Below, in pieces: positions 1 to 64,000 of a stretch of DNA of 64,000 nt. The notes under the pieces are model-generated. The model had not been told where the DNA came from. It saw nothing but the letters and a program-made list of their open reading frames with translations, and did not search any database. Numbering within the stretch: position 1 is the stretch's first letter; the number at the start of each line of letters is the position of its first letter. The stretch comes from Minisyncoccia bacterium (GTDB lineage Bacteria > Patescibacteriota > Minisyncoccia > Phycocordibacterales > UBA9973), in contig CBFHKH010000001.1 in assembly GCA_965656375.1 (NCBI GenBank), forward strand, positions 708,291 through 772,290, in the 5' to 3' direction. Position numbers and translations under genes: made by a program.

Positions 1-46
1 TAGTGTTGTACGATATCTTAATACTAAGAATATTGAAAAAATAAAA

Positions 47-376
47 GTGAAGTACATCATTAAACAAAACGGCCAACAAATGCATATCTGGTACTATCGC
101 CTTGATAGATCGAGCGATCCCTCTGGCACCATAATGAATGGACCAGATCGCTGGTATCAATCTAAAGATAAGGCTTTACAAACGGTAGACGGTACTATGC
201 TTACAAGGACCACTCTTGATAACAAGCTAGAATGGATATTCTCGCTGGAAACAAAAAACAAAACCAATAAAAACGGATTTGATGTGGTTTCTCCATTTGC
301 GAGCACATCACCTGCAACGGCAAATCCTGCTGTTAAAGATACAGCGAATAAAAAGAAAATTGATATAGAAGATTAA
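47..376 (+). CDS. hypothetical protein; may be the C-terminal part of a longer gene, since the reading frame is open back to window position 2 with no upstream stop
   Basis: ORF track (GTG start at 47). No in-frame stop between position 2 and 47. Followed by an intrinsic terminator. No recognisable motifs. Confidence 0.35.
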   Translation: MKYIIKQNGQQMHIWYYRLDRSSDPSGTIMNGPDRWYQSKDKALQTVDGTMLTRTTLDNKLEWIFSLETKNKTNKNGFDVVSPFASTSPATANPAVKDTANKKKIDIED

Positions 377-382
377 AAAGCA

Positions 383-425
383 AAAAAAGCGTTAGTTAGA
401 GTGAAATCTAACTAACGCTTTTTTA
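383..425 (+). terminator. rho-independent terminator (hairpin aagcgttagttag/ctaactaacgctt followed by a T-run)
   Basis: Perfect 13-bp inverted repeat followed by TTTTTT, directly after the stop codon at 376. Confidence 0.7.
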
Positions 426-440
426 TTACATATCTGTAAT

Positions 441-516
441 TGGTGCGCGATGAGGGACTTGAACCCCCGACCTTTCCGGTGTAAACGGATTGCTCTACCA
501 ACTGAGCTAATCGCGC
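441..516 (-). tRNA. tRNA-Val (anticodon TAC), CCA encoded
   Basis: Reverse complement reads GCGCGAT|TAGCTCAGTTGGTAGAGCA|ATCCG-TTTACAC-CGGAA|...GGTTCAAGTCC...|ATCGCGC-ACCA. Perfect 7-bp acceptor stem, a GTTCAAGTCC T-arm, and an anticodon loop with U33-TAC-A37. Confidence 0.85.
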
Positions 517-602
517 ATAAGACGAATACTATCATATTTTCAATATATTTCAACTAAGCTTTTAAAAATATGGTTTAAATGGTATCTTGTGTCTAGAGAC
601 AT

Positions 603-674
603 GCCCCCGTAGTTCAATGGATAGAACAGCGGACTTCTAAGCCGTCGATGTAGGTTCGATTCCTACCAGGGGCA
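603..674 (+). tRNA. tRNA-Arg (anticodon TCT, probable)
   Basis: Cloverleaf readable: acceptor GCCCCCG/CAGGGGC (one mismatch), D-arm GTTC-AATGGATA-GAAC, anticodon loop CTTCTAA, T-arm GTAGG-TTCGATT-CCTAC. The anticodon stem has one mismatch, so the isotype call is moderate. Confidence 0.75.
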
Positions 675-676
675 CT

Positions 677-1474
677 ATGAAAGTAAAAATCCTATTTGAA
701 GACAAAAATGTCCTCGTACTCGACAAGCCAGCGGGTATGGCCGTGCATCCTGACGCGCGTACGACAAAGGAAAAAACTATTTCTGACTTCATCCTGGAGA
801 ATTATCCCACTCTTAAAAACGTGGGTGAGCCGATGATGATAGAATATATGGGCAAGAAAATAGAGATCAAGCGCCCGGGTATTGTCCATCGTCTTGATAG
901 GGAAACATCAGGTGTGCTTCTCGTTGCTAAGAATCAAAAGACGTTTGAATTTCTCAAAGCACAATTTCAAAATCATACAATCAAGAAAGTATATAGGGCG
1001 TTTGTCTACGGATACGTTTCTGATCCGAAAGCATCGCTTGCGACTGGTAAGCGTGGAGTGATCAATGTGCCTATCGGTCGGAGTCCAAAGGATATCCGTA
1101 TGTGGACTGCTGGTCGTGGCGCTCGCGAACCGTTGCGAGAAGCAGTTACTAATTATGTAGTCCTCGATCGATTTACTAATACGAAAAATCCCAAGCCTAC
1201 AGTCGAACATCAGTTTTCATATGTAGAAGCATATCCAAAAACGGGGCGTACTCATCAGATTCGTGTTCATATGCGCTATATAAATCACCCAGTTGTTTCT
1301 GATCCTTTGTACCGCGGAGCAAAAGAGCTTGCGCTTGGGATGAAACGTCTAGCGCTGCATGCATATTCTATTACGTTCAAACTCCCAAGTGGAGTGGAAA
1401 CAACGATCGAGGCTCCACTCCCAACTGATTTCAAGAAAACGATTAAAGCTTATAGTATATCTTCGCCGAAATAA
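677..1474 (+). CDS. RluA-family RNA pseudouridine synthase
   Basis: Catalytic motif HRLDRETSGVLLVAK (the RluA/RluD Asp motif). Size 265 aa. The ATG lies 3 nt after tRNA-Arg. Confidence 0.8.
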   Translation: MKVKILFEDKNVLVLDKPAGMAVHPDARTTKEKTISDFILENYPTLKNVGEPMMIEYMGKKIEIKRPGIVHRLDRETSGVLLVAKNQKTFEFLKAQFQNHTIKKVYRAFVYGYVSDPKASLATGKRGVINVPIGRSPKDIRMWTAGRGAREPLREAVTNYVVLDRFTNTKNPKPTVEHQFSYVEAYPKTGRTHQIRVHMRYINHPVVSDPLYRGAKELALGMKRLALHAYSITFKLPSGVETTIEAPLPTDFKKTIKAYSISSPK

Positions 1475-1604
1475 CCTTCTTTAAATGCACGCATAAAAGC
1501 AAGCTTGCCTTTTGCTCTGCTCGTCGTTCAAGAAAATAATAGTCGGAATACCTTCTTTATTTTCTAAACTCCTGCGCAAGGCATTTAAAGAAGGTTATTT
1601 CGGC
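1465..1604 (+). repeat. copy 1 of a three-copy structured intergenic element: conserved core of about 70 nt flanked by a 24-bp perfect inverted repeat that includes the rluA-family (677..1474) stop codon
   Basis: 5' arm gccgaaataaccttctttaaatgc (1465-1488) is exactly complementary to 3' arm gcatttaaagaaggttatttcggc (1581-1604). The core CTCTGCTCGTCGtTCAAGAAAATAATAG..GGAATACCT.CTTTATTTTCTAAACTCCTGCGCAAGG is shared with copies at about 33831-33967 and 58941-59070. Confidence 0.7.
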
Positions 1605-1657
1605 TTCGACTACGCTCTTTCTTGCGTAAAATACCTATATATGATAAAGTAGGCGCT

Positions 1658-2065
1658 ATGACAACAGGGGAAATCACAAAAGCACAATTCACTTCAGTAG
1701 ATATGGCAAGCCGCAAAAAGCTTGATTTTAAGGCTGGTGACAGTGTTCGCGTCTGGAATAAAATCCAGGAAAAAGGAAAAATCCGTCTTCAAGCATTCGA
1801 AGGCCTTGTTCTTGCACGCAAACATGGAGTAGAAAGTGGCGCTACATTTACTATCCGTAAAGTCGCTTCAGGTGTTGGCGTTGAGCGTATTTTTCCACTC
1901 TATTCTCCAAATATCGATAAGATCGAAGTACTTCGTAAGTCAAAGACTCGTCGAAGTAAACTCTACTATATTCGTACAAAGGCAGTAAAAGAAGTGAAAA
2001 AGCGTTTGAAGAGTGTTACTCTTTCAAAAGAAGAACAAAAAGAATCTGAAGCAAGCGAATCATAA
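1658..2065 (+). CDS. rplS: 50S ribosomal protein L19
   Basis: Matches L19 along its length (…[64 protein letters not shown]…). The track ORF begins at a TTG at 1622, but the internal ATG at 1658 (MTTGEITK…) gives a canonical L19 N-terminus. Confidence 0.85.
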
Positions 2066-2069
2066 TACA

Positions 2070-2096
2070 ACACCCGCTTCATGCGGGTTTTGTATT
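2070..2096 (+). terminator. rho-independent terminator (acccgc-ttcat-gcgggt followed by a T-tract)
   Basis: GC-rich 6-bp stem followed by TTTTGTATT, immediately after the rplS stop. Confidence 0.65.
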
Positions 2097-2164
2097 GAAA
2101 AAACGACGAGAGTAAGGTATACTCGACACGTTCATGATTTTCTACAATAGAATATGGTATATAT

Positions 2165-2248
2165 GCACGGGTGGCGAAACTGGTAGACGCACTACCTTGA
2201 GGTGGTAGCGGGGGCAACCCTGTGGAAGTTCAAATCTTCTCCCGTGCA
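2165..2248 (+). tRNA. tRNA-Leu (anticodon GAG), long variable arm
   Basis: Acceptor GCACGGG/CCCGTGC. Anticodon stem CTACC/GGTAG with loop TTGAGGT (U33-GAG-G37). Long variable arm CGGGGGCAACCCTGT. T-arm GGAAG-TTCAAAT-CTTCT. Confidence 0.8.
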
Positions 2249-2251
2249 CAA

Positions 2252-2286
2252 AAAGAAATCCCGACATTTGTCGGGATTTCTTGTAT
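2252..2286 (+). terminator. hairpin gaaatcccgaca-tttg-tcgggatttc followed by T(s), after tRNA-Leu
   Basis: 11-bp inverted repeat directly after the tRNA and before msrA. Confidence 0.5.
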
Positions 2287-2297
2287 ACTACATCTAT

Positions 2298-2834
2298 ATG
2301 AATAAAGTAATTTTTGCAGGGGGGTGTTTTTGGTGTGTGGAACACGATCTCCGAGAAGCACACGGAGTAGTGGATGTTATTTCTGGATATACTGGGGGTA
2401 ATTCTACTCATCCTACATACGAGAATCACACAGGTCATCGCGAAGCCGTAGAAGTGGAGTATGATCCTGCGAAAACATCATTTAAAAAACTCACACAGTA
2501 TTTCCTTGACCACATAGATCCTACTGATGCCGGTGGTCAATTTGGTGACAGGGGAGGGAGCTACCAGACTGCGATTTATGTTAGTACTCGAGAAGAAAAG
2601 ACTATTGCCCAAGATCTGCTCAAAGAGCTTGATGAATCAGGAGTCTATGATAGACCGCACATGGTAGAGGTTCTTGAAACTACGCCGTTCTACAGAGCGG
2701 AAGAATATCATCAGGAATACGCAACAAAGAACCCAGATCAGTATGCTCTCTATCGAGCACGTTCAGGTCGTGAGGACTTTGTAAATCGCACATGTGCTAT
2801 TCGGGAAGAGAAGCATATCATGTGGAAAGAATAA
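2298..2834 (+). CDS. msrA: peptide methionine sulfoxide reductase MsrA
   Basis: N-terminal GCFWC active-site motif and MsrA-like sequence throughout. The start was moved to the in-frame ATG at 2298 (MNKVIFAGGCFWC…), because the track ORF 2202.. begins at a GTG inside tRNA-Leu. Confidence 0.85.
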   Translation: MNKVIFAGGCFWCVEHDLREAHGVVDVISGYTGGNSTHPTYENHTGHREAVEVEYDPAKTSFKKLTQYFLDHIDPTDAGGQFGDRGGSYQTAIYVSTREEKTIAQDLLKELDESGVYDRPHMVEVLETTPFYRAEEYHQEYATKNPDQYALYRARSGREDFVNRTCAIREEKHIMWKE

Positions 2835-2835
2835 T

Positions 2836-3405
2836 ATGCTTATTATATTTTACTTCTTAGAGTGGTTTGTTGTTCTTATATTTGGTATTACATTTATACT
2901 TGTAGTATTTTGGATGCTTACCTCATTTCGTTCCCAGGTGCCTTTTGTTCCAGTTCCTAATAAACTTCTCAGTGATATTCATACAGCACTCGGTGTGACA
3001 GATAAGAGTATCGTATATGATCTCGGATGTGGGGAAGGGCGTGTACTTTTCTATTTATCTCGTCGTGTACCGAACGCCCGATATATTGGCATTGAGAATA
3101 ATCCATTTCCGTTGCTGCTCATTCGTGCACGAGCGTGGTGGCATACGCGTACAACGGGCACATCCATAGAAATTGTTCAACAAGATTTTTTTACACACGA
3201 TCTATCAAATGCGACGCATATCTTTACCTATCTGTATCCGAATGTTATGGATGATTTGTTGCCAAAATTCGATCGTGAACTTGCGAGAGGTACAAAACTT
3301 GTCTCGCTATCATTTAAATTTACTCAAAAGCAACCGCTGCAAGAAATTGATTTAAAGAAAACTGGATATTTGCGTGGACGCAAGCTCTACGTCTATGAAT
3401 TTTAA
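2836..3405 (+). CDS. class I SAM-dependent methyltransferase with an N-terminal TM helix
   Basis: Motif I VYDLGCGEGRVL. Size about 190 aa. N-terminal hydrophobic segment. The start was taken at the in-frame ATG at 2836, just after the msrA stop. Confidence 0.55.
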   Translation: MLIIFYFLEWFVVLIFGITFILVVFWMLTSFRSQVPFVPVPNKLLSDIHTALGVTDKSIVYDLGCGEGRVLFYLSRRVPNARYIGIENNPFPLLLIRARAWWHTRTTGTSIEIVQQDFFTHDLSNATHIFTYLYPNVMDDLLPKFDRELARGTKLVSLSFKFTQKQPLQEIDLKKTGYLRGRKLYVYEF

Positions 3406-3428
3406 ATCGAGATGATATACTATACTGT

Positions 3429-5369
3429 ATGATAACTGAAGATCTTATCGACTATATACGAACAAAAAGAAAAGAAAATATAACAGATGATGAAATCACT
3501 TCACGACTCCTCCGTGCCGGATGGCATGATGCTGACATTACAGAAGGATTTCAAAGAATTACTCCCCCGGCGATTATTCCAAAAGCTTCTCCCGCCGCCG
3601 CGCTGGTACCTCCCATTGTGCCTCGTACACCAAAAGCTATTGTATTAGAACCACAAATCGAAGAAGATGATATTCCGGAAATCACTGCTACTGAACCGAC
3701 CTCTTATAAAATTCCCAAACCTGAAGTTGTAAAATCTACTGTACAAACAAGTTTTTCTCCGCAAAACTCTAAAGATGTGAAGCCCCTCTTTACTACTGAA
3801 GCGCCAAGGGTAGAACTAACTCCGACACTTATTCCAAAGGTGGCGCACCCTATACCTACTCAAAATAGTATCTCTCCAAAGAAGCCTCTTCCAGAAAGTC
3901 CTCTCATCAAAACTTTCTCAAGTGATATTCAAAAAGCAGAAGCGACCATCACCGAAGAATCAGTACCGAGCGCACGAAGGAAGATTGCTCGCAGTATCAT
4001 TATTGTTCTTGTCATTGGTCTTATTGGCGGTGCAGCATTTGCATTTCTAAAAGGATATATCTCATTTGCATCATTTATTAAAAAAGATCCAAAAGTTCTC
4101 CTCCTTGGTACCCCATCTCATCTTTCATCGCTTTCATCATATAGATCAGACACTACTATTACAGCTTCTTTCCCGTCAGTTGCAAATATCACAAATGGTC
4201 TTATTAGTGGAAATGTAGTTACATCTAAAGATACAGATTCAGTCTCGATTGATATAAAAAGTACTATACACAACAATTCTTCTAGCGCTTCCCATGCGCT
4301 TTCAGATCACGCGTTTCATATTAGAAGTTCACTGATACAAAATGATATTGATGTTGATTTGAAATATAATGGTACTACTTCTTTTATAACGATACCTGAT
4401 CTTAGTAATCTTTTTGGGGAACATGCACCGCTCTCGGGTCTTGTGGCAGTGGGGGATACTGAGTTTGATGAACTTCTGTCTCTCGTGCCAATACAATATA
4501 GAGATATGATACGAAATACTGATTTTTATAAAATGAAATCAAACGGGATTCCACCATATGTGATCAATAGCCTCAAGGTTTCCTTGAAAGAACTCATCGA
4601 TAGTGCAGATGTTTCGGAAAAACCAAAAGAAGTTATACAAGGGATAGATACATACCATTATATATTGAGTGTTGATCGAGCTGATACTAAAAAATTCCTC
4701 ATTTCTTTGGCCGATATTTTCATCACTACGCTTTCGGAGACTCAAAAGAAAAATCTTGAAGAAGCGCTCGGAGCATCGAATTTCGATACGATCGAGGTTT
4801 GGGTAGGTACGGATGATTCTTTGGTTCATCAATACAAATTCTCACTTTCGGTCCCACTCTCAAAGGTGATAAATTTAGAAGACAAAGGGATTGATGGCAA
4901 TACAGTAACATTTACATGGCAGTCGAGTGTATATGATTTCAATCAAGCTACATCAGTGCTTCCTTCGGAAACTGCGACGCCAGTATCTGACTTTGTTAAG
5001 CTTGGACTTGATAAGAATATTAAAACCACGATGGCATCCTTTATTACTGCTTCTAAGACGTTTCGAAATGCTCTCGGATCATATGGTAAAACCAATACGG
5101 GAGGAAGCTGCGTAAATCCAAGTGCGGGATCTCTCTTCTCTCCTGTCGGACATACGAAAGGTGCAGCGACTTCTGTTGGAGCTATCGCACATACTATGAA
5201 TATACTTGTCGCAAATCCAACCGGCGAAGGTTCCTGTCTCTCGACGCCGACTGCGTGGGCGATGGCGTTCCCGCTTGCAAGTGATCCGACCTCTTCGTAT
5301 TGTGTCGATAGTACTGGCTCATCTCGTATTCGTACATCTCCTCTTACGACAACGTTGTGTGATAAATAA
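3429..5369 (+). CDS. large membrane-anchored protein: short cytoplasmic N-terminal domain, Pro-rich linker, single TM helix, about 430-aa extracellular Ser/Thr-rich domain with C-terminal Cys pairs
   Basis: TM segment IARSIIIVLVIGLIGGAAFAFLKGY. The N-terminal motif …DDEITSRLLRAGWHDADITEGF… resembles a recurring small N-terminal domain of Gram-positive membrane proteins. No enzymatic motifs. Confidence 0.5.
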   Translation: MITEDLIDYIRTKRKENITDDEITSRLLRAGWHDADITEGFQRITPPAIIPKASPAAALVPPIVPRTPKAIVLEPQIEEDDIPEITATEPTSYKIPKPEVVKSTVQTSFSPQNSKDVKPLFTTEAPRVELTPTLIPKVAHPIPTQNSISPKKPLPESPLIKTFSSDIQKAEATITEESVPSARRKIARSIIIVLVIGLIGGAAFAFLKGYISFASFIKKDPKVLLLGTPSHLSSLSSYRSDTTITASFPSVANITNGLISGNVVTSKDTDSVSIDIKSTIHNNSSSASHALSDHAFHIRSSLIQNDIDVDLKYNGTTSFITIPDLSNLFGEHAPLSGLVAVGDTEFDELLSLVPIQYRDMIRNTDFYKMKSNGIPPYVINSLKVSLKELIDSADVSEKPKEVIQGIDTYHYILSVDRADTKKFLISLADIFITTLSETQKKNLEEALGASNFDTIEVWVGTDDSLVHQYKFSLSVPLSKVINLEDKGIDGNTVTFTWQSSVYDFNQATSVLPSETATPVSDFVKLGLDKNIKTTMASFITASKTFRNALGSYGKTNTGGSCVNPSAGSLFSPVGHTKGAATSVGAIAHTMNILVANPTGEGSCLSTPTAWAMAFPLASDPTSSYCVDSTGSSRIRTSPLTTTLCDK

Positions 5370-5371
5370 AT

Positions 5372-5791
5372 ATGCACTTCATCCTTATTAATTCTATCTG
5401 TATACTTGGCCTTGTTGGATTTTTGATTGCTACATATATTTATGGCAAGAAAAAATCCAAGAAAAAGCTTGTCTGCCCTCGGTATTCAAACTGTGACACG
5501 GTAATCCATTCTGATTATTCAAAACTTTTTGGTATTCGAGTTGAAGTACTCGGCATGATCTATTATCTTTTTATCGGAAGTGTGTACAGTATTGTATTTG
5601 TAGCCAATGCATGGTCCGCTACCCTTGGTCTTATATTGGTAAGTAGTAGTATGTGTGCAGTACTTTTTTCTATCTATCTGGTGTCGATACAAGCATTTGT
5701 GCTCAAGCATTGGTGTGTTTGGTGTCTCTCTTCTGCTTTTATATCGATTCTCATTTTCATCCTCTCATACATTCATCTTGGTCTCTATTAG
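5372..5791 (+). CDS. vitamin K epoxide reductase (VKOR) family disulfide oxidoreductase
   Basis: Loop cysteines in CPRYSNC, the conserved S..LFGI..E.LG segment (SKLFGIRVEVLGM), and a TM CxxC (CVWC). Four to five predicted TM helices. Confidence 0.7.
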   Translation: MHFILINSICILGLVGFLIATYIYGKKKSKKKLVCPRYSNCDTVIHSDYSKLFGIRVEVLGMIYYLFIGSVYSIVFVANAWSATLGLILVSSSMCAVLFSIYLVSIQAFVLKHWCVWCLSSAFISILIFILSYIHLGLY

Positions 5792-5864
5792 AGGCTTTGA
5801 TTTATAAGCGATTTTCTGGTATAACAGGATAATCGACTGAGTACTTTACCCAGTCCAAAGATAT

Positions 5865-5937
5865 GGGGGCTATGGTGTAACGGTTAACACTGAGGTTTGT
5901 GGAACCTTCGATCTGGGTTCGATTCCCAGTAGCCCCC
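5865..5937 (+). tRNA. tRNA-His (anticodon GTG) with an extra 5' G(-1)
   Basis: Acceptor G(-1)+GGGGCTA/TAGCCCC+C discriminator, anticodon stem GAGGT/ACCTT with loop TTGTGGA, T-arm CTGGG-TTCGATT-CCCAG. Confidence 0.8.
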
Positions 5938-5980
5938 CATTTAAAAAACGCCTGTACAGGCGTTTTTTAAATGGGGGGCT
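5931..5980. terminator. 50-nt perfect palindrome (bidirectional terminator-like) that includes the tRNA-His 3' end
   Basis: agccccccatttaaaaaacgcctgta|caggcgttttttaaatggggggct. The two 24-nt arms are exact reverse complements. The inner part aaaaaacgcctg…caggcgtttttt is a classical bidirectional terminator. Confidence 0.6.
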
Positions 5981-6105
5981 AAAGAAGTGAACTGCTTCAC
6001 TTCTGTCTGGGAATCGAAAGACTTTTCTGTCATTTGGTTACAAATGCAGAAAAGTACCCGCGACCGTAGGTCGAGATTCCCACCTTCCTATGCTAAAATA
6101 CCACC

Positions 6106-8751
6106 ATGCAAGAACTTACATCACCATGGGCTTCCTCAACACAAGAGATCATCGGAGACTTACGATCATCTCCTTCCGGCATTTCTGATCGAGAAGCTGA
6201 AACGAGAATCAATCAGTATGGTAGTAATACATTTCACAACAGAGAAAAGGCACGCCCCATCCTTCTTTTTTTAAAGCAATTTTTGAGCCCTCTTATATTC
6301 TTGCTCGTTGGAGCAGCGGTTTTGACGAGTATCCTCGGTGAATGGGTCAATACAGGAGTGATTGCATTTGCAGTTCTCCTGAATGTTGCTATTGGTTTCT
6401 ATCAAGAATTCCATGCTGAAAATACTCTTGAAAGATTAACGACATATATAAAAGATCGTGCTCGCGTTATTCGTGATGGTAAAGAGGAAGAGATTGACTC
6501 GACTCTGCTTGTTCCTGGAGATATCGTAAAGCTTACGTACGGAATACGAATACCCGCTGACACTCGAATTCTTTCTGTTAACAATTTCCAAGTTGATGAA
6601 GCAATTCTTACTGGTGAGCCGATTCCCGTTTCAAAAGAAGAGGGTACTGTGCCACTGTCTGCACTTATCGCTGAACGTAAGAATATCGCCCATGCGGGAA
6701 CTCTCGTAGTACAGGGATACGCAACCGCAATTGTCTATGCAACTGGAGATTTTACGGAAATCGGTAAAATCGCAGGGATTGTCTCGGCAACAAAGCGCTC
6801 TGAAACTCCACTTCAAAAGGGGATCACACACTTAGCGTGGCTCGTATTTTGCATTGTGATCATTATTGTTCTTGGAATTCTCATTCTGGGTGTTTCTCAT
6901 GGAGAGCCACTACTCCCGATGCTTGTTCTCTCTGCAGCAGTTGCAGTCGGTGCTGTTCCTGAAGCATTGCCGATAACCCTTACTGTCATCCTTGCAATTG
7001 GGGCGCTTCGTATTGCTCACAAAAAAGGAATTGTACGAAAGCTTTCTGCTGCTGAAACGCTCGGCTCGACGACACTGATCATGACTGATAAGACAGGAAC
7101 ACTTACACTCGCTGATATGCAGCTTGTTGGTATTCATACTCGAGATCTGCTCCTTGGAAGTAGTAGTGATACGAATGAATCAAAATCATTTTCTCATGAG
7201 CAAAGACGCCTGCTTGAATTTGCTCTTCTTAATATCGATGTATCTGTTGAGAATCAAGACAAGGATAAAAAGGAATGGACCTTTCTTGGAAAACCATTTG
7301 AAGTTAATATTGCTAAAGCGAGTCGCGATCACAATATATCACTTGATCCTATTCTCTCTACGACATCCTCGCTCGTTTTGCCGTTCAATTCGACAAATAA
7401 ATTTTCAATTGCTCAAAAAGATGATCTCTATATTGTTATGGGTGCCCCCGATATTTTGCTTAAGCGTTCTACTCTTTCAAAAGAAGAATATATCAAGTTC
7501 GAAGAGTGGATTGAATCAACAAGCCGCGACGGAAAACGACTCATCGGCCTTGCGACATGGAAGGGCAAGAATTCTCAAGGTCACATTACGCCGGATGATG
7601 CAGAGAATTTGGATTTTGTCGGAATGCTCGTTTTCTATGATCCAATACGTCCGGAAGTCCCAAATGCGATTAGTGTCATTGAATCGCATGGAATAAAAAT
7701 CGTCCTCGTAACAGGTGATTTAAAGGGTACTGCTATCTCGATCGCAAAGAGTCTTGGCTGGCAGGTAGAGGAAAATCAGGTTCTTACGGGGAGTGAATTA
7801 AGAGCATTGTCTGATGATGAACTTCTAAAGATTATTCCAACTATAAAAATATTTGCGCGGGTAACACCGGAAGATAAGCTCCGAATCGGCAAACACTACC
7901 AGAAGCTCGGCGAAGTAGTGGCGATGACAGGGGATGGAGTCAACGATGCGCCAGCATTGAAGGCAATGGACATCGGCATATCACTCGGTTCGGGTAGCGA
8001 TGTAGCAAAAAGTGCGGCTGATCTGGTTCTTCTCGATGATAATTTTGAGACTATTAGTCTTTCAATTGACGAAGGTCACCGGATTTTGGCTAACGTTAGA
8101 AAGACGGTTGTATATCTCATGTCCAATTCTCTTGATGAAGTATTCATCATCGGCGGGAGTCTCATTGCGGGACTCGCGCTTCCGCTTACAGCACTCCAGA
8201 TCATCTGGGTTAATCTCTTTACGGGATCTTTACCTGCACTCGCATTTGCATTTGATGAGAATATGGATCGAAAAAAATATTCAAAGCATGAGTCGAAGCG
8301 AATTTTTACCAAAGAGGTAAAAGTGATCACGCTCGGGATCGGAGTATTGAGTTCGCTCTTCCTCTTTCTCTTATACTATGTATTGTTGAAATATATTTCA
8401 AATATCGCAGAAGCTCGCTCGATTTTCTTTGTTTGCTTTGCCTCATATATTCTGGCGATCTCATTTTCATTTAGAAGTTTATACAATTCTCTTTTTTCGT
8501 ATCATATCTTTTCAAATAGAAAACTTAATCTAAGTATCATACTTGCATTCGTGATTTTGATTTTGACGATGTCAGTTCCGTTCATCAGGCATATCTTTGA
8601 ACTTGCTCCGTTGCCACTCTATTCAGTACCGCTTGTGGCACTGTGGCTCATCTTTAATGTATTTTTGGTAGAAGCAGCAAAGTATGTTTTGCGAACGAGG
8701 AGCCGTGTTCGTTCAAAACGTGCTGATCTAAGACTTGCAATTAGTAAATAA
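6106..8751 (+). CDS. P-type cation-transporting ATPase (P2-type, Ca2+/Mg2+-ATPase-like)
   Basis: Phosphorylation motif DKTGTLT, hinge TGDGVNDAPALK, 881 aa, about 10 TM helices, and an N-terminal actuator domain. Confidence 0.85.
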   Translation: MQELTSPWASSTQEIIGDLRSSPSGISDREAETRINQYGSNTFHNREKARPILLFLKQFLSPLIFLLVGAAVLTSILGEWVNTGVIAFAVLLNVAIGFYQEFHAENTLERLTTYIKDRARVIRDGKEEEIDSTLLVPGDIVKLTYGIRIPADTRILSVNNFQVDEAILTGEPIPVSKEEGTVPLSALIAERKNIAHAGTLVVQGYATAIVYATGDFTEIGKIAGIVSATKRSETPLQKGITHLAWLVFCIVIIIVLGILILGVSHGEPLLPMLVLSAAVAVGAVPEALPITLTVILAIGALRIAHKKGIVRKLSAAETLGSTTLIMTDKTGTLTLADMQLVGIHTRDLLLGSSSDTNESKSFSHEQRRLLEFALLNIDVSVENQDKDKKEWTFLGKPFEVNIAKASRDHNISLDPILSTTSSLVLPFNSTNKFSIAQKDDLYIVMGAPDILLKRSTLSKEEYIKFEEWIESTSRDGKRLIGLATWKGKNSQGHITPDDAENLDFVGMLVFYDPIRPEVPNAISVIESHGIKIVLVTGDLKGTAISIAKSLGWQVEENQVLTGSELRALSDDELLKIIPTIKIFARVTPEDKLRIGKHYQKLGEVVAMTGDGVNDAPALKAMDIGISLGSGSDVAKSAADLVLLDDNFETISLSIDEGHRILANVRKTVVYLMSNSLDEVFIIGGSLIAGLALPLTALQIIWVNLFTGSLPALAFAFDENMDRKKYSKHESKRIFTKEVKVITLGIGVLSSLFLFLLYYVLLKYISNIAEARSIFFVCFASYILAISFSFRSLYNSLFSYHIFSNRKLNLSIILAFVILILTMSVPFIRHIFELAPLPLYSVPLVALWLIFNVFLVEAAKYVLRTRSRVRSKRADLRLAISK

Positions 8752-8790
8752 AAAACCTGCGCTCCATGAGAGTGCAGGTTCCATTTTTTG
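8752..8790 (+). terminator. rho-independent terminator (cctgcgctc…gagtgcagg followed by a T-run)
   Basis: Imperfect 9-bp stem followed by TTTTTT, directly after the ATPase stop. Confidence 0.55.
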
Positions 8791-8793
8791 TAG

Positions 8794-9063
8794 TTACAGA
8801 GGTTTGTTCATGATAGGCGACTGTTGTGTAGAACGGAAATTAGCTTCAATAAGACTGTTCAATCTCTGAGGACATTTTAAAATCTCAATGAGTTCTGATT
8901 CAGTATGTTTTGATCTTAATTCATCATCTTGATCATCTGAAACACTTCCCTCAAAAAGTAATTCAATAAAATGCTTGTTAGGCTCTGTGCCCCCTGGCTT
9001 ATGACGCATTATAAATTCTATGATTTCTTTTCTACTGCCTGTTACTGTACCTTGATTTTCCAC
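8794..9063 (-). CDS. small hypothetical protein (89 aa)
   Basis: The only ORF in a 400-nt gap. Acidic stretch, no motifs. Could be non-coding. Confidence 0.25.
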   Translation of the reverse strand: MENQGTVTGSRKEIIEFIMRHKPGGTEPNKHFIELLFEGSVSDDQDDELRSKHTESELIEILKCPQRLNSLIEANFRSTQQSPIMNKPL

Positions 9064-9195
9064 ATCTTAAAATTTAATGGTTGTACAATTGGTTTATTAA
9101 ACTCATTATAACTTTTATATCATCATGTGTCAAATGTATACAGAGACCATTTTTGCTGATACAATAGTTTATTATTATTCAGCATACTAGTATAT

Positions 9196-9594
9196 ATGAA
9201 AGGATTTAAACAATTTATTCTCCGTGGAAATGTCGTAGACCTTGCAGTTGGTGTGGTCATCGGCGCATCATTCGGTTCAGTAGTGACCGCCCTTGTGACA
9301 TATGTAATCACTCCACTTATCGGTGCGATCGTAAAAGCCCCAGATTTCTCTAATCTTATGTTCACTATTAATGGCAGCAAGTTCATGTATGGAAACTTCT
9401 TGAATGCCCTTATCTCGTTTGTTCTTGTTGCTGCCGCAGTCTATTTCTTTGTTGTTACACCTATCAATACGTTAATCACCCGTACAAAAAAGGAACCACC
9501 TCTTGATCCAACTACAAAAAAGTGCCCTGAATGCATTAGTGAGATTCCAATCGAAGCAAAACGATGTGCACACTGTACTTCAGTGGTGGCATAG
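9196..9594 (+). CDS. mscL: large-conductance mechanosensitive channel MscL with a C-terminal CxxC…CxxC zinc-ribbon extension
   Basis: N-terminus MKGFKQFILRGNVVDLAVGVVIGASFG is canonical MscL. The C-terminus is KKCPECISEIPIEAKRCAHC. Confidence 0.8.
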   Translation: MKGFKQFILRGNVVDLAVGVVIGASFGSVVTALVTYVITPLIGAIVKAPDFSNLMFTINGSKFMYGNFLNALISFVLVAAAVYFFVVTPINTLITRTKKEPPLDPTTKKCPECISEIPIEAKRCAHCTSVVA

Positions 9595-9606
9595 TATAAT
9601 GCGCGT

Positions 9607-10248
9607 ATGGAGCGTTACCTCAGATCAATTTTCCCAAAAGACATACTCATCGTCTTTATTCTCACAGTCGCCCTCATTATAGGGAGGATTACTCTTTTTC
9701 ACTCATACTACTTTGTATATTTACTTTGGAATATATTCTTGGCACTTTTACCATTCATGCTCAGTTTGGTTCTTCTTTCGTATGCAAAAAGAAATAAATT
9801 ATCAACATTAGTATTTATTATCGGTGGCATTATCTGGCTACTCTTATTGCCTAATGCACCGTATATAGTCACCGATCTTATTCATATCGGCAAGGGCAGG
9901 GGTGCGGCGATACTCTTTGATACCCTCCTACTCTTTAGCTCAGCATGGCTTGGACTCCTCTTTTTTATGCATTCGCTTTCCCACATTGAGAAGATCATTG
10001 TTGAAAAATATGGAAAGCGTATTGCACAGATAAAAATACCGTCAATCATAGCACTCGTGAGTATTGGGGTATATATTGGGCGGAATTTACGCTTTAATAG
10101 CTGGGATATTTTTAATCCGTCACTTTTTGAGGATACCTGGCTAGCATTTACGCATCCGGTGCATTTTAACCAAGCCCTCCTCTTTATTGTTCCATGCTTC
10201 TTTTTCCTTTGTATGATCTACTTCTCGTGGAAAACTAGGCAGCAATAG
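9607..10248 (+). CDS. integral membrane protein (DUF1361-like)
   Basis: About 6 TM helices. PNAPYIVTDLIH segment. Assignment from memory of the family, low certainty. Confidence 0.4.
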   Translation: MERYLRSIFPKDILIVFILTVALIIGRITLFHSYYFVYLLWNIFLALLPFMLSLVLLSYAKRNKLSTLVFIIGGIIWLLLLPNAPYIVTDLIHIGKGRGAAILFDTLLLFSSAWLGLLFFMHSLSHIEKIIVEKYGKRIAQIKIPSIIALVSIGVYIGRNLRFNSWDIFNPSLFEDTWLAFTHPVHFNQALLFIVPCFFFLCMIYFSWKTRQQ

Positions 10249-11149
10249 CCTTCTTTGATTTAAAGAAGAAGTAGGCGATGATAACGAATGTAACTACAGG
10301 GGATACAAGGGCAGGAATATGCACTCCGAATCCATCAGTAACCATGATCGCACCGAGTGCAAATATTGAATACATAGCACCATTCTTGAGATAAATGTAT
10401 TTTTTGATTCGATCGATATTGCCGATCGTGAGCTTGCGCAGTACAAACGCGCCAAGTCCATTACCGATTAGTATGAGGGGGATAGAAAGAGTAAATGCAA
10501 ATGCACCGAGTACTCCATCGATAGAGAATGTCGCATCGATAATCTCGAGGTAGAGGATCTTGGACATGTCGCTCATATTGCTGCGTCCTTCAACGAGTTC
10601 ACGTTCTACTTTTTCTGCATTCTCTTTGAATCCGTGAGTGATGAAGAACGCTGTGGATCCGATCACTGCTCCGAATGCAAGCATTGGACTAATTTTCATT
10701 GCATACCATACGATGGTCGCAAGTATGATAGAAACAGTCGCAAAGAACCACACCCCATGTCTTTGAAAGAATTTCTCTCCACGTAAACCAAAGTTTTTCT
10801 TCTCGAGGAAAAGCCAGTGGAAAAATAAGAATACAAGAAATACTCCACCGCCCATCAAAAGTATCGGCGCCGCTCCTTCTATCGCTGTGTGAACCGAAGG
10901 GTCATTTGAGAATGTTGCTGTGAGTGCTCCCCATGGACCGATACTTGGCACTGATGCCCAGATTATTGCCCAGGGCAAAAGTCCTCGCACGAGAAAAACC
11001 GCAATGAAGAACCCCCAGAGGAGGAACCATCTTCGAGCTTTTTTGCCCATTGTACCCAAGACTTCTGCATTGATAACAGCATTATCAATACTTGAAACGA
11101 TTTCAAAGAGACAAAGTCCGAGAACAGTAATAATCATTGTGGTAATCAT
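10235..11149 (-). CDS. TerC/DUF475-family integral membrane protein
   Basis: Multi-TM. Contains an EIVSSIDNAVINA segment (the S.DN motif typical of TerC/DUF475). Confidence 0.5.
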   Translation of the reverse strand: MITTMIITVLGLCLFEIVSSIDNAVINAEVLGTMGKKARRWFLLWGFFIAVFLVRGLLPWAIIWASVPSIGPWGALTATFSNDPSVHTAIEGAAPILLMGGGVFLVFLFFHWLFLEKKNFGLRGEKFFQRHGVWFFATVSIILATIVWYAMKISPMLAFGAVIGSTAFFITHGFKENAEKVERELVEGRSNMSDMSKILYLEIIDATFSIDGVLGAFAFTLSIPLILIGNGLGAFVLRKLTIGNIDRIKKYIYLKNGAMYSIFALGAIMVTDGFGVHIPALVSPVVTFVIIAYFFFKSKKAIAA

Positions 11150-11196
11150 ATTTTACCAGTATACATATTTTTACGGTGGTATGGTAGAGTAGGAAG

Positions 11197-12423
11197 ATGT
11201 TTAAAAATAAAATCCTCATAACTATATTTCTGACCGTATTTATCGATCTCCTGGGAATTGGTATTTTAATTCCTGTAATTCCTCAACTCTTTGCGAATCC
11301 GCTTTCGCCAGAATACATTTTGGCAGCAGGTGTCTCTATCAATACGGGGTATCTCCTCTTAGGTCTTCTTATTGCTGTGTATCCGCTTGGTCAGTTTCTC
11401 GCGACGCCGATCTTGGGTCAGCTTTCAGATAAATACGGCCGAAAGAAAATCCTCGCCATCTCGCTTCTTGGTACATCGATATCATATGTTGTCTTTGCGA
11501 TTGCAATCATGACAAAAAATCTTCCACTTCTTTTCTTTTCTCGATTTTTTGATGGTATCACCGGTGGCAATATCGCCATTGCACAAGCGATGATAGGGGA
11601 TGTATCAAAGCCAGAGAATCGCGCGAAGAACTTTGGTATGCTTGGAGCGGCGTTTGGCCTTGGATTTATTTTCGGTCCATATATCGGTGGCAAGCTTTCT
11701 GATCCGAGTGTCCTTTCGTGGTTTACTCTCGCTACACCATTTTACTTTGCAGCTCTCCTTGCTTTTATAAATATGCTCTCTGTTCTCTTCCTTGTGCCTG
11801 AGACGAATCTCAATCTTTGGAAAGAAAAACTCACGTGGGGTAAATCACTTTCAAATATCAAGAAAGCGATACAGATGAAAGGAGTCAGTGCGCTCTTCCT
11901 TACCACTTTTCTCTTTTTCTGTGGATTCACATTCTTTACAACATTTTTCGGAGTTTTCTTAATACAAAAATTCTCATTTACTCAGGGTAATATCGGAGAT
12001 TTCTTTGCGTATGTGGGACTCTGGAGTGTTTTTACGCAAGCAGTCCTTACTCGCATCTTTGCCAAGAAATTCACCGAGCCGAAAATTATCCCATATACGT
12101 TGATGGGATCGGGCATCCTTATCCTCATGTATTTCTTGCCGACAAAATCATGGGAACTGCTCCTCATACCGCCATTTTTCTCAGCCTGCACTGGACTTAC
12201 CATGGCAAATACAAACAGCTTGCTTTCCAAAAAGGCGCCAGCTGATCAGCGGGGTGAGATCATGGGTATCAGCTCATCAGTCCAAGCTCTTGCACAAACT
12301 ATTCCTGCTATCCTCTCGGGATTTATCGCCGCATCATTTGCATCGACAACACCTCTTTTGTTTGCCGCTGTGATTGTTACCTGTTCAGGCATTGCCTTTC
12401 GTTTCTTGTATAAAGAGGCCTAA
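11197..12423 (+). CDS. MFS transporter (DHA1-like)
   Basis: 12 predicted TM helices. Motif A GQLSDKYGRKKIL between TM2 and TM3. Confidence 0.75.
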   Translation: MFKNKILITIFLTVFIDLLGIGILIPVIPQLFANPLSPEYILAAGVSINTGYLLLGLLIAVYPLGQFLATPILGQLSDKYGRKKILAISLLGTSISYVVFAIAIMTKNLPLLFFSRFFDGITGGNIAIAQAMIGDVSKPENRAKNFGMLGAAFGLGFIFGPYIGGKLSDPSVLSWFTLATPFYFAALLAFINMLSVLFLVPETNLNLWKEKLTWGKSLSNIKKAIQMKGVSALFLTTFLFFCGFTFFTTFFGVFLIQKFSFTQGNIGDFFAYVGLWSVFTQAVLTRIFAKKFTEPKIIPYTLMGSGILILMYFLPTKSWELLLIPPFFSACTGLTMANTNSLLSKKAPADQRGEIMGISSSVQALAQTIPAILSGFIAASFASTTPLLFAAVIVTCSGIAFRFLYKEA

Positions 12424-12444
12424 CATGTATACTTAATCATATAT

Positions 12445-14160
12445 ATGAACAGTGAATCCCGTACGTGTCAGAATTGCTCCACCGAGTTCATTATCGAACC
12501 GGACGATTTCGCGTTCTATGAGAAGATGAAGGTCCCACCTCCCACATTTTGTCCAGATTGCAGGAATGTTCGTAGACTAACCTTCCGTAATGAAAGAGTC
12601 TGGTATCGCAGAACATGTGCTGCAACTAATCAGTCTATTTTATCAATGTTTGCCCCGGATGGGCCATATACTGTTTATGAAGAAAAGTACTGGAAGAGCG
12701 ATGCCTGGGATCCAATGGATTATGGCAAGCAGTATGATCCTAATAGAAGTTTCTTTGAACAACTTGATGAGTTGTTTAAAGTGGTTCCTCATCCGAACCT
12801 TATCCAGAAGAATAACGTTAATTGCGAATATTCGAATTACACTCTCAATGGTAAGAATTGTTACTATTGCGCCAGTTTCGATGAAGTTGAAGATAGCTCA
12901 TATTGTTTTACGAATAATACGCGAATAAAAAACTGCTTGGATCTGCATGTCTCAGCAGAATCTGAATATTCATACGAACTCATTGATTGCAAGAAATGCA
13001 ATCGCGTTGCATTTGCACAAAATTGTGAAGGATGCGTGAATTCGACATTTCTCTATGATTGCCGAAACTGTACAGATTGCTTTGGATGCGTAGGTTTGAG
13101 AAATAGGCAATATTCTATCTTTAATGAACAATATACAAAGGAAACATACAAAGAAGCACTCAAGCAAATCTGGGATGGGGGATATGTTGCATTTTTGCAA
13201 GCTCGCGATGCATTCAATGAGCTCAAGCTACAAATTCCACATAAGTTCTCAAACATTTTTAATTCAAATGATGTTTCCGGAGACAACATCGCTAATGTCC
13301 GCAATTGCCATTTCTGCTATGTGGCAAAGGACAATGTTGAAAATTGCAAATATTGCTATCGTGTTTGGGAAAACACAAAAGATGGGTGGGATACGTACTG
13401 TGCATGGAAAGGATCAGAGCTTTTCTATGAAGCTCACAGTATTATCGGGCAAAGAATCCTCTTTTCTCTCTATGTATGGGGAGGCCACGATATCGAATAC
13501 TCATACAACTGCTTTGACTGCAATAATATTTTTGGCTGTGTTGGTTTACGGAATAAGTCCTATTGTATTTTCAATATTCAGTACTCCAAAGAAGAATATC
13601 AAGCGTTGATCTCAAAAATAAAAAGCGATATGCTTGAGCGCAAAGAATATGGCGAATTCTTACCAAGCAGTATGTCCCCGTTTGCCTACAATGAAACAAT
13701 TGCCCAAGATTACTTCCCGTTATCTGAAACTGAAATCAAGCAAAAAGGCTACAAGTTCAGGCCAGCAGCGGAGAAGCACTATTCAGTTTCGCTTGCAACT
13801 GAAAATATTCCAGACAAAATTTCTGAAGTCGACGATTCTATACTTAATGAAGTCATTGCGTGCGAGCACGGAGGACACTGCTCCGATCTTTGTGCTACAG
13901 CATTCAAGATGACAAAAGATGAGCTTCAATTTTACAGAACTCTCAATTTACCTCTTCCACGCCTCTGTCCGAGTTGTCGCCATTTCAATCGTGTAAAATT
14001 AAAAAATCCCATGCAGCTTTGGGAACGAACATGTATGTGCGATAAAGCAAATCATTTTCATGGTGAAAATGCATGTTCAGAGAATTTCAAGACTCCGTAC
14101 GATCCAGCTCGACCGGAAATAATTTACTGCGAACAATGCTATCAAGCAGAAATCTTGTAA
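12445..14160 (+). CDS. Cys-rich multi-zinc-ribbon protein, paralog 1 of 3 (571 aa); no signal peptide
   Basis: N-terminal module CQNC…FIIEPDDFAFYEKMKVPPPTFCPDCR…RN…Y.R.C. Two internal CxxCxxCFGCVGLRN(K/R).Y modules. C-terminal module C…FKMT.DELQFYR.LNLPLPR.CPSCRH…YCEQCYQAEIL. Clearly homologous to 14419..16122 and 21318..23057. Confidence 0.6.
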   Translation: MNSESRTCQNCSTEFIIEPDDFAFYEKMKVPPPTFCPDCRNVRRLTFRNERVWYRRTCAATNQSILSMFAPDGPYTVYEEKYWKSDAWDPMDYGKQYDPNRSFFEQLDELFKVVPHPNLIQKNNVNCEYSNYTLNGKNCYYCASFDEVEDSSYCFTNNTRIKNCLDLHVSAESEYSYELIDCKKCNRVAFAQNCEGCVNSTFLYDCRNCTDCFGCVGLRNRQYSIFNEQYTKETYKEALKQIWDGGYVAFLQARDAFNELKLQIPHKFSNIFNSNDVSGDNIANVRNCHFCYVAKDNVENCKYCYRVWENTKDGWDTYCAWKGSELFYEAHSIIGQRILFSLYVWGGHDIEYSYNCFDCNNIFGCVGLRNKSYCIFNIQYSKEEYQALISKIKSDMLERKEYGEFLPSSMSPFAYNETIAQDYFPLSETEIKQKGYKFRPAAEKHYSVSLATENIPDKISEVDDSILNEVIACEHGGHCSDLCATAFKMTKDELQFYRTLNLPLPRLCPSCRHFNRVKLKNPMQLWERTCMCDKANHFHGENACSENFKTPYDPARPEIIYCEQCYQAEIL

Positions 14161-14161
14161 C

Positions 14162-14413
14162 ATGGAAAACTTAGAAACAAGAATTAAAGTAATCGAGGAG
14201 CGCAATAGAAGAGTCGAACTCGATAAAAAGTGGGAAACTAGTTTTACCCGACTCTTTTCGATAAGCCTCATTACTTACATTGTTGCTGTGATTGTTTTTT
14301 ATATGATGAATACGCAAAAACCATTTCTCAATGCACTTGTGCCAGTTCTTGGTTTTATCCTTTCTACCCAATCGCTTCCTGTTATTAAAAAACTATGGAT
14401 ACGAAATAAGTAA
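14162..14413 (+). CDS. small 2-TM membrane protein (83 aa) between Cys-rich paralogs 1 and 2
   Basis: Starts 1 nt after the upstream stop and ends 5 nt before the next start. Charged helical N-terminus followed by two hydrophobic helices. Confidence 0.45.
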   Translation: MENLETRIKVIEERNRRVELDKKWETSFTRLFSISLITYIVAVIVFYMMNTQKPFLNALVPVLGFILSTQSLPVIKKLWIRNK

Positions 14414-14418
14414 TTTGT

Positions 14419-16122
14419 ATGGAAACTCGTAACTGTATAAACTGTAAACAAAACTTTACCATTGAACCAGATGATTTTTCATTCTACGAAAAAATGAAGG
14501 TGCCCGCACCGACTTTTTGCCCGGAATGTCGAATGATCCGAAGAATGTGCTGGCGTAATCACAGATCATTTTATCGACGTGCATGTGCGATTTGTTCAAA
14601 ATCTCTCTTGTCAGTATATAAGGAAGATAATGCTCCTGTAATGTGTGTAGAATGTTGGAATTCTGATGATTGGGATAATTTTAAGCTTGGGAAAGACATA
14701 GATTGGAATCGCCCACTATTCTCACAAATAAATGAACTATTTGAATTTCAGCCAAGAGTTTTCCAATATCGAGCTGGGGGTATTGTCATAAATTCTGATT
14801 ATGCAAATTCTGTCGTAAATTCAAAGAATATCTATCTTTCTTTTTCAGTTTTAGAATCGGAAGATATCTTATTTTCTGAAAATGTAGATGGGGGTAAAAA
14901 TTCTATGGATTGTCTGTATGATTCAAAAATAGATACATGCTATTGGAATATAGATTCTTCAGAGAATTATAATTGTAAGTTTATGCTTGAAACAAGTAAA
15001 AATATAGATTCTTCTTTTCTCTATGATTGTGCTAATTGCCAGAATTGTTGTCTGAGTTCTAATTTAAGAAATAAATCCTTCGTGTTTAGGAACAAACAAT
15101 TACGTAAAGAAGAATATAATAAAGAGTTAGAAAAATTGTCACTCAGTACTTTCTCAGGTATAGAAAATGCAAAAAAAGAATTTAAAGAAGTTAGGAAAGA
15201 AGCTATCAGTAAGTATTCATCAATAATCAACTGTGTGAATGCTTCGGGTGAGCATATTTATAATTCCAAAGATGTGAAATCTTCTTTCCATGTTTTTGGT
15301 TCAGAGAATGTATCTGATAGTTTTAGAATAGTTTCTTCGAAAGACATGAAGGACTGTTGTTGGGTTCTGACAGGAGAATTGGAATACGAAACAATATCTG
15401 GAACAAATAACTCTAGTGCGCAAATAGGGTGCGCTGTTTGTTTTAATTCATCGCAAATGGAGTATTCTATTTTTTGTAGAGCATGTTCAAACTGTTTTGG
15501 ATGTGTTGGTTTGAAAAATGCGCAATACTGTATATTGAATAAACAGTATACGAAAGAAGAGTATGCAGATTTAGTTCCGAGACTGAGACAACATATGATT
15601 GATATACCATTCATTGATTCAAAGAATCGTGTATATAGATATGGAGAATTTTATCCATATGAAATGTCTCCATTTGGATATAATGAAACGCTAGCTCATG
15701 ATTATTTTCCAAAAACAAAAGAAATAATAGAACAGGAAGGATTCAATTGGAAATCAGCAGAATTAAAGGGGTATCAAATTACCATACAGAGTAAAGATTT
15801 GCCGGAGGATATTAAAGAAGTTAGTGAAAGTATACTAAACGAAGTTATAGGATGCCCGAACAATGGTAACTACATGCTTCAATGCACTACTGCTTTTAAA
15901 ATTTCACAAGAAGAATTTGTTTTTTATAAAAAAAATGAACTTCCATTACCACGGTACTGTCCAAATTGCCGCCATTATGAACGCTTAAGGGAGAGAAACC
16001 CTATGAAACTCTATATAAGAGAGTGTTCGAACGGCTGCGGGCGTAATTTTTCGACGACATACGCTCCAGATCGACCTGAGAAGGTCTATTGTGAGCAGTG
16101 TTACCAGGCAGAAGTACTCTAA
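14419..16122 (+). CDS. Cys-rich multi-zinc-ribbon protein, paralog 2 of 3 (567 aa)
   Basis: Same N- and C-terminal modules (CINCKQNFTIEPDDFSFYEKMKVPAPTFCPECR…; …FYKKNELPLPRYCPNCRHYERL…YCEQCYQAEVL). Conserved YGEFYPYEMSPFGYNETLAHDYFP segment. Confidence 0.6.
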   Translation: METRNCINCKQNFTIEPDDFSFYEKMKVPAPTFCPECRMIRRMCWRNHRSFYRRACAICSKSLLSVYKEDNAPVMCVECWNSDDWDNFKLGKDIDWNRPLFSQINELFEFQPRVFQYRAGGIVINSDYANSVVNSKNIYLSFSVLESEDILFSENVDGGKNSMDCLYDSKIDTCYWNIDSSENYNCKFMLETSKNIDSSFLYDCANCQNCCLSSNLRNKSFVFRNKQLRKEEYNKELEKLSLSTFSGIENAKKEFKEVRKEAISKYSSIINCVNASGEHIYNSKDVKSSFHVFGSENVSDSFRIVSSKDMKDCCWVLTGELEYETISGTNNSSAQIGCAVCFNSSQMEYSIFCRACSNCFGCVGLKNAQYCILNKQYTKEEYADLVPRLRQHMIDIPFIDSKNRVYRYGEFYPYEMSPFGYNETLAHDYFPKTKEIIEQEGFNWKSAELKGYQITIQSKDLPEDIKEVSESILNEVIGCPNNGNYMLQCTTAFKISQEEFVFYKKNELPLPRYCPNCRHYERLRERNPMKLYIRECSNGCGRNFSTTYAPDRPEKVYCEQCYQAEVL

Positions 16123-16143
16123 AGTGGGGATAAGTAGACCCGA

Positions 16144-16181
16144 AACACCTAAAAAAATTTGAATTTTTTTAGGTGTTTTAA
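16144..16181 (+). terminator. rho-independent terminator (aacacctaaaaaaa…tttttttaggtgtt)
   Basis: 14-bp inverted repeat plus T-tail about 20 nt after the paralog-2 stop. Confidence 0.65.
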
Positions 16182-16309
16182 TTTAGAGAAATTTTGTCAA
16201 TTTTTCTCCCAAAAAACGCTACGGCTGAACGATTTTTCTCAAAAGTTTTTTATAAGGGTTGACGAAGTTCTGTGGCCAATACATAGTTGTGTCTCCGCAT
16301 AGTTTTCTC

Positions 16310-16339
16310 TTGTAGATTAACTTACACTGAGAGTATAAT
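16310..16339 (+). promoter_or_regulatory. candidate sigma70-type promoter for nrdA (TTGTAG - 18 nt - TATAAT)
   Basis: A consensus -10 TATAAT at about 16334-16339 with a -35-like hexamer 18 nt upstream. It lies about 65 nt before the nrdA ATG. Sequence-only prediction. Confidence 0.35.
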
Positions 16340-16404
16340 ATATGCCCGAGAGATACGGCTAACTAAAAATCTATTATTAATGTGCAGTAATTTTTAAAAA
16401 ACGC

Positions 16405-19002
16405 ATGACAATAACCATCACCAAGAGAGACGGTACAAAAGCATCTTTTAATGCAGATCGAATCAACAAATCCATAGAGCGCGCATGCTATGGTATGACC
16501 GATCCTATCAGTAAAGTCATTCAGATCGCGACAGAAACACGACTAACTCTCTACGATGGTATCACTACCGAGGAACTTGATCTTGCGACGATCAACGCTG
16601 CGCTCCAAAATACGCAGTATGATCTTGAATTCGACAAGATTGCGACTCGGCTTCTCCTCAAAGTTATCTACAAGAAGGTGATGGGAGACTATGATCCTGA
16701 TAACGAAGCTGCGCTTATCACAAAAGACGAATTTGCAAAGCTCCATGGAGAGCATTTCAAGGAATATATCCTTGATGCTGTTGAACGCAATCTTCTTGAT
16801 GCACGTATGGCGACATTGTTTGATCTCGATCAACTTGCGGAGAGTCTCAATGTTCTCAATGATGAACTCTACAAATATTCTGGACTCTCGACGATGCTCA
16901 ATCGCTATCTCATGAAAGATGAGAAGCAGTCTCCTCTTGAAACCCCGCAATATTTTTGGATGAGAGTAGCGATGGGTATGTCGCTCTCTGAGAAAAATCC
17001 AACAGAGTGGGCGAAAAAATTCTATGCAAAGATGTCTGCACTTGAATATCTTTCTGCTGGCTCTTCAAACATTGGTGCAGGAACTCCAAAACCAAAACTC
17101 TCAAACTGTTTCTTGATGGAAATTCATGATGACATGGAACACATCGGTAAAACTGTTTCTGACGTGCTCCTTCTTTCAAAAGCAACCGGTGGTATTGGTC
17201 TATCTGTCACAAAACTCCGCGCTGAAGGTTCACTCCTTAAATCAAACAACACTGTTTCATCTGGACCAGTTCCATTCATGCATATCATCGACTCTGCTGT
17301 TCGCGCAGTGCAGCGCGGAGGCAAGAAAAAAGGCGCACTCTGCTTCTACATGGAGAACTGGCATTTGAATTTCCAAGACTTTCTCGATTTGAAACAGAAC
17401 AATGGTGATGACTATCGTCGTGCCCGTACGGCAAATACTGCTGTCTATATATCAGACGAATTTATGAAGCGTGTGATCGCAGGGGATGATTGGTATCTCT
17501 TTGATCCAAAGGAAGTTATAGATCTCAATGAGCTCTATGGCAAGGAATTCTCCAAGCGATATAACGAATACGTCGAGCAGGCAAAAGCAGGTCGCATAAA
17601 GCTCTATACGGTGCTTCCTGCCCGCCAGCAATACAAGAATATCCTTATTTCTCTCCAGACGACTTCACACCCGTGGCTTACCTGGAAAGATACGATCAAT
17701 GTTCGTGCGCTTAACAACAACACTGGTACGATCCACTGTTCGAATCTCTGTACGGAGGTCACGCTTCCAACTGACCGCGACAATGTAGCAGTTTGTAACC
17801 TTGTATCTATCAATATCGCTCGCCACATCGTAGCGGGACAGATTGATTGGCACAAGCTTGAGGATAGTACACGTCTTGCGATTCGCCAACTCGACAATCT
17901 TGTCGACATCAATGAACTTCCAATTCCAGAAGCTCGTCGCGCAGACTCAGAGAATAGAGCAGTTGGACTTGGACTCATGGGATTCTCTGATGCGATCGAA
18001 CAGCTCGGATATTCATACGAAGATAAAGAGGCGCATGATTTTTCTGACCAAGTATTTGAATTCATCTCCTACATGGCGATCGATGAAAGTGCAAATCTTG
18101 CGGAGGAGCGCGGTGCATATAAAAATTTCAAGGGATCAGAATGGTCAAAGGGCCATGTGCCGATCGATACGATGGACAAGCTTGCGCTTGAACGTGGACG
18201 CGAACTTCTTACAAAGAAAGATTCTGCAAAACTTCTCCCTGTTCTTGATTGGGACAAGATCCGCGCAAAAGTGAAGAAGGGAATCCGTAATGCGACTCTT
18301 CTTGCGATTGCACCAAATGCGAACATCGGCCTCGTTGCAGGGACTGCACCAGGTATCGATCCGCGATTTGCACAGATGTTCTCTCGCAACAAAATCTCTG
18401 GTAAATATCTTGAAATCAACCCTAACCTTGTGAAAGCGCTTCAAAAAGAAAAACTCTGGGAGACAGTTCGCGAACAGATACTCGAACATCATGGAGATAT
18501 TGAAGAGATTGCTGAAATCCCAGATACAATCAAGCGCATCTACAAGACTTCATTCTCAGTTTCTCCATATGCATATATTGAAGTCGCAGCTCGTGCGCAG
18601 AAGTGGGTAGATATGGGAATCTCACGCAATATGTATCTCGACATCCGAGATATCGATGAGATCATGAATATCTATACGAGTGCATGGGATCGAGGACTCA
18701 AGACTACATACTATCTCCATATGAAACCTCGCCACACTGCTGAGCAATCTACCATCAAGGTCAATAAATCAGAAGCGATGGGACGCCGTGGATTCGCAGC
18801 TCTCCGACAGGCAAAAGTCACACCTGTACTGGCAGAAGAAAAAGTCCTTGAAGAGAATGGTGTCATGCCACTCTCTGCGCTTCCAAAAGGAGAAAATATA
18901 GCAGATGTTGCTCGAATCCCGAGTAAAGAAGCCGAAGAAGCATCGCATATCTGCCTCCCTGAAGATCCTAATGATAAGTTTTTGTGTGAAAGTTGTCAGT
19001 AA
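16405..19002 (+). CDS. nrdA: class I ribonucleotide reductase alpha subunit with N-terminal ATP-cone
   Basis: ATP-cone N-terminus (ITKRDGTKASFNADRINKSIERAC). 865 aa. C-terminal Cys pair (…CESCQ). Immediately followed by nrdB. Confidence 0.85.
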   Translation: MTITITKRDGTKASFNADRINKSIERACYGMTDPISKVIQIATETRLTLYDGITTEELDLATINAALQNTQYDLEFDKIATRLLLKVIYKKVMGDYDPDNEAALITKDEFAKLHGEHFKEYILDAVERNLLDARMATLFDLDQLAESLNVLNDELYKYSGLSTMLNRYLMKDEKQSPLETPQYFWMRVAMGMSLSEKNPTEWAKKFYAKMSALEYLSAGSSNIGAGTPKPKLSNCFLMEIHDDMEHIGKTVSDVLLLSKATGGIGLSVTKLRAEGSLLKSNNTVSSGPVPFMHIIDSAVRAVQRGGKKKGALCFYMENWHLNFQDFLDLKQNNGDDYRRARTANTAVYISDEFMKRVIAGDDWYLFDPKEVIDLNELYGKEFSKRYNEYVEQAKAGRIKLYTVLPARQQYKNILISLQTTSHPWLTWKDTINVRALNNNTGTIHCSNLCTEVTLPTDRDNVAVCNLVSINIARHIVAGQIDWHKLEDSTRLAIRQLDNLVDINELPIPEARRADSENRAVGLGLMGFSDAIEQLGYSYEDKEAHDFSDQVFEFISYMAIDESANLAEERGAYKNFKGSEWSKGHVPIDTMDKLALERGRELLTKKDSAKLLPVLDWDKIRAKVKKGIRNATLLAIAPNANIGLVAGTAPGIDPRFAQMFSRNKISGKYLEINPNLVKALQKEKLWETVREQILEHHGDIEEIAEIPDTIKRIYKTSFSVSPYAYIEVAARAQKWVDMGISRNMYLDIRDIDEIMNIYTSAWDRGLKTTYYLHMKPRHTAEQSTIKVNKSEAMGRRGFAALRQAKVTPVLAEEKVLEENGVMPLSALPKGENIADVARIPSKEAEEASHICLPEDPNDKFLCESCQ

Positions 19003-19115
19003 ATAGCCATTAGCAGTTAGCATTTAGCTACTAGCCAATGCACATTATAATCTAACTAGTCTTTCAGTAATTACTCGCTAAATGCTAGGAGCTAATCGCT
19101 AAAAGCTAACTATAT
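19003..19115 (+). promoter_or_regulatory. heptad-repeat leader: (TAGCNNN)x5 - 38 nt containing TATAAT - (NGCTANN)x5 - 5 nt - ATG of nrdB
   Basis: tagccat tagcagt tagcatt tagctac tagcc … cattataat … cgctaaa tgctagg agctaat cgctaaa agctaac tatat ATG. Exact period 7. The two arrays are mutually complementary (TAGC/GCTA). The same design recurs before fusA and, 3' half only, before rplK. Confidence 0.55.
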
Positions 19116-20129
19116 ATGATTTTAGGAAAAGCATCACCTGAAGATATGAATCTTCACCCCATGCATTATAAGTGGGCATATGAACTCTATAACCAAGCAG
19201 TGCGTAATACCTGGTTCCCGCATGAAATAGCTCTTGGTGAAGACCTCGTTGACTGGAAAGCAATGACCGAAGACGAGCGCCATGCTGTCGAATTTTTGAT
19301 GGCATTCTTTAATCCAGCAGAGCTTATTGTTAATCGTAGTCTAGCTCTTGGGGTGTACCCGTATATCAAAAGTCCAGAATGTCACTTGTATTTGGCAAAG
19401 CAGATGTTTGAAGAAGCGAACCACTGCGTATCATTTGAATACGTACTTGAGACATTCCCACTCGATCGAGATCGTGTTTACAATGTCCACCTTGAGCTTG
19501 ATTCAATGGTAAAGAAAGAGGATTTCATCAAGAAATATCTGATTCGCATGACCGAAGATACACTTGATATCGAAACCGAAGAAGGAAAGAAAGATTTCGT
19601 CCGTAATCTTGTTGCAACAAATATCGTCATGGAAGGAATCTGGTTCTACTCAGGCTTCATGGTTGCACTTTCATTCCGTCAACGCAATCAACTCCGCAAC
19701 CTCGGTTCAATGATCAACTGGGTTATCCGTGATGAGTCTCTTCACTTAAAATTCGGTATTAATTTGATCCACACTATTCTCGAAGAAAATGCAGAAATTC
19801 TTACGGAAGAATTCGCAAACGAGATCCGCGATATTGTCATTGAAGGAGTGAACCTTGAAGTTGCATACAACAAAGATTTATTCCCGAAGGGTATTCTCGG
19901 GCTCAATGCTGACTATGTGAACCAGTATGTACAGTATGTAGCTGACCGCCGTCTTGAAGAGCTTGGCCTTGCTCCGCACTTTAATGTCACAAATCCTGCG
20001 AAATGGATGGCTACCTCTACTGACGTCTATGAGCTCGTAAACTTCTTCGAAGCGCAGAATACAGCATACGAAGTTGATGCTCATGGTCACAACAATGAGA
20101 AGAAGCATGACAAAAAAGAGGAAGAGTAG
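19116..20129 (+). CDS. nrdB: class I ribonucleotide reductase beta subunit (di-iron/tyrosyl radical)
   Basis: 337 aa, E..H iron-ligand spacing (…EEANHCVSFEYVLE…), directly downstream of nrdA. Confidence 0.8.
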   Translation: MILGKASPEDMNLHPMHYKWAYELYNQAVRNTWFPHEIALGEDLVDWKAMTEDERHAVEFLMAFFNPAELIVNRSLALGVYPYIKSPECHLYLAKQMFEEANHCVSFEYVLETFPLDRDRVYNVHLELDSMVKKEDFIKKYLIRMTEDTLDIETEEGKKDFVRNLVATNIVMEGIWFYSGFMVALSFRQRNQLRNLGSMINWVIRDESLHLKFGINLIHTILEENAEILTEEFANEIRDIVIEGVNLEVAYNKDLFPKGILGLNADYVNQYVQYVADRRLEELGLAPHFNVTNPAKWMATSTDVYELVNFFEAQNTAYEVDAHGHNNEKKHDKKEEE

Positions 20130-20142
20130 TACCATAGAGTAT

Positions 20143-20721
20143 ATGAAATCAAAACAAGCAAAATTCATACTTATAATAGCCGCAGTCATTATTGTTGTTA
20201 TAGGTCTTGGCTTCCTTACTAATAAAGCACAAGGTCCGGGTACATACGATGAATTCGCAAAAGCACTTAAAGCAGGTGGCGCAGAATTTTATGGAGCTTT
20301 TTGGTGTCCACATTGCCAAGCACAAAAAGAAGAGTTTGGTACTTCTAAGAAATACCTTCCCTATATAGAGTGTTCAAATCCGAACCAGTCAATGACCCAG
20401 GTCTGTAAAGATAAAAAGATCGAAAGCTATCCAACATGGATGTTTAGAGATGGCATTACTCTCAAATCAACTGTTCCACCTACCGTCTGTGATATCAAGC
20501 CAGGTAAAGCAGGTGAAGATGCAGTTTGTGCAAATGCTTCTTCACAGTATTACAAGACATGGGTTTTCCCTGGGTATAAATTCTCTATCAAGAGTCCATC
20601 TGATCCGATCGTTGAGAATGGGGTTTGGAAATTCCCACAAGGCTCAGAAACAACCGGAGAACTACCACTACAATTCCTTGCAGAGCAAATCGGCTTCACT
20701 CTACCAGCTGATACAGAATAA
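20143..20721 (+). CDS. DsbA/BdbD-like thioredoxin-fold thiol-disulfide oxidoreductase with N-terminal membrane anchor
   Basis: CxxC in FWCPHCQAQKEEF. N-terminal TM (FILIIAAVIIVVIGLGFL). The start was taken at the in-frame ATG at 20143, since the track ORF 20074.. would overlap the nrdB 3' end. Confidence 0.6.
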   Translation: MKSKQAKFILIIAAVIIVVIGLGFLTNKAQGPGTYDEFAKALKAGGAEFYGAFWCPHCQAQKEEFGTSKKYLPYIECSNPNQSMTQVCKDKKIESYPTWMFRDGITLKSTVPPTVCDIKPGKAGEDAVCANASSQYYKTWVFPGYKFSIKSPSDPIVENGVWKFPQGSETTGELPLQFLAEQIGFTLPADTE

Positions 20722-20722
20722 T

Positions 20723-21271
20723 ATGCCAGCATATGTAGAAACAGTAAATACGTTACTCGCTCTCGGCACAATTGGAATGCAGATACTTATTGTACTGATC
20801 TTTGCCTCTCTTCTCTTTATGCGATCTCGCAATAATGCCATACTTATATTTTTCAATAAGTATGGCTTTTATTGTGGTTTTACGATTGCACTCTCATCAG
20901 TATTGATCTCTCTCTTTTATTCTGAAGTTGTCGGATTTGCTGCATGTGAGCTTTGTTGGGTTCAGAGGTACTTTATCTATCCACAAGTATTGATATTTGG
21001 TTTGCTTATCTGGTGGAAAGAAAAGAAACAGCTTATAAACTTGAGCGGTCTCATCGCGTTCTTGGGAATGTTCGTCTCAATCTATCATGTCTATATAGAA
21101 AATGGGGGCAGTTCAAGTCTCGCATGTTCAAACTACGTCGAGGGAAGCGTCACCTGCGCTGCTCGCTATATATTTGAATTTGGCTATGTCACTATCCCCG
21201 TCATGGCGCTGACAGCCCAAGTGTTTATTCTCGTTCTTATTTTGAACCACAAATACATGGCTCGAACATAA
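20723..21271 (+). CDS. disulfide bond formation protein B, BdbC-type
   Basis: CELCWVQR matches the BdbC/DsbB first-loop motif (B. subtilis BdbC has CELCWYQR). A second Cys pair C…C lies in the second loop. 4 TM helices. The start was taken at the in-frame ATG (MPAYVETVN…) abutting the upstream stop. Confidence 0.75.
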   Translation: MPAYVETVNTLLALGTIGMQILIVLIFASLLFMRSRNNAILIFFNKYGFYCGFTIALSSVLISLFYSEVVGFAACELCWVQRYFIYPQVLIFGLLIWWKEKKQLINLSGLIAFLGMFVSIYHVYIENGGSSSLACSNYVEGSVTCAARYIFEFGYVTIPVMALTAQVFILVLILNHKYMART

Positions 21272-21317
21272 TCTACGTATCTATACATAGATTCTCGTTT
21301 GTGCCACAATTATATAT

Positions 21318-23057
21318 ATGCAAGCAGAATCTCGAATCTGTCAGAACTGTAAACAAAATTTCACTATCGAATCCGAGGATTTTTCATTCTACGAGAAAAT
21401 CAAAGTCCCTCCGCCGACGTTTTGTCCGGGGTGTTCACACCAGCGTCGCTTTGCGTGGAGAAATACGCATGCACTTTACCACAGGCCAGATAGTGTAACA
21501 GGGAAGGATCTAATTTCTATCTATCATCCTGATGTGAAGATGAATGTTGTTGATCAGAAATATTGGTGGAGTGATGAATGGGATGCCTTTGAGTTTGGAG
21601 AGGGTATAGATTTCTCGAAACCGTTCCTTGTTCAATGGAAAGAGTTACGGGACAGAATACCATTTCAGGCGCTTTCAAATTCAAAGGCAGTAAACAGTGA
21701 TTACTGCAATGTCGCAGAAGAAAGTCATGATTCGTACCTGTGCTCAGCATCCTGGAAGATAGAACGGACACTGTATTCTGATTCGATTTTTGAGACCAAG
21801 GATTGTATTGATGTATGTGTTGTTCATAAAAGTGAGCTGTGTTACGAAGATGTATATTGTACCGATTCGTACAAATTATTTTACAGCGAGAAGTCAAATA
21901 GTTGCACTGATTCTTTCTTTTTATACGATTGCAAGGGTTGCGTAGATTGTTTTATGTGCTCAAATCTTCGCAATAAAAGTTATTGTTTTCAAAATATCCA
22001 ATATTCGAGAGAAGAATATCATACAAAGGTGGCCGAGTATGATCTCGGAAGTTTTTCTACTATAGAGAAACTAAAAAAACAATTTAAGGACTTAAAACAA
22101 ACGGCAGTGCATAAATATGCAAATATCATAAACAGTCACAACACAACTGGTGATAATGTCGACCATGCTGATAATTGTAAATCTTGTTTTGATATAAGTG
22201 GCGGTGTTAAAGACAGCGCACATACATTTTGGGGAGCAAAGGGATTAAACGAGTGTTACTACTGTGGTCCTGGCATTGGATGGGGCGATACCCTCTATGA
22301 ATCTTTTGATGGCGGTGCGGGAGGAGGAAAATTTGTTGCGACTTCTGTCGTTTATTATTCAACCGAAGTTGAATATTCATTTAATTGCTACAGCTGTAAA
22401 AATTGTTTTGGCTGTATAGGTCTCCGTAATAAATCGTATTGTATTCTTAATAGACAATACACCAAAGACGAATATTTCGAATTACTTTCTAAAGTAAAAG
22501 AACATATGGTTTCTATGCCGTATGTAGATAAGAAAGGAAGGATATATTCCTATGGAGAGTTTTTCCCGATAGAACTTTCTCCGTTTGCGTATAATGAAAC
22601 TATTGCGAATGATTTCTATCCGTTATCGAAAGAAGAAATAATTGAAAAAGGGTATTCCTACAGGGAAAAGGAAGACAAAAAATATACACCGACGCTAGAA
22701 ACTAATCAAATTATGGATAACATAAAAGATGTTACGGATGATATTTTGAATGATATTATTGTCTGTGACTCTTTACCTATTTCAGACCTCTGTCCTAAAG
22801 TATTCAAAATCACCCAAGCTGAACTCGCATTCTATCGAAAGTTCAACATACCTATTCCCAGAAAGTGCTACCAATGTCGACACAAAGAACGTTTTCTTAA
22901 ACGCCCACCGCTAAAACTCTGGCACCGGTCATGCATGTGTGAAAAATCAAATCATGCCCATGAAGGCAACTGTCCGAATGAATTCGAGACGAGTTATGCA
23001 CCTGAGCGGCCAGAGATGATTTATTGCGAGAAATGTTATCAACAAGAAGTTATTTAA
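21318..23057 (+). CDS. Cys-rich multi-zinc-ribbon protein, paralog 3 of 3 (579 aa)
   Basis: CQNCKQNFTIESEDFSFYEKIKVPPPTFCPGC… N-module. NCFGCIGLRNKSYC internal module. SYGEFFPIELSPFAYNETIANDFYP. C-module …FYRKFNIPIPRKCYQCRH…YCEKCYQQEVI. Confidence 0.6.
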   Translation: MQAESRICQNCKQNFTIESEDFSFYEKIKVPPPTFCPGCSHQRRFAWRNTHALYHRPDSVTGKDLISIYHPDVKMNVVDQKYWWSDEWDAFEFGEGIDFSKPFLVQWKELRDRIPFQALSNSKAVNSDYCNVAEESHDSYLCSASWKIERTLYSDSIFETKDCIDVCVVHKSELCYEDVYCTDSYKLFYSEKSNSCTDSFFLYDCKGCVDCFMCSNLRNKSYCFQNIQYSREEYHTKVAEYDLGSFSTIEKLKKQFKDLKQTAVHKYANIINSHNTTGDNVDHADNCKSCFDISGGVKDSAHTFWGAKGLNECYYCGPGIGWGDTLYESFDGGAGGGKFVATSVVYYSTEVEYSFNCYSCKNCFGCIGLRNKSYCILNRQYTKDEYFELLSKVKEHMVSMPYVDKKGRIYSYGEFFPIELSPFAYNETIANDFYPLSKEEIIEKGYSYREKEDKKYTPTLETNQIMDNIKDVTDDILNDIIVCDSLPISDLCPKVFKITQAELAFYRKFNIPIPRKCYQCRHKERFLKRPPLKLWHRSCMCEKSNHAHEGNCPNEFETSYAPERPEMIYCEKCYQQEVI

Positions 23058-23079
23058 TTAATAATTATTATTTTTATAT

Positions 23080-23493
23080 ATGCTTGTAGAAAAGATCAAC
23101 AAAGGGGATAGTAGCGCAGTGTTTGTATACACCACATGTAGAGACAGGGAAGAAGCTCGCTTAATTGGGCTCGAATGCATCAGAAATAGACTTGCGGTTT
23201 GTTCAGACTTCTGGGAGATAAACTCTGTGTACCCATGGAATGGAGTCATAGAAGAAGTTTCCCAATATATGCTTATGCTTACTACTGAAAAGCGCCTCAG
23301 CCCGGAACTTATTTCATTTATTGGCACGATCCATTCATATACAACGCCCATGATATCAGAGCTTGATGTCGCTCTCATGAATTCAAGTTACAAATTTTGG
23401 GCAGATACTACACTCGATAGCAGAGAAGATTATGTTTTAGAAGAGGATATCAGTAGAGAAGAGAGCAACACCAACATTGAAAAGCTCAAATAG
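23080..23493 (+). CDS. cutA: divalent-cation tolerance protein CutA
   Basis: VYTTC.D.EEA..I…L.ERLAAC…I.S.Y.W.G.IEE pattern along 137 aa is typical of CutA1. Confidence 0.65.
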   Translation: MLVEKINKGDSSAVFVYTTCRDREEARLIGLECIRNRLAVCSDFWEINSVYPWNGVIEEVSQYMLMLTTEKRLSPELISFIGTIHSYTTPMISELDVALMNSSYKFWADTTLDSREDYVLEEDISREESNTNIEKLK

Positions 23494-23543
23494 CTCACCC
23501 GGTATAGTTTTATAAAGATTTGATATGATATACTGTACCCAGT

Positions 23544-25292
23544 ATGCATGTTGATGAAAAGACAATCATAGACCTCCTCAATAGTTCAGATCTTGTCTCA
23601 AAGACTGACGTCGCGATGGCGCAGAAAAAAGCAAAAGAGACCAATCAATCAATTGGTGCTGTTCTTATGAGTGATGGTAAATTGACTGAGAAAGACTGGA
23701 ATAGTATGCAGGCGGTATCGCTCGGTATTCCGTTTATTAGTCTCAAGGGTGAACACATCGATCCTGAAGTACTCATGCTCATTCCAGAACCGATTGCTCG
23801 CAATAACAACATTATCGCTTATAAAAAGACTAAACTTGGCCTCGAAGTGGCTATGCTCGATGTCGATAACCTTTCAGTTATCGACTTTATAAAGAAAAAG
23901 GTAGGCCTCAAAATCCTTCCTCGAATGACAAGTTCGGATTCTATAAAAGAAGCACTCACTCAGTACAAAAAAAGTCTCCAAGCTGACTTTGAAGATATCA
24001 TCAAAAAAGAATCAGCATCGATCAAGCCCGTATCCGAAGACGGTGAAGAAAAATCCGAAAAGGAACTTAAAGAACTTGCCGAAGATCTACCAATCGTAAA
24101 AATTGTCGATACACTTATCTCTCACGCAATTCTCCAAGGTGCGTCTGATGTTCATATTGAACCAGGAGAAGCCTCACTTATCGTTCGTTATCGTATCGAC
24201 GGAATTCTTCATGATGCCATGGTCCTTCCGCGTGATACCGCATCGGGGATCGTTGCACGCATCAAAGTGCTCTCGAGCCTTAAGCTCGACGAGAAGCGCT
24301 TGCCCCAAGACGGACGATTCAAGATCGTTAACGATCAGGGGAGTGTTTCGTTTCGTGTTTCAACTCTTCCGACATACTTTGGTGAAAAGACCGTTATTCG
24401 TATCTTGCGGGAGAATACAAAAGGATTTTCTCTCGAAGGTCTTGGATTTCACGGTGAAGCGCTTGAACGTATTCACGATGGTATGAAGCAGCGAACGGGA
24501 ATGCTTCTCTGTGCTGGACCAACTGGTTCGGGTAAGACAACGACGCTTTACACTGTGCTCGATATTTTAAATACTCCAGATGTGAATATTTCCACAGTTG
24601 AAGATCCGATCGAATATCAGATGGCCCGTATCAATCAAACGCAGACAAAAGCCGAGATTGGACTAACATTTGCAAACGGTCTTCGTACGCTACTTCGTCA
24701 GGACCCGGATATTATCATGGTGGGAGAGATCCGCGATGGAGAGACAGCATCGCTTGCCGTCAATGCCGCACTTACTGGTCACCTTGTGCTCTCTACAATC
24801 CATACAAACTCGGCGGTGGGAGCTATTCCACGTATGATCGATATGGGAGTTGAATCGTTCCTCATCGTCTCAACGGTGAAGACTGTGATCGCGCAGCGTC
24901 TTGTTCGTAAGCTTGCTGATGGAAAACAGAAATATTTCTTGAGCCCTGCGGAACGAGAAGCACTTGAGAAAATAGTCAGTCTTGATCGTGTCCTTGGGTT
25001 TCTGAAGAAGGAAAAGATCGTCGGGGATGATGCCACCTGGGATACTATTCCGTTCTATAAGCCAGCGCCAAGCGAAGAATCCGAGAGTGGATTCAAAGGT
25101 CGTGTCGGTATTCATGAAGTCATGAAAGTTACAACCACAATCAAGGAGATGATCTTAAAAGGTGCTCCCGATGTAGAGATTGAGAATAAAGCAAAGGAAG
25201 AGGGCATGATGACGATGCTCGAAGATGGCATATTCCTCGCTGCTCAAGGGCTAACATCTACAGAAGAAGTCCTCCGTGTTGTGTCTGAGTAA
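23544..25292 (+). CDS. pilB: type IV pilus assembly ATPase PilB (GspE family)
   Basis: Walker A GPTGSGKTTTLY. GspE N-terminal domain. Asp box and His box present. 582 aa. Confidence 0.85.
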   Translation: MHVDEKTIIDLLNSSDLVSKTDVAMAQKKAKETNQSIGAVLMSDGKLTEKDWNSMQAVSLGIPFISLKGEHIDPEVLMLIPEPIARNNNIIAYKKTKLGLEVAMLDVDNLSVIDFIKKKVGLKILPRMTSSDSIKEALTQYKKSLQADFEDIIKKESASIKPVSEDGEEKSEKELKELAEDLPIVKIVDTLISHAILQGASDVHIEPGEASLIVRYRIDGILHDAMVLPRDTASGIVARIKVLSSLKLDEKRLPQDGRFKIVNDQGSVSFRVSTLPTYFGEKTVIRILRENTKGFSLEGLGFHGEALERIHDGMKQRTGMLLCAGPTGSGKTTTLYTVLDILNTPDVNISTVEDPIEYQMARINQTQTKAEIGLTFANGLRTLLRQDPDIIMVGEIRDGETASLAVNAALTGHLVLSTIHTNSAVGAIPRMIDMGVESFLIVSTVKTVIAQRLVRKLADGKQKYFLSPAEREALEKIVSLDRVLGFLKKEKIVGDDATWDTIPFYKPAPSEESESGFKGRVGIHEVMKVTTTIKEMILKGAPDVEIENKAKEEGMMTMLEDGIFLAAQGLTSTEEVLRVVSE

Positions 25293-25303
25293 TACATACA
25301 AAT

Positions 25304-26518
25304 ATGAATTTTAAATACAAGATCCAAACCAAAGATAAACAGATCATCGAAGGCTACAAGGATGCACCCGATAAGTTCACTCTTGCTCGTGAATTGCGCG
25401 AACAAGGGAGTACTCCGCTTCTTATAGAAGAATCAAAAGGAAAAGGAGAAAAATCAATATTGAAGATGGATCTTTTTGGACATGTTTCTCTTTCCGACAA
25501 AATGATATTCACAAATAATCTCTCTGGAATGCTTTTAGCGGGGCTGTCTCTGACTCGAGCACTTACCATACTTGAGAAACAATCAAAGAATGTCACATTC
25601 AATAAAATCCTTACTTCGCTTGTTGAAGATGTAAACAAGGGTAACACGCTTTCCGATGGCATGAAAAAATTTCCTAAAGTTTTCTCTGGTATCTTTGTAT
25701 CGATGGTTCACTCTGGTGAGGAATCGGGCGGTTTACCCGCGGCACTTTCTGAAGTCGGGCTCAATCTCAAAAAGTCATATGACTTGAGAAAAAAAGTCAA
25801 AGGGGCGCTCATGTATCCATCAATCATCTTGATCGCGATCTTCATTATTGGAGTACTTATGATGATGTTCGTTGTTCCTACGCTTACTAAGACATTCAAA
25901 GATCTCGGAGGGGATCTGCCTGGTTCGACAAAGTTTGTCATCTGGCTTTCGGATACCATCAGTGAGCACACGCTTTTATTCTTGCTTGCTGTCGCGGTGA
26001 TCGTCACGATTTTTGTTCTTTTTGCCAAGCTTAAGTCAACGAAAAAATACTTTGATTTTATCGTTTTGCGGTTACCGGTGATCGGCACTATCGCCAAAGA
26101 GGTGAATACTGCTCGTACTGCTCGTACGCTCTCATCACTTCTTACATCGGGGGTAGATATGTCTCGAGCGCTCTCTATCACTCAAGAAGTTTTGCAGAAC
26201 ACATACTACAAAGACCTGATAGCTCGGTCAATTGTAAATATAGAAAAAGGTGAACCGCTCTCGACAAGCTTCAAAGAAGGAACAAAACTCTATCCAGTTA
26301 TGATGGGGGAAATGATCGAAGTGGGTGAAGAAACTGGTAATCTGTCCAAAATGCTTATAGATATCGCAAATTTCTATGAGGCAGAGGTAGATAACAAGAC
26401 AAAAGATCTCTCCACAATCATCGAACCGGTTCTCATGGTGTTCATTGGAGGTGCCGTCGGATTCTTTGCTGTTTCTATGATCTCTCCTATGTATTCAGTT
26501 ATGAGTAATATAAAATAA
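25304..26518 (+). CDS. pilC: type IV pilus inner-membrane platform protein PilC (GspF family)
   Basis: Two T2SS-F repeats, 3 TM helices, 404 aa, directly downstream of pilB. Confidence 0.8.
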   Translation: MNFKYKIQTKDKQIIEGYKDAPDKFTLARELREQGSTPLLIEESKGKGEKSILKMDLFGHVSLSDKMIFTNNLSGMLLAGLSLTRALTILEKQSKNVTFNKILTSLVEDVNKGNTLSDGMKKFPKVFSGIFVSMVHSGEESGGLPAALSEVGLNLKKSYDLRKKVKGALMYPSIILIAIFIIGVLMMMFVVPTLTKTFKDLGGDLPGSTKFVIWLSDTISEHTLLFLLAVAVIVTIFVLFAKLKSTKKYFDFIVLRLPVIGTIAKEVNTARTARTLSSLLTSGVDMSRALSITQEVLQNTYYKDLIARSIVNIEKGEPLSTSFKEGTKLYPVMMGEMIEVGEETGNLSKMLIDIANFYEAEVDNKTKDLSTIIEPVLMVFIGGAVGFFAVSMISPMYSVMSNIK

Positions 26519-26522
26519 GAAT

Positions 26523-27002
26523 ATGCATCACATCACAAACAAAGGAATCACTATGCTTGAGATACTTGTTGTCATCAGTCTTCTGGTACTTCTCTCGGTA
26601 GTAACTGTCCCAAGTCTTGTTCGATTTCGAAGCGAACAACTTTTAAACAATACAGCTTCAGATATCGTTTCAATGATAAACAGAGCGCGTAGTGATACGG
26701 TTTCATCACTCAACTCTACGAGTTACGGCGTTCACTTTGACTCGAATCAAGTTGTCTACTATGTTGGCTCTGTATATGATCCGGATATTGTTCCACTAGC
26801 GAACAACAAGATCACATTCGATTCCAGTATTATTATGGCAAGTGACGGGATTAATTTAAATGGGGGCGGAAGTAACGTAACTTTTACCCGTCTTACGGGA
26901 GAGACAACAAACTATGGTACAATTACCATTAGGCTTTCATCTGATGCCGCTCGGCAAAAGGTTATTACTATCAGTAAAGCAGGTTCTGCAAGTTCAAACT
27001 AA
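26523..27002 (+). CDS. prepilin-type N-terminal cleavage/methylation domain protein (pseudopilin, GspH/FimT-like)
   Basis: Class III signal …NKG|ITMLEILVVISLLVLL with Glu at +5. 159 aa. Confidence 0.65.
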   Translation: MHHITNKGITMLEILVVISLLVLLSVVTVPSLVRFRSEQLLNNTASDIVSMINRARSDTVSSLNSTSYGVHFDSNQVVYYVGSVYDPDIVPLANNKITFDSSIIMASDGINLNGGGSNVTFTRLTGETTNYGTITIRLSSDAARQKVITISKAGSASSN

Positions 27003-27515
27003 ATGAACACTACCCATAGGAAAAATGGATACAAAAATTATTCGAAAGGTTTTAGCCTCATTGAGGTTCTCATTGCATGTGGAATAATATCAGTCTGTAT
27101 CTTTGCACTGATGACTACAGCAACGAAGGGAATTCAACTTTCAAATCAAGCACTCCGTCAGACACAAGCAAGCCTTCTTTTAGAAGAAGGGGGTGAAGCC
27201 GTTAAATCAATTCGCGATACGAACTGGACTACAATTTCGAGTCTTACCGTTGGTACCACATACTACTTGAGTTACAGTACAAGTACTAATACCTGGTCAC
27301 TTGGTACGAGTGTCCAAAGTCCAATAGATTCTCTCTTTACAAGAACAGTTGTATTTACAGCAGTAAATCGCGATTCAAACGATGATATTGTGACTTCAGG
27401 TGGTACGCTCGATGCTCGAACAAAAAAAGTTACGGTGACTGTCTCTTGGCCATCGTATGATGCATCGACTACTTCGCGGACGCTGACTTTTTATATCAGT
27501 GATATTTTTAATTAG
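27003..27515 (+). CDS. prepilin-type pilin/pseudopilin
   Basis: Canonical …SKG|FSLIEVLIACGII N-terminal methylation motif. Confidence 0.7.
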   Translation: MNTTHRKNGYKNYSKGFSLIEVLIACGIISVCIFALMTTATKGIQLSNQALRQTQASLLLEEGGEAVKSIRDTNWTTISSLTVGTTYYLSYSTSTNTWSLGTSVQSPIDSLFTRTVVFTAVNRDSNDDIVTSGGTLDARTKKVTVTVSWPSYDASTTSRTLTFYISDIFN

Positions 27516-28035
27516 TATGAAGATCCAAAAGAAAAGTGGATACAGTATTGTAGAGATGATAGTATATCTGGCGATTTTTGCATTTATGTCTCTTGTTGTG
27601 ATCAATTCATTTATGGTGATCCTCAGATCTTTCAATCATGCTCGAATAAATCGCGATCTTCTTGAATCAGGAGCAACAGCTATGGAGAGAATTTCTCGAG
27701 AACTTCGCAAATCAAAAGTTGTAAATGTCGCAAACAGTTCTTTTGGATCAAACCCTGGTATCCTACAACTCGACAATCTCAATGTTACCGGAACTCCAGA
27801 TTCCATCATACGGTTCACTGTTACAAATGGTGATCTTAACATCACAGAGAATGGAACAGTGATCGGTAATTTGCTTGGGGAGAATGTGAGCGTTACGAAC
27901 CTTATCTTCAGGCGCATTACTACGCCACACGGTGATGCAGTGAAGATCGAGCTTACGATACAGATTGTCTCAGGTGGTATCATTCGAAGCGAGAATTTTT
28001 ATGACACGATATTATCGCGCGGAACTATAAATTAA
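27499..28035 (+). CDS. prepilin-type minor pilin
   Basis: …KSG|YSIVEMIVYLAIF class III signal-like N-terminus. Overlaps the upstream gene by 17 nt. Confidence 0.6.
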   Translation: MIFLISMKIQKKSGYSIVEMIVYLAIFAFMSLVVINSFMVILRSFNHARINRDLLESGATAMERISRELRKSKVVNVANSSFGSNPGILQLDNLNVTGTPDSIIRFTVTNGDLNITENGTVIGNLLGENVSVTNLIFRRITTPHGDAVKIELTIQIVSGGIIRSENFYDTILSRGTIN

Positions 28036-28038
28036 TAT

Positions 28039-29802
28039 ATGAGAGTATCTAATCATACATATCAGACAAATAAAGGAGCCGCAATGATGATCGTCGTACT
28101 CTTCTTCGTATTCATCAGTCTTACTATTTTGGTGGGTATCATTGCGCCTGTAGTGCGAGAATATAAAATTGCTACAACAACATTTAATTCAAAAAATTCA
28201 TATTTCCTTGCGGAATCCGGTGTTGAAGATGCGCTCTATCGTATAAAGAATAATAAGCAAATTGGTACGAGCGAGACTATCGTTTTAGGTGCATCAAGTA
28301 CAACTACGACCATCACCACTCTCTCGAGCAATCAAAAGCAGATCACATCACTCGGAGACACGAGTTCAAATCAAAGAAAGGTTGATATGACAATCACTAC
28401 TACTCCTGGAGTGTCATTCAATTATGGAGTGCTTGTCGGCCAAGGGGGGATTGATCTCAATGGAAGTGGTACGGTCAATGGAAACGTCTATGCAAACGGT
28501 CCGATCACTGGGGATAGTTCTGCCATCATTACTGGTACGGCTATTTCAGCGAATAGTCCGGCACTTTCTGCAAATCAAACAAATGGTACTGGTACTCCAT
28601 CAAACAACATAACTTTTGCAGATGCCACTGGAACTCAGGATATTGCTCAAAGCTTTCAAGTAACAGTTGAAAGCCCGCTTAACAAAGCTCAATTTTATAT
28701 GAGACGATCAAGCACTGCTCCATCGAATGCAACGGTTAAAATAATGAATGATGCAAGTGGAAGCCCGGGTACTACAGTGCTTGCAAGCGGTACACTTACT
28801 GCTTCTTCTGTTACTACATCGTATGGATGGGTAGAGGTTTCGTTCAGTACAAATCCAGTTCTCGATACTGGTACGACGTACTGGCTTGTGATCGATGCAT
28901 CGGTATCTACTGGTAAATCATATACAATCGGGGCTAATAGCGCCGGGTATGCAAACGGTGCAGCAAAGATTGGAACACAAGGGGGAACCTGGAACAATAC
29001 ATCGCCATCGGGACTCGATTACTATTTCAGTTTATATCTCGGTGGAGTGAATGGGTTGATTGCCGGATCATCGGGTAGTCAGTGGAATCAGCTTCACATT
29101 GGAACTGTTTCAGGTACTGCTCAGGCAAATACAGTAAACTACACCAATGCTACCGGAACGATCTATTGCCAAACAGGTACTGGTAACAATAAATCATGTA
29201 CATCGCAAGCTGATCCTGTGTATCAAACATTTCCCGTATCTGATGCTAATATTGCTGCATGGCAAGCGGAAGCAGTTGCAGGGGGGACTACTACTGGAAA
29301 TTATACTGTGGGCTGGGCAGGAGGAACTCTTGGACCGCGAAAGATCGAAGGAAATCTTACAGTAAGCAACGGAGGCACACTCACGATTACTGGTAATGTG
29401 TGGGTAACTGGCAATATTACTCTTGATGGAGGAGGGATTATCAAGCTTTCATCGACATATGGTACGAGTGATGCAGTGATGGTAGCTGATGGTACGATCT
29501 CTATTTCAGGAGGTGGTTATGCTACTGGATCGGGGACAACGGGAAGTTATATCATGATGCTTACCACAAGCTCGTCTACGAGCGCAGCATCGATCTCTGG
29601 TGGAGCAGGCGCGGTTATTATCTATGCTGCAAACGGTACAATCAATATATCCGGGGGAGCATCACTTAAAGAAGCAACAGGATATCGGATAATGATCTCT
29701 GGAGCTTCAAGTGTGACATATGAATCGGGCCTTTCCAACAACAATTTCTCAAGTGGCCCCTCAGGAACGTGGACAGTAGGTACGTGGAAGGAGACCCAAT
29801 AA
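28039..29802 (+). CDS. large (587 aa) pilin-like protein, Thr/Gly/Ser-rich; candidate pilus-tip or adhesin subunit
   Basis: N-terminus …TNKG|AAMMIVVLFFVFISL resembles a prepilin leader followed by a hydrophobic helix. The remainder is low-complexity and beta-rich (GT/GS repeats). Confidence 0.5.
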   Translation: MRVSNHTYQTNKGAAMMIVVLFFVFISLTILVGIIAPVVREYKIATTTFNSKNSYFLAESGVEDALYRIKNNKQIGTSETIVLGASSTTTTITTLSSNQKQITSLGDTSSNQRKVDMTITTTPGVSFNYGVLVGQGGIDLNGSGTVNGNVYANGPITGDSSAIITGTAISANSPALSANQTNGTGTPSNNITFADATGTQDIAQSFQVTVESPLNKAQFYMRRSSTAPSNATVKIMNDASGSPGTTVLASGTLTASSVTTSYGWVEVSFSTNPVLDTGTTYWLVIDASVSTGKSYTIGANSAGYANGAAKIGTQGGTWNNTSPSGLDYYFSLYLGGVNGLIAGSSGSQWNQLHIGTVSGTAQANTVNYTNATGTIYCQTGTGNNKSCTSQADPVYQTFPVSDANIAAWQAEAVAGGTTTGNYTVGWAGGTLGPRKIEGNLTVSNGGTLTITGNVWVTGNITLDGGGIIKLSSTYGTSDAVMVADGTISISGGGYATGSGTTGSYIMMLTTSSSTSAASISGGAGAVIIYAANGTINISGGASLKEATGYRIMISGASSVTYESGLSNNNFSSGPSGTWTVGTWKETQ

Positions 29803-29830
29803 CCAAGACTTCATATGGTATACTTACCAT

Positions 29831-30589
29831 ATGAAGAAACTCATAGTAGGTAACTGGAAGATGAACCCGCAATCTGGCAAGGAGGCGGTGATTCTTTTTA
29901 AAAGCATTGCTCAATCAGCAAAGAATCTGAAAGGTGTGGATATTGTTATTTGTGCTCCTTTTCCCCATATACCTCTATTGAAAGGGCAAAAGAGTAAACT
30001 CATTGCACTTGGCGCACAAGATGTCTTTTATGAACAAAAAGGCGCATATACCGGTGAAATATCGCCACTCATGCTTGTCGATAGTGGAGTAACATACGCT
30101 ATCGTCGGTCATTCTGAGCGTCGGGCACTTGGAGAAACAGATGAAATAATAAACAAAAAAGTGGCTGTACTTTTGAAAGCAAAGATCACTCCGATTCTCT
30201 GTGTTGGAGAATCTGTCCGCACTCATGATGGTTCGTATCTTCTTGTCGTGAAAGAGCAGATCATAAAATGTCTCTCAGGAATAAACAAGAGTCAGATCAA
30301 AAACATCGTTATTGCATATGAGCCGGTCTGGGCGCTTTCAAGTACAGAGAACCGCCATGATGCAACTCCTCATGATTTTGAAGAAATGAAAATATATATC
30401 CGCAAGATTCTCACCGATATGTGGAGTCCGCTTATTGCTTCCTCTGTACGGATTCTCTATGGTGGATCTGCAAATAAAGATAACGCAGAGAGCTTTCTTA
30501 ACGCTGGCGCTGACGGACTACTTCCTGGAAAGGCAAGTTTGGACGCAAGAAATTTTACTAAGATCATCGAGATCGCACGAAGCATATAA
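29831..30589 (+). CDS. tpiA: triosephosphate isomerase
   Basis: MKKLIVGNWKMN N-terminus. AYEPVWA active-site region. GGS…N loop near the C-terminus. Confidence 0.85.
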   Translation: MKKLIVGNWKMNPQSGKEAVILFKSIAQSAKNLKGVDIVICAPFPHIPLLKGQKSKLIALGAQDVFYEQKGAYTGEISPLMLVDSGVTYAIVGHSERRALGETDEIINKKVAVLLKAKITPILCVGESVRTHDGSYLLVVKEQIIKCLSGINKSQIKNIVIAYEPVWALSSTENRHDATPHDFEEMKIYIRKILTDMWSPLIASSVRILYGGSANKDNAESFLNAGADGLLPGKASLDARNFTKIIEIARSI

Positions 30590-30593
30590 TAAT

Positions 30594-31715
30594 ATGAAAT
30601 CAATCAAAGATATCGAAGACTTGAAGGGGAGACGTGTGCTTGTGCGTGTAGATTTTAATGTGCCAGTTACAGATGGTAAAGTTTTGAGCGACTTTCGTAT
30701 TAAGAAAGCTCTCCCAACGATAGAATATTTGCACAAAAAAGGTGCGACAGTAATACTCCTCTCCCACATTGGAGATGAGGGTACAGAGAGTTTGAAACCA
30801 GTCGCAGATGTACTCAAGAAGCACATACCAAATCTAAATTTTATTAAAACTTCTATATTTTCAGATGAAACTGAGGAAGTTTTAAAAAATTTGAAGAAAG
30901 GAAGTGTAGTGCTCCTGGAGAATCTTCGCCGCGAACCTGGGGAAAAGAAGAACGCTCCGTCATTCGCGCGCGCGCTGTCACGTTTTGGCACAGTCTACGT
31001 GAACGACGCGTTTTCAAACTCTCATCGCCCACATGCATCTATGATTGGAATTACAAAATATCTTCCTGGGTATGCGGGGTTTCAGCTTGAAGAAGAAGTT
31101 AAAAATCTTTCCCAAGCGTTTACGCCAGCTCATCCTTTCCTTTTTATACTCGGTGGAGCAAAATTCAGTACGAAGATCCCTCTCATAAAGAAATTCGTAC
31201 GCGACGCTGACACGGTCTTTATAGGCGGTGCGATTGCGAATGACTTTTTCAGAGCACGAGGATACGAAGTAGGAACATCCCTTGTAGAGGATGGTGATTT
31301 TCAGATACCTGCTCTTATGAAGCACAAAAACCTTATTCTTCCTTCTGATGTTGAAGTTCAAAAAGGTAAAAAGTATCGCTTCACAAAACCAGATGCAGTG
31401 TCGAACGATGAAACCATTGTTGATATTGGACCAGAGAGTACAGAATTACTCAAGGGTTTGATAGAGAAAGCAAAATTTATTCTCTGGAATGGACCGATTA
31501 CTAAGTTTGGCATTGCATCTGGCGAGTCTACAAAATCAATACTTAAATATATTGCAAAGTCTAATGCTCGCAGTATCATTGGCGGAGGAGATACGGTTGC
31601 GTACATCACGAAATTAAAGCTTGAGGACAAGCTTGGCTTTATCTCGACTGGCGGTGGCGCAACGCTTGATTTCCTCGCAAAAGGCACACTTCCTGCTATT
31701 AAGGTTTTGAAGTAA
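30594..31715 (+). CDS. pgk: phosphoglycerate kinase
   Basis: RVDFNVP N-terminal substrate-binding motif. GGGA…L C-terminal nucleotide motif. The start was taken at the in-frame ATG at 30594, after the tpiA stop. Confidence 0.85.
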   Translation: MKSIKDIEDLKGRRVLVRVDFNVPVTDGKVLSDFRIKKALPTIEYLHKKGATVILLSHIGDEGTESLKPVADVLKKHIPNLNFIKTSIFSDETEEVLKNLKKGSVVLLENLRREPGEKKNAPSFARALSRFGTVYVNDAFSNSHRPHASMIGITKYLPGYAGFQLEEEVKNLSQAFTPAHPFLFILGGAKFSTKIPLIKKFVRDADTVFIGGAIANDFFRARGYEVGTSLVEDGDFQIPALMKHKNLILPSDVEVQKGKKYRFTKPDAVSNDETIVDIGPESTELLKGLIEKAKFILWNGPITKFGIASGESTKSILKYIAKSNARSIIGGGDTVAYITKLKLEDKLGFISTGGGATLDFLAKGTLPAIKVLK

Positions 31716-31725
31716 TATAGGGGAT

Positions 31726-33378
31726 ATGCCAAAACCTGCTGAACTCTTGGAATTGTTATTGAAAAATAGAGGAATCGCTCTTGAAAATCAAGAGCGATTC
31801 TTGAATCCTCTCTACGAACACCTGTATGACCCATATCTACTCAAGGATATGGAAAAATCTGTCGTACGGATTTTCGAAGCCACTGAAGGTAATGAGAAGA
31901 TTGTAATCTATAGTGACTACGACTGCGACGGTATTCCTGCTGCGGTTATTATGCATGATTTTTTTACGAAGATTGGATACGATAATTTCTCTATCTATAT
32001 CCCTGATCGTCATGACGAAGGGTATGGTTTGCACGCCGATGCAATAGATCAATTTATCAAAGACGGTGTAAAGCTTTTGATAACGTTTGACCTCGGTATT
32101 ACTGCAATACATGAAGTCGCTCAAGCACAGAGTGCGGGTATTGATGTTATCATTACTGATCACCACGTACCGCATGAAGAAACCCCTCGGGCGTATGCAA
32201 TTATTAATCCAAAACAAGAAGGATGCGACTATCCAGATAAAATGCTCTGTGGTGCAGGGATCGCGTTTAAGCTTGTGCAAGCACTTATTAGTAAATATGG
32301 AGAGTATTGGAAAATACCGAACGGTTGGGAGAAATGGCTGCTTGATATGGCAGGTCTTGCAACGCTTGCTGATCAGGTTCCACTTACGGGAGAGAATCGC
32401 GTGCTTGCGTACTATGGGCTCAAGGTTTTGCAAAAAGCTCGCAGACCGGGACTGGCTGAACTTTTTCGTAAAGCAGGCGTAGATGTAACCAAACTGTGCG
32501 AAGAAGATGTGACATTTACTCTGGCACCGAGGCTCAACGCTGCATCACGCATGGCGAGCCCGATGCGAGCATTCGAAGTACTGGCGACGACTGATAGTGT
32601 AGAAGCGAAAACTCTGGCAGATCATCTTTCGAAGATCAACGATGAACGTAAATCGATCGTAGCGCACATCATGAAAGATGTGAAAAAGACTCTTGGGAAG
32701 AGAGAAGAGAAACCGGTTATCGTCATTGGTAATCCAAATTGGCGGGTAGGAATACTTGGACTTGTCGCTTCAAAAATTGCCGAAGAATACAAGAAACCTG
32801 TATTCGTATGGGGATCCGAGGGAAGCGATACTATTCGTGGTTCATGCAGAGCATGGGGGAGTAGTAATCTCGTAGAAGTAATGGCGAAGCTTCCGGAGAA
32901 TAGTCTGCTTGATTTTGGTGGACATGTTTCAGCCGGAGGATTCTCCGTGTCGCACGAGGAGATTCATTTCTTAGAAGAGCGACTGCTTACTGTATTTGAC
33001 GGGATCACAGATACGAAGGAGAATAGTAACGTAGATAATATAGACGCGATTATTTCTATGGATGATGTGACGACAGAAAACTATGTTGTTATAGAAAAAC
33101 TTGCGCCATATGGTACAGGGAATCCAAAGCCTGTGTTTATGTTCAAGGATGTACCCATAACAGAGGCAAAAGAATTCGGCAAAGAAAAGAATCATTTAGA
33201 ATTGATATTTTTAAATACAAAAAGTCGCCCAGTCAAAGCGATTGCATTCTTTAAAACTCGTGAGAGTTTCAATCGATCAATCTCTGCCGGTGAACGCATA
33301 AATCTCACTGCTACATTTGAGAAAAGCACCTTCGCCGGCCGCACAGAGCTCAGATTGCGGATTGTTGATATACTATAA
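31726..33378 (+). CDS. recJ: single-stranded-DNA-specific exonuclease RecJ (DHH family)
   Basis: DHH motifs (DYDCDGIPA, ITDHH), DHHA1 region, 550 aa. Confidence 0.8.
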   Translation: MPKPAELLELLLKNRGIALENQERFLNPLYEHLYDPYLLKDMEKSVVRIFEATEGNEKIVIYSDYDCDGIPAAVIMHDFFTKIGYDNFSIYIPDRHDEGYGLHADAIDQFIKDGVKLLITFDLGITAIHEVAQAQSAGIDVIITDHHVPHEETPRAYAIINPKQEGCDYPDKMLCGAGIAFKLVQALISKYGEYWKIPNGWEKWLLDMAGLATLADQVPLTGENRVLAYYGLKVLQKARRPGLAELFRKAGVDVTKLCEEDVTFTLAPRLNAASRMASPMRAFEVLATTDSVEAKTLADHLSKINDERKSIVAHIMKDVKKTLGKREEKPVIVIGNPNWRVGILGLVASKIAEEYKKPVFVWGSEGSDTIRGSCRAWGSSNLVEVMAKLPENSLLDFGGHVSAGGFSVSHEEIHFLEERLLTVFDGITDTKENSNVDNIDAIISMDDVTTENYVVIEKLAPYGTGNPKPVFMFKDVPITEAKEFGKEKNHLELIFLNTKSRPVKAIAFFKTRESFNRSISAGERINLTATFEKSTFAGRTELRLRIVDIL

Positions 33379-33381
33379 AAT

Positions 33382-33849
33382 ATGCGAAACACTATCGAAA
33401 TATATACAGACGGGTCGTCGCTCGGGAATCCTGGTCCAGGGGGCTGGGGAGTTGTGATTGTAAATGGAGAAAAAATTATTCACGAGATTGGTGGGTACGA
33501 GAAAGAGACGACAAATAATCGCATGGAACTCATGGCTGTCATCGAATCACTCAAATATATTCTAAAAGTGTATGCAAATGATACTGTGATAATTCATGCT
33601 GATTCAACATACACCCTCGGCGGGGTGACTACATGGATACACAACTGGGAGAAGAATGGTTGGCGAACTGCAAATAAAAAAGAAGTTTTAAATCAAGATC
33701 TCTGGAAGGAACTCATTACTCTCGTCCGAGAGTTTAAAGGGAATCTCACATGGAACAAAGTAAAAGGTCACTCTGACCATATCTATAATGATCGCGCAGA
33801 TAAAATTGCTACACAATGCTCTTCGCTTCAAGATAGCTATGCTTTATAA
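33382..33849 (+). CDS. rnhA: ribonuclease HI
   Basis: IYTDGSSLGNPGPGGWG N-terminus. Conserved D/E/D catalytic residues. 155 aa. Confidence 0.85.
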   Translation: MRNTIEIYTDGSSLGNPGPGGWGVVIVNGEKIIHEIGGYEKETTNNRMELMAVIESLKYILKVYANDTVIIHADSTYTLGGVTTWIHNWEKNGWRTANKKEVLNQDLWKELITLVREFKGNLTWNKVKGHSDHIYNDRADKIATQCSSLQDSYAL

Positions 33850-33967
33850 AGCACGAATAATTTTCTGGTGAAAATTTTCTCTGCTCGTCGCTCAAGAAAA
33901 TAATAGCAGGAATACCTGCTTTATTTTCTAAACTCCTGCGCAAGGCTTTCTAAAGCATAGCTATCTT
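33831..33967 (+). repeat. copy 2 of the structured intergenic element; outer 22-23-bp stem includes the rnhA stop codon
   Basis: 5' arm aagatagctatgctttataaagc pairs with 3' arm gctttctaaagcatagctatctt (1 mismatch). Core CTCTGCTCGTCGCTCAAGAAAATAATAGCAGGAATACCTGCTTTATTTTCTAAACTCCTGCGCAAGG. Confidence 0.7.
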
Positions 33968-34023
33968 TCGCTCGAAAAACTTTTAATTTTTATATTTATT
34001 TTATTTCTCTCTTTTATACTAGA

Positions 34024-35331
34024 GTGGTGATTTCAAAGAAAGAAATCTGTATACTCGGTATCTTTCTCGTGATTGCGCTTGTGCGCTTTTTCTTTTTTAT
34101 GCCAGAGGCACCAGCGTATGATGATGCAATAGGGGAGAATGTACTCGTTGAAGGTGAAGTAGTAGAACCACCTGATATACGAGTATACAATCAACGTTTG
34201 ACTGTGAAGCCTCGCAACCAGGACACCATTATTCTCGCTGTTGCATCTAAAGACACTGACGTGTCATATGGCGATATCGTTCATGTAGGAGGGATTCTCG
34301 AAGTACCAGAAAACTTTATGACATCGTCAGGAAAAGAGTTTAACTACAAAAGATATCTTGCGAACCAAAATATCTATTTTATTATTAACAAGGCAACTAT
34401 AGAAGTTATTAGAGAAGCTAACGGCAGGAAAATAAAGTCACTTCTCTTTAGATTCAGGAATGCGTATATAAAAAACATTCGGGAAGTTATTCCACCGCCT
34501 GCGAGTGACCTTTCGAATGGTCTCATCTTGGGTGTTCGTGGTGGATTTGATACAACAGTGCGCGATGAATTCATCTCCACTGGCACGATCCATATCATTG
34601 CACTCTCTGGGTACAATGTGACTATCGTTGCTGAAAGTGTGATGAAAATACTCGGGCTCATTTTTGCGCACGTAGTAGGTATCATACTCGGCATGATGGT
34701 CATTGTGCTTTTTGTAGTTCTTTCAGGTGGGTCTGCGACTGCAGTGCGGGCGGGGATCATGGCTGTGATTATACTCCTTGCTCGACTGACAGGCCGCACA
34801 TATGATGCAGGTCGGGCGCTTGTCATTGCAGCACTTTTGATGATTACATATGATCCGCGGGTAATAACTGATATTTCTTTTCAGTTTTCATTTATTGCAA
34901 CTTTTGGTGTATTGTTTCTAACCCCAAAAGTTATAGAGTGGGTGAGATTTATTCCAATCAAATTTGGTTTTCGAGAAGTAGTAGCGACGACACTTGCTGC
35001 CACAATCACAGTTTTGCCGATACTTCTCTATACGACAGGAATTCTTTCTATTGTGTCACTTCCGGCAAATATCTTAATCCTTCCGCTCATACCACTTACT
35101 ATGTTTTTTAGTTTTCTTACCGGAATAGCAGGATTTATATCGCCTGTACTTGCACTCCCATTTGCATATGTTGCTGATTTCCTCCTTTCATACATTCTCT
35201 CTGTTATTCATTTCTTTGCTTCACTCCCATTTGCAAGTGTAACCATACAATCATTCCCACTCATAATAACTCTCATACTTTACGTACTTATTCTCTGGTG
35301 GGTATTTAAGAAACAAAAAGCCATCGGCTAG
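34024..35331 (+). CDS. comEC: ComEC/Rec2-family DNA-uptake channel protein, N-terminal part (OB/DUF4131 plus the competence membrane domain); lacks the metallo-beta-lactamase domain
   Basis: Competence-domain core (…LSNGLILGVRGGFDTTVRDEFISTGTIHIIALSGYNVTIV…). About 9 TM helices. 435 aa. Ends at a shared bidirectional terminator. Confidence 0.7.
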   Translation: MVISKKEICILGIFLVIALVRFFFFMPEAPAYDDAIGENVLVEGEVVEPPDIRVYNQRLTVKPRNQDTIILAVASKDTDVSYGDIVHVGGILEVPENFMTSSGKEFNYKRYLANQNIYFIINKATIEVIREANGRKIKSLLFRFRNAYIKNIREVIPPPASDLSNGLILGVRGGFDTTVRDEFISTGTIHIIALSGYNVTIVAESVMKILGLIFAHVVGIILGMMVIVLFVVLSGGSATAVRAGIMAVIILLARLTGRTYDAGRALVIAALLMITYDPRVITDISFQFSFIATFGVLFLTPKVIEWVRFIPIKFGFREVVATTLAATITVLPILLYTTGILSIVSLPANILILPLIPLTMFFSFLTGIAGFISPVLALPFAYVADFLLSYILSVIHFFASLPFASVTIQSFPLIITLILYVLILWWVFKKQKAIG

Positions 35332-35347
35332 CCGATGGCTTTTTGTT
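35318..35347. terminator. bidirectional terminator shared by comEC(+) and the Fe/Mn-SOD gene (35353..35946, -): aaagccatcggc-tagc-cgatggcttt
   Basis: Perfect 12-bp palindrome with flanking A/T tracts, overlapping the last comEC codons. Confidence 0.65.
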
Positions 35348-35352
35348 TCTTG

Positions 35353-35946
35353 TTATTGTGCGTTTTTGAAATTCTCTTCAATAACCTCCCAGTTGAGATT
35401 TGCAAAAAATGCATCTATGTATTTCTTCTTCTCACTTGTTGGATAGTCATAAACATATGCGTGCTCCCACATATCGATACCGAGGATCCATGAGAGACCA
35501 TTGAGCTGACCCATATGCTGCTCGTCTATCCATGCAGGAATAAGTTGCTTTGATTCTTTGTCCCAGTAAATAACTGCCCAGCCGACTCCGCGAGTCATTG
35601 CGAGATGCGTGAATCCACCAAGCCATGCCTCTACTGATCCCGCTTGTTTCTCCATTTCTTTTTTAAACACTGACCCTGCTGGAAGTTCTTTTGGTCCACC
35701 ACTGAGTGACTCGAAGTATTTCTCATGATTGCGCATGCCGTTAAATTCAAATCCGACTCGACGCATCAACTCTCCGACGATGTAAATATTTTTTTCTGGA
35801 TCAGCCATGAGTTCGCCTACTTTCTCAAATATCAGGTTCGTGTTTTTTACATATCCAGCATAGAGCTTTAGATGCTCTTCGATGTTTTTCGCGCTAATTC
35901 CTTTGAGTATTCCAATATTGAACTTTTTTTCATTGAATTTTTCCAT
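35353..35946 (-). CDS. sodA: Fe/Mn superoxide dismutase
   Basis: C-terminal DMWEHAYVYDY (the D.WEHAYY signature) and N-terminal His ligands. 197 aa. Confidence 0.8.
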   Translation of the reverse strand: MEKFNEKKFNIGILKGISAKNIEEHLKLYAGYVKNTNLIFEKVGELMADPEKNIYIVGELMRRVGFEFNGMRNHEKYFESLSGGPKELPAGSVFKKEMEKQAGSVEAWLGGFTHLAMTRGVGWAVIYWDKESKQLIPAWIDEQHMGQLNGLSWILGIDMWEHAYVYDYPTSEKKKYIDAFFANLNWEVIEENFKNAQ

Positions 35947-36084
35947 ATATGTAATTAAGCAAAGCTTTTCAAGAAAAAATGTCTGGCCTCGCTCCGTTCA
36001 AGAATTTTGTGCGAGGAGATCCGAGGACTTTTTTATTGATAAGGTTTGCGATATTAATACTAATGCTACAATAATAATTATATC

Positions 36085-36951
36085 ATGGAACGTTTGAGGA
36101 AATATCTGCCGTATATATTGATCGCTTTTATCTGTATCCTCGCGATCTGTATTTGGTATACCATCTATACTCGGGAACAGAACAGATATCTTAAAGTTGC
36201 ATTCCTCGATGTAGGGCAAGGAGACTCGATCTATATCGAAGCACCAAATGGTACCCAGATGCTTATTGATGGTGGGCCGGATGATACGGTTCTTCCGCGT
36301 CTGTCTCGGGTGATGCCATGGGGTGATCGATCTATTGATGTAATTTTGGCTACGCATCCTGATGCTGATCATATTGGCGGACTTGCAAGCGTTCTCGAAC
36401 GCTATCGCGTACCCCGGATTATTGTAAATGGAGGAGAAGTACAGACAAAAATATTTGATCGCCTCGAAAATGCGATAGAGAAAAACAATATAGAAACTAT
36501 CACTGCACGTCGCGGTATGCATATACTCCTTGATAAAGAAAAAAATATTTATTTTGATATTTTGTTTCCTGATCGGGATGTATCGGGATGGAAAGAAACA
36601 AATGACGGCTCGATAGTAGGGAAGCTTGTCTATGGAGATGAATCATTCATGTTCACCGGCGATGCAACATTCTATACAGAAAATCTGATTATGCAGAATG
36701 AAAATCCTGACACGCTTGAGGCTGATGTCCTTAAACTAGGTCATCATGGATCTCATACATCATCGAGTTTATTGTGGCTCGAGAAAGTCCACCCTGAGAT
36801 TGCCATCATTTCTGCTGGTAAAAATAATCGGTATGGTCACCCACACCAGGATGTACTCGATCGATTGTTGCAATTACGTATTCCATACCTCACTACGTAC
36901 GAGCATAATACAGTGCTTCTTAAAACAGATGGAATAAAAATATTTGAATAG
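36085..36951 (+). CDS. membrane-anchored metallo-beta-lactamase-fold protein (stand-alone ComEC C-terminal-type nuclease domain)
   Basis: HPDADHIGG (H.H.DH motif), …GDATFYTE…, …LKLGHHGSHTSSS…. N-terminal TM helix. Confidence 0.7.
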   Translation: MERLRKYLPYILIAFICILAICIWYTIYTREQNRYLKVAFLDVGQGDSIYIEAPNGTQMLIDGGPDDTVLPRLSRVMPWGDRSIDVILATHPDADHIGGLASVLERYRVPRIIVNGGEVQTKIFDRLENAIEKNNIETITARRGMHILLDKEKNIYFDILFPDRDVSGWKETNDGSIVGKLVYGDESFMFTGDATFYTENLIMQNENPDTLEADVLKLGHHGSHTSSSLLWLEKVHPEIAIISAGKNNRYGHPHQDVLDRLLQLRIPYLTTYEHNTVLLKTDGIKIFE

Positions 36952-36953
36952 AT

Positions 36954-37021
36954 GCTTCATCAAAGAATACATTTGAAAGGTCCTCGGGTAGGGTCACCAG
37001 ACCATTTCAAATGTATTCTTT
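36954..37021. terminator. long perfect hairpin (18-bp stem caaagaatacatttgaaa / tttcaaatgtattctttg, 27-nt loop)
   Basis: Seen directly. Lies between the MBL gene (+) and rpmB (-). Confidence 0.5.
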
Positions 37022-37049
37022 GACTACGCATTCGTTATTATGACTATAT

Positions 37050-37086
37050 AAAATAAAATCCTCACACTAGTGAGGATTTTATTTTA
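37050..37086. terminator. bidirectional terminator aaaatcctcac-acta-gtgaggatttt (serves rpmB on the minus strand)
   Basis: 11-bp perfect stem flanked by A- and T-tracts, immediately 3' of rpmB. Confidence 0.65.
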
Positions 37087-37324
37087 TGATTCCAGCTTTC
37101 TTGAGGACTGTATATGCACCATGTTTGTTGATAGTTTTGATTGCCTGGGTTGAGATTGTGAGTGGGAAGTATTTCTTAAGCTCTGGCACATAAACACGCT
37201 TTTTCTGAAGGTTCGGATACTTGCGGACCATGCCAGTTGGGTTGAATTTAGTAGCACGAACTACGTTTGAGTAGCCGCCTGCCATCCGAGAGCCCTTTTT
37301 AGTTATTTCGCATACTTTCGCCAT
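37079..37324 (-). CDS. rpmB: 50S ribosomal protein L28
   Basis: MAKVCEITKKG…GYSNVVRATKF… is typical L28. 81 aa. Confidence 0.8.
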   Translation of the reverse strand: MAKVCEITKKGSRMAGGYSNVVRATKFNPTGMVRKYPNLQKKRVYVPELKKYFPLTISTQAIKTINKHGAYTVLKKAGIIK

Positions 37325-37358
37325 ATGTGACCCCTATGCTATCATAGAGAGCATACAT

Positions 37359-38003
37359 ATGCAAGCCATTGACGGAATCTTCTATGTCGCGATACTCATC
37401 ATGTCTGTAGTGGTCCATGAATTTGCTCATGGATACACAGCCTATCTTCTTGGCGACGATACTGCGAGGTTGAAGGGTCGCCTGACACTGAATCCTCTCA
37501 AACATTTGGATATATTCGGCTCAGTCTTACTCCCGCTCCTTCTTATCATTTCAAAAGCAGGATTTCTCATCGGATGGGCGCGACCAGTGCCATACAATCC
37601 CAATAATCTTCGAAATGGCCAGAAGGGAACGGTTCTCGTAGCTGTCGCTGGTATCCTTGCCAACATTCTCCTTGCTTGTATCTTTGGGCTTTTGATTCGT
37701 TTTGCGCCATATCTTGGCCTTCCTCCCTACAGCATGGATCCATTGCTGCTCCATCCGTTTTATAAAATAACTACAATAATCGTCTTCACTAATTTAGTCC
37801 TCGCGCTCTTTAACTTGATCCCAATCCCACCACTTGATGGCTCCAAGATCCTATTCTCATTGCTTCCGAATTCGCTTCGTGATATCGAGAACTTCCTTGA
37901 GCGATGGGGAATGTTCGTACTCCTATTCTTTATCATATTTATCTGGGGATATTTCTCACCACTTATATATCTTGCCTTCTCTTTACTCACAGGCATTAGA
38001 TAG
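37359..38003 (+). CDS. site-2 protease family (peptidase M50) zinc metalloprotease
   Basis: HEFAHG (HExxH) in the first TM helix. Multi-TM. 214 aa. Confidence 0.7.
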   Translation: MQAIDGIFYVAILIMSVVVHEFAHGYTAYLLGDDTARLKGRLTLNPLKHLDIFGSVLLPLLLIISKAGFLIGWARPVPYNPNNLRNGQKGTVLVAVAGILANILLACIFGLLIRFAPYLGLPPYSMDPLLLHPFYKITTIIVFTNLVLALFNLIPIPPLDGSKILFSLLPNSLRDIENFLERWGMFVLLFFIIFIWGYFSPLIYLAFSLLTGIR

Positions 38004-38037
38004 TCCTTGCATGTTTTCTGTTGTATACTAGAGGTAT

Positions 38038-39945
38038 ATGACACGAACATCCCCTCAAAAAATCGTTTCTCGCCGTTCAATGTTTATCACAGGGGGGTTC
38101 TTTATTGCGCTCTCTCTCGCATATATCTCTGCCTTTGCAAATCCACCCGGTTCTCCATATCAGGCTGGTGCCACGCTTGATCCTACATGTGCCCCGGGAG
38201 ATACCAACTGTTTCGTACAGATCATTCCTGATCAGACAGGCCATGCGGGAGAATATCTAACTACTGATGGTAGTGTGATGAGTTGGGCGAGTGTGACCGT
38301 ATCGCCAAATTTGCAGCAGGTGACTACTGCAGGAAATACCACCGATACGGATATTGTAATAGCTGACTCTGGTGGCGGCGACAAATTTTTCAGTATTAAG
38401 CCTGTAGGTACTACTTACCCCGTTATTTCATTGCGAGGAAGCACGATACAAGGAGGAACACTGATACTCTCTGATGGATTGGATACATATAGAAGCTTCA
38501 TAGGAACAGCAATATTGTCAGCCAATCAAACTATTAATTTCCCAAATGCAAGCGGCACGGTAGCTCTTTTGTCTACTACATGGGGTCTACAAGGTAATGC
38601 AGGTACCATTCCAGGAACTGATTTCATTGGAACTACTGATAATGTTGATTTAGTCCTAAAAAGAAATAATGTTGAAACATTTAGGTTGAGAGATAACTAT
38701 GCAGTTCAGATGGGATCTAGTACTACTGCATCAGGCCCCAAGTCTTTATCTATAGGTGAAAATACACTCGCTTCTGGAGATATTTCAGTAGCAATGGGAT
38801 TTGGTTCAGTTTCATCAGGTGCCGTTTCTGCTGCTTTTGGAACAAGCACAGCTTCAGGCACCACTTCTATTGCAATGGGGGCAGGAACAACTGCATCAGG
38901 AAATTATTCGACATCAATAGGTGTTTCATCAATAGCATCTGGAGAAATATCTTCTGCGTTAGGGTATTTTACAGAATCAAAATCATATGGAGGTACGGTG
39001 GTAGGAATTTTTAATGATTCAACCAATGCTGCATCACCTACTAGTACTAATCCTTTAAATAGAATATTTCAAATTGGTAATGGTACAGCGAACAATGCTC
39101 GGTCAAATGCAATGACGGTATTAGGTAACGGTAATATCGGTATTGGCAATCTCACCCCCGGCTTCCTCCTCCACGTAGGCTCCTCATCCATCACTGACGG
39201 CACCACACTCATGAGATTACAAGACACAAACTCAGTCTGTGACTTCAATGCAAACACTGGAGCCCCAACCTGCGGTTCAGACCTCACCCTCAAGAAAGAT
39301 GTTACCTCACTCTCAACATCAGATCTCCTTTCCAAGATCTCATCCCTCAACCCCGTCTCATACCACTGGCTCACTGAAGGCACATCCGCACCACTCCAGT
39401 ACGGATTCATCGCTCAAGAAGTCGCTACTCAATTCCCAGACCTCGTTACAGATCATACCTGGATCGATGGCACCACCCGCAAGTTCTTAAACATGAGTGG
39501 TCTCATGCCATATGTGGTGGGTGCGGTGAGGGAGATGAATATTAAACTGAGTGGTATAAGCGATATATCTACACCAAATCCATGGCGCGATGTTCTTACT
39601 GCATGGCTTTCAAATGCGACGAATCGCATCAGTCGTATATTCACCGGAGAGATTTGCCTCACTGATCCGGATGGAAGTTCTGAATGTATTACGAAAAGCG
39701 AACTTCATCAATTGAAGCAATTGCTCAACCAAACTCCACCACCTTCTGGCGGCGGCGGTGGAGGTGGAGACACCCCACCCGCTACAGATACCTGCCCTAA
39801 TATCGATGGTGATCAGGCACAAATTCCGGAAGGATATCATCTCGATGGAAGCACGTGTGTAGAAGATCAAGTCACTCCACCAACTGATGGAGGTACAGAA
39901 GGAACCGATGTTCCACCGGTGGAGATTCCGGCAGGATCAAATTAA
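38038..39945 (+). CDS. surface fibre/adhesin-like protein: N-terminal signal anchor, Hep_Hag/YadA-head-like Ser/Ala/Gly repeats, C-terminal peptidase-S74 intramolecular chaperone-like domain, poly-Gly linker, short C-terminal tail
   Basis: Repeats …ASG.IS.A.G..S.ASG… Chaperone-like segment DLTLKKDVTSLSTSDLLSKISSLNPVSYHWLTEG…YGFIAQEVATQFPDLVTDHTW…LNMSGLMPYVVGAVREMNIKLSGIS. Followed by GGGGGGG. Confidence 0.55.
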   Translation: MTRTSPQKIVSRRSMFITGGFFIALSLAYISAFANPPGSPYQAGATLDPTCAPGDTNCFVQIIPDQTGHAGEYLTTDGSVMSWASVTVSPNLQQVTTAGNTTDTDIVIADSGGGDKFFSIKPVGTTYPVISLRGSTIQGGTLILSDGLDTYRSFIGTAILSANQTINFPNASGTVALLSTTWGLQGNAGTIPGTDFIGTTDNVDLVLKRNNVETFRLRDNYAVQMGSSTTASGPKSLSIGENTLASGDISVAMGFGSVSSGAVSAAFGTSTASGTTSIAMGAGTTASGNYSTSIGVSSIASGEISSALGYFTESKSYGGTVVGIFNDSTNAASPTSTNPLNRIFQIGNGTANNARSNAMTVLGNGNIGIGNLTPGFLLHVGSSSITDGTTLMRLQDTNSVCDFNANTGAPTCGSDLTLKKDVTSLSTSDLLSKISSLNPVSYHWLTEGTSAPLQYGFIAQEVATQFPDLVTDHTWIDGTTRKFLNMSGLMPYVVGAVREMNIKLSGISDISTPNPWRDVLTAWLSNATNRISRIFTGEICLTDPDGSSECITKSELHQLKQLLNQTPPPSGGGGGGGDTPPATDTCPNIDGDQAQIPEGYHLDGSTCVEDQVTPPTDGGTEGTDVPPVEIPAGSN

Positions 39946-39957
39946 TTTTTATAGCGT

Positions 39958-41985
39958 ATGGTACAGAAACACTACAAAACATTTTTGAAATATATTTTTC
40001 TACTCATGCTTGTGTGTGTATCGTTTAGTGTAGAAGCAGGGAATATCACATCCAATCATACCGCTCAAGTCTGCGAGAATGCCGCATGTACTGTATCGAA
40101 CACCTCTCCAATCAATTTTGGAGTGTTTACTGATCCACTCGCTTCGCCATTTAATGTTACTGTAACTAACACAGAGCTCACCGGGCTCATATGGGGTAAA
40201 TCGTTTGGATGGGTAGTGCTCAATTGTGTAAATACGATAGCACCTGGTGCGCCAGGGGGATTGCCAGGTAGTGGATGTACACCAGCAAACGGCAATTTTA
40301 AAGTTACTAATGACAGTCATGGAAATCTTTCCGGCTGGGCATGGGGAGAAACGAGTGGATGGATAAATTTCAATAGCAAAGCAAATTGCGATCTCGACAA
40401 AAATGGCTTTACCGATGTGGCCTGTGATGGAGACAATACTACTACAGCGATTGTAGATTTCAAGGTTACCATTAACTCCCTTGGGCAGTTTAATGGATAT
40501 GCGTGGGCTCAAAATCAAGGATATATAAAATTCGATTGTCCAAATTCAGACTACTGCGTAGAGACAACATGGCGGCCACCATCTGATGGAGGCGGAGGCG
40601 GTGGCGGCGGGGGAGGTCCGACAAAGTGTGTTGATCCGAATGCTACAAACAACGGAGGTCCACTTCCGTGCACGTATCCGCCATACTGCACGCTTCACCC
40701 TACTGATCCATCATGCGTAACTCATCCACCGTATTGTACGCAATATCCGAATGACCCAAGCTGTAATCCGCCACCACCTCCATACTGTGCTACTCATCCT
40801 ACGGACCCGGCATGTAATCCAACTCCGACATTCTGCACTCTCTATCCAACGGATCCAGCATGTACAACTCCTCCCTCATACTGCACGCTTCACCCTACTG
40901 ATCCATCATGCGTACCACCACCTGGATGTACGGGGACAAATTGTATTGTGCCACCACCGGGATGCACTGGTCCCAGTTGTATCAATCCGCCAGTGTGCCT
41001 TTACTGTACGCTCATAGACCCTATTAAAGAAATTCCTGGAGGAATTATTGGGAAAATCATTATTGGAGCGGGTGCTCTCTTTGGTGCGATATTTACCTTC
41101 TCGACAGCTCTCTTTGCAAATCCGATCACATTCTCTGAAATATTCCTTATCCCAATTCGTTTGTGGAGTCTGTTCCTCTCTGCGCTTGGACTTAAAAAGC
41201 GCAATCGTCCATGGGGTATCGTCTATGATAGCGTTACCAAGCAACCGCTTGACCCTGCATATGTCATTCTTCAGGATTTGGAAGGCAATGAAGTCACTAC
41301 TTCGATCACTGATCTTGATGGTCGGTATGGATTCCTTGTTCCGGCTGGCAAGTATCGTATGATTGCCCACAAGACGAATTATGAATTCCCATCGCGAAAG
41401 CTCGCAGGCAAGAAGAGCGATGAACTGTATTCTGATCTGTATTTCAATGAAATCATTACCATAAATGAGGATGAAGTGATCACAAAAAATATTCCGATGG
41501 ATCCACTCAATTTCGATTGGAATGAATTTGCGAAGCGCGACCAGAAGCTGATGAAATTCTATTCTGTACGCGATGTATGGATTACTCGACTTGTGAACAC
41601 GCTCTTCTACTTTGGGTTTGCTTTAACAACAGTCGCGGTTATCGTCACGCCAGTGACATACAACATAGTTACCTTTATTCTCTACATTGTACTCTTTACT
41701 CTTAAACATACCGTCCTCAAGCCTCGGCCGTTTGGTAAGATTCGCTACAAGGGAAGTGGCATACCGGTTTCATTTGCAGTTCTCCGTGTATTTGCCGCAT
41801 CTATCGATCGCGAGGTGATAAAGAAAGTAAGTGACAGAAATGGTAAATATTACTGTCTTGTTCCAAATGGAACCTACTATGTAAAGATAGAACAGAAGAA
41901 TGTCGATGAAAGTTATAGTCCACTCTATACCTCAGCTCCGATTGAAGTCAAAAATGGCTATATAAACAAGAAATTTGAAGTGTAA
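39958..41985 (+). CDS. secreted/membrane repeat protein: signal peptide, poly-Gly (11 residues), six tandem Cys-containing 13-aa repeats ([YF]C[TA][LQT][HY]P[TN]DP[SA]C), multi-TM segment, carboxypeptidase-regulatory/CnaB-like beta-sandwich domain
   Basis: Read directly from the translation. Signal peptide MVQKHYKTFLKYIFLLMLVCVSFSVEAG. Confidence 0.5.
   Translation: MVQKHYKTFLKYIFLLMLVCVSFSVEAGNITSNHTAQVCENAACTVSNTSPINFGVFTDPLASPFNVTVTNTELTGLIWGKSFGWVVLNCVNTIAPGAPGGLPGSGCTPANGNFKVTNDSHGNLSGWAWGETSGWINFNSKANCDLDKNGFTDVACDGDNTTTAIVDFKVTINSLGQFNGYAWAQNQGYIKFDCPNSDYCVETTWRPPSDGGGGGGGGGGPTKCVDPNATNNGGPLPCTYPPYCTLHPTDPSCVTHPPYCTQYPNDPSCNPPPPPYCATHPTDPACNPTPTFCTLYPTDPACTTPPSYCTLHPTDPSCVPPPGCTGTNCIVPPPGCTGPSCINPPVCLYCTLIDPIKEIPGGIIGKIIIGAGALFGAIFTFSTALFANPITFSEIFLIPIRLWSLFLSALGLKKRNRPWGIVYDSVTKQPLDPAYVILQDLEGNEVTTSITDLDGRYGFLVPAGKYRMIAHKTNYEFPSRKLAGKKSDELYSDLYFNEIITINEDEVITKNIPMDPLNFDWNEFAKRDQKLMKFYSVRDVWITRLVNTLFYFGFALTTVAVIVTPVTYNIVTFILYIVLFTLKHTVLKPRPFGKIRYKGSGIPVSFAVLRVFAASIDREVIKKVSDRNGKYYCLVPNGTYYVKIEQKNVDESYSPLYTSAPIEVKNGYINKKFEV
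40675..40930 (+). repeat. intragenic tandem DNA repeats of about 39 nt encoding the PTDPxC peptide repeats; two units are identical over 37 nt
   Basis: tactgcacgcttcaccctactgatccatcatgcgta occurs twice, at about 40684 and about 40878. Confidence 0.7.
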
Positions 41986-41989
41986 AAAG

Positions 41990-42027
41990 GAAGACCCTCG
42001 ACCAAAATCGGGGGTCTTGCTTTTTTA
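41990..42027 (+). terminator. rho-independent terminator (agaccctcg…cgggggtct followed by a T-run)
   Basis: Stem plus TTTTTT about 6 nt after the stop. Confidence 0.6.
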
Positions 42028-42083
42028 TCCCCTCTATAGTAAAGTGTTCTGACTAGTCGAATCGCGACTTTTTTAGTTTACAT

Positions 42084-42512
42084 ATGCCAACAATCAATCA
42101 ATTGGTTCGAAAGAGCCGTAAAATTACAAAAAGAAAGTCCAAGGCCGTAGCTCTTGCTCGCGGTTTTAATTCGATCAAGAACAAACCAGTATTTTACCCA
42201 GCTCCTTTTAAGCGTGGTGTGTGTACAAAAGTTTCTACTACTACCCCAAAGAAGCCGAACTCAGCGCTCCGAAAGATCGCCCGTGTTCGCCTTACGAACG
42301 GCATGGAAGTAACTGCATATATCCCAGGTGAAGGACACAATCTTCAGGAACACTCTGTAGTTATGATCCGCGGTGGACGCGTGAAGGACTTGATCGGAGT
42401 ACGATATCACATTGTCCGCGGACGTCTGGATGCGACAGGAGTAGACAAGCGTCGTCAGTCACGAAGTCTCTATGGTGCAAAAGCTCCAAAGAAAGACGCA
42501 GCAAAGAAATAA
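42084..42512 (+). CDS. rpsL: 30S ribosomal protein S12
   Basis: [13 protein letters not shown]… and [10 protein letters not shown] are canonical S12. Confidence 0.9.
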
Positions 42513-42537
42513 TCCCAAAAATCTAGTATCTTAATTT

Positions 42538-43008
42538 ATGCGAAGAAAAATCAAAAATCGAAATATCGTAGACGCTGACATCATGTACAACTCTCAAAAG
42601 TTGGGCAAGTTCATCAATAACATCATGCAAGATGGCAAGAAGGAGACCGCACGCAAAGCAGTATATCTCGCTTTTGATATGATCAAAGAAAAGACTGGTA
42701 ATCCAAACCCACTCGAAGTATTCGACACTGCAATCAAAAATGCAGGTCCGATGGTAGAAGTTCGCTCACGTCGTATCGGTGGTGCAAACTACCAGGTCCC
42801 TCGTGAAGTTCGCCCAGAACGACGCCAAGCACTCGCAATGCGATGGATAATCCTCGCTGCTCGTAGCAAGAAAGGCGCTCCGATCCATGTGAAGCTTGCA
42901 GAAGAATTGATACTTGCTTCAAAGAACGAAGGAACAGCTATCAAGAAGCGTGATGATACGCACAAGATGGCAGAATCAAACAAGGCTTTCGCACACTTCG
43001 CTTGGTAA
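42538..43008 (+). CDS. rpsG: 30S ribosomal protein S7
   Basis: Canonical S7 (…KFINNIMQDGKKETARKAVY…). 156 aa. Follows rpsL. Confidence 0.9.
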   Translation: MRRKIKNRNIVDADIMYNSQKLGKFINNIMQDGKKETARKAVYLAFDMIKEKTGNPNPLEVFDTAIKNAGPMVEVRSRRIGGANYQVPREVRPERRQALAMRWIILAARSKKGAPIHVKLAEELILASKNEGTAIKKRDDTHKMAESNKAFAHFAW

Positions 43009-43028
43009 TATACTCTTTATATCCACTC

Positions 43029-43062
43029 ACAAAACTCCCTTTTCGGGGAGTTTTGTTTTGAT
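43029..43062 (+). terminator. terminator-like hairpin aaaactccc-tttt-cggggagtttt after rpsG
   Basis: Perfect 10-bp stem with a T-rich tail. Confidence 0.6.
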
Positions 43063-43128
43063 TGCAAATTTTAGCTGTATATTGTATATTCTAGGGACAT
43101 TAAGACGCGAAGGTCTTTTTTTCTTTAC

Positions 43129-43220
43129 TAGCGACTAGCTTCTAGCACCTAGCTCCTAGTATAAGAATTTCAAGGTTTATTTATTACTGCTAGCAGCTAG
43201 AAGCTAGCGCCTAAAAGCTA
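43129..43220 (+). promoter_or_regulatory. heptad-repeat leader before fusA: (TAGCNNN)x4 - spacer with TATAAG - (GCTAGNN/GCTANNN)x5 - 6 nt - ATG
   Basis: tagcgac tagcttc tagcacc tagctcc tag-tataagaatttcaaggtttatttattact-gctagca gctagaa gctagcg cctaaaa gcta tttatt ATG. The arms are largely complementary (gcgactagcttctagc vs gctagaagctagcgc). Confidence 0.55.
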
Positions 43221-43226
43221 TTTATT

Positions 43227-45368
43227 ATGGAAAGAGATTATCCACTAGAGAAAGTTCGAAATATTGGAATTATCGCCCACATCGATGCGGGTAAGACTAC
43301 AACAACAGAGCGTGTGCTCTTTTATACAGGCGTGTCGCACAAGATCGGTGAAGTGCACGACGGTGAGACAACAACAGACTGGATGGAACAGGAGCGTGAG
43401 CGTGGTATCACGATTACATCTGCTGCTGTTACTTGTTTCTGGACTCCAACGTATGCAATAGGGGACAAGAACAAGAAGCATCGCTTCAACATCATCGATA
43501 CTCCTGGTCACATCGACTTCACTGTAGAAGTGAAGCGCTCCCTTCGCGTGCTCGACGGTGCTGTTGTCGTATTCGACGGCGTTGCCGGCGTTGAACCTCA
43601 GTCAGAGACAAACTGGCGCTATGCTGATGAGGCAAGTGTGCCTCGTATTTGTTTCGTGAACAAACTCGATCGTACTGGTGCATCATTTGAGCACTCATAC
43701 AAGACAATCCTTGATCGTCTTACAAAGAAAGCTATTCGCGCTCAGATTCCAATAGGCCTTGAAGATGGTCATGAAGGAGTTATTGATCTTCTCAAGATGA
43801 AAGCATACTACTTCGAAGGGGAAATGGGTAATAAAGTTATTGAAAAAGAAATTCCAGAAAACATGAAAGCTGATGCAGAGAAGTATCATGCAGAATTGAT
43901 TGAAAAGATCGTCGAACAAGATGATGCAGTCATGAACGAATACTTCGAAGGCAAGGTTCCAGATATCGATACACTCAAGAAGCTTATGCGTAAAGGCGTC
44001 ATTGCTAATGAAATTTTCCCTGTATTTGCAGGATCTGCCCTCAAGAATAAGGGTGTTCAGCTCGTACTTGATGCTGTCGTTGATTACCTTCCATCACCTA
44101 CAGATATTCCTCCGATCCCAGGTGTTGATCCAAATACTGATGAAGCTGTAGTACGCAAGGCATCTGATAGTGAGCCGTTCTCAGCACTCGCATTCAAGGT
44201 GGCAACTGACCCATTCGTTGGTCAGCTTATCTTCTTCCGAGTTTACTCAGGATCTATCGCTGCAGGTTCGTATGTATACAACCCTCGCACTCGCAACAAA
44301 GAGCGCCTTGGACGAATACTCCGCATGCACGCAAACGATCGTGAAGAAGTAAAGAAAGTGTACGCAGGTGAAATTGCCGCCGCAGTCGGACTCAAAGACA
44401 CCATCACTTCAGATACACTTTGTGATGAAGAGAATCCAGTCGAGCTTAACCGTATTGTATTCCCAGAACCAGTTATCAACCTCCGCGTAGAGCCAAAGAC
44501 AAAGGCAGACCAGGAGAAAATGGGTATGGCGCTTAATCGTCTTGCTCAAGAAGACCCGACATTCAAAGTATCAACTGATCCAGAAACAAACGAAACTATT
44601 ATCGCAGGAATGGGAGAACTTCACCTTGAAATTATCGTTGACCGTATGAAACGTGAGTTCTCAGTCGAGACAAACGTCGGCAAGCCACAGGTAGCATACC
44701 GCGAGACTATTACAGGTGAAGCACAGGTAGAAGGCAAGTACATCAAGCAGTCAGGAGGCCGCGGTAACTATGGTCACGTAAAGATCAAGATCAAGCCAAT
44801 GGACCTTACTGTTGATCCAGATGATCTTCCAAAGAACGTAAAACGTGAAAAAGGATTTGAATTCATCAACACTATCAAAGGAGGCGCAATTCCACAAGAA
44901 TACATTCCAGCCGTTGAAAAGGGTCTTAAAGAAGGTCTTGATCGTGGAGTTCTTGCAGGATTCAAGCTTGAGAACGTCTCTGTAGATCTCTATGACGGTT
45001 CATACCACGATGTTGACTCAAACGAAATGGCTTTCAAGATTGCTGCTTCTATGGCGATTCAGGATGCAGCAAAGCTTGCAAAACCTGTGATCCTCGAACC
45101 TATGATGCAGGTAGAAGTTATCACTCCAGACAAGTTCATGGGAGATGTGACTGGTTCGCTCTCATCAAAGCGTGGAATTATCGAAGGTATGGAAGCACGT
45201 GGTATGAATCAGGTAGTGAAAGCTGTCGTTCCTCTTTCTGAAATGTTCGGATACATGACAACCCTCCGCTCAATGACCGAAGGCCGTGCAGGATTCACTA
45301 TGGAATTCGTCCGCTACGATATAGTCCCACAGAATGTTGCTACAACTATTATCGAGTCTCGCAAATAA
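43227..45368 (+). CDS. fusA: translation elongation factor G
   Basis: G-domain motifs [18 protein letters not shown]. 713 aa. Follows rpsL-rpsG. Confidence 0.9.
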
Positions 45369-45385
45369 TCTTTTGTAGATATAAG

Positions 45386-45417
45386 AAAAGCCCTCCGAGT
45401 AATCGGGGGGCTTTTTA
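45386..45417 (+). terminator. rho-independent terminator (aaaagccctccg…cggggggctttt)
   Basis: GC-rich stem plus T-run after the fusA stop. Confidence 0.65.
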
Positions 45418-45538
45418 TAAGTCTATTATTATCCAGTATGTATATTTTAGTAACGCACAGAGTGTGGTTACTGGAAGGCTTAGCGTGCTTGCGGTTGAGG
45501 TAAGCTTGATTCTTCATAGGAATTGCTCCTAATAACTC

Positions 45539-45952
45539 CTACTCCCTGGTAACCACAGTGGGCACCTTGGTATCCGCAATCGATGTATTATTTGCTGTTT
45601 CATCTGAAATGTTAACGCCGTTTAAATTTTGTTGGCCGGTATCGTTCACCTGGTTGCTTGCTTTAGAAGTGGTGTTGTTTGATACATTTGCGGCTGAAAC
45701 CTGGTCGCCTGTGGAATTGCCAACATCATCTTTTTTAAAAAACTGATCCGCTGTTTTTATCAATGCGCCTGTTACTTCAACTTTTTTAACTGTTACAGTT
45801 TGAATGTCAGGTGGGGAAGTGATCAGCCAGTTCGATACAACATAGTTTGCTTTTAGTGTAGTTTTCTCTACTACATTTTTTTTAGCGGCGGTTGGGATGG
45901 TGATGCACACGGCACATATGGCCATGATAAGCATCGTGAACATTTTTTTCAT
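45539..45952 (-). CDS. secreted hypothetical protein (signal peptide, Asn/Thr/Ser-rich)
   Basis: N-terminal MKKMFTMLIMAICAVCITIPTAA signal. No motifs. Confidence 0.45.
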   Translation of the reverse strand: MKKMFTMLIMAICAVCITIPTAAKKNVVEKTTLKANYVVSNWLITSPPDIQTVTVKKVEVTGALIKTADQFFKKDDVGNSTGDQVSAANVSNNTTSKASNQVNDTGQQNLNGVNISDETANNTSIADTKVPTVVTRE

Positions 45953-46160
45953 TTTTTTACAATTTAAACTGTTTTAGAAATGAGATATTTGATTTTAAAC
46001 GTTCTCTCTTTCGAATTATTGGCGTTTTAGCATGAGTATTGTTAAACCACTTATATTAGAGTTAATGGTCCTCATTTGCTATTAGCATTTAATTCCTACA
46101 CAAGAGTCTTACGTTAAATGTACTACTCTCCCGTATTATGTCAAGATATTCTTACCAGTT

Positions 46161-46784
46161 TTGGGGATAGTCGAATCATGCTATACTAAAAGAATATTAG
46201 TTAACTTTCGCACTATGCAAAACCAAAAAGGAAATTTAAAAGTTATCGTTACTTTCATTGTTGTACTTTGTATTGTCGGTCTTATCGTGTATGCGCTGAT
46301 GCAAAAAACTGCATCTGCTCCCGAAGGTGTTACCGATACTGACAGCCTCGCCACAGAGTCTACAACTGATCAAAAATTAAAAGATAATACAGAAGCACAA
46401 AAACCAATGGAAACAAATCAAAGAACATTAGCAGATTTTAAGCCAATCGCACATACAAGCACTCTACAAAAGATTGATCTCGTTGTCGGTTCAGGAGCAG
46501 AAGTTAAACCAGGGGCAACAGTAAGCGTGCACTACACTGGTGCAGTTGCTGCTACGGGAGCGATATTCCAATCTTCAAAAGATTTTGGCTCAACTCCAAT
46601 TACATTTCCACTCTCTGGAGTTATCAAAGGATGGACTGATGGTATCCCAGGTATGAAAATCGGCGGCACTCGTCGCCTTGTAATCCCAGCACAAGAAGCT
46701 TACGGGGCAAATCCTCCAGCTGGTTCAGGAATCCCAGCGAATGCTGACCTCGTGTTTGATGTAGAGCTCGTTGCTGTAAAATAA
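46161..46784 (+). CDS. FKBP-type peptidyl-prolyl cis-trans isomerase with N-terminal membrane anchor
   Basis: C-terminal FKBP domain (…VSVHYTG…G.IFQSS…PITFPLSGVIKGWTDGIPGMKIGGTRRLVIP…ADLVFDVELVAV). The track start is a TTG at 46161. An internal ATG at 46215 (MQNQKGNL…) is an equally plausible start. Confidence 0.75.
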   Translation: MGIVESCYTKRILVNFRTMQNQKGNLKVIVTFIVVLCIVGLIVYALMQKTASAPEGVTDTDSLATESTTDQKLKDNTEAQKPMETNQRTLADFKPIAHTSTLQKIDLVVGSGAEVKPGATVSVHYTGAVAATGAIFQSSKDFGSTPITFPLSGVIKGWTDGIPGMKIGGTRRLVIPAQEAYGANPPAGSGIPANADLVFDVELVAVK

Positions 46785-46788
46785 TCGA

Positions 46789-48291
46789 ATGCAAAAAATA
46801 AAAGAATCAATCGTATATTTCGTAAAGAAATATTATAAGAAAAAGCGTTTTTGGGCGATACTTATCATCGTCAGTATCTTTATTTTTGTATCTCTCAAAC
46901 CTGACGCTCCTACAGAGAGTATTGCTCTTGATCAAGCACGCTTTGTAGATTTGAAACAAACGGTTCTCGCTACTGGCCAAGTTACGTCAAATACAGATCT
47001 CGATCTGTCATTCAATTCGACTGGCATAGTAAAAGCCCTCAAAGTAAAAGTTGGTGATTCTGTAAAGAAAGGCGACATACTTGCAACGATCGACCAGGGA
47101 TCAGTTCTCGCGACGCTTACGCAAGCTCGTGGCGCACTTGCAGCTGCGCAAGCACGGTATAAAAAAGTAACAGAAGGTTCCGATGTTGCTCTCGCAGAGA
47201 TCGCTCTTGAACAAGCACGTATTACCGAAAATACCCTTGTCGAAAACGCATATCAACGCCTCTTGAACTCGACTCCGGAAGCACTGCCTCAAAATGGGAG
47301 CAATGACTACAATCCTCCGACAATCAGCGGAACATATAGCTTGGGCAAAGAGGGAACTATTCTTCTAAAGACCTATGCTTCAGGAAGCGAAAGCGGATAT
47401 AGTTTCAATCTCTCAGGTTTGGTTTCTGGATCTGGCAATGTGACGACTACCACTCCACAGCCATTGGGTAATTCTGGACTCTATATCAGATTCCCTGCCA
47501 CAAACAATGGAGAGATCACTGAGTGGGTAATTACCATTCCAAATAAAAAGGCATCAGACTATCTGACGAATTACAATGCTCATCAGGAGGCAGTAACTCA
47601 TGCCCGATCATCGATAGATCAGAAGACTGCCGACCTCGCACTCAAGAAGGCGCAAGCAGCAGGATCGGATATTGATCTTGCACGTGCTGATATCATAAGT
47701 GCCCAAGGACAAGTACAAGCTGCTCAAGCAAAATACGAAGATACAGTCATACGAGCGCCAGCAGATGGGACGATCACAAATATCGACATCAAATTGGGAG
47801 AACTTTCTGAATCTCAGAAACCGATCATCACACTTCAGGATGTATCGAATCTCTACGTAGAAGCAAAGATCAATGAATCAAGCATTGCTAACCTCAAACT
47901 TGGACAAAAAGTAACAATGACGTTTGATGCATTTGGTTCTGGAAGAACATTCGAAGGCTCCGTGGTTCATATTGATCCGGGTGCGACTACAACAGACGGT
48001 ATCGTAAACTACAAGATAAAGTCTTCGATTGCATCTCTTGATCCTGCTATCCGCGCAGGTATGAATGCAGACATCAATATCCTCACCGCAGAGAAATCTC
48101 ATGTTCTGGTCATTCCAAAGGCGGCACTCTTTATGGAAGGCGGTACGATGTATGTAAATGTAGTAACTGACAAGAAACGCAAAAAATATGAAAAAGAAGC
48201 AGTACAGACCGGACTCACCGGTGATGGCAATTTGATAGAGATCACATCTCTACTCTCTGAAGGGCAAGATATCGCTATCGTTTCAAAATAA
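46789..48291 (+). CDS. efflux membrane-fusion (HlyD/MacA-like periplasmic adaptor) protein
   Basis: N-terminal TM. Biotin-lipoyl-like segment (VKKGDILATIDQ). Long coiled-coil. Beta-barrel C-terminus. Upstream of the FtsX-permease and ABC ATPase genes. Confidence 0.7.
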   Translation: MQKIKESIVYFVKKYYKKKRFWAILIIVSIFIFVSLKPDAPTESIALDQARFVDLKQTVLATGQVTSNTDLDLSFNSTGIVKALKVKVGDSVKKGDILATIDQGSVLATLTQARGALAAAQARYKKVTEGSDVALAEIALEQARITENTLVENAYQRLLNSTPEALPQNGSNDYNPPTISGTYSLGKEGTILLKTYASGSESGYSFNLSGLVSGSGNVTTTTPQPLGNSGLYIRFPATNNGEITEWVITIPNKKASDYLTNYNAHQEAVTHARSSIDQKTADLALKKAQAAGSDIDLARADIISAQGQVQAAQAKYEDTVIRAPADGTITNIDIKLGELSESQKPIITLQDVSNLYVEAKINESSIANLKLGQKVTMTFDAFGSGRTFEGSVVHIDPGATTTDGIVNYKIKSSIASLDPAIRAGMNADINILTAEKSHVLVIPKAALFMEGGTMYVNVVTDKKRKKYEKEAVQTGLTGDGNLIEITSLLSEGQDIAIVSK

Positions 48292-49568
48292 TGAAAGATC
48301 AGATCACAAAGGAAGATTCCTTTTCTCGGAATATAAAAGTCGGTTGGTTTTTGGCCAAGCGTGATATTGAACGCGCCAATATCTGGACCACAGGGCTCAT
48401 TGTTATGGTTATGACGCTGACATTTCTCAATCTCATTGTTGTTTCCGGTATCCTTGTCGGTCTTATCCAAGGATCAGAAGATGCACAGAAAAAATATGCG
48501 ATAGGGGATATTGTGATCTCTCCATTTCTCAATAAAAGTGCGATAGAAAATACTCCCGATGTTGTTGATATCGTAAAGACTATTCCTGGATACAAGAATC
48601 ATACCGTTCGCTATTCGGGCGCTGTCCGCGTAGAATCAAATTATCGCGAGACTGTCGCCCCAGGTGACAAACGAGATGGAGCAGGAGGATCGCTTCTTGG
48701 CATCGACCCAATAGAAGAAGAGAAATTTTCAGGTATTTCAAAATTCATCGTCCGAGGTTCGTATCTTACAAATTTGGACCAAGATAGTGTTCTTATTGGT
48801 AAGAATCTTCTCTATGAATTTACGCCTATAGAAGCACCGGGGTTCCAGACACTCAAGAACATTTCTATTGGATCCCGTGTAAAAGTAACTGCAGGTGATT
48901 CTGCAAAAGAATATTTTGTAAAAGGTATTATCAAGAGTAAGGTAGACGAATTCGATACATCCATTGTTGCTCTTGATTCTGAAGTACGTAAGCTTATCGG
49001 TCGCGATGATTTGAATGCCGGTACGATCGCGATTCAGCTTACTGAAGGAACTGATCCGATCCAAGCAAAGAATTTCCTCATTGCATCTGGTGTTGGTGAG
49101 TTCGCACGCATCCAAACTGCACAGGAAGCCTTTCCTAAATTCCTCACTGATATCAAAGCAACATTTGCAATACTTGGTTCTGTGATTTCCGGTATCGGGC
49201 TTGTAGTTGCATCGATCACAATATTTATTGTTATCTTCGTCAATGCCATTACTCGCAGGCGCTTTATCGGCATTTTGAAGGGTATCGGCATCAATAAAAG
49301 AGCGATACTCTACTCATATATGTATCAGGCGTTCATCTATGCATCTGGCGGGATCATCATCGGTATGATGCTCATTTTCCTCCTTATCAAACCGTATTTT
49401 GCAGCGAACCCTCTTGATTTTCCTTTTTCTGACGGTATTCTTGTTGCAACGCTCGATGGTACCCTTATACGAGCGGGGATACTGCTCATCGCTACTGTGA
49501 TTGCAGGATATATACCAGCCCAAATAGTTATCAAACAAAATACACTCTCTGCGATTTTAGGCAGATAA
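48291..49568 (+). CDS. ABC transporter permease, FtsX/MacB-like
   Basis: N-terminal TM, large periplasmic domain, three C-terminal TM helices. 425 aa. Confidence 0.7.
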   Translation: MKDQITKEDSFSRNIKVGWFLAKRDIERANIWTTGLIVMVMTLTFLNLIVVSGILVGLIQGSEDAQKKYAIGDIVISPFLNKSAIENTPDVVDIVKTIPGYKNHTVRYSGAVRVESNYRETVAPGDKRDGAGGSLLGIDPIEEEKFSGISKFIVRGSYLTNLDQDSVLIGKNLLYEFTPIEAPGFQTLKNISIGSRVKVTAGDSAKEYFVKGIIKSKVDEFDTSIVALDSEVRKLIGRDDLNAGTIAIQLTEGTDPIQAKNFLIASGVGEFARIQTAQEAFPKFLTDIKATFAILGSVISGIGLVVASITIFIVIFVNAITRRRFIGILKGIGINKRAILYSYMYQAFIYASGGIIIGMMLIFLLIKPYFAANPLDFPFSDGILVATLDGTLIRAGILLIATVIAGYIPAQIVIKQNTLSAILGR

Positions 49569-49576
49569 TACTCTCT

Positions 49577-50254
49577 ATGATAGAAGCAAAAAATCTTACA
49601 AAAATATTTCAAAGTGGTGACCAACAAATTATTGCGCTCAATGATGTATCATTTCACGTACCTCAAGGGCAGTTTCTTACTATCACCGGCAAATCTGGCT
49701 CCGGAAAATCTACCCTTCTTTATCAGTTAGGACTCCTCGATATACCGACATCCGGTGGTGCGATTATCGATGGCAAGGATCTCGTGCCTGCATCCGAGCG
49801 TGAGCGTACACACACAAGGCTCAACGACCTTGGGTATATTTTCCAAGACTACGCGATCCTTCCATCGCTTTCAACTCTCGAGAATACGATACTGCCACTT
49901 CTCATGCAGGGATATAGTACAAAGCTCGCTACAGAACAAGCAAAAAAAGCTCTTGATAAAGTGGGATTGCTCAATCGAATGAACAATCTCCCAAGCCAGC
50001 TCTCCGGAGGACAACAACAACGTGTATCGATCGCACGCGCAATAGCGCACGATCCAAAAGTGATATTTGCCGATGAGCCGACCGCAAACCTTGATTCAGA
50101 AACTTCAGAGCAGGTTATCAAGACCTTCCTTGATTTGAATCGTGAAGGACAGACGATCGTTATGGTTACGCACGAACCCGAATACGCAAAGCTTGCTCAC
50201 CGAACGATCACGATGGCTGATGGTGTAATCATAAGCGATATAATGAATCGATAA
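49577..50254 (+). CDS. ABC transporter ATP-binding protein (MacB/LolD-like)
   Basis: Walker A GKSGSGKST, signature LSGGQQQRVSIARA, Walker B IFADEPT. Confidence 0.85.
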   Translation: MIEAKNLTKIFQSGDQQIIALNDVSFHVPQGQFLTITGKSGSGKSTLLYQLGLLDIPTSGGAIIDGKDLVPASERERTHTRLNDLGYIFQDYAILPSLSTLENTILPLLMQGYSTKLATEQAKKALDKVGLLNRMNNLPSQLSGGQQQRVSIARAIAHDPKVIFADEPTANLDSETSEQVIKTFLDLNREGQTIVMVTHEPEYAKLAHRTITMADGVIISDIMNR

Positions 50255-50316
50255 TCCTATTTAACCTATATTTGTCAAGGTATATTTCTATTTCCAATGT
50301 ATGGTATACTGAGACT

Positions 50317-51111
50317 ATGGAAACACTTTTAACAAACAAGAGGTTCATTAAGGCTTCAATTGGCCTTATAGGGGTACTTACATTATTCGTATTTGTGCTT
50401 TTTATCAACGCAATCAAAGAAAATAGATATCTTGGAGTGGGGATGCAACCTCCTGCAACGATAACTGTTTCAGGTGAAGGAGAAGTGCTTGCCGTATCAG
50501 ATATTGCGACAGTGTATGTCACGCTCTCCAAAGATGCAGCAACAACAAAAGAAGCCCAGAATCTTCTTAATGAACAAGTTACAAAGACACTCGCATATCT
50601 GAAAGAACAGAAAATAGAAGACAAAGATATCAAATCAGAATACGGGGGAGTTAATCCAAAGTATTCATACGAAGCTGTTAATTGCTTCACATATCCATGC
50701 CCACAAAGAGATCCAAAGATCACAGGGTACACTGCAACTCAATCAATTACTATAAAGGTACGTGATGTAGACAATGCAAATGAAGTTCGCACTGGTCTTG
50801 CAAATCTTGGCATTACAAATATCAGCGGTCCAACACTTTCTATCGATAATGAAGATGGATTCAAGGAAAGCGCTCGGGCAAATGCGATCACTGACGCTCA
50901 AGCAAAAGCAAAAATTCTTGCAAAACAGCTTCATGTGCGTCTCGGCAAAGTCGTAAGCTTCTCTGAAGGAGGTATGGCATATCCTATGATGTATAGAGAA
51001 AAGAGTGTCATGAATCAAGATATGGCAGCAGGCGCTACACCAGCACCTGAGCTTCCAAAAGGGGAAAACAAGATCACTTCAAATGTGACCATCATCTACG
51101 AAATCAGATAA
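50317..51111 (+). CDS. SIMPL-domain (DUF541/BP26-like) periplasmic protein
   Basis: ITVSGEGEVLAVSDIATVYVTLS start of the SIMPL domain. N-terminal TM. The start was taken at the in-frame ATG (METLL…), since the track ORF begins at a TTG at 50272. Confidence 0.55.
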   Translation: METLLTNKRFIKASIGLIGVLTLFVFVLFINAIKENRYLGVGMQPPATITVSGEGEVLAVSDIATVYVTLSKDAATTKEAQNLLNEQVTKTLAYLKEQKIEDKDIKSEYGGVNPKYSYEAVNCFTYPCPQRDPKITGYTATQSITIKVRDVDNANEVRTGLANLGITNISGPTLSIDNEDGFKESARANAITDAQAKAKILAKQLHVRLGKVVSFSEGGMAYPMMYREKSVMNQDMAAGATPAPELPKGENKITSNVTIIYEIR

Positions 51112-51124
51112 TTAATAAACGTTC

Positions 51125-51153
51125 AAAAAGGCCAGGATTCCTGGCCTTTTTGC
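51125..51153 (+). terminator. rho-independent terminator aaaaaggccagg-attc-ctggccttttt
   Basis: Perfect palindrome plus T-run. Confidence 0.7.
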
Positions 51154-51251
51154 ATGAGAAGTCAGTCCTTGCAACTTTTAGCCCAATGTTGTACTATATA
51201 TTCATAAGCCCTCCGGGGTGGTTTTTATTAAGAGTAAAGATATTACACTAT

Positions 51252-51437
51252 ATGAGCAAAACTACTGAATATTTCAAAGAAGTGCGAGCGGAGATGAAGA
51301 ACGTTACATGGCCTACTCGTACACAGACCTTCTACTTCACTCTAGGCGTTATTATCGTTTCTCTATTTGTCGCATACTACTTAGGCTTCTTTGATTATAT
51401 ATTCACAAGGGGACTAGAGTGGGTACTATCACGATAA
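51252..51437 (+). CDS. secE: preprotein translocase subunit SecE
   Basis: 61-aa protein MSKTTEYFKEVRAEMKNVTWPTRTQT… with a single C-terminal TM helix, immediately upstream of nusG (conserved secE-nusG-rplK order). The track ORF begins at an upstream TTG. Confidence 0.75.
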   Translation: MSKTTEYFKEVRAEMKNVTWPTRTQTFYFTLGVIIVSLFVAYYLGFFDYIFTRGLEWVLSR

Positions 51438-51449
51438 CTATATTTTATT

Positions 51450-52004
51450 ATGGCAAAACAAGAATTACGAGGAGAAAGAAACTGGTACGCAATCCACACA
51501 TATGCTGGATACGAGAACGCAGTCATGCGTAACCTCAAGCAGCGTATTGATTCACTTGGCATGAATGACAAGATCTTTTCTGTGGTTGTCCCAACTGAAA
51601 AGAAGATCAAGATCAAAGGAGGTAAGCGAGCTGAGGTAGAAGAAAAGGTATATCCGGGCTATGTGCTCGTCGATATGATCGTTGATGATAACTCGTGGTA
51701 CGTCGTCCGCAACACGCCTCGCGTTACTGGATTCGTCGGTGCTGGAGTGAACCCAGTGCCTCTCAACAAGCAAGAAGTAGATGATCTTTTTGGCCGAATG
51801 GAGAAAGAGAACAACACTACGGGCAAGCACCAGATGGATGTAGAGGTAGAAGAAATCGTTCGTATTGCCGATGGTCCATTCAAGGACTTGGAAGGCAAGG
51901 TGAGCGATGTTGACCGCGAACGAGGTAAGGTTAAAGTTCTCGTATCGATGTTCGGTCGTGAGACACCGGTTGAGCTAGACTTCCTCCAGATAAAGAAACT
52001 CTAA
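51450..52004 (+). CDS. nusG: transcription termination/antitermination factor NusG
   Basis: NGN domain (WYAIHTYAGYENAV). C-terminal KOW (…IADGPFKDLEGKVSDVD…). Confidence 0.85.
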   Translation: MAKQELRGERNWYAIHTYAGYENAVMRNLKQRIDSLGMNDKIFSVVVPTEKKIKIKGGKRAEVEEKVYPGYVLVDMIVDDNSWYVVRNTPRVTGFVGAGVNPVPLNKQEVDDLFGRMEKENNTTGKHQMDVEVEEIVRIADGPFKDLEGKVSDVDRERGKVKVLVSMFGRETPVELDFLQIKKL

Positions 52005-52094
52005 TACTATTTACTAATTTTTGTGGTTTGATTTGTTTGTTGAAGTATGCTAAATTATAGCCTGTTACGCTTCGCTTCACTTCACTTATCAGTA

Positions 52095-52132
52095 TTCTGC
52101 TAGCAGCTAATTGCTAGTGGCTAAAAGCTAAA
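52095..52132 (+). promoter_or_regulatory. GCTA heptad array (GCTANNN)x5 ending 7 nt before the rplK ATG (3' half of the motif seen before nrdB and fusA)
   Basis: gctagca gctaatt gctagtg gctaaaa gctaaac attt ATG. No TAGC 5' array upstream here. Confidence 0.5.
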
Positions 52133-52137
52133 CATTT

Positions 52138-52566
52138 ATGGCAGCTAAAAAAATAACTAAAAAAGTAAAATTACAAATCCCTGCAGCGAAAGCTACTCCT
52201 GCGCCACCACTTGGTCCTGCGCTCGGTCAGGCTGGAGTAAACATCGCTGAATTTTGTCAGAAGTTTAACGCGATGACTCAAGATATGGCAGGTGAAACAG
52301 TCGGATGTGTTATCTCAGTGTACGAAGATCGTACCTATGATATCCAGGTAAAGACTCCTCCAGTTGCAGGCCTAATATTCAAAGCAGCAGGCATCGAAAA
52401 GGGTTCAGGCAAGCCAAATACTTCAAAGGCAGGCAAGATCACCAAAGCCCAGGTTCGCGCAATCGCCGAGAAGAAGATGCCAGATCTCAATGCGAAAGAT
52501 ATCGAAGGTGCAATGAAGATCGTGGAAGGCTCAGCTCGCTCAGCAGGAATCACTGTTACAGACTAA
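52138..52566 (+). CDS. rplK: 50S ribosomal protein L11
   Basis: …[26 protein letters not shown]… is canonical L11. Confidence 0.9.
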
Positions 52567-52567
52567 T

Positions 52568-52610
52568 ACAAAACAACAAAACACCCGCATATGCGGGTGT
52601 TTTGTTGTTG
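52568..52610. terminator. bidirectional terminator acaaaacaacaaaacacccgc-atat-gcgggtgttttgttgttg
   Basis: About 19-bp palindrome directly after rplK. Confidence 0.7.
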
Positions 52611-52653
52611 ACATATTTGTGATTTAAAGTAGGATGAAGAAAAACATACAACT

Positions 52654-53448
52654 ATGAACCATAAAAAATTAGTCTGGAAAGAACGAGATGCCGACTTAGA
52701 AAAGGCTATCCGTTTCCATGACCCGAAGCATCGCTTCGAAGTCATGATGTACCGGACCAATTTGCTGGTCCATACAACAAGAGTCCCCTTGATCGTGGAA
52801 GCACTTATACCGCTTGCACAGACATATTACGAAGAATTTGATCCAAACCTCGTTCGTCTTATTGCTAAATATCATGATGATCCTGAGCTTGTCGCACTAC
52901 GTGGCGATGTATCACTCCAGCTCAAGCTAAAAATGGATGATGATGAAAAAGAAATATTACGAAGAGAAGAGATTGAAGCAATAAATCAGATAGCAAAATT
53001 TTATCCTAAAAAAGTTGGAGGATATAATTATAAAGCAATCCTGATGCATGCGTTACACAAAGACTGCCCTGAAGCGCAGCTCCACTCGCTTGCAGACAAA
53101 TGGGATGGATGCTGTGAATCATTGCATGAAGTGTTTGCAGGAAACTTAGTTTTCGTTGAACCGGTACTTAATTATTATCAAGGGATTTTTGGAAAGCGAT
53201 ATGAAAAGTTTTCGCTAATAAAAGAACTATTCATTGATGATATAGCTCAGAAGAACTCGTTCCTTCAGTTTCCTACATTTGATTTCATGGATCTATTTGA
53301 TAGTGGCAAACGCAAATGCGCACCACATACACAAGAGTCCCTGTCGTATGATAGCAAAATACCAGCGTACGAGGCATGGAAAAAGATCACTCTCAGTAAT
53401 TTTCCTAATGGTTTAGATTTGCTTACAAGGCAAAAAGAATTTCAATAA
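52654..53448 (+). CDS. HD-domain phosphohydrolase-like protein (occupies the position where rplA is normally found)
   Basis: H…HD…D spacing (LLVHTTRV … KYHDDPE … DKWDG) is suggestive of an HD domain. 264 aa. Family assignment tentative. Confidence 0.4.
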   Translation: MNHKKLVWKERDADLEKAIRFHDPKHRFEVMMYRTNLLVHTTRVPLIVEALIPLAQTYYEEFDPNLVRLIAKYHDDPELVALRGDVSLQLKLKMDDDEKEILRREEIEAINQIAKFYPKKVGGYNYKAILMHALHKDCPEAQLHSLADKWDGCCESLHEVFAGNLVFVEPVLNYYQGIFGKRYEKFSLIKELFIDDIAQKNSFLQFPTFDFMDLFDSGKRKCAPHTQESLSYDSKIPAYEAWKKITLSNFPNGLDLLTRQKEFQ

Positions 53449-53481
53449 AAAAGCTTCTGCGCTTAGTGCAGAAGCTTTTTC
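53449..53481. terminator. bidirectional terminator aaaaagcttctgc-gcttagt-gcagaagcttttt
   Basis: Perfect 13-bp stem. Lies between the convergent HD gene and efp. Confidence 0.7.
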
Positions 53482-53490
53482 AGTTTTCAT

Positions 53491-54066
53491 TTATGATACT
53501 CGTTCTACGTATTCACCTGTTTCAGTGTTTACTCGAATCTTTTCACCTGCTTCTATGAAGAAGGGGACATTGAGTTTTACTCCGTTCTCAAGAGTGACAA
53601 GTTTTCCGCCACCGTTTGCGGTGTTGCCTTTGATAGATGGAGGAGCTTCTTTGACGATGAATTCCATCTTGACTGGGAGCTTGATGCTGATGATTTGTTC
53701 TTCTCCATCATTATCCCAGACGAGTGCTACTACATTTTCATTGGCTTTTAGATATTTTACGGAATCACCAAGGATTTTCTCTTCGAGTTTAAAGCGATCT
53801 TTTGGATTCTCTGGATCAGAGAACCAATACTCGCCCTTGTTTGCATAGAGGAACTTCACATCTCGTTTTGCAATCTCAGCTTCGTCAGCCTTGTCTGAGG
53901 CATGGAAGACGGTATTCCAGGTACGTCCGGAAAGCAGACTCTTAAGCTTTACCTGGTTTTGTGGTTTTCGTTGCTGTGTTCGAGCGACGTGGTTGTCCAT
54001 GACTTCGCATGGCTCATCTTCATAAATGATTATTTTTCCTGTTCGGATTTCACTATATTCAAGCAT
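53491..54066 (-). CDS. efp: translation elongation factor P
   Basis: Three-domain EF-P architecture alignable to E. coli EF-P (…KIIIYEDEPCEVMDNHV…; C-terminal …GEKIRVNTETGEYVERV). The loop carrying the modified Lys/Arg is divergent (ARTQQRKPQNQ). Confidence 0.7.
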   Translation of the reverse strand: MLEYSEIRTGKIIIYEDEPCEVMDNHVARTQQRKPQNQVKLKSLLSGRTWNTVFHASDKADEAEIAKRDVKFLYANKGEYWFSDPENPKDRFKLEEKILGDSVKYLKANENVVALVWDNDGEEQIISIKLPVKMEFIVKEAPPSIKGNTANGGGKLVTLENGVKLNVPFFIEAGEKIRVNTETGEYVERVS

Positions 54067-54184
54067 GGAGCTATTCTAGCCCATCGCGAATGCTTTTTCA
54101 AGTCGTTGACATTACCCTCCAAAGAGTCCATGATATCAACAGATCTACTTGAATTTCATTTTTATAACCCTAAACTTATAAATT

Positions 54185-54526
54185 ATGAATCAAAAAGTTG
54201 TATTGACCCTGTTCCTGTCATCCTTGATAGCGACATGTGTTCTTTCTTATCTTAAGCTTGGCAATAGGGAATGCTTAGTCTTAGCAAGTTTTGCTCTGGC
54301 AATTTTCTCTCTCTGGTTTCAGATCATAAGTAATATTCCATTTGTGGTGAAACTAGCAAACGTTCTTGTGACCTTTTTTTCTTGGCAGTATGCATCCATA
54401 CTAGCCTTTAACGGGCTTTCAAATACGCCCAACATGGATGTAACGGTAATCACAAGCTACGCATTAGCTATAGTGATCACATTGTTTTTCTCAGCTATGT
54501 TTACACATTTTTTCAAGCAGAACTAA
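54185..54526 (+). CDS. small hypothetical membrane protein (3-4 TM)
   Basis: ORF with hydrophobic helices. No motifs. Confidence 0.3.
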   Translation: MNQKVVLTLFLSSLIATCVLSYLKLGNRECLVLASFALAIFSLWFQIISNIPFVVKLANVLVTFFSWQYASILAFNGLSNTPNMDVTVITSYALAIVITLFFSAMFTHFFKQN

Positions 54527-54542
54527 CAAGCTTAAACTCTTT

Positions 54543-54578
54543 TAAATTGCATCGCTCCATGGGCGATGCAATTTTTAA
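54543..54578 (+). terminator. terminator aaattgcatcgc-tccatgg-gcgatgcaattt
   Basis: 12-bp perfect stem plus T-run. Confidence 0.65.
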
Positions 54579-54664
54579 TTCGTTGACAATTATATGCAAA
54601 AGTAGATAATGAGCTCAAATCAGAATGATCTAAAAAATATTTTTTAACTATAAAATGTAACGTT

Positions 54665-55057
54665 ATGAAAGCCTTAATTGTTTTTCTTGCAGCAATTGTA
54701 TTGTTGCTCTGCACCTTCTCTTTTTTGGTGAATGGAAGTATCAGTTTTCCATTGCAATTTAGTAAATTTGAGATAGAGTTCCAGCCAATTATCAAAATAG
54801 CAACGTTCGTAATAGCATTCGCCTCGCTTTTCATTGTATTCTTCGGATTTAAATTCACAACCAATGCTTTCTGGGGATGGTTGCTACTACTATCATCATT
54901 TTTGATTTTATCGCTTGCATTTATCCATCTATATGGATTTCATAAGCCTGACTCTACCTGGATGTTTAGTTGTGGGTATAGCTTAGTAATTCTTGTTGCT
55001 GTATCTTCAGTTACTACAAATAGACAGCATCAAAATGTAGGGAATTTAGTTGAGTAA
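54665..55057 (+). CDS. small hypothetical membrane protein (4 TM)
   Basis: ORF with four hydrophobic helices. No motifs. Confidence 0.3.
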   Translation: MKALIVFLAAIVLLLCTFSFLVNGSISFPLQFSKFEIEFQPIIKIATFVIAFASLFIVFFGFKFTTNAFWGWLLLLSSFLILSLAFIHLYGFHKPDSTWMFSCGYSLVILVAVSSVTTNRQHQNVGNLVE

Positions 55058-55074
55058 TAGTTAAAATTTCTAAA

Positions 55075-55105
55075 ACAAAAAAACGTTGCCATATGGCAAC
55101 GTTTT
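55075..55105. terminator. bidirectional terminator aaaaaaacgttgccat-atggcaacgtttttt
   Basis: Perfect palindrome between the convergent genes 54665..55057 (+) and recA (-). Confidence 0.7.
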
Positions 55106-55112
55106 TTCAGTT

Positions 55113-56183
55113 CTATTCTCCTGCACTCGTGACTTGGATTTCATCAAAGCGTCCGCGGACTTCTTTGAGGATTTCTTCGGAAAGCTTTTTATTATCTCGG
55201 AGGAATGTGCGAGCAGCATCGTAGCCTCGGCCAAGTTTTACTTCTTCGACTGGACCTTTTTCACGTGCCTTAGCAGTGCCCAAGTAAGTGAATATAGCAC
55301 CGCTTGATTTTGAAATGATACCAAGCTTTTCACCGAGAGCCATGATCTCACCTTCGCGGGAGATTCCTTCACCGTAGAGGATATCGAATTCTGTCTGTTT
55401 GAATGGGGCAGCGACCTTGTTCTTTACTACTTTTACGCGAGTTCTCGAGCCAACGACTTCTTCACCTTTTTTTATTTGGGCGATACGGCGGATATCGAGA
55501 CGAATCGATGTATAGAACTTGAGTGCCTTACCGCCTGGGGTAGTCTCAGGATTTCCGAACATAATACCGATCTGCATGCGGATTTGATTTATGAAGATAA
55601 CAACTGTCTTTGACCGTGCAACGATCGCAGTCAATTTGCGGAGCGCCTGGGACATAAGGCGTGCTTGCTTGCCTACGTGGGATTGACCCATATCACCTTC
55701 GATCTCATCGCGAGGAGTAAGTGCTGCTACAGAGTCAACGACGATCACATCGATCTTGCCTGATCGGATGAGGCTCTCAGTTATTTCAAGTGCTTGCTCG
55801 CCATTGTCTGGCTGTGAGATGAGAAGGTCTTTGATATTAACTCCGAGCTTCTTTGTGTATTCTGGATCCATTGCATGCTCAGCATCAATATACGCACACA
55901 CACCGCCCTTCTTCTGAGCTTCAGCTACGATATGGAGGGCGAGGGTAGTCTTACCAGATGACTCCGGACCAAATATTTCTATCATACGTCCTCGTGGTAC
56001 TCCGCCGATGCCAAGCGCCATATCAAGCCCTATAGACCCGGTAGGGACTACATCGATATTTACCTTTGGTGAATCGCCAAATTTCATGATCGCACCTTCG
56101 CCAAATTTTGTCTGGATCGATTTGATTGTATCTTCAATCGCTCCGCCCATTTCTTTTGCTTCTTTTTTAGCTTTCTTTTGCAT
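55113..56183 (-). CDS. recA: recombinase RecA
   Basis: …[12 protein letters not shown]…, Walker [11 protein letters not shown]1/L2 loops. The start was taken at the in-frame ATG ([11 protein letters not shown]…), since the track ORF extends to 56402 without a supporting start. Confidence 0.9.
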
Positions 56184-56238
56184 AATATATAGTATACGTG
56201 AACGATCGTTCACCGTCAAGAAAAATACCTGTGAATAA

Positions 56239-56637
56239 CTAATTAGTATTGATAATGATATCGCCAAGTGCGACTGCCCCTGTGGTCTTCTGGTATATGA
56301 CTTCGAATTTCTTTTCTGCGGACTTTCCAAATTTGTCTTGTGCGTCGATCGTAACGACAGAAAGTCCAGGAATGAGAGCAAGCGGCTCTCTAAATGTCCC
56401 ATCTTTATCTATAAATATTTCTCGGCCATTGAGTGTAAGCATGACAGCATTCTTTGCTTTTCCCTTGATCTCTATAATAGGGGAAGTATCATCTCTTTTA
56501 ATTTCTGCAGTAATTTGCACTCCTTTCCACAAGAATCCCATCTTGGAATATGTGAAGATCCCAATAGCGATAAAAAGCAGCAAACATGACGTTATTCCTA
56601 CCCACCATTTTATATTTTTCTTTTTTACTTTTTTCAT
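56239..56637 (-). CDS. hypothetical membrane-anchored protein (132 aa)
   Basis: N-terminal signal anchor ([18 protein letters not shown]) followed by a beta-rich domain. Lies between ftsK and recA on the same strand. Confidence 0.45.
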
Positions 56638-56642
56638 ATCTG

Positions 56643-58832
56643 TTATGCTTCTGTATTATCAATAGGCTTCTCGAGGACTTCACGTGGTTTTGCGCCATTG
56701 CCAGGACTTACTACTCCGCGTTCTTCAAGCATGTCGATAAGTCGCGCTGCACGCGCATAACCAACTCCGAGTTTGCGTTGCAAGTATGACGTAGAGGCTT
56801 TTCCAGCTTCCATCACTGTCGCTCGAGCATCTTCGTAGAGATCATCTTCATCATCATCACTCATCGTGTCACTGAACATGTTGCTACCCTTATCTATAGA
56901 GCCGGAAAGTTCGATTGTATCAGGTAGCTCGTCCATGTAGGCCTTCTTGAGATATTCTACCACTTTTTTGACTTCGTCTTCAGAGAGATATGCACTCTGT
57001 ATACGCTCTGGCTGGGACATTTCACCTGACGCATAGAGCATGTCTCCGGCACCAAGGAGCTTTTCGGCTCCACCTGCATCGAGGATCGTACGAGAATCTA
57101 TCTGAGAGGACACTTGGAGCGCCAAACGGGTAGGGACGTTTGCCTTGATAAGGCCAGTAATAACGTTTACGGATGGGCGCTGAGTTGAAAGAATGAGGTG
57201 AATACCCACTGCACGAGACATCTGGGCAAGGCGTACAATCGCACTCTCGAGCTCACGCGGATATGCTTGCATGATATCTGCCAGTTCATCGATGACGATG
57301 ACGATATATGGCATACGCTCAATCTCATCTTTACCTTTGCCACCCTTATATACTGTCGCATGATATGACTCAATATCTCGGACAGACTCTGCCTGAAGCA
57401 CATCATATCTACGATCCATTTCCTTTGCTGCCCACTTGAGCGCGAGGATAGTTTTCTTTGGATCAGTAATAACAGGGGTCAAAAGGTGAGGGATCTTGTT
57501 ATAGAGGGTAAGTTCAACGCGCTTTGGGTCGACGAGTATGAGACGTAGATCATCCGGACCGTTTCTATAGAGGAGCGAGGTGATAATTGAGTGCACGGTG
57601 ACCGATTTACCTGATCCAGTTGTACCTGCAATAAGCGCATGAGGCATTTTTGCCAAATTTCCAAAGATAGATTTTCCAGAAAGCCCTCTTCCAAGCGCAA
57701 CTGTGAGTGGCTTTGGAGAATTCTGGAATTTATCGTCAGAGAGGAGAGTCGCGAGGCCGACGGTAGATTTTACTTTGTTTGGAATCTCGATACCGACAAG
57801 AGACTTTCCAGGAATAGGAGCCTCGATACGAATAGGGTGGGCAGCAAGCGCAAGCGCAAGATCACTCTGAAGTCCTACGATACGAGAGAGCTTTACGCCT
57901 TGTGCAGGCTTGAGTGCATAGCGAGTGACAGTCGGACCGATAGTGACTTCATCCATCTCTACAGAGATGCCAAAGTTGAGAAGTGTGCGCTGAATAATAT
58001 TCATGTTGCCTTTCAAGTCCCCGACATTTGGTTTACCTTTATCCTTCTCAAGGAGTGAGAGTGGGGGAGGAGTATAGGTTGTCTTGAATTTCTTTTTGAC
58101 TGAAAATGTTTCTTCTTCTCCTTCTTTTGTTGGACTCTCATCATATTCAAGGAGTGTATTCTCATCCGGCGCTTGTTCTTCCGGTATTTCTTCACCTCGA
58201 TCCTCAGCTACAAATTCACTCTCATCATATTCTTTTCGTAGTGAGGGCATGCGGATATCTCTTGAAAAGAACGCACGAATCTTTTTCCAGAGAGTGATAA
58301 GGTCAGGGCGCTCATCACAAAGGATAATGAGCGAGATGATAAGAAGAGTGCCGAGTATCAATATACCAGCATAGATGCCGAATAATTTCACAAATGGCCA
58401 TGCGACCATACTGCCGAGATATCCGCCAAAAAATATATTGATTGACTTTCCGCTTCCGTTGCTCGCAATATCCATGATACCGAGAGTAGAGAGGAGAACT
58501 CCGATCGATGTGATGAAATGAAGTCGTGCAACTTGCGGCTTACCTTTCCGGAGAAATGAAACACCGACAACGGCGAGAAGTATCGGAAGGAAATAATATC
58601 CAAACCCAAAAAAAGAACTCATGAGAGAGTATGAGAATTCGCCGGCGATTCCTGCAAGCTTGAATATTGAGAGCAAGAAAAAGAGTCCGAACACGAGAAA
58701 TACGATACCCCAAATGCTATGTCGAGTCTCTTCTTTTAGTTCGACTTTTTTAGATTTTTTTTTGTTGCTCTTGCCTTTGCTTCGCGGTTTCTCTACGATT
58801 TCATCTTCATCCTCGATATCTTTTTTTGCCAT
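56643..58832 (-). CDS. ftsK: DNA translocase FtsK/SpoIIIE
   Basis: N-terminal 4-5 TM helices, long linker, motor domain with Walker A GTTGSGKS, C-terminal gamma (winged-helix) domain. Start at the in-frame ATG (MAKKDIE…); the track start at 58844 is a TTG. Confidence 0.85.
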   Translation of the reverse strand: MAKKDIEDEDEIVEKPRSKGKSNKKKSKKVELKEETRHSIWGIVFLVFGLFFLLSIFKLAGIAGEFSYSLMSSFFGFGYYFLPILLAVVGVSFLRKGKPQVARLHFITSIGVLLSTLGIMDIASNGSGKSINIFFGGYLGSMVAWPFVKLFGIYAGILILGTLLIISLIILCDERPDLITLWKKIRAFFSRDIRMPSLRKEYDESEFVAEDRGEEIPEEQAPDENTLLEYDESPTKEGEEETFSVKKKFKTTYTPPPLSLLEKDKGKPNVGDLKGNMNIIQRTLLNFGISVEMDEVTIGPTVTRYALKPAQGVKLSRIVGLQSDLALALAAHPIRIEAPIPGKSLVGIEIPNKVKSTVGLATLLSDDKFQNSPKPLTVALGRGLSGKSIFGNLAKMPHALIAGTTGSGKSVTVHSIITSLLYRNGPDDLRLILVDPKRVELTLYNKIPHLLTPVITDPKKTILALKWAAKEMDRRYDVLQAESVRDIESYHATVYKGGKGKDEIERMPYIVIVIDELADIMQAYPRELESAIVRLAQMSRAVGIHLILSTQRPSVNVITGLIKANVPTRLALQVSSQIDSRTILDAGGAEKLLGAGDMLYASGEMSQPERIQSAYLSEDEVKKVVEYLKKAYMDELPDTIELSGSIDKGSNMFSDTMSDDDEDDLYEDARATVMEAGKASTSYLQRKLGVGYARAARLIDMLEERGVVSPGNGAKPREVLEKPIDNTEA

Positions 58833-58940
58833 AATGTCTGCCAATTATATCATAAATTTTCTTCGAATTCTTATGTTTATTTCTGTGAATTCTAACAATC
58901 TTTTTTAGTAAATTTTGTCACTCCATTCTGGCTCTCCTTG

Positions 58941-59070
58941 GCATAGTCTTCTCGAAAGACCGCATAATTTCGTACTCGGAATTTGCTCTGCTCGTCACTC
59001 AAGAAAATACTAACAGGAGTACCTGCTTTATTTCCTAAGTTCCTGCGCAAGATCTTTCTCAAAGATATGC
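58941..59070 (+). repeat. copy 3 of the structured intergenic element, here in the divergent region between ftsK(-) and gene 59172(+)
   Basis: Core CTCTGCTCGTCACTCAAGAAAATACTAACAGGAGTACCTGCTTTATTTCCTAAGTTCCTGCGCAAG. Imperfect outer stem of about 20 bp gcatagtcttctcgaaagac / gatctttctcaaagatatgc. Confidence 0.65.
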
Positions 59071-59171
59071 CTGCGTAAACCCAGAATACTACCATCTTGC
59101 ATTAGATTTTTTTGAGTATATAATGGACAAATTAAAGACATAAAAACACCTCAATCTTAGCTAAAAAGACA

Positions 59172-60008
59172 ATGGATAATCAAAAGGACACAAAGAATAC
59201 AAACCTTAATTCTTACGGACATGGAAGTCCTGCGGTCTCTAACCTATTGGTACATAAGACTGAATACAACTTCATCAACAAAAAGACAGAGAAGCTCGTC
59301 ACTGCTCTTTACATGGTCACAGACTGCATGGATGCTGATGACGCACTCAAGTCTAAGCTTCGCACTCTTGGGGTAGAATTGCTGTCCGATATGCATCAGG
59401 TATCTGTGCTCCTTCCGGCAGAAAAGAGTACTCATGTATCTGTATCGCTCTCTCGTATAGAGGAGCTGCTCTCTTTCATAAACATTGCCTCAACCATGGG
59501 ATTCATGTCAGAAATGAACAGTAGAATACTTCACCGAGAGTTCGGTTTCTTGGTCACAGAGCTAGAATCACACACTTCAAAAGATGCTCATTTTGCACTC
59601 ACTCTCTCGGATGAAATGTTCCATGTAGAAAAGCCGAAAGCAGATTTTTTCCCGAGAGAAAGATTCGTAAAAGACAGTCACTATACTAAAGGACAGATTT
59701 TTAAAAAGACATATTCACCTCAAAATGGATCGGGTAAGATTCCTTCACCACTCTCTCATTCAAAAGGACTTATAAATAACAAATCTACTACTGGGAGTAA
59801 AGATGAGAGAACAGGCAAGATCTTGTCCTTTATAAAGGACAAGAAAGATGCTCCAGGATATAAAGATGGATTGTCCATAAAGGACATCTCTGCTGTCTTT
59901 ACTGACTGTGGGGAAAAGACAATCCAGCGCGAATTGAATGCACTCGTCTCAAAAGGAGAAATTAAAAAAGTAGGAGCAAAACGCTGGAGTCGGTATCAGG
60001 CCCTCTAG
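59172..60008 (+). CDS. hypothetical protein with probable C-terminal winged-helix DNA-binding domain
   Basis: The C-terminal 60 aa (…ISAVFTDCGEKTIQRELNALVSKGEIKKVGAKRWSRYQAL) looks like a wHTH. The remainder has no motifs. Confidence 0.35.
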   Translation: MDNQKDTKNTNLNSYGHGSPAVSNLLVHKTEYNFINKKTEKLVTALYMVTDCMDADDALKSKLRTLGVELLSDMHQVSVLLPAEKSTHVSVSLSRIEELLSFINIASTMGFMSEMNSRILHREFGFLVTELESHTSKDAHFALTLSDEMFHVEKPKADFFPRERFVKDSHYTKGQIFKKTYSPQNGSGKIPSPLSHSKGLINNKSTTGSKDERTGKILSFIKDKKDAPGYKDGLSIKDISAVFTDCGEKTIQRELNALVSKGEIKKVGAKRWSRYQAL

Positions 60009-60739
60009 ATCACGTAAGAAAGACGCATGATGCGCGTCTCTACCTATGGGGTAGGAAAACCAGCCTCACCAAAAATGAATGGTTTATCCACATTCCCCTA
60101 TATATTTGTTGCATATTTCTCTGTGCATAGTATATAATGTATTGGCATATTAGCCTGGTGTATTTTCACCGGATATGCTAGTATGTAACATCTCTTTCGA
60201 TGTGTGAGAAATCATATATCAAAGGGAGCGATCATTGAAAACATAATACTATTACGTTCTAATACCAAGAGGGTAATAGCCGTAGCAGTTAGTTTGGAAG
60301 ATATAGTATTTATACTGTACGTCTTCTCTCTAATTTGCTACTCGTTAGTTTCACTGGTCGCACATCCGCTTTATGTTTTTCTTTTGATAGAGGAGAATAC
60401 AAAAGTGTGATATCGGCCCTGTCGACAAGGCAGATATGTTTTGTCTCGAGCGTTATGCTCTAGGCACATTCATTAGTTTACGTTATCTGAATTATTTTTT
60501 ATTTCTTTTTTTACATCTGCCCGCTTCAATTTTTTGATAGAGAAGTTTGTAGAGGGAAGAGACAAGATATAGAGTAGAGGATTATTCAGAAGTAAAAACG
60601 TTTCCAATAGTCGCAAGATTGTTGGAGACAAATATATACACACATATTAATTTTTTTCTGGAGTACACATTTATTCAATTATTAGTAGTATTCTAGGATT
60701 AGTCGAAATTAATCTAAACGTGTATACGATTATAAAATT

Positions 60740-62785
60740 ATGTTAAAAAAATCAAACGCTTTTAAGTTTTTGATCGGAACATTCGCTTTTGCTTTGATGC
60801 TCGCAGTAGCATCTGTAGCTTCAGCTGCATGGGATTTCGGTCCAACAACATTGAAAGTTGGTAGTAAAGGAGAGTACGTCAAGAATGTTCAGACAGTAGT
60901 CGGAGCAAACGTTGACGGTGCTTTCGGTCCTATGACCAAAGCTCATGTTGTAGCATGGCAGGCAGCTCACGGCTTAACAGCTGACGGTGTTGTCGGTCCT
61001 ATGACTAAGGCTGCAATGAATGCTAGTGTTACTACAAATTACCCAGCAGGTTGCGTATCAAACACTGGTTACAGTTCAACAACTGGTATGCCATGTAATG
61101 GTTCTGGTACTACATTGCCAGCAGGTTGTGCTACAGCAGCAGGTTTCAGTGTTACAACTGGCCAGCCATGTACAGCAACTACTGTTAATACAGGTACAAA
61201 TGGTTACCTAGCTGACCTTTCTCTTGATTCAACAAACCGTGTTTCAACAGTTTATGAATCTGAGACAGATAAGGTTGTCGCTGGTTTCCGTGCAACAGCT
61301 CGCTTGGCTTCACAGAACGTTAACCGCGTACGTGTTACATTTTTGAACACAAACGCAGCTAACTCATCTGCGAATCTTTCAAAGTACATCAGCTCAGCTT
61401 CTCTATGGTACGGCTCTACAAAGCTAGCTACTATGGCAATCAGCCAGGCTGACCGTGCTACTTCAAGTGATCTATACACATTCAACTTCTCTGGTATTAA
61501 CGCAAACATCCCACAGGATCAGGTTGGTCGTTTCTCAGTATCTGTGAACACAAATGGTTCAATCGATACTAACGACACTGATGCTACATGGACAGTTAGC
61601 TTCACAGCTGGCGGTGTACAGGCAGTTTCTCCAGATGGTTCAGTTGACACATACCCAGCAAACGCTCTTAGCCAAGCAGGTGTTATGTTCAACAAGTTCT
61701 CTTCAAGTGGCGTAAAGGCTACAGTTAGTCTTGCTCCATCAAATCCAAGTGCTACAACTATTTCTGTTAACTCAACAACAAGTCCTAAGAACGACGTTGC
61801 ATTGTTGAAGTTCACAATTAAAGCTGAGAACTCTGATTTGACACTACGAAGAATTCCAGTTCAGATCACTTCAACAACAGCTAACGTTTCTAGTGTTATA
61901 AGCACAGTTAAGCTTATGAGAGATGGAAACCTTCTTGATTCAGCTGATTCAGCAAGTGCAGCTACAAGCTCATCTACTGGTGCTTACGGAATCACAGGTA
62001 CATCTGTAAACTCTACAGGTACAACTTGTGCATCTACAGCTTGTGGATACGTATTTGCTAACCTTTCAACTCCAGGTAACACAATCGCTGCTGGTACAAC
62101 AGCAGAATTCACTGTTGCTGTTGATATAAAGGGTCAGAGTGGTCCTAACTACGCTGATGGTGAAACATTGACAGCTAAGATCACTAATGCTGATATCTTG
62201 TCAGCTACATACGGTAACTTCTCAGTTCAGGATGTAAATGGTGATCAGCTTACAATCAACTCATCTTCAGTACGTGTTGGTTCAGCTGTAGGTAACACTC
62301 AGACACTACGCGCAAATGGCGTAAATGTTGCTATGGGTACACCTTCATACAGCTACACAACAGCTACTAGTGGTGATATCAACTCAGTTACATATACTAT
62401 TCCAGTATCAGTTACTGCATTTGGTAACACACTATACCTAGGTCAGACAGTTGAGGAAGCTGCAACAGCAAGTGCATCTAATGCATTTGCATTCCAGTTC
62501 CAGCGTTCTGATACAGGTACTCTAGTTGCTGCTACATCTGCTACTTCAAGCTTTGCAACATCAGATGCAACTCTTGAAACTAACGGATACCGTCTTGATA
62601 GTGGTGTAACTAAGCACTTCACAGTTACTGTGACTCTTATTACTCCATCAGCAGCAGACAAGTACTACCGTGTTGTTCTTAAGCAAGTTAAGACTTTCAC
62701 AGAAGGTCTCTTGGTTACAGGTACAGCGGCTAACTTGCTCCCTGTTGAGCAGTTCCAGACTGACTACAAGTTCATCAACAACTAA
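60740..62785 (+). CDS. secreted cell-wall-associated protein: signal peptide, two PG_binding_1 peptidoglycan-binding repeats, two Cys-containing about 22-aa repeats, large Thr/Ser/Ala-rich beta domain
   Basis: LKVGSKGEYVKNVQTVVGANVDGAFGPMTKAHVVAWQAAHGLTADGVVGPMTKAAM gives two PG-binding helices. Repeats GC.S.TGYSSTTG.PC / GCATAAGFSVTTGQPC. 681 aa. Confidence 0.6.
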   Translation: MLKKSNAFKFLIGTFAFALMLAVASVASAAWDFGPTTLKVGSKGEYVKNVQTVVGANVDGAFGPMTKAHVVAWQAAHGLTADGVVGPMTKAAMNASVTTNYPAGCVSNTGYSSTTGMPCNGSGTTLPAGCATAAGFSVTTGQPCTATTVNTGTNGYLADLSLDSTNRVSTVYESETDKVVAGFRATARLASQNVNRVRVTFLNTNAANSSANLSKYISSASLWYGSTKLATMAISQADRATSSDLYTFNFSGINANIPQDQVGRFSVSVNTNGSIDTNDTDATWTVSFTAGGVQAVSPDGSVDTYPANALSQAGVMFNKFSSSGVKATVSLAPSNPSATTISVNSTTSPKNDVALLKFTIKAENSDLTLRRIPVQITSTTANVSSVISTVKLMRDGNLLDSADSASAATSSSTGAYGITGTSVNSTGTTCASTACGYVFANLSTPGNTIAAGTTAEFTVAVDIKGQSGPNYADGETLTAKITNADILSATYGNFSVQDVNGDQLTINSSSVRVGSAVGNTQTLRANGVNVAMGTPSYSYTTATSGDINSVTYTIPVSVTAFGNTLYLGQTVEEAATASASNAFAFQFQRSDTGTLVAATSATSSFATSDATLETNGYRLDSGVTKHFTVTVTLITPSAADKYYRVVLKQVKTFTEGLLVTGTAANLLPVEQFQTDYKFINN

Positions 62786-62832
62786 TAGCTTTGCTCTTAG
62801 TAAATTGATTGGATCTTGGATCTAGTCTAACT

Positions 62833-62866
62833 CAAAAAACCACCCCATTGGGGTGGTTTTTTGTTA
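62833..62866 (+). terminator. rho-independent terminator aaaaaaccacccc-attg-gggtggtttttt
   Basis: Perfect stem plus T-run, 50 nt after the stop. Confidence 0.7.
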
Positions 62867-62891
62867 CATGTTTTTAGGATATACTATCAAT

Positions 62892-64000
62892 ATGAATAAT
62901 TTCAGAATGACCCTACTTAAGAAAGGTACTTATTTGCTTGTTCTTATTTTGCCAGTCCTATATCTCGGCAGTAATATTCTCTATCCGCATATCACTCCTA
63001 AAACATTCTTTTTTTATGGAATAATAGAAATACTGACTGCAGTTTGGATCTATAACAGTATAATTAAGCGCAATCTTAGAATATCGAAGAATTTACTCTT
63101 ATGTCTCATTCCACTTTCTCTTTATATTATCTGGATGACGCTAGCAACAATATTTGCTGTTAATCCTGAGCTTGCTTTTTGGTCATCGTTCGCGCGTGGG
63201 ACTGGATTGCTCACGATATATCATAGTTTTCTATTTCTTTGTGTTGTTGTTTGTATCATTAAAAATGATGGAATAGGGTATATAAATAAATTATTACAGT
63301 GGTTTATCGCTGGAGGATTTCTCCTTGCGCTATCTATTTGGTTTGGAAGTACTGGATTTAATATACCACTTCATTCACTACAAACAGATACAGGTGGGGG
63401 ACTTTCGGGTAATTCATCGTTGGCCGGCGGTTATCTACTTATTGTTCTTGCCTTCGGAGCTTTTCTTTTGGTAAGTAAATTGTCAAAAAAGAATAAATGG
63501 TGGATTGGTATTGCAATGGCACTCATCTTGTTCTCACCTCTATTTATTAATATTTACGGATTCTTTGTTCATAAAAGTATAGTTGGTACTGCTCGAGGAG
63601 CACTGCTCGGTATTTTTGTAAGTATTGGTATTGCATTTATAATGTGGCTACTCCTTGCAGGTAAAAAATTACTTCGCATGATTGGAATTGGTCTTACTGT
63701 AACCTCTGTTTTTGCATTCGCTCTTCTCTGGACTCAATTAATGACACCTGGAACTGTTATTCACCAAAAGTTTACAGAAGCTGCAAGTGGTACTCGATTT
63801 ATTTTCTGGAGTGAAGCACAGAAGGCGATGGATGATCGCCCATGGTTTGGCTTCGGACCTGATAATTATATGATAGCTTTTGAACAATATTTTGATCCGG
63901 AAATGCTTCTACCGAAATATAATTACGAAGGTTGGAATGACCGAGCCCATAATGTTTATTATGATACAGGGGTTGCGGGAGGCTATCCTGCAATTGCTTT
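62892..64000 (+). CDS. O-antigen ligase (Wzy_C)-like polytopic membrane protein, 3'-truncated by the window end
   Basis: Open frame from the ATG at about 62892 to the window end (not in the ORF track because there is no stop). At least 8 hydrophobic helices. C-terminal …DRAHNVYYDTGVAGGYPAIA resembles the Wzy_C signature. Confidence 0.45.
   Translation, partial: MNNFRMTLLKKGTYLLVLILPVLYLGSNILYPHITPKTFFFYGIIEILTAVWIYNSIIKRNLRISKNLLLCLIPLSLYIIWMTLATIFAVNPELAFWSSFARGTGLLTIYHSFLFLCVVVCIIKNDGIGYINKLLQWFIAGGFLLALSIWFGSTGFNIPLHSLQTDTGGGLSGNSSLAGGYLLIVLAFGAFLLVSKLSKKNKWWIGIAMALILFSPLFINIYGFFVHKSIVGTARGALLGIFVSIGIAFIMWLLLAGKKLLRMIGIGLTVTSVFAFALLWTQLMTPGTVIHQKFTEAASGTRFIFWSEAQKAMDDRPWFGFGPDNYMIAFEQYFDPEMLLPKYNYEGWNDRAHNVYYDTGVAGGYPAIA

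Follow-up and report, generated by a model that had tools for sequence, protein, structure and literature searches.

The genomes of Patescibacteria are among the smallest and most streamlined of any bacteria, and because these organisms cannot be cultured by themselves, hardly anything is known about their non-coding DNA. The 64,000-nt stretch analysed here (the window) contains three similar non-coding sequences, which raises the question of what they are. A preliminary description had offered two readings: a structured RNA with covarying stems, or a small non-autonomous mobile element that had entered gene-end hairpins already in place, landing in their loops. All three copies were recovered, in the same orientation, both with a 24-nt core pattern (three matches in the window, none in 100 dinucleotide-preserving shuffles) and with a covariance model built from relatives, which gave three full-length matches and nothing else at E < 0.5 (Table 1). 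Copy 1 lies between an RluA-family gene (677..1474, +) and the promoter and gene of rplS (1658..2065, +). Copy 2 lies between rnhA (33382..33849, +) and comEC (34024..35331, +), where recJ-rnhA-comEC synteny is seen, and copy 3 between the divergent ftsK (56643..58844, -) and a 278-aa gene of unknown function (59172..60008, +). As first described, the 5' arms of copies 1 and 2 fall within the end of the upstream gene, taking in SPK and the stop codon of the RluA gene in copy 1, and the last six codons (QDSYAL) and the stop of rnhA in copy 2; copy 3, unlike these two, is not at a gene end. The element holds no ORF of 60 aa or more, and we likewise saw no T-tract after the stem of any window copy on either strand. 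The outer stems had been called perfectly complementary and unique to each copy. Perfect pairing was confirmed for copy 1 and fell just short in copy 2, while copy-specificity held for the outermost ~11 bp, the inner ~12-20 bp being conserved across the family.

Table 1. Positions of the three copies and their parts in the window.
Feature	Position	Strand	Basis or remark
Copy 1, long form, full model match	1460..1607	-	Covariance model, 145.7 bits, E 1.9e-35
Copy 1 P1 arm, plus-strand 5', GCCGAAATAACCTTCTTTAAATGC	1465..1488		24 nt, 100% complementary to 1581-1604
Copy 1 partner P1 arm, GCATTTAAAGAAGGTTATTTCGGC	1581..1604		Inverted pair with 1465-1488
Copy 1 left direct repeat, CTTCG (5 nt)	1461..1465		Sequence
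Copy 1 right direct repeat, CTTCG	1604..1608		Sequence
Copy 1 P3 hairpin, type B, RNA sense GCAAAAGGCA-AGCU-UGCUUUU-A-UGC	1491..1515	-	Minus-strand fold
Copy 1 core, 64 nt	1517..1580	-	Pattern, alignment, covariance model
Copy 2, long form	33824..33971	-	Covariance model, 134 bits
Copy 2 P1 arm, AAGATAGCTATGCTTTATAAAGC	33830..33852		23 nt, 96% complementary to 33945-33967
Copy 2 partner P1 arm, GCTTTCTAAAGCATAGCTATCTT	33945..33967		Inverted pair with 33830-33852
Copy 2 core, 64 nt	33881..33944	-	Core pattern
Copy 3, long form	58932..59078	-	Covariance model, 103.7 bits
Copy 3 P1 arm, GGCATAGTCTTCTCGAAAGACC, imperfect, resembles family subfamily AATAGCTTCTCTCGAAAAGC	58940..58961		Fold, alignment
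Copy 3 partner P1 arm, GATCTTTCTCAAAGATATGCC	59051..59071		Sequence, fold
Copy 3 core, 64 nt	58988..59051	-	Core pattern; one mismatch to the 24-nt 5' core pattern

On one strand, the element adopts a three-way junction composed of a closing stem P1 of 20-35 bp, a constant short helix, and two hairpins, P2 and P3. The constant part, a 4-bp helix with a purine-rich internal loop, reads 5'-CUUGC GCA G GA ... GA C GA GCAG-3', a constancy that in part reflects the pattern by which copies were selected; in the RNA sense of copy 1 these two halves enclose a P2 of ~46 nt, which contains a bulged U and a U.G pair. P3 is a hairpin of 7-10 bp with an A-N-Y-N loop. Compensatory changes were found at 29 of the 39 consensus pairs, and all seven pairs of P3 covary in the family. 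In the alignment, 97.6% of cells were paired, compared with 77.9% in shuffles and 42-47% when the partners were slid, and the observed values were matched by none of 500 shuffles. The proposal of a structured nucleic acid with covarying stems is therefore strongly supported, although on the opposite strand: it is the minus strand of the window, the reverse complement of the one originally considered, that folds better and contains the G-U pairs. This strand gave the better fold in 108 of 115 copies, by a mean of 9.1 kcal/mol. G-U pairs outnumbered A-C pairs 359 to 27 (127 to 27 at variable pairs), an excess which argues that the fold is selected on the minus strand; in one relative (locus L116), P1 contains about five G-U pairs, on the structured strand only. 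The P2 and P3 hairpins are unlike each other, and the alignment contains no repeated REP unit. A K-turn was considered for the internal loop and rejected on manual inspection, since in both registers the rule of G.A/A.G plus a 3-nt bulge can be satisfied only at the expense of covarying NN:NN pairs. Hammerhead, twister and other ribozyme cores were also rejected, with no consensus motif by eye and no Rfam signal.

An exact-pattern scan returned at least 117 stretches from at least about 75 species-level assemblies, all but three of them in Patescibacteria; the three exceptions, among the matches listed, are high-GC chance matches. Further copies, for which a search had been suggested, stand at more than 110 places in ~75 species-level Patescibacteria assemblies among the matches listed. 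Loci chosen for carrying the element yielded 121 copies in 743 kb, while viral contigs scanned for the core pattern gave no match. Rfam 15 at gathering score detected only four tRNAs in the whole window, and a relaxed search of positions 1400-1680 (E up to 10) returned noise such as plant miRNA precursors and snoRNAs, which scored 9-21 bits where the cut-offs are 38-140. The families covered included self-cleaving ribozymes, HEARO and IS605-associated RNAs, 6S, SRP and Y RNA. No description of the element was found in the full-text literature on repeats and structured RNAs of Patescibacteria, CPR or Parcubacteria; TIGR-Tas arrays are tandem and unrelated to it. The element is thus apparently an uncatalogued palindromic repeat family. 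Covariance-model matches of 32 bits in L136 and L131 turned out to belong to another kind of insert, located at the tRNA-Leu 3' end, and an exact-protein look-up for closer strains retrieved only one 1.6-kb contig of the same strain.

The unit is 110-150 nt long and occurs in a long and a short form, in which P2 is a 46-nt hairpin or a 4-bp mini-hairpin, respectively. P3 is of uniform type (A or B) in 23 of 26 multi-copy genomes, and core identity is 85% within genomes compared with 75% between them. Copy density ranges from three per 64 kb to about two per 297 kb; in some lineages the element occupies up to most intergenic regions. Five copies at locus L072 lie within 8 kb with alternating orientations, which led us to reject a dependence on the replication strand. 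Copies are always intergenic, in either orientation, beside housekeeping genes, and the element sits directly upstream of the housekeeping promoters of rplS, rpsO and ftsK. An apparent gene start in one P1 subfamily (ATGCCAAGAAAG, encoding MPRK) had suggested sequestration of a translation start. This idea was rejected because in L030 the sequence lies antisense after efp, with no gene starting there.

Comparison of orthologous junctions revealed gains and losses of the element. Synteny around rluA-rplS is kept in 65 loci. Filled sites among them are restricted to the long form in the window and L118 and the short form in L173 and L137; the junction is clean, empty and free of hairpins in ~60 relatives. 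Copy 1 is inserted into the 3' end of rluA and flanked by a 5-nt repeat. Deleting 143 nt (1466-1608) restores an ORF ending ...LFLA* at a TAA in the -35 region of rplS, and this ...LA* ending matches the one conserved in ~60 relatives. Together, the 5-nt repeat and the restored frame place the entire 24-bp stem of copy 1 within the inserted DNA. As it stands, copy 1 has replaced the RluA tail. The two flanks of rpsO show reciprocal presence and absence in L058, L116 and L073, and here too the empty sites lack a hairpin. The preliminary description had expected empty sites to be plain hairpins into whose loops the element inserted; at all three junctions (rluA-rplS and both rpsO flanks) they are hairpin-free, which contradicts that route and indicates that the whole palindrome inserts. 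Its proposal of a small non-autonomous mobile element nevertheless stands as far as mobility goes, on the evidence of the empty sites and of the rpsO flanks. The whole palindrome, stem included, has therefore been gained at new intergenic or gene-end positions and lost elsewhere.

Other sites keep the element across many species, with both stem arms changing together. At the rnhA site it is present in the window, L200, L203, L205 and L207, where the arms differ yet pair (orthologous arms of copy 2 were identified in L203, L205 and L207), and absent from L199, L206 and L208. The ftsK site is occupied in 12 species (the window and at least 11 others), in both orientations. Copies at these two sites are kept across species whose RnhA or FtsK proteins are only 62-78% identical, with stems and P3 compensated. 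The rnhA codons within the copy 2 stem look like the P1 consensus of the family and probably derive from the element.

The ends of the element are less uniform than its centre. Long inverted arms are present in every copy, but terminal sequences are the least conserved part, the outermost 10-15 nt differing between copies. Flanking direct repeats of at least 5 nt were found at 22 of 89 copies, against 7.9 expected; copy 1 is the only clear site, repeat lengths vary elsewhere, and none is clear at L058, L116 or L072. The boundary motifs TTCG, TTCA and TCGCT recur without being fixed. Two copies at different sites in L072 have outer arms in common. No core-less P1 hairpin, as an empty target or an excision scar, was found in 1.26 Mb.

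On balance, we take the three sequences to be members of a large, non-autonomous family of interspersed repeats, palindromic and structured, that is specific to Nomurabacteria/Paceibacteria-type Patescibacteria. A trans-acting factor whose gene lies elsewhere in the genome would then recognise the conserved one-strand fold; by analogy with the REP/RAYT or IS200/IS605 paradigm, this factor might most simply be a mobilising enzyme acting on the folded single strand. Turnover or gene conversion may account for the homogeneity of cores within genomes. The near-perfect, copy-specific outer stems may reflect selection for a long duplex, and DNA-level correction of near-palindromes perhaps also helps to maintain them. 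If RNA polymerase reads through it, P1 would form a duplex of 20 bp or more, and this could serve in either direction as an RNase III-type or stabilising hairpin. Several observations count against this reading. No mobilising gene was found: the 40 window proteins contain no transposase domain, the five-copy locus L072 has housekeeping genes only, and a weak phmmer search with an IS200 TnpA seed returned nothing among 4252 ORFs in 1.26 Mb, which represents only ~1.5 genomes' worth of sequence spread over ~100 genomes. Nor was a parent insertion sequence found among the window proteins or around L072. In addition, the termini carry no conserved sequence, unlike classical transposase-bound inverted repeats, and the flanking repeat is clear at one site and of variable length elsewhere. 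Frequent G-U pairs are commoner in RNA than in DNA hairpins, and a host function would likewise be consistent with orthologous sites keeping the element for long periods while acquiring compensatory changes.

A host-functional structured RNA is a possible, if doubtful, alternative, in which the folded minus-sense RNA or a read-through mRNA hairpin has a job and mobility explains only the initial spread; it might mark a site for processing or for RNase III, stabilise mRNA 3' ends, insulate operons from one another, or be a protein-binding small RNA. The strong covariation and the RNA-typical ratio of G-U to A-C pairs agree with it, as do the strand-restricted G-U pairs in P1 of L116 and the retention of compensated orthologous copies at rnhA and ftsK; moreover, streamlined genomes seldom keep 150 nt of non-functional DNA, which would argue for a use. 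The genomic context is harder to reconcile with such a role. All four gene-orientation classes are represented among 106 classified copies (34, 27, 27 and 18), orientation to the flanking genes is unbiased, with antisense copies (34) outnumbering sense copies (18), and 27 copies lie between divergent genes, where read-through is impossible. Promoter-like sites precede the structured strand in 4 of 91 copies, compared with 9 of 91 for the opposite orientation, and no -35/-10 pair is found at a fixed position within the copies. Most relatives do without the element at rluA-rplS, and its density varies widely. Less probable, in our view, is that the element is no conventional DNA transposon but a structured RNA module confined to this phylum and served by a protein partner of its own, either SINE-like and spreading through an RNA intermediate or domesticated as RNA "punctuation". 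The SINE-like version draws on the G-U-rich one-strand fold, the variable-length flanking repeats, and the lack of conserved termini and of an internal promoter; under the other, candidate-phyla bacteria would use the element to process or insulate transcripts. In either version the variable long stem would set the point of cleavage or integration by structure rather than by sequence.

The remaining explanations fare worse. An ordinary double-stranded MITE moved by a DDE transposase with a 5-bp target duplication, its internal fold being incidental, would suit several features: long terminal inverted repeats, small size and the lack of an ORF, the 5-nt repeat beside copy 1 and the surplus of flanking repeats at other copies, and the occurrence of a long and a short form, as in Correia elements. 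We regard this as improbable, because purely double-stranded recognition explains neither the variable termini, which are the least conserved sequences, nor the covariation of P2 and P3, nor the asymmetry of pairing between strands. It is more doubtful again that a ~100-nt element entered the loops of gene-end hairpins, leaving old terminator stems as its outer arms, in the manner of IS1397 in REP, or of RUP, BOX and Correia elements. Perfect, loop-less palindromic terminators are indeed plentiful in this genome; the comEC-sodA junction carries a plain terminator in the window (35308-35351) and the element in L050 and L053, and several outer arms in other genomes, such as those in L042, L079 and the short copies of L072, resemble A-tract/stem/T-tract terminators. 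However, the three hairpin-free empty sites, the inclusion of the copy 1 stem in the insert, the arms common to two L072 copies at different sites, the lack of core-less P1 hairpins in 1.26 Mb, and the presence of the element in divergent promoter regions, where no terminator is needed, all speak against it. Least credible is that the element serves as a complex intrinsic terminator in both directions. Whichever way it is read, the stem is long, and some copies elsewhere are flanked by A- and T-tracts, but the window copies have no T-tract, a quarter of copies lie between divergent genes, termination does not need a conserved asymmetric junction, and the genome already has simple palindromic terminators.

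The element is a well-supported new structured motif, with more than 110 examples, 29 covarying pairs and two modular forms, and its covariance model is ready for annotating these genomes. It reshapes gene ends, as at RluA and, probably, at the RnhA tail. It also provides a marker for comparing strains and lineages, and a test case for the persistence and co-evolution of palindromic repeats in reduced genomes. Finally, it suggests a trans-acting factor, whether enzyme or RNA-binding protein, which phyletic profiling could bring to light.

Among known systems, the REP/REPIN elements of Proteobacteria, mobilised by the IS200/IS605-like Y1 transposase RAYT, offer a close parallel: they are short, non-coding, intergenic, palindromic and multi-copy with a long hairpin, a single-strand structure is recognised, the arms co-evolve over long persistence, and the transposase lies outside the unit. 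RAYT (Y1 HUH) is a single-copy gene typically flanked by REPs, which are 20-40 nt long and usually form an inverted doublet. In contrast, our element has no GTAG-type tetranucleotide and forms an asymmetric three-way junction rather than a symmetric doublet; no RAYT-like gene was found for it among 4252 ORFs from 1.26 Mb, and it occurs in another phylum with unrelated sequence. No support emerged for the suggested link to IS200/IS605 itself: the 1.26 Mb searched contained no tnpA-like ORF, and that family lacks the long terminal inverted repeats seen here. The corresponding PATEs are also non-autonomous, with one-strand hairpins and a short target motif, to which the recurring boundary motifs might correspond; yet they lack terminal inverted repeats, carry a pair of similar subterminal hairpins, and insert 3' of a fixed tetra- or pentanucleotide without duplicating the target, and no part of this fits an element with arms of 20-35 bp, dissimilar P2 and P3, and boundary motifs that are not fixed. 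Integron attC sites resemble it in that a folded single strand is recognised, structure is conserved beyond sequence, stem mismatches or bulges mark the active strand, and distal structure varies. They differ in their R''/R' core (RYYYAAC/GTTRRRY), cassette array and integrase context, whereas the arms here lack this motif and the neighbours are rluA, rplS, rnhA, comEC and ftsK.

Correia elements (CREE/NEMIS) of Neisseria are similar in size (~100-155 bp), in having long and short forms that differ by a ~50-bp internal segment, in their long terminal inverted repeats, in inserting beside or into gene ends and promoters, and in transcript hairpins that RNase III can cleave. Their inverted repeats are conserved in sequence, with a TA target duplication and an IHF site, whereas the element described here has variable termini, a flanking repeat of ~5 nt at one clear site, and covarying internal hairpins. 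ERIC and BOX/RUP are likewise imperfect palindromes of ~100-130 nt, intergenic, often transcribed, in either orientation and conserved across genera, with modular (BOX) or internal-insertion (ERIC) variants and an obscure mode of movement. They are unrelated in sequence and host, and it is the three-way junction, the constant purine-rich loop and the strand asymmetry that set our element apart. It contains no Rfam family, REP tetranucleotide or doublet, intrinsic terminator, or small-RNA gene with its own promoter. With MITEs it shares short length, the lack of an ORF, many copies and insertion-site polymorphism between related genomes, and we conclude that it is a new MITE/REPIN-like structured repeat family, gained and lost like a miniature mobile element.

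Three related sequences lie in the window, as the preliminary description had it: the 24-nt core pattern matched three times, against none in 100 shuffles, and a covariance model built from relatives in other genomes gave exactly three full-length matches (copies 1-3, see table). Aligned over about 190 nt, the copies showed 76% column identity and were nearly identical within a 64-nt core. The long closing stem, P1, measures 24 bp in copy 1 (100% complementary) and 23 bp in copy 2 (96%), and on the plus strand the 5' arm of each indeed takes in the final codons and the stop of the gene upstream. No Pfam match was found for the protein encoded beside copy 3, and the gap between ftsK and this ~280-aa gene is the most frequently occupied element site.

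Coordinates of the element copies and other features (window positions unless a locus from another genome or metagenome, L number, is named)
Feature	Position	Strand	Description
Copy 1	1460-1607	minus	Covariance model 146 bits; between RluA-family gene and rplS
Copy 2	33824-33971	minus	Covariance model 134 bits; between rnhA and comEC
Copy 3	58932-59078	minus	Covariance model 104 bits; between divergent ftsK and 278-aa gene, function unassigned
rplS promoter	1620-1657		CTTGCTTAAAATACCTATATATGATAAAGT, extended -10; highly conserved in ~65 related loci (L119-L198)
Conserved ~280-aa protein	59172-60008		Here and in orthologues always divergently paired with ftsK
Perfect-palindrome terminators	383-424, 5930-5981, 35308-35351, 52572-52609, 55078-55107, 62833-62863, others		A-tract, GC-rich stem, T-tract; arms 14-26 nt, 0-6 nt apart
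TAGC-rich imperfect inverted repeat	19004-19101		TAGCCATTAGCAGTTAGCATTTAGCTACTA...; nrdA-nrdB gap
TAGC-rich imperfect inverted repeat	43135-43207		CTAGCTTCTAGCACCTAGC.../GCTAGCAGCTAGAAGCTAG; rpsG-fusA gap
Different palindromic insert family	L053:4920-5010; L207:1180-1290; L145 and L169 upstream of rplS		Arms with AGGTGTGGG(CGCGC) and CCCCACACCTATATTTTTAT; remnant in L173 and L137
tRNA-Leu insert	L136:2464-2640; L131:~560-760		~175 bp, directly after tRNA-Leu
Metallo-beta-lactamase-fold gene	36085..36951
Inverted repeat	36952-37031		27 nt, 89% complementary, 26-nt spacer; directly 3' of the preceding gene
Hairpin	37048-37087		Perfect, 18 nt
Two large adjacent proteins	38038-41985		Peptidase_S74 (intramolecular chaperone) and YadA-head repeats versus CarboxypepD_reg domains

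Alignment of 116 copies yielded a consensus fold in the form of a three-way junction. Followed 5' to 3' along the structured strand, P1, whose arms have a median length of 28 nt (interquartile range 20-32 nt) and in which both a G.A mismatch and a bulge recur, leads into a 4-bp helix containing a U.G pair (UUGC/GCAG), a GCA/GA internal loop and a G-C pair. Only in the long form is this pair followed by a tandem GA/GA step and two covarying pairs (GC, GU, AU, UA and CG types), beyond which lie U-A, U.G and A-U pairs plus a bulged U and, finally, an A/U-rich stem whose tip varies. The fold is completed by the P3 hairpin, whose 7-10 bp enclose an A-N-Y-N loop, and by a joining strand of 6-7 nt. 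Standard pairs fill 97.6% of 4520 cells, compared with 77.9% after shuffling and 42-47% when partners are slid; both sides change at 29 of the 39 pairs (822 doubly changed cells, 222 expected), and none of 500 shuffles reached any observed measure of pairing or covariation. Part of the apparent invariance of the junction nucleotides stems from the collecting pattern, which demanded them; copies found by the model only (short forms, L137, L073, L200-L207) still retain CTGCTCG and CTG(C/A/T)GCAAG.

The fold is selected on the strand opposite to that described at first, namely the window minus strand. Of 115 copies, 108 have the more stable fold on this strand, the mean advantage being 9.1 kcal/mol; energies for copies 1, 2 and 3 are -64.4, -59.7 and -49.9 kcal/mol on the minus strand versus -55.3, -53.4 and -31.9 kcal/mol on the plus strand. 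Its consensus pairs hold 359 G-U cells (127 at variable pairs) versus 27 A-C cells, with G-U exceeding A-C at 22 pairs and the reverse at 5, a count somewhat biased by prediction of the structure on this very strand; the free-energy comparison is free of that bias. About five positions in P1 of locus L116 pair solely as G-U, again on this strand. The proposal of a structured RNA with covarying stems was thus right about structure and covariation and wrong about the strand, while RNA as the active form is a candidate.

This one-strand fold is modular. Elements are either long (~150 nt) or short (~110 nt), the short form having the P2 arm swapped for a 4-bp GC hairpin (CUUGC GCA GGCU GACG AGCC GA GCAG). 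P3 is of type A (CUGGCGA-AGCU-UCGCCAG, then AUAGAUUGC) or type B (GCAAAAAUUC-AGCA-GAAUUUU-A-UGU, after which GUGC opens the P1 3' arm); copies 1-3 are all long and of type B. A single P3 type occurs in 23 of the 26 genomes with several copies, and mean core identity is 85% within genomes versus 75% between them. P1 identity is low in both comparisons, and the outermost 11 bp, previously regarded as unique to each copy, are best taken as the rapidly evolving outer end of a long stem common to the family, whose two arms change together.

To follow the element at one site, we fetched 80 metagenomic loci encoding L19 relatives, 65 of which keep rluA-rplS synteny, mostly with 40-60 nt from the end of the RluA match to rplS. 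Empty junctions carry no hairpin; there, RluA ends in ...YLA*, with the TAA inside the conserved rplS promoter CTTGCTTAAAATACCTATATATGATAAAGT, which the window retains downstream of copy 1 (TCTTGCGTAAAATACC...). Deleting 1466-1608 (143 nt, made up of the 138-nt palindromic element and a single flanking CTTCG copy) joins ...TCT TCG to ACT ACG CTC TTT CTT GCG TAA, so that the ORF again ends in ...LA* at the conserved stop. Because empty junctions are hairpin-free and this deletion restores the stop, copy 1 represents insertion of the complete palindrome, together with its 24-bp stem, into the rluA 3' end, where it exchanged the last RluA residues for -PK. At this junction two loci (L173, L137) hold a short-form copy, slightly displaced from the position of copy 1, and two others (L145, L169) an unrelated palindromic insert. 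The -35 element of the rplS promoter contains the rluA stop codon in most relatives, and the promoter stands only ~10 nt before the ATG, so that the rplS mRNA is nearly leaderless.

Presence and absence also vary around rpsO: upstream of its promoter, a long copy is present in L058 and absent in L116 and L073; downstream of rpsO, L116 (long, type A) and L073 (degenerate short, type B) each carry a copy that L058 lacks, and the empty flanks in these three loci have no hairpin. The element therefore inserts as a whole at new intergenic or gene-end sites, which bears out the idea of a small non-autonomous mobile element. Insertion into the loops of pre-existing gene-end hairpins, the route suggested earlier, is not supported, given the three hairpin-free empty junctions, the frame-restoring deletion, which places the stem inside the insert, outer arms common to two L072 copies at different sites, and the lack of any core-less P1 hairpin in 1.26 Mb. 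That idea was understandable, since the terminators of the window genome are perfect loop-less palindromes and one of them (35308-35351) occupies the comEC-sodA junction, which holds an element in L050 and L053. Their A-tract/stem/T-tract build suggests bidirectional terminators. Direct repeats of at least 5 nt flank 22 of 89 copies (7.9 expected), with TTCG, TTCA and TCGCT recurring; no fixed length emerges among these copies, and two near-identical L072 copies show no clear duplication.

Elsewhere the element has persisted for long with compensatory change. Relatives with RnhA 71-78% identical (L200/L202, L203/L204, L205, L207) carry a short form at exactly the recJ-rnhA-comEC place of copy 2, and their plus-strand P1 arm consists of the five or six terminal rnhA codons followed by TAA AGC. 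Since this arm is similar to the consensus of P1 from unrelated sites (AAGAAAACATATTTTATAAAGC versus AAGAATCAATTTTTATAAAGC), the common RnhA ending ...LQxxHxL* is probably element-derived. L199, whose RnhA ends in ...YASKQEGN*, has neither element nor tail; L206 and L208 keep an arm-like tail with the element absent, and loss has occurred at some sites. Among rnhA-site orthologues both P1 arms differ yet remain complementary (window, GATAGCTATGCTTTA/TAAAGCATAGCTATC; L203, GAAAACATATTTTA/TAAAACATGTTTTC; L207, AGCAAAAGTATGTTTTA/TAAAACATACTTCTGCT), leftover plus-strand A-C mismatches being G-U on the structured strand, and the P3 stems covary as well. The ftsK site of copy 3 is filled in at least 11 other species, in both orientations, with both P3 types and several P1 subfamilies; L063 and L098 have a common outer arm (TTTCAGCAAG/CTTGCTGAAA) and cores in opposite directions. 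One site with differing core forms or types, together with core likeness within genomes, implies that copies turn over by repeated insertion into the few gaps that permit it, undergo gene conversion with one another, or invert between the arms.

All copies are intergenic and abut or overlap gene ends, with flanking pairs antisense/antisense (34), convergent (27), divergent (27) or sense/sense (18) relative to the structured strand. By our assignments from translations, the neighbours are housekeeping genes (ftsK, recA, efp, ssb, atpC/atpD, fpg, yqeY-like, secA, murE, rpsO). Density ranges from two clear matches in 297 kb of L19-anchored loci to three per 64 kb in the window, and in L072 five copies within 8 kb fill nearly every intergenic gap. 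Transposases were absent from that locus, as were transposase, recombinase and reverse-transcriptase domains from forty window proteins. The element has no -35/-10 pair at a fixed position, and the side upstream of the structured strand shows no excess of promoter-like sites (4/91 versus 9/91 on the other side); across these comparisons no linked gene, promoter or orientation rule was found.

Other small repeats share these genomes. Both TAGC-rich inverted repeats end in ..CTAAAAGCTA just before the next ATG and may represent a second small repeat or leader family. The palindromic inserts with AGGTGTGGG and CCCCACACCTATATTTTTAT recur in the element's intergenic hot spots. The tRNA-Leu insert, flanked by a duplicated tRNA 3' end (TCTTCTCCTGCGCAC...) and missing from the empty site L138, looks like a tiny integrative element; both its examples are marginal 32-bit matches to the element model. 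The two large proteins at 38038-41985 may be surface or tail-fibre-like.

The simplest reading is a mobilising enzyme acting on a folded single DNA strand, following REP/RAYT and IS200/IS605 logic, because the structured strand is without a promoter of its own and read-through is impossible at a quarter of copies. A trans-acting factor with a single gene per genome would recognise a surface formed by the conserved junction, P3 and the P2 base, and P1 would delimit the element by structure rather than sequence. The near-perfect, Watson-Crick-only outer stems may reflect selection for a long duplex that can serve either strand, like the genome's apparently bidirectional terminators, and may also persist through template-switch correction of near-palindromes at replication. 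A host function at the RNA level is a serious rival, although we consider it rather unlikely; it would accord with the abundant G-U pairs and with retention at orthologous sites. If transcribed, P1 would give a duplex of at least 20 bp, possibly cleavable by RNase III, which cuts the transcript duplex of Neisseria Correia elements.

Scanning one genome per prokaryotic species for the junction blocks (CTGCTCGTCNNTCA, 25-55 nt, then TCCTGCGCAAG) matched at least 117 stretches. Among the matches listed, three were high-GC chance hits (Noviherbaspirillum, Hyphomonadaceae, Isosphaeraceae); the others came from ~75 assemblies labelled Nomurabacteria, Paceibacterota, Parcubacteria, Minisyncoccia or 'Patescibacteria group', one Gracilibacteria bin and many third-party 'uncultured Saccharibacteria' bins. 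The last label is probably generic, since proteins flanking the element in those bins are 60-80% identical to those of the window. Among the listed matches, the family is thus large and confined to Patescibacteria, of which the window is typical (small housekeeping operons, type IV pilus genes, comEC, ~41% G+C; its RnhA is encoded on an 840-kb NCBI contig). The core pattern was absent from the viral contigs scanned, no Rfam family matched even at E up to 10, and a full-text literature search found no description of the element. Its mode of action is like that of the known bacterial interspersed palindromic repeats REP/REPIN, ERIC, Correia and BOX/RUP, but it lacks the defining features of each and is unrelated in sequence. 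Distinguished by an asymmetric three-way junction, a swappable P2 module, non-conserved termini and phylum-wide spread, it is, as far as our literature search reached, the first such repeat family found for Patescibacteria.

What the first reader, a model, noticed from the sequence alone, without database searches (positions are those of the whole stretch)
12445..16122. Tandem pair of a novel cysteine-rich, multi-zinc-ribbon protein family (570 aa) bracketing a tiny 2-TM protein
Two clearly homologous proteins of about 570 aa (12445..14160 and 14419..16122; a third at 21318..23057) share several modules. The N-terminal module is C.NC…F.IEPDDF.FYEKMKVP.PTFCP.CR..RR…RN…Y.R.C. The internal modules are CxxCxxCFGCVGLRNKxY…QY[ST]KEEY. 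They also share a nearly invariant YGEF.P…SPF.YNET.A.D[YF]FP block. The C-terminal module is FYR..N.P.PR.CP.CRH…R.C.C…H…C…F.T.Y.P.RPE.IYCE.CYQ.E[IV][LI]. They carry more than 40 Cys each, no signal peptide, and no match to any enzyme signature I recognise. The three genes 12445..14160, 14162..14413 and 14419..16122 are packed with 1 nt and 5 nt spacers, which is operon-like and implies functional coupling with the 83-aa membrane protein. I cannot assign this to a known family from memory. It is the best candidate here for an undescribed system, possibly a metal-binding, nucleic-acid-binding or redox-scaffold function.
Basis: seen in the sequence. Interest (0 to 1): 0.8.

Follow-up and report, generated by a model that had tools for sequence, protein, structure and literature searches.

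The report
Parcubacterial zinc-finger β-solenoid protein family
The three ~570-aa cysteine-rich genes are real members of a very large, unannotated protein family found only in Parcubacteria (CPR bacteria): zinc fingers at both ends of a double β-solenoid. In other genomes their conserved gene partner is a pair of soluble "orphan" VirD4-like ATPases, not the small membrane protein that sits between two of them here.

Summary
The ORFs, their homology (~41% identity), the shared motifs and the 1-nt and 5-nt spacers are real. The Cys counts are 37, 34 and 34, not more than 40. The family is very large (5,056 clusters at 50% identity), has no Pfam or NCBIfam model, and every named member comes from the Parcubacteria group. 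AlphaFold (pLDDT 92, pTM 0.90) and profile comparison give one fixed, internally duplicated architecture: a double zinc finger, two 12-residue-rung β-solenoids with conserved caps, an acidic block, and a second double zinc finger. Only the terminal fingers behave as metal sites, because their Cys are gained and lost together. The "CxxCxxCFGC" modules are solenoid ends, and the rung Cys are core residues. No solved structure is a specific relative. Copies form arrays of old paralogs (28–54% identity). The 83-aa membrane protein is a genuine, independently conserved gene, but it is absent from 160 related loci, so a three-gene system is not supported. Instead, family genes abut soluble VirD4/TraG-like ATPases: 22 of 80 family-seeded loci, and 26 of 37 long ATPase-seeded loci. 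The long ATPase carries a homologous CxxC-x17-CxxC finger. My best reading, which is inferred, is that these are zinc-stabilised adaptor or cargo proteins of that ATPase machinery.

The parts
12445..14160 (+). Family gene 1 (571 aa, paralog type 'B'): double Zn-finger module, two beta-solenoids, an acidic block, and a second double Zn-finger module
   Evidence: ORF. Family HMM E=1.5e-283. AF2 pLDDT 92, pTM 0.90. Closest ortholog is in L001 at 77% identity.
12445..12729 (+). Gene 1 N-terminal module (aa 1-95). Finger 1 uses C8/C11/C36/C39 and is zf_Tbcl-like. Finger 2 is degenerate in this copy: only C58 is kept.
   Evidence: Cys conservation of 99-100% across 167 copies. Consensus matches PF13451 over model positions 4-44 of 48 at 19.5 bits, below the 24-bit cutoff. 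Hairpin plus helix topology.
12730..13194 (+). Gene 1 solenoid module M1 (aa 96-250): a helix, about 8 rungs of 12 residues, the cap DCxNCxxCFGCVGLRNKxY..N.QY.KEEY, then helices
   Evidence: Secondary structure with a 12-residue period. Homologous to M2, hhalign 99.9%. Rung Cys are not ligands.
13195..13644 (+). Gene 1 solenoid module M2 (aa 251-400), with cap NCxxCxNxFGCVGLRNKSYCI.N.QY.KEEY
13645..13854 (+). Gene 1 acidic conserved block (aa 401-470), containing YGEFxP...SPFAYNETxAQDYFP. Family median pI is 4.4.
   Evidence: Conservation, charge.
13855..14160 (+). Gene 1 C-terminal module (aa 471-571 plus the stop codon). Finger 1' uses C473/C483/C508/C511. Finger 2' uses C530/C544/C562/C565 and is of the zf_Tbcl_2 / CxxC-x17-CxxC type.
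   Evidence: Homologous to the N module, hhalign 99.1%. C483/C508/C511 covary at phi 0.84-0.89. Homologous to the ATPase finger at 92.4%.
14162..14413 (+). TM83: a conserved 83-aa protein with two TM segments. It is an independent gene, not a family-wide partner.
   Evidence: 198 homologs. Contexts. Absent from 160 family-seeded or ATPase-seeded loci. KD19 maximum 2.34. Low GC of 0.345, shared with gene 2.
14419..16122 (+). Family gene 2 (567 aa, paralog type 'Q'). It keeps the complete second N-terminal finger (C56/C59/C76/C79, a CxxC-x16-CxxC spacing). GC is low at 0.338.
   Evidence: ORF. HMM E=2.4e-216. Alignment. GC. Ortholog in L001 at 52% identity.
16142..16179 (+). Stable hairpin with a T-rich 3' side: a probable intrinsic terminator that closes the transcription unit MFS(?)-gene 1-TM83-gene 2
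   Evidence: dG -17.7 kcal/mol, z = -6.2. Sequence.
21318..23057 (+). Family gene 3 (579 aa, paralog type 'A'). This is the subtype that lies between the long and short VirD4-like ATPases in other genomes.
   Evidence: ORF. HMM E=4e-242. It is 52-55% identical to the AL-F-AS genes of L111, L072, L097 and L098, and its best match anywhere is 56%.

Best explanation
Genes 12445-14160, 14419-16122 and 21318-23057 encode three old paralogs of a Parcubacteria-specific family of soluble cytoplasmic proteins.

SHOWN. Every member has the same rigid, internally duplicated build:
- a basic double zinc finger (zf_Tbcl-like, then CxxC-x17-CxxC / zf_Tbcl_2-like);
- two beta-solenoids of 12-residue rungs, each closed by a conserved cap and helix;
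- an acidic conserved block;
- a second basic double zinc finger.
Three to four Cys4 sites at the two ends are the metal sites. The many Cys inside the solenoids are core packing residues. The fingers, caps and acidic block are constant across paralog types, and the solenoid rungs are the variable part. Family genes form arrays of anciently diverged paralogs. Across genomes they are linked to a pair of soluble VirD4/TraG-like (FtsK-HerA superfamily) ATPases, often as: long ATPase, 1-3 family genes, short ATPase, inserted between dnaK and dnaJ. The long ATPase carries a finger homologous to the family's second finger.

INFERRED. The proteins work as zinc-stabilised adaptors, or as cargo, of that orphan ATPase machinery. 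The constant basic fingers would dock to a common partner: the ATPase, or the nucleic acid it handles. The variable solenoid faces would give each paralog its own specificity.

The tandem pair with TM83 in this window is a local gene arrangement, co-transcribed in a compact genome. It is not a dedicated three-gene system.
For: Family size and restriction.

Architecture: AF2 pLDDT 92, pTM 0.90. N module homologous to C module at 99.1%, and M1 to M2 at 99.9%. All of the top 150 representatives share the same architecture, and apart from a few truncated entries they are about 545-610 aa.

Fingers:
- Consensus N module matches PF13451 (residues 5-44) and PF23477 (residues 51-83), in order and nearly full length. 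36 and 19 of 79 members hit these families individually.
- Covariation of 61/79/82 is phi 0.96-1.0, and of 483/508/511 is 0.84-0.89. Rung Cys reach at most 0.48 and are replaced by S, V, L or I.
- CxxC-x17-CxxC proteins bind Zn by ICP-MS (PMC12704099).

Constant and variable parts. Basic termini (pI about 8.4) and an acidic core block (pI 4.4). Soluble. Old paralogs in arrays (28-54% identity, n=87 adjacent pairs; up to 8 in a row).

ATPase linkage:
- 22 of 80 family-seeded loci have the ATPase, with gaps of 3-90 nt on the same strand.
- Reverse test: 51 of 80 ATPase-seeded metagenome loci contain a family gene, and 43 of 80 have one within 300 nt. Of 37 loci of at least 9 kb, 30 contain one and 26 have one adjacent.
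- 38 of 76 long ATPases have an adjacent family gene, as do 20 of 39 ATPase clusters at 80% identity.
- There are two different layouts: AL-F-AS within dnaK..dnaJ, and F-F-F-AL.

Shared finger: PF23477 at 47 bits in the long ATPase. It is in 58 of 64 complete long ATPases, 0 of 23 short ones and 0 of 558 other neighbours. hhalign of the ATPase finger against family finger N2 gives 97.1% and against C2 92.4%; the controls N1 and C1 give 9% and 2%.

The window's gene 3 is of the AL-F-AS subtype.

Background: 5,713 VirD4-type homologs in 2,918 Patescibacteria genomes, only 148 near virB4, with the function called open (PMC12102498).
Against: - No ATPase of this kind lies in the 64-kb window or in L001. 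The link is therefore a family-level inference for these three genes.
- About half of the long ATPases have no adjacent family gene, and most family-seeded loci (58 of 80) show no ATPase within 6 kb.
- The ATPase-seeded loci all fall in one clade of at least 65% identity, so shared ancestry inflates the counts.
- Gene adjacency in very compact genomes is weak evidence of physical interaction.
- No binding, zinc content or expression data exist for any member.
- Nothing distinguishes adaptor from cargo, or protein docking from nucleic-acid docking.
Confidence: 0.4

Rival explanations
1. Gene 1, TM83 and gene 2 form a dedicated three-gene system in which the small membrane protein anchors or partners the two cysteine-rich proteins.
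For: Spacers of 1 nt and 5 nt, and a terminator hairpin only after gene 2. TM83 and gene 2 share an unusually low GC. In TM83-seeded loci a family gene follows TM83 after 3-5 nt in 4 of the 8 other contexts sampled.
Against: TM83 is absent from 160 loci holding more than 300 family genes. It is absent between the orthologs in the closest relative, L001. TM83 occurs without family genes in L084 and L086-L091, L094-L095. The family genes downstream of TM83 belong to different subtypes, and all positive cases share one ArgRS..IleRS syntenic block. Gaps this tight are the norm for all genes in these genomes.
Confidence: 0.07
2. They are stand-alone nucleic-acid-binding proteins that grip RNA or DNA with the two basic finger modules. 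They could, for example, be accessory factors for DNA uptake or processing. The ATPase neighbour would then be a DNA translocase acting on the same substrate rather than a direct partner.
For: The terminal modules are basic and have Arg-rich helices (CR..RR...RN.R). VirD4 and FtsK relatives are DNA motors (PMC12857230). ComEC and TfoX_N genes lie near the long ATPase in a few loci. A transcription or nucleic-acid role has been suggested for CxxC-x17-CxxC proteins (PMC12704099).
Confidence: 0.2
3. They are secreted effectors recognised by the VirD4-like coupling ATPase and delivered to the host cell. This is analogous to the tandem effector paralogs encoded next to virD4 in Bartonella (an analogy from my own knowledge).
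For: Arrays of diverged paralogs lie next to T4CP-like genes. Patescibacteria depend on hosts and carry an essential T4SS (PMC12857230 and PMC12102498). The variable surfaces fit a target-diversification model.
Against: The ATPases lack the N-terminal membrane anchor of canonical T4CPs and are rarely near virB4. The family's C-terminus is a folded Zn finger ending in YCExCYQxEV[LIV], not a positively charged tail. Tightly folded, zinc-clamped solenoids are poor translocation substrates. The paralog types are old and conserved across lineages rather than fast-evolving. The family is absent from phage, plasmid and viral collections.
Confidence: 0.12
4. They have a zinc-buffering or redox-sensing chaperone role (Hsp33-like or DnaJ-like), working with the Hsp70 system.
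For: The cassette is embedded between dnaK and dnaJ in many loci: DnaK in 34 and DnaJ in 14 of 80 ATPase-seeded loci. CutA1 (divalent-ion tolerance) is a recurrent neighbour, found in 7 of 81 loci against about 1.2 expected under a rough model. CutA1 lies 22 nt after gene 3 in the window. Each protein has several Cys4 sites.
Against: There are only 3-4 sites per 570 aa, which makes for poor zinc storage. The second N-terminal site has been lost in about 58% of copies with no sign of compensation. The dnaK-dnaJ context is seen in only one of the two layouts. There is no similarity to the Hsp33 or DnaJ zinc domains.
Confidence: 0.1
5. They are a cytoskeletal or filament-forming beta-solenoid (bactofilin-like or curli-like), with the homologous end modules mediating head-to-tail assembly.
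Confidence: 0.03

Closest known systems
Pfam PF13451 zf_Tbcl ('probable treble clef domain')
   Same: The first finger of each terminal module has the pattern CxxC..F.I...D..FY.K....P..CP.CR..RR. The consensus aligns to model positions 4-44 of 48, and 36 of 79 members hit it individually. The predicted topology is a hairpin knuckle plus a helix.
   Different: The scores are below the gathering threshold (19.5 against 24 bits). Here the finger is always fused to a second finger and to a 375-aa solenoid core. zf_Tbcl itself has no established function.
Pfam PF23477 zf_Tbcl_2, which NCBI and JGI name the 'CxxC-x17-CxxC domain'
   Same: The second finger of each terminal module has C58-x2-C61-x17-C79-x2-C82 spacing and the ...P.VYCxxC signature. 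Profile-profile homology to bona fide members on the adjacent ATPase is 97.1% and 92.4%. M. mazei members bind Zn (PMC12704099).
   Different: It is sub-threshold by hmmscan (18.9 and 15.5 against 27 bits). The N-terminal copy has lost its Cys in about 58% of family members, including window genes 1 and 3. The first knuckle of the C-terminal copy is C530(xC532)...C544 rather than CxxC.
Beta-solenoid proteins: curli CsgA, antifreeze and ice-binding solenoids, and left-handed beta-helix acyltransferases
   Different: There is no sequence relationship. Foldseek TM-scores are at or below 0.12. The protein is cytoplasmic and has no signal peptide. The Cys are not paired as disulfides would require (no covariation). 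There are two solenoids per chain, each with a unique conserved cap (FGCxGLRNKxYCIxNxQYxKEEY).
Type IV coupling protein (VirD4/TraG/TrwB) partners: adaptors such as those on DotL, or effector arrays next to virD4
   Same: Family genes are encoded directly beside VirD4-like ATPases that have TrwB_AAD_bind, T4SS-DNA_transf and TraG-D_C domains. They are multiple paralogs, and they share a domain with the ATPase's C-terminal extension.
   Different: The ATPases are soluble, come as a long and short pair, and sit in the dnaK-dnaJ operon rather than with virB genes (PMC12102498). No known adaptor or effector family has this architecture. The interaction is untested.

Membership tests
Pfam PF13451 zf_Tbcl | hmmscan score at or above the gathering threshold (24 bits) | tested here: not met
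   Window proteins give no hit. The best member reaches E = 2.6e-4. The family consensus scores 19.5 bits.
Pfam PF13451 zf_Tbcl | Two CxxC knuckles in a hairpin plus helix (treble-clef) arrangement | tested here: met
   C8/C11 and C36/C39 are 99-100% conserved. The models show strands 4-7 and 14-17, then helices 19-28 and 37-45.
Pfam PF23477 zf_Tbcl_2 / CxxC-x17-CxxC domain | hmmscan score at or above the gathering threshold (27 bits) | tested here: not met
   14.9 bits for gene 2. The consensus scores 18.9 bits for the N module and 15.5 bits for the C module.
Pfam PF23477 zf_Tbcl_2 / CxxC-x17-CxxC domain | Homology to bona fide members, and CxxC-x17-CxxC spacing | tested here: met
   hhalign against the ATPase fingers (which score 47 bits to PF23477) gives 97.1% for N2 and 92.4% for C2, with negative controls at 9% and 2%. 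The spacing is C58-x2-C61-x17-C79-x2-C82.
Zinc-binding site (structural Cys4) | The four ligands are conserved or lost as a unit | tested here: met
   For the terminal sites: 61/79/82 at phi 0.96-1.0, and 483/508/511 at 0.84-0.89.
Zinc-binding site (structural Cys4) | Measured zinc content or tetrahedral geometry | not testable with these tools
Only indirect support exists, from M. mazei domain relatives (PMC12704099).
   Rung and cap Cys vary independently (phi at or below 0.48; 0.32 or less for the cap). They are replaced by Ser, Val, Leu, Ile, Ala or Met. The region is predicted as regular beta-solenoid rungs.
Left-handed beta-helix (hexapeptide-repeat) acyltransferases | Hexapeptide repeat, 18-residue triangular coils, and structural superposition | tested here: not met
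T4SS substrate or effector of a VirD4 coupling protein | Encoded next to a T4CP gene | tested here: inconclusive
   Met at family level. Not met in the window, which has no such ATPase.
T4SS substrate or effector of a VirD4 coupling protein | A membrane-anchored T4CP associated with a VirB4 channel | tested here: not met
   The ATPases have no TM segment (KD19 at or below 1.19). Neighbours are dnaK, dnaJ and a PaaX-like gene, not virB genes. Only 148 of 5,713 T4CP homologs lie near virB4 (PMC12102498).
T4SS substrate or effector of a VirD4 coupling protein | An unstructured, positively charged C-terminal signal | tested here: not met
   The C-terminus is a conserved folded finger ending in YCExCYQxEV[LIV].
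Dedicated three-gene operon system with TM83 | The gene trio, or the TM83-family adjacency, is conserved across relatives | tested here: not met
   Absent in 160 loci and in the closest relative. Present only within the ArgRS..IleRS block.
Known anti-phage defence or phage protein families | A match to PADLOC or PHROG models, or presence on phages, plasmids or viral contigs | tested here: not met

The most novel reading that the evidence does not exclude
The family and the paired soluble VirD4-like ATPases (the long form carrying a CxxC-x17-CxxC finger) form a previously unrecognised Parcubacteria-specific molecular machine. In this reading, a hexameric translocase has its substrate choice set by a repertoire of zinc-finger/beta-solenoid adaptor paralogs. 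The machine is wired into the Hsp70 operon. This would explain the thousands of 'orphan' T4CP homologs in Patescibacteria that are not associated with any T4SS.
Probability: 0.25. Interest if true: 0.8.

Novelty: new variant of a known kind. Interest (0 to 1): 0.6.

Why it matters
Parcubacteria have genomes under 1 Mb. Even so, they keep 3 to 8 or more copies of this 570-aa protein: three copies take up about 8% of this window, and eight lie in a row in L023. That investment implies an important, lineage-defining function. The family has no model in Pfam or NCBIfam, no solved relative, and no mention in the searched literature.

Its link to the finger-bearing VirD4-like ATPases gives a concrete, testable handle on an open question raised in PMC12102498: what do the roughly 5,700 T4CP homologs of Patescibacteria do when they are not near a T4SS?

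It also corrects an easy misreading. Very cysteine-rich does not here mean many metal sites. Most of the Cys are solenoid core residues, so the family is a useful case of a reduced-Cys ladder inside a cytoplasmic beta-solenoid.

Tried and rejected
- Pfam, NCBIfam, PADLOC and PHROGs scans of the four window proteins: nothing at threshold.
- PDB sequence searches with a single sequence, the full profile, the N-module profile and the ATPase finger: nothing significant.
- The afdb50 fold library was not available, so there is no comparison with AlphaFold DB.
I worked around this by aligning a window fragment with full-length permitted homologs.
- Viral contigs, phage records and plasmids: the family is absent, so I rejected a mobile-element or phage origin.
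- I looked for TM83 in the family loci, expecting a partner, and found none. I then found it is an independent conserved gene.
- I considered disulfide-rich secreted proteins, because DsbA-like and DsbB genes lie upstream of gene 3. I rejected this: there is no signal peptide, no pairwise Cys covariation, and the Dsb genes are not recurrent neighbours.
- I considered Fe-S binding by the CxxCxxCxxC cap. It is not supported, because losses are independent and replacements are hydrophobic.
- I tried to find the source genome's own ATPase by looking for its 840,184-bp contig length among the ATPase homologs. It was not in the top 120, which is inconclusive.
- Literature searches for the family, zf_Tbcl and Parcubacteria T4CPs found no description of the family.
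- The Rfam scan of the window found only 4 tRNAs.

Full report
**1. Observation**

The window holds + strand ORFs at 12445-14160 (571 aa), 14162-14413 (83 aa), 14419-16122 (567 aa) and 21318-23057 (579 aa). The spacers are 1 nt and 5 nt. None has a hydrophobic segment: the maximum Kyte-Doolittle 19-residue score is 0.87-1.17, against 2.34 for the 83-aa protein. One stated fact is wrong. The Cys counts are 37, 34 and 34, not more than 40. A stable hairpin at 16142-16179 (-17.7 kcal/mol, z = -6.2) follows gene 2, and only 21 nt separate the upstream MFS transporter from gene 1. MFS(?)-gene 1-TM83-gene 2 is therefore plausibly one transcript.

**2. The family**

No Pfam, NCBIfam, PADLOC, PHROG or PDB-sequence match reaches threshold. 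Yet the family is very large:
- 5,056 clusters at 50% identity with E ≤ 1e-3, and 2,226 with E ≤ 1e-30;

All sources that give a name call it 'hypothetical protein'. All named lineages belong to the NCBI Parcubacteria group: Nomura-, Lipton-, Staskawicz-, Giovannoni-, Sungi-, Jorgensen-, Brenner- and Niyogibacteria, Paceibacterota and Minisyncoccia. Two hits labelled Bacteroidales and Gammaproteobacteria sit on contigs of about 2 kb and are probably mis-binned. The family is absent from IMG/VR viral contigs, phage records and plasmids. The top 150 representatives all share the same architecture, and apart from a few truncated entries they are about 545-610 aa long.

**3. Anatomy**

AlphaFold2 with a 79-sequence alignment gives pLDDT 92 and pTM 0.90. 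The model has five parts:
- an N-terminal module of two small hairpin-plus-helix sub-domains (aa 1-95);
- a helix, a run of strands with a strict 12-residue period, then helices (aa 96-250);
- a second such solenoid (aa 251-400);
- a mostly coil and short-helix block (aa 401-470);
- a C-terminal module like the N-terminal one (aa 471-571).

Profile-profile comparison shows the protein is internally duplicated. The N module is homologous to the C module (99.1%), and aa 105-243 is homologous to aa 255-393 (99.9%).

Across 167 full-length copies from 81 sources, the conserved parts are the terminal modules, the solenoid caps (FGCxGLRNKxYCIxNxQYxKEEY) and the block YGEFFPxExSPFAYNETIAQxYFP. The solenoid rungs are the variable part. 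The terminal modules are basic (median pI 8.3-8.6). The 401-470 block is strongly acidic (pI 4.4), and the whole protein is mildly acidic.

**4. Which cysteines bind metal**

The quartets C8/C11/C36/C39, C473/C483/C508/C511 and C530/C544/C562/C565 are about 90-100% conserved. A fourth quartet, C58/C61/C79/C82, is present in about 42% of copies. It is present in window gene 2 and absent from genes 1 and 3.

Covariation separates ligands from non-ligands:
- 61/79/82 are gained and lost together (phi 0.96-1.0).
- 483/508/511 are lost together (phi 0.84-0.89).
- The solenoid Cys vary independently (phi ≤ 0.48) and are replaced by Ser, Val, Leu, Ile or Thr.

The rung Cys are therefore a core ladder, not ligands or disulfide partners. 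The expected load is 3-4 Zn per chain. Whether the cap Cys (206/209/212/215 and 356/365/374) form an additional site is unresolved. Their independent, hydrophobic replacements argue against it.

**5. Relation to known domains**

The family consensus N module matches PF13451 zf_Tbcl (residues 5-44, model positions 4-44 of 48, 19.5 bits against a cutoff of 24). It also matches PF23477 zf_Tbcl_2 (residues 51-83, model positions 1-33 of 37, 18.9 bits against 27). The matches are in the right order. The C module matches PF23477 at 15.5 bits. The 374-aa core matches nothing. Individually, 36 and 19 of 79 members hit these two families below threshold.

Fold searches with the full model give only generic solenoid resemblance:
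- Foldseek against PDB: TM ≤ 0.12.

The afdb50 library was unavailable.

**6. Gene neighbourhood: paralog arrays**

In 80 genome loci the family occurs as same-strand arrays of 2-8 copies. Adjacent copies are 28-54% identical, with a median of 41% over 87 pairs. They are never recent duplicates. The window carries types 'B' and 'Q' in tandem and type 'A' 5 kb downstream.

**7. Gene neighbourhood: TM83**

The 83-aa protein is a real, well-conserved family, with 198 homologs of about 83 aa at 55-74% identity. It is absent from all 80 family-seeded loci and all 80 ATPase-seeded loci. In the closest relative (L001, 77% ortholog of gene 1), the orthologs of genes 1 and 2 abut with a 0-nt gap.

Seeding on TM83 gave the following contexts:
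- Four contexts of the form ArgRS-TM83-family gene(s)-IleRS, with 3-5 nt gaps. The family genes there are of different subtypes.
- One ArgRS-TM83-IleRS context without any family gene.
- Three unrelated contexts without family genes.

TM83 is thus an independent gene next to which family genes sometimes sit. The three-gene 'system' is not supported. TM83 and gene 2 do share a low GC (0.345 and 0.338, against 0.42-0.45 for neighbours), which I cannot explain.

**8. Gene neighbourhood: the real recurrent partner**

The commonest non-family neighbour is a VirD4/TraG/TrwB-like P-loop ATPase, with Pfam domains T4SS-DNA_transf, TrwB_AAD_bind, DUF87 and TraG-D_C. It is present in 22 of 80 family-seeded loci, usually on the same strand with gaps of 3-90 nt, and sometimes on both sides of an array.

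I ran the reverse test with 80 metagenome loci seeded on the ATPase:
- 51 contain a family gene, and 43 have one within 300 nt.
- Among the 37 loci of at least 9 kb, 30 contain one and 26 have one adjacent.
- 38 of 76 long ATPases have an adjacent family gene, as do 20 of 39 ATPase clusters at 80% identity.

Two layouts recur:
- F-F, a divergently transcribed PaaX-like gene, dnaK, long ATPase, F(0-3), short ATPase, dnaJ, TM194.
- F-F-F followed by the long ATPase, without dnaK.

The ATPases have no TM segment. The long form carries a bona fide PF23477 finger at 47 bits. That finger is in 58 of 64 complete long forms, 0 of 23 short forms and 0 of 558 other neighbour proteins. NCBI and JGI call these proteins 'CxxC-x17-CxxC domain-containing protein'. 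The ATPase finger is homologous to the second finger of both terminal modules of the family (97.1% and 92.4%), while the first fingers score 9% and 2%.

The window's gene 3 belongs to the subtype found between the two ATPases. It is 52-55% identical to those genes, and its best match anywhere is 56%. The window itself has no such ATPase and no dnaK operon.

**9. Literature**

I found no description of the family. PMC12102498 reports 5,713 VirD4-type homologs in 2,918 Patescibacteria genomes. Only 148 are near virB4, and the authors note possible exaptation. PMC12704099 shows by ICP-MS that CxxC-x17-CxxC small proteins of Methanosarcina mazei bind zinc.

**10. Interpretation**

Shown:
- a very large, Parcubacteria-restricted, unannotated family with one fixed architecture;
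- terminal Cys4 sites that behave as metal sites, and solenoid Cys that do not;
- old paralog arrays;
- a strong, bidirectional genomic linkage to soluble VirD4-like ATPases that share a homologous finger.

Inferred, with confidence about 0.4: the proteins are zinc-stabilised adaptors or cargo of that ATPase machinery. The constant basic fingers would act as the common docking element, and the variable solenoid faces would determine paralog-specific recognition.

The rival readings cannot be excluded without experiments. They are stand-alone nucleic-acid binders, secreted effectors, zinc or redox chaperones tied to Hsp70, and filaments. The main caveats are:
- the window lacks the ATPase;
- about half of the ATPases lack an adjacent family gene;
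- the sampled loci are phylogenetically related;
- compact genomes make adjacency weak evidence.

**11. Verdict**

The interpretation as a novel zinc-binding family is right for the termini. The 'multi-zinc-ribbon' and 'three-gene system with a membrane protein' readings are not supported. The family is a new architecture built from known kinds of parts, with an unexpected and testable link to the orphan T4CP-like ATPases of Patescibacteria.

Noticed in passing
window 14162-14413; L081-L095: TM83 is itself an unannotated, well-conserved protein family of about 83 aa with two TM segments (198 homologs). It usually lies directly after ArgRS. JGI labels such as 'SecF' and 'sugar phosphate permease' look spurious. 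In the window it shares a markedly low GC (0.345) with gene 2 (0.338).
   Followed up: partly
L097-L176 (e.g. L107 4983-10336; L111; L072 1914-12389): There is a conserved super-operon in Nomurabacteria-like genomes: a PaaX-like regulator (divergently transcribed), dnaK, the long VirD4-like ATPase (with a CxxC-x17-CxxC finger), 0-3 family genes, the short VirD4-like ATPase, dnaJ, and a 194-aa membrane protein. Two FtsK/HerA-superfamily ATPases sitting inside the Hsp70 operon is unusual in itself.
   Followed up: partly
L159, L168, L172 (ComEC); L102, L135, L139 (TfoX_N): ComEC (Competence domain) and TfoX_N genes lie within a few genes of the long ATPase in several loci. This hints at a possible DNA-uptake connection.
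   Followed up: no
window 23080-23493: A CutA1 (divalent-ion tolerance) gene lies 22 nt after gene 3. CutA1 lies within 6 kb of family genes in 7 of 81 loci, against about 1.2 expected under a rough model. It is directly adjacent in L014, L023, L050 and L057.
   Followed up: partly
window 20074-21271: A membrane-anchored thioredoxin-fold protein with a CPHC motif (DsbA-like) and a DsbB-domain protein lie directly upstream of gene 3. The two ORF calls overlap by about 270 nt, so the DsbB start is probably further downstream. They are not recurrent neighbours of the family.
   Followed up: partly
window 16405-20129: Class I ribonucleotide reductase: NrdA with an ATP-cone, plus NrdB, immediately downstream of the gene 2 terminator. 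TM83-seeded loci are also rich in dNTP-metabolism genes (dUTPase, thymidylate kinase, ThyA, SHMT, NUDIX).
   Followed up: no
L081 7856-end; L085; L088 5954-9448: Isoleucyl-tRNA synthetase genes of 1148-1164 aa carry a histidine-phosphatase (His_Phos_1) domain inserted in the tRNA-synt_1 domain.
   Followed up: no
window 23544-26518 and downstream: A type IV pilus or T2SS-like cluster (PilB/GspE ATPase, then a T2SSF platform protein) follows CutA1.
   Followed up: no
window 38038-41985: A 635-aa protein has YadA-head repeats and a Peptidase_S74 (endosialidase chaperone) domain. It is followed by a 675-aa CarboxypepD_reg-domain protein. Both are probably surface or adhesin proteins.
   Followed up: no
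window 3429-5369: A 646-aa ORF has no Pfam match at E ≤ 0.01. It is another unannotated large protein.
   Followed up: no
L013, L040: Family genes occur on 1.8-2.2 kb contigs binned as Bacteroidales and Gammaproteobacteria. These are almost certainly mis-binned Parcubacteria fragments.
   Followed up: no
L096 (Logan ERR15116721 contig): On a second assembly of the same locus the gene caller did not call TM83, leaving a 258-nt gap between genes 1 and 2. Small genes like this one are annotated inconsistently.
   Followed up: no

Follow-up and report, generated by a model that had tools for sequence, protein, structure and literature searches.

We identified, in the spacer between nrdA and nrdB, one of three sites in the window (the whole 64,000-nucleotide stretch of DNA that was analysed) at which arrays of five heptads stand directly before a start codon. 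The arrays are confirmed as real, with an occurrence far above chance, and the nrdB feature appears to belong to a small family of leader modules that is specific to this lineage. Every module comprises five heptads with the core GCUA(A/G), ends in ...CUAAAAGCUA and lies 6–7 nt before the AUG; its extent, about −39 to −7, corresponds to the upstream portion of a 30S footprint. Our leading reading, held tentatively and with less than even confidence, is that the array may serve as a single-stranded, multi-site platform over this footprint that controls initiation on leadered mRNAs.

The nrdA stop codon (TAA, 19000–19002) is followed by a spacer at 19003–19115, in which a first, sequence-only reading had seen heptad arrays with an exact 7-nt period. 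Direct reading and statistics confirm both the arrays and the period, which is exactly 7 (Table 1). After a single a, the upstream arm reads TAGCcat TAGCagt TAGCatt TAGCtac TAGCc. The 41 nt between the two arms, aatgcacatTATAATctaactagtctttcagtaattactc, contain a TATAAT box, and the leader array is followed by 7 nt (actatat) and the nrdB ATG. TRF scores the nrdB arrays at 31, with matches of 69–91%. The leader also holds a 6-codon uORF (ATG at 19082, stop at 19100–19102). Termination–reinitiation through a uORF was rejected as a general explanation, since the uORF occurs at nrdB and the fusA leader is without any ATG.

Table 1. Coordinates of the array loci and their neighbouring features in the window.
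Feature	Position	Strand	Basis or remark
nrdA (ribonucleotide reductase alpha, 865 aa)	16405–19002	+	ORF list; NCBIfam NF005101, 1251 bits
Upstream arm at nrdB, (TAGCNNN)x5, cores 5/5 intact	19004–19036	+	Sequence; pattern matches
TATAAT box in the 41-nt centre	19046–19051	+	Sequence; best −35 candidate TTTAGC at 17 nt (3/6)
Leader array at nrdB, GCTAaat GCTAgga GCTAatc GCTAaaa GCTA	19077–19108	+	Sequence; pattern matches
nrdB (ribonucleotide reductase beta, 337 aa)	19116–20129	+	NCBIfam NF007186
Intrinsic terminator after rpsG (S7)	43029–43056	+	Terminator scan; conserved in relative L207
fusA promoter-like site TTGCAA-17-TATATT, upstream of both arrays	43062–43090	+	Promoter scan; alignment, conserved in relatives
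Small hairpin (AGAC/GTCT) and T-run, fusA 5'UTR	43103–43122	+	Sequence; counterpart at the same place in L206, L207 and L209 (alignment)
Upstream arm at fusA, TAGCgac TAGCttc TAGCacc TAGCtcc TAGT	43129–43160	+	Pattern matches; sequence
Leader array at fusA, GCTAgca GCTAgaa GCTAgcg CCTAaaa GCTA	43189–43220	+	Pattern matches
fusA (EF-G, 713 aa)	43227–45368	+	NCBIfam TIGR00484
Leader array at rplK, GCTAgca GCTAatt GCTAgtg GCTAaaa GCTA	52099–52130	+	Pattern matches
rplK (L11, 142 aa)	52138–52566	+	NCBIfam TIGR01632
Hairpin 3' of rplK	52572–52609		Scan calls a terminator on the opposite strand; no rplA after rplK

The TATAAT box had been proposed to launch a transcript of its own. The box is present, and the promoter scan makes no call at it because no acceptable −35 accompanies it; it is possibly a weak internal promoter at most. 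At fusA, the promoter-like site that is conserved in relatives lies upstream of both arms, so a central −10-like box is unneeded to explain transcription, and the proposed launching role finds no support there. All the arrays lie in transcribed DNA, at nrdB within the nrdAB operon and at fusA behind a promoter upstream of both arms. The fusA and rplK arrays stand 30–125 nt downstream of the probable transcription start, the rplK promoter being a reading by eye.

The search for arrays elsewhere in the genome that the sequence-only reading had suggested revealed two further loci in the window, before fusA and before rplK. The upstream arm at fusA is also readable as five CTAG units and continues into TATAAG (43160–43165); no inverted TAGC arm was found upstream of the rplK array. 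All five arrays at the three loci consist of five units each. The three leader arrays share the same end, (G/C)CTAAAAGCTA, followed by 7 (nrdB), 6 (fusA) and 7 (rplK) nt to the ATG. Across the 25 units, 98 of 100 core positions are intact whereas the spacers are close to random, and the cores of the inverted TAGC arms are conserved as well as those of the leader arrays. Position 5 of the unit is almost always A or G, giving a core GCTA(A/G) and two free positions. The leader arrays of fusA and rplK are 85% identical over 34 nt and the centres of the nrdB and fusA elements are unrelated; the loci share only the cores and part of the fusA/rplK arms. These centres span only 28–41 bp, on which ground an invertible promoter switch was rejected; to our knowledge, such centres are too short for known invertases.

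Statistically, the arrays are well separated from background. The pattern TAGCNNNTAGCNNNTAGC (three units, at most one mismatch) matches 16 times in the window, where shuffles predict 0.14; the two-unit pattern has 17 against 1.3, and the five-unit pattern with at most three mismatches has 12 against 0.00. When periods 5–12 were scanned in the window, arrays with at least four units and a 4-mer core occurred only at period 7, and they comprised the TAGC/GCTA/CTAG arrays and one T-rich run. No degenerate array copies were found elsewhere in the 64-kb window, and no array was found in the 8.7 kb read past its right end, on a contig of 840 kb.

The sequence-only reading had named absence elsewhere in the genome and lack of conservation in relatives as refuting conditions. 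The arrays do recur elsewhere in the genome, but they are absent from the seven closest relatives read (L202, L203, L206, L207, L209, L213 and L216) at the loci that their contigs cover. These relatives carry NrdB proteins with 96–98% identity or EF-G proteins with 93–95% identity. Given that relatives this close lack them, the arrays are not needed for expression of nrdB or fusA. In L202, the distance from S7 to fusA is 9 nt, and the rplK leader differs in close relatives. Their nrdA-nrdB spacer is either 23 nt long or holds an unrelated palindromic hairpin element of about 80–90 nt. An alignment of the fusA region shows the promoter-like site conserved in the window, L206, L207 and L209, and a TAGC...GCTA element of about 92 nt inserted about 8 nt before the ATG in the window sequence only; L206 and L209 have a similar terminator 3' of S7. 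Candidate target duplications at fusA (TA or TTTA) are indistinguishable from chance in AT-rich sequence. By these sequence comparisons, the arrays are young and recently acquired.

Among about 78 metagenome relatives of nrdB, a clear TAGCx4...GCTAx5 element occurs only in L139 (contig Ga0209542_10004420, 85% identity), with its end 6 nt away from the nrdB ATG. Degenerate forms whose centre is AAATTATTAA occur in L147, L153 and L130. A conserved regulator of nrdB was rejected on this distribution (absent in the seven closest relatives read, clear in one of about 78 and degenerate in three more). Other lineages carry other period-7 arrays before nrdB, including TAGATNN, GTTANNN, CCTAGNA and CATTTTG, and the heptad cores differ from lineage to lineage; the genome L180 even has more than one. 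Apart from multiples of 3, enrichment in about 1 Mb of Paceibacterota DNA is seen at period 7 alone (24 arrays versus 2–8). The Paceibacterota arrays with at least four units stand nearly all immediately before nrdB, and several three-unit arrays end 3–14 nt upstream of the starts of nrdB or other genes. Lag-7 recurrences in nrdB upstream regions number 51, versus 6–14 at other lags, with 44 at the harmonic lag 14. This lag-7 signal was not found in the upstream regions of other Paceibacterota genes overall.

Beyond this clade, the five-unit pattern occurs at at least 120 loci in species-representative genomes from many phyla and at at least 119 loci in viral contigs. Many of the matches listed are perfect microsatellites, and about one quarter to one third are variable-spacer arrays with an inverted arm 5–130 nt away, the paired arms often surrounding a GC-rich hairpin. 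Among the matches listed, polarity in genomes is 24 TAGC...GCTA versus 1 GCTA...TAGC, and weaker in viral contigs (22 versus 12). Some genomes and phage contigs hold several copies each (L050, L078, L259 and L336). In the phage contig L259, a TAGC...GCTA element stands in nearly every intergenic region read; the GCTA arm of one such element stops 6 nt short of an ATG, and that of another directly adjoins a GGAGG site at a different gene. An orientation bias of GCTA arrays relative to genes in other phyla was rejected, since among the matches listed a ratio of 15 versus 3 fell to 5 versus 3 without the arrays that have a partner arm. The annotated plasmid and phage record collections contained no similar DNA, and a literature search for the repeat strings gave no match.

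The perfect microsatellites raise the question of whether the arrays are simple-sequence repeats in decay, that is, heptanucleotide slippage arrays without a reader that are tolerated in free intergenic space. Besides these many perfect five-unit matches among those listed in genomes and viral contigs, the other heptads before nrdB in relatives fit such an account, and heptamers are the most abundant long simple repeats in prokaryotes according to Mrazek 2007 as cited in PMC4679880. However, the cores here are invariant and the spacers near-random, and the three loci share core, unit number and terminal CTAAAAGCTA. Neutral decay erodes all seven positions equally, and the core–spacer contrast therefore disfavours this account, which we consider highly improbable. 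A phase-variable simple-sequence repeat was likewise rejected, since the units are imperfect and the spacers differ between units.

The patchy distribution is in line with a selfish element of the foldback or MITE type, with the heptad arms as subterminal binding sites of a transposase or recombinase. Such an element would have invaded recently and survived only in the tolerated 5'UTRs of leadered genes, with rplK carrying half an element and any effect on expression being incidental. The absence of the element from relatives with 93–98% identical proteins and the clean insertion of about 92 nt into a conserved 5'UTR at fusA speak for it, as do the multiple copies in L050, L078, L259 and L336. 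The inverted arms at nrdB and fusA are consistent with terminal inverted repeats, of which the 24 versus 1 polarity among the matches listed is also expected. At nrdB, TCAGTAA direct repeats bound the segment 19003–19064, which holds the upstream arm and the centre (compare relative L216), although such repeats may be at chance level in AT-rich sequence. Additionally, relatives show insertion hot spots at these junctions, the nrdA-nrdB spacer of other relatives is filled by a different palindromic element, and neither strand is favoured in folding. Against this origin, the copies within this genome differ too much to be called near-identical: their centres are unrelated, and an agreement of 85% over 34 nt is confined to the arms at fusA and rplK. 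Target-site duplications are ambiguous in AT-rich sequence, the plasmid and phage record collections are without matches, and three independent sites keep the same distance to the ATG. We know of no bacterial transposase family with heptad subterminal repeats, which also counts against it. A selfish element of this kind is therefore possible but, in our view, doubtful.

RNA folding gave a mixed picture of the proposal that the two arms pair into an interrupted helix. The full nrdB spacer folds at −28.3 kcal/mol (z = −2.15) and the fusA leader at −35.6 kcal/mol (z = −3.0). Helices of 11–12 bp do form at both loci in these predictions, and rplK lacks a complementary arm. In place of the proposed ladder of 4-bp stems with 3x3 loops, the predicted nrdB fold consists of 12-bp, 6-bp and 4-bp helices, the longest made of an exact 11-nt inverted repeat, TAGCATTTAGC, and one closing G-U pair. 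At fusA, CTAGCTTCTAGC is perfectly paired in a 12-bp helix. Only one or two spacers are complementary between the arms. The last two units and the AUG are unpaired in both folds, and the nrdB initiation region is thus not sequestered, contrary to what had been suggested. The sequence-only reading had also advised folding both transcript versions. The full spacer is indeed more stable than shuffles, and the leader-only RNAs are not (z = 0.16 at nrdB, and 0.81 and −0.12 at the other two loci), but the sense strand of the nrdB element is no stabler than its antisense strand (−28.3 versus −33.6 kcal/mol, the antisense being more stable). Across 24 comparable elements in other genomes with one adjacent gene, the two strands are split 12 versus 12. 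Given this absence of strand preference and the better antisense fold at nrdB, a selected sense-strand hairpin sequestering the start site was rejected as unsupported. The whole nusG-rplK spacer is no more structured than shuffles (z = +1.19). Rfam detected only tRNAs over the window at the gathering threshold and, at E ≤1, nothing at nrdB and a chance-level rimP match upstream of the fusA arrays; a known Rfam cis-regulatory RNA family was rejected accordingly.

These folds bear on the alternative closest to the sequence-only reading, an RNA device in which the arms pair in the read-through transcript or 5'UTR into an interrupted helix of about 22 bp. Such a helix would be processed by RNase III or would stabilise the 5' end, and nrdB would thereby become independent of nrdA, and fusA of its long leader. 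The MFE z-scores of −2.15 (nrdB) and −3.0 (fusA), the 12-bp helix at each, and the different long hairpin that other relatives carry at the same nrdA-nrdB position are consistent with it. RNase III is reported to be retained in CPR (PMC12641178), and in H. influenzae, RNase III-targeted 5'UTR elements beside heptanucleotide repeats offer a precedent (PMC12721329). Nevertheless, rplK has no partner arm and a shuffle-like leader, the antisense strand at nrdB gives the more stable fold, the spacers of only one or two units match between the arms, and with the AUG and the last two units free nothing is sequestered. We regard the hairpin device as very unlikely.

Alternatively, both arms may be read as double-stranded DNA by an array-binding protein, e.g. 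a ribbon-helix-helix dimer. Such a protein would hold back transcription into the three genes nrdB, fusA and rplK, either as a repressor or as a roadblock, and these genes would make up a small regulon related to growth. The non-helical 7-nt period had been taken to argue against operators, but this argument is weak, as the heptad- and iteron-binding proteins omega and ParR are precedents. Both orientations of the 4–5-bp core are equally conserved, the arrangement is polar without strand asymmetry in folding, and the nrdB layout consists of five units, a centre of about 41 bp with a −10-like box, and five units. Heptad promoter repeats are known as protein sites, e.g. TTTTGAT of the ctxAB promoter. 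In contrast, the arrays at fusA and rplK stand past the likely transcription start and off the promoter, the rplK locus is single-armed, and operators give no reason for a fixed distance of 6–7 nt to the ATG. Furthermore, none of the three loci has a linked regulator gene, and close relatives lack the arrays. DNA operators are, on balance, an unlikely explanation.

The translation context of the host is relevant to the reading that we place first. Close homologues of NrdB and EF-G are named Candidatus Paceibacterota or Nomurabacteria, which identifies the host, an uncultured and ultra-small organism, as a Nomurabacteria-type CPR bacterium, and the terminator-like hairpin after rplK without rplA fits such a host. 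An SD-like motif precedes only one of 53 genes. A −10-like box stands 5–16 nt before the ATG of 18 of 53 genes and in 0 of 53 control windows, from which we infer that about one third of host genes are transcribed as leaderless mRNAs. The contig of one relative, L150, starts with a 16S 3' end that reads GGATTAATTCAAAC where E. coli has GGATCACCTCCTTA; the CCUCC anti-SD is therefore absent in L150, which is a relative and not the source genome. The tail of this 16S 3' end (GGAUUAAUUCAAAC) contains neither CCUCC nor UAGC, and a role of the GCUA array as an alternative SD pairing site was rejected because the sole 16S end at hand from the clade lacks UAGC. nrdB, fusA and rplK are among the few genes in the window with a genuine 5' leader or intercistronic spacer. 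With no SD sites and many leaderless genes, the few mRNAs with real 5'UTRs need another way of ribosome loading or regulation.

Taken together, the fixed distance to the AUG, a host without SD sites and the recurrence across the clade point to translation initiation, and for this reason the RNA-level platform is ranked first. The core-versus-spacer contrast, the constant unit number and the shared terminal units imply a sequence-specific reader or a templated origin. The view that the arrays represent either an RNA-level device or the site of an array-binding protein has held up, since invariant 4–5-nt cores with free spacers call for a sequence-specific reader. We infer that this reader acts on RNA, with an effect on translation. 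The array would act in the mRNA as an unstructured, multi-site, sequence-specific platform, and its reader, which would determine initiation at nrdB, fusA and rplK, may be a multimeric or multi-domain RNA-binding factor, or ribosome-associated proteins of the S1/Csp type. Where present, the inverted TAGC arm would reflect the origin or spread of the module as a foldback-type palindrome; in RNA, it could mask units 1–3 and leave units 4–5 and the AUG free.

Three loci carry the same module at the same distance to the ATG, and L139 has the same layout. Leader-only RNAs are predicted to be unstructured, with shuffle-like z-scores, and, by analogy, the same proposal has been made for comparable repeats (PMC4679880). 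However, the equal conservation of the TAGC arm is unexplained by an RNA binder specific for GCUAR, and a dsDNA reader or a transposase would explain it. The absence of the arrays from relatives with 93–98% identical NrdB or EF-G also counts against the platform, as does the lack of orientation bias of partner-less arrays in other phyla (5 versus 3 among the matches listed). The different heptad cores across lineages and within L180 argue against a single dedicated factor, and adjacency to the ATG could simply follow if a stop-rich repeat expands into the sole space that a compact genome leaves free. Pfam and NCBIfam searches of about 30 window proteins gave nothing suggestive, and no candidate for a binding protein emerged. 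The RNA-platform, mobile-element and DNA-reader readings are not mutually exclusive, and most observations would be reconciled by a portable leader module that spreads and persists wherever it works.

A bolder version of the platform, which we consider somewhat less probable than the DNA operators above, would make the GCUAR arrays the docking platform of an array-reading factor (five sites at 7-nt spacing) that replaces SD–anti-SD pairing to load or gate ribosomes on leadered mRNAs in Paceibacterota without anti-SD. The polar TAGC...GCTA foldback modules of phage contigs and several phyla would then represent a new class of portable, horizontally spread translation-initiation or intercistronic insulator cassettes. 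SD-less start-site choice is unresolved for much of the bacterial tree, CPR included, and most of these lineages are without genetics. A compact, sequence-defined module before three growth-limiting genes (dNTP supply, EF-G and L11) offers a concrete handle on it. Moreover, the nrdB-specific period-7 arrays of Paceibacterota and the polar phage elements suggest a wider, essentially undescribed class of intergenic repeats. If the selfish foldback element proved true, it would be an unusual bacterial transposon type and a marker of very recent change in CPR genomes.

The module was initially thought to be without described precedent, but heptamer repeats just upstream of start codons have been published. 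Among these, the nearest to the present arrays is the TAACTGA heptamer, found in marine Beggiatoaceae as well as in some cyanobacteria and Bacteroidetes (MacGregor 2015, PMC4679880). These repeats occur in 2–6 copies, in forward orientation and within a few nt of start codons, at many loci per genome that include ribosomal-protein genes, and their phylogenetic distribution is patchy (PMC4679880). They contain stop codons in all three frames and overlap the expected ribosome-binding site, canonical RBSs being rare there, and translational control via S1, Csp or CsrA-like proteins has been proposed, unproven (PMC4679880). The arrays described here share with them a period of exactly 7, the forward orientation 6–7 nt before the ATG at three loci, stop codons in all three frames, a presence at multiple loci including ribosomal or essential genes (nrdB, fusA and rplK), and no canonical RBS (SD-like in 1 of 53). 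Unlike the identical TAACTGA copies, the units here have a fixed 4–5-nt core, GCTAR, and 2–3 positions that vary; the sequence is unrelated, and no TAACTGA arrays were found in the window. The inverted, palindrome-making arm at two of three loci and the CPR host without SD sites are further differences. For heptamer repeats near start codons in Nostoc, regulation of transcription or translation has been proposed.

Periodic sites are also known from plasmid and leader-RNA regulators. The ribbon-helix-helix omega repressor of pSM19035 polymerises on heptad arrays whose units are contiguous, and R1 ParR binds two blocks of five parC iterons, with direct 11-bp units, that flank a promoter core of about 39 bp. 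Both act at plasmid partition or copy-control loci with the regulator encoded alongside. Short non-palindromic units, a fixed or non-helical period and both direct and converging orientations are shared with the present arrays, and the nrdB layout of five units, centre and five units resembles R1 parC. In contrast to those sites, the arrays here occupy 5'UTRs of chromosomal housekeeping genes at a fixed distance to the ATG, with no linked regulator seen. The ring-shaped Bacillus proteins HutP and TRAP read a 3-nt core at fixed spacing in leader RNA, HutP as UAG-N4 (a 7-nt period) in two blocks and TRAP as (G/U)AG at a 5–6-nt period; they act on the choice between terminator and antiterminator and need UAG or GAG. 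Unlike their targets, the leader units here are mostly GCUAA (four of five at nrdB) and the arrays are not followed by a terminator, nor was a HutP or TRAP gene seen. In Cluster K mycobacteriophages, start-associated sequences place a conserved, repeated motif directly upstream of many starts, sometimes with upstream inverted repeats, the motif being a single 13-bp unit that contains the RBS in phages of SD-using hosts. The feature described here differs in being a periodic array and not a single unit.

Like the Correia MITEs of Neisseria and the hmw simple-sequence repeats, our modules are short palindromes or repeats inserted closely upstream of genes, with which they are co-transcribed. The Correia and hmw elements form hairpins that RNase III can cut, and they alter downstream expression (hmw: PMC12721329). 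Correia copies are almost identical to one another, carry defined inverted terminal repeats and duplicate a TA target, whereas only the cores are common here; the hmw repeats are perfect and phase-variable (PMC12721329), whereas those described here are imperfect, which makes slippage switching unlikely. Three features set the present arrays apart from the described heptad and heptamer repeats: a fixed core with variable spacers, a frequent inverted partner arm and a CPR lineage without SD sites.

Initiation signals in the window depart from the SD-led arrangement, with an SD motif preceding only 1 of the 53 gene starts. In 18 of the 53 genes a box of the TATAMT type, in many cases with TG in front of it, lies 5-16 nt upstream of the ATG, and such boxes so close to the start codon suggest that leaderless mRNAs are widespread. 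In a Paceibacterota relative with a readable 16S rRNA gene (L150), the 3' end reads ...GTGGATTAATTCAAAC in place of ...TTGGATCACCTCCTTA, and the CCUCC anti-SD is therefore absent. The complement of this tail, AATTAAT, is rarer than expected across the window (12 copies vs 25 expected); four of the seven plus-strand copies precede a called gene start by no more than about 35 nt (23056, 28030, 39940 and 60707). ATTAATC stands 11-12 nt upstream of the rplK ATG in two close relatives (L202 and L207).

The nrdB leader array contains a six-codon uORF (ATG CTA GGA GCT AAT CGC TAA) ending 13 nt before the nrdB ATG, whereas the fusA leader in the window has no ATG. Directly downstream of the conserved fusA promoter, the 5'UTR carries a small hairpin with a T-run behind it, a feature that resembles either an attenuator or an element stabilising the 5' end and has a counterpart at the same place in relatives. 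The S7-fusA junction of relatives is also a hot spot for insertions: L206 holds one 168-aa ORF there and L209 three small ones, of which one weakly matches PaaX_M and Cas2-like entries; in the closest relative, L202, the gap is just 9 nt. The rplK (L11) gene stands alone in the window, with no rplA after it; a terminator-like hairpin comes next, then a YfbR-like HD-domain gene, in whose place relatives have a D-Ala-D-Ala ligase gene.

Several relatives carry a different element in the nrdA-nrdB spacer, a palindromic hairpin of about 80-90 nt (aaattctattctgaaaaaagtc...gacattttttcataaaagaattt) with no match in Rfam. Downstream of nrdB-dsbB, the close relative L213 has an inserted reverse-transcriptase gene (RVT_1), a 572-aa ORF of unknown function and a PLD-domain gene, all three missing from the window.

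Heptad arrays precede more than one gene per genome in other Paceibacterota too. In L187, GTTA heptads lie upstream of both nrdB and a second gene, whose product looks RpiB-like at its N-terminus; in L180, TAGATAT-type heptads precede nrdB and GTTCGTA heptads a 351-aa gene. The window also has an intergenic T-rich period-7 run (TTTT x4) upstream of a minus-strand ftsK-like gene, probably low-complexity sequence.

Positions of the features described, by contig
Feature	Contig	Position
Example gene starts	window	3429; 10235-11149 (minus strand); 12445; 23544; 33382; 38038; 50317
uORF in nrdB leader	window	19082-19102
fusA 5'UTR hairpin and T-run	window	43103-43122
Counterpart of the fusA hairpin	L207	3420-3445
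S7-fusA insertions	L206	9045-10000
S7-fusA insertions	L209	8625-10000
rplK and the stretch after it	window	52138-52650
T-rich period-7 run	window	56608-56632
16S rRNA gene 3' end	L150	1-140
Palindromic hairpin upstream of nrdB	L203	3330-3450
Palindromic hairpin upstream of nrdB	L213	9885-10000
Palindromic hairpin upstream of nrdB	L122, L126, L142, L146, L148	
RVT_1 insertion	L213	12456-16582
GTTA heptads (nrdB; second gene)	L187	13028-13045; 9892-9986
Heptads (nrdB; 351-aa gene)	L180	942-959; ~4200-4240
TAGC/GCTA elements	L259 (phage)	3900-10570
TAGC/GCTA elements	L336 (viral)	

In the two viral contigs, almost all intergenic regions read hold a TAGC/GCTA element with a GGCGCGCC-type hairpin. 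Their order is TAGC arm, GC-rich hairpin, AAGTAACTT and GCTA arm, and one arm often adjoins the RBS or ATG of the next gene.
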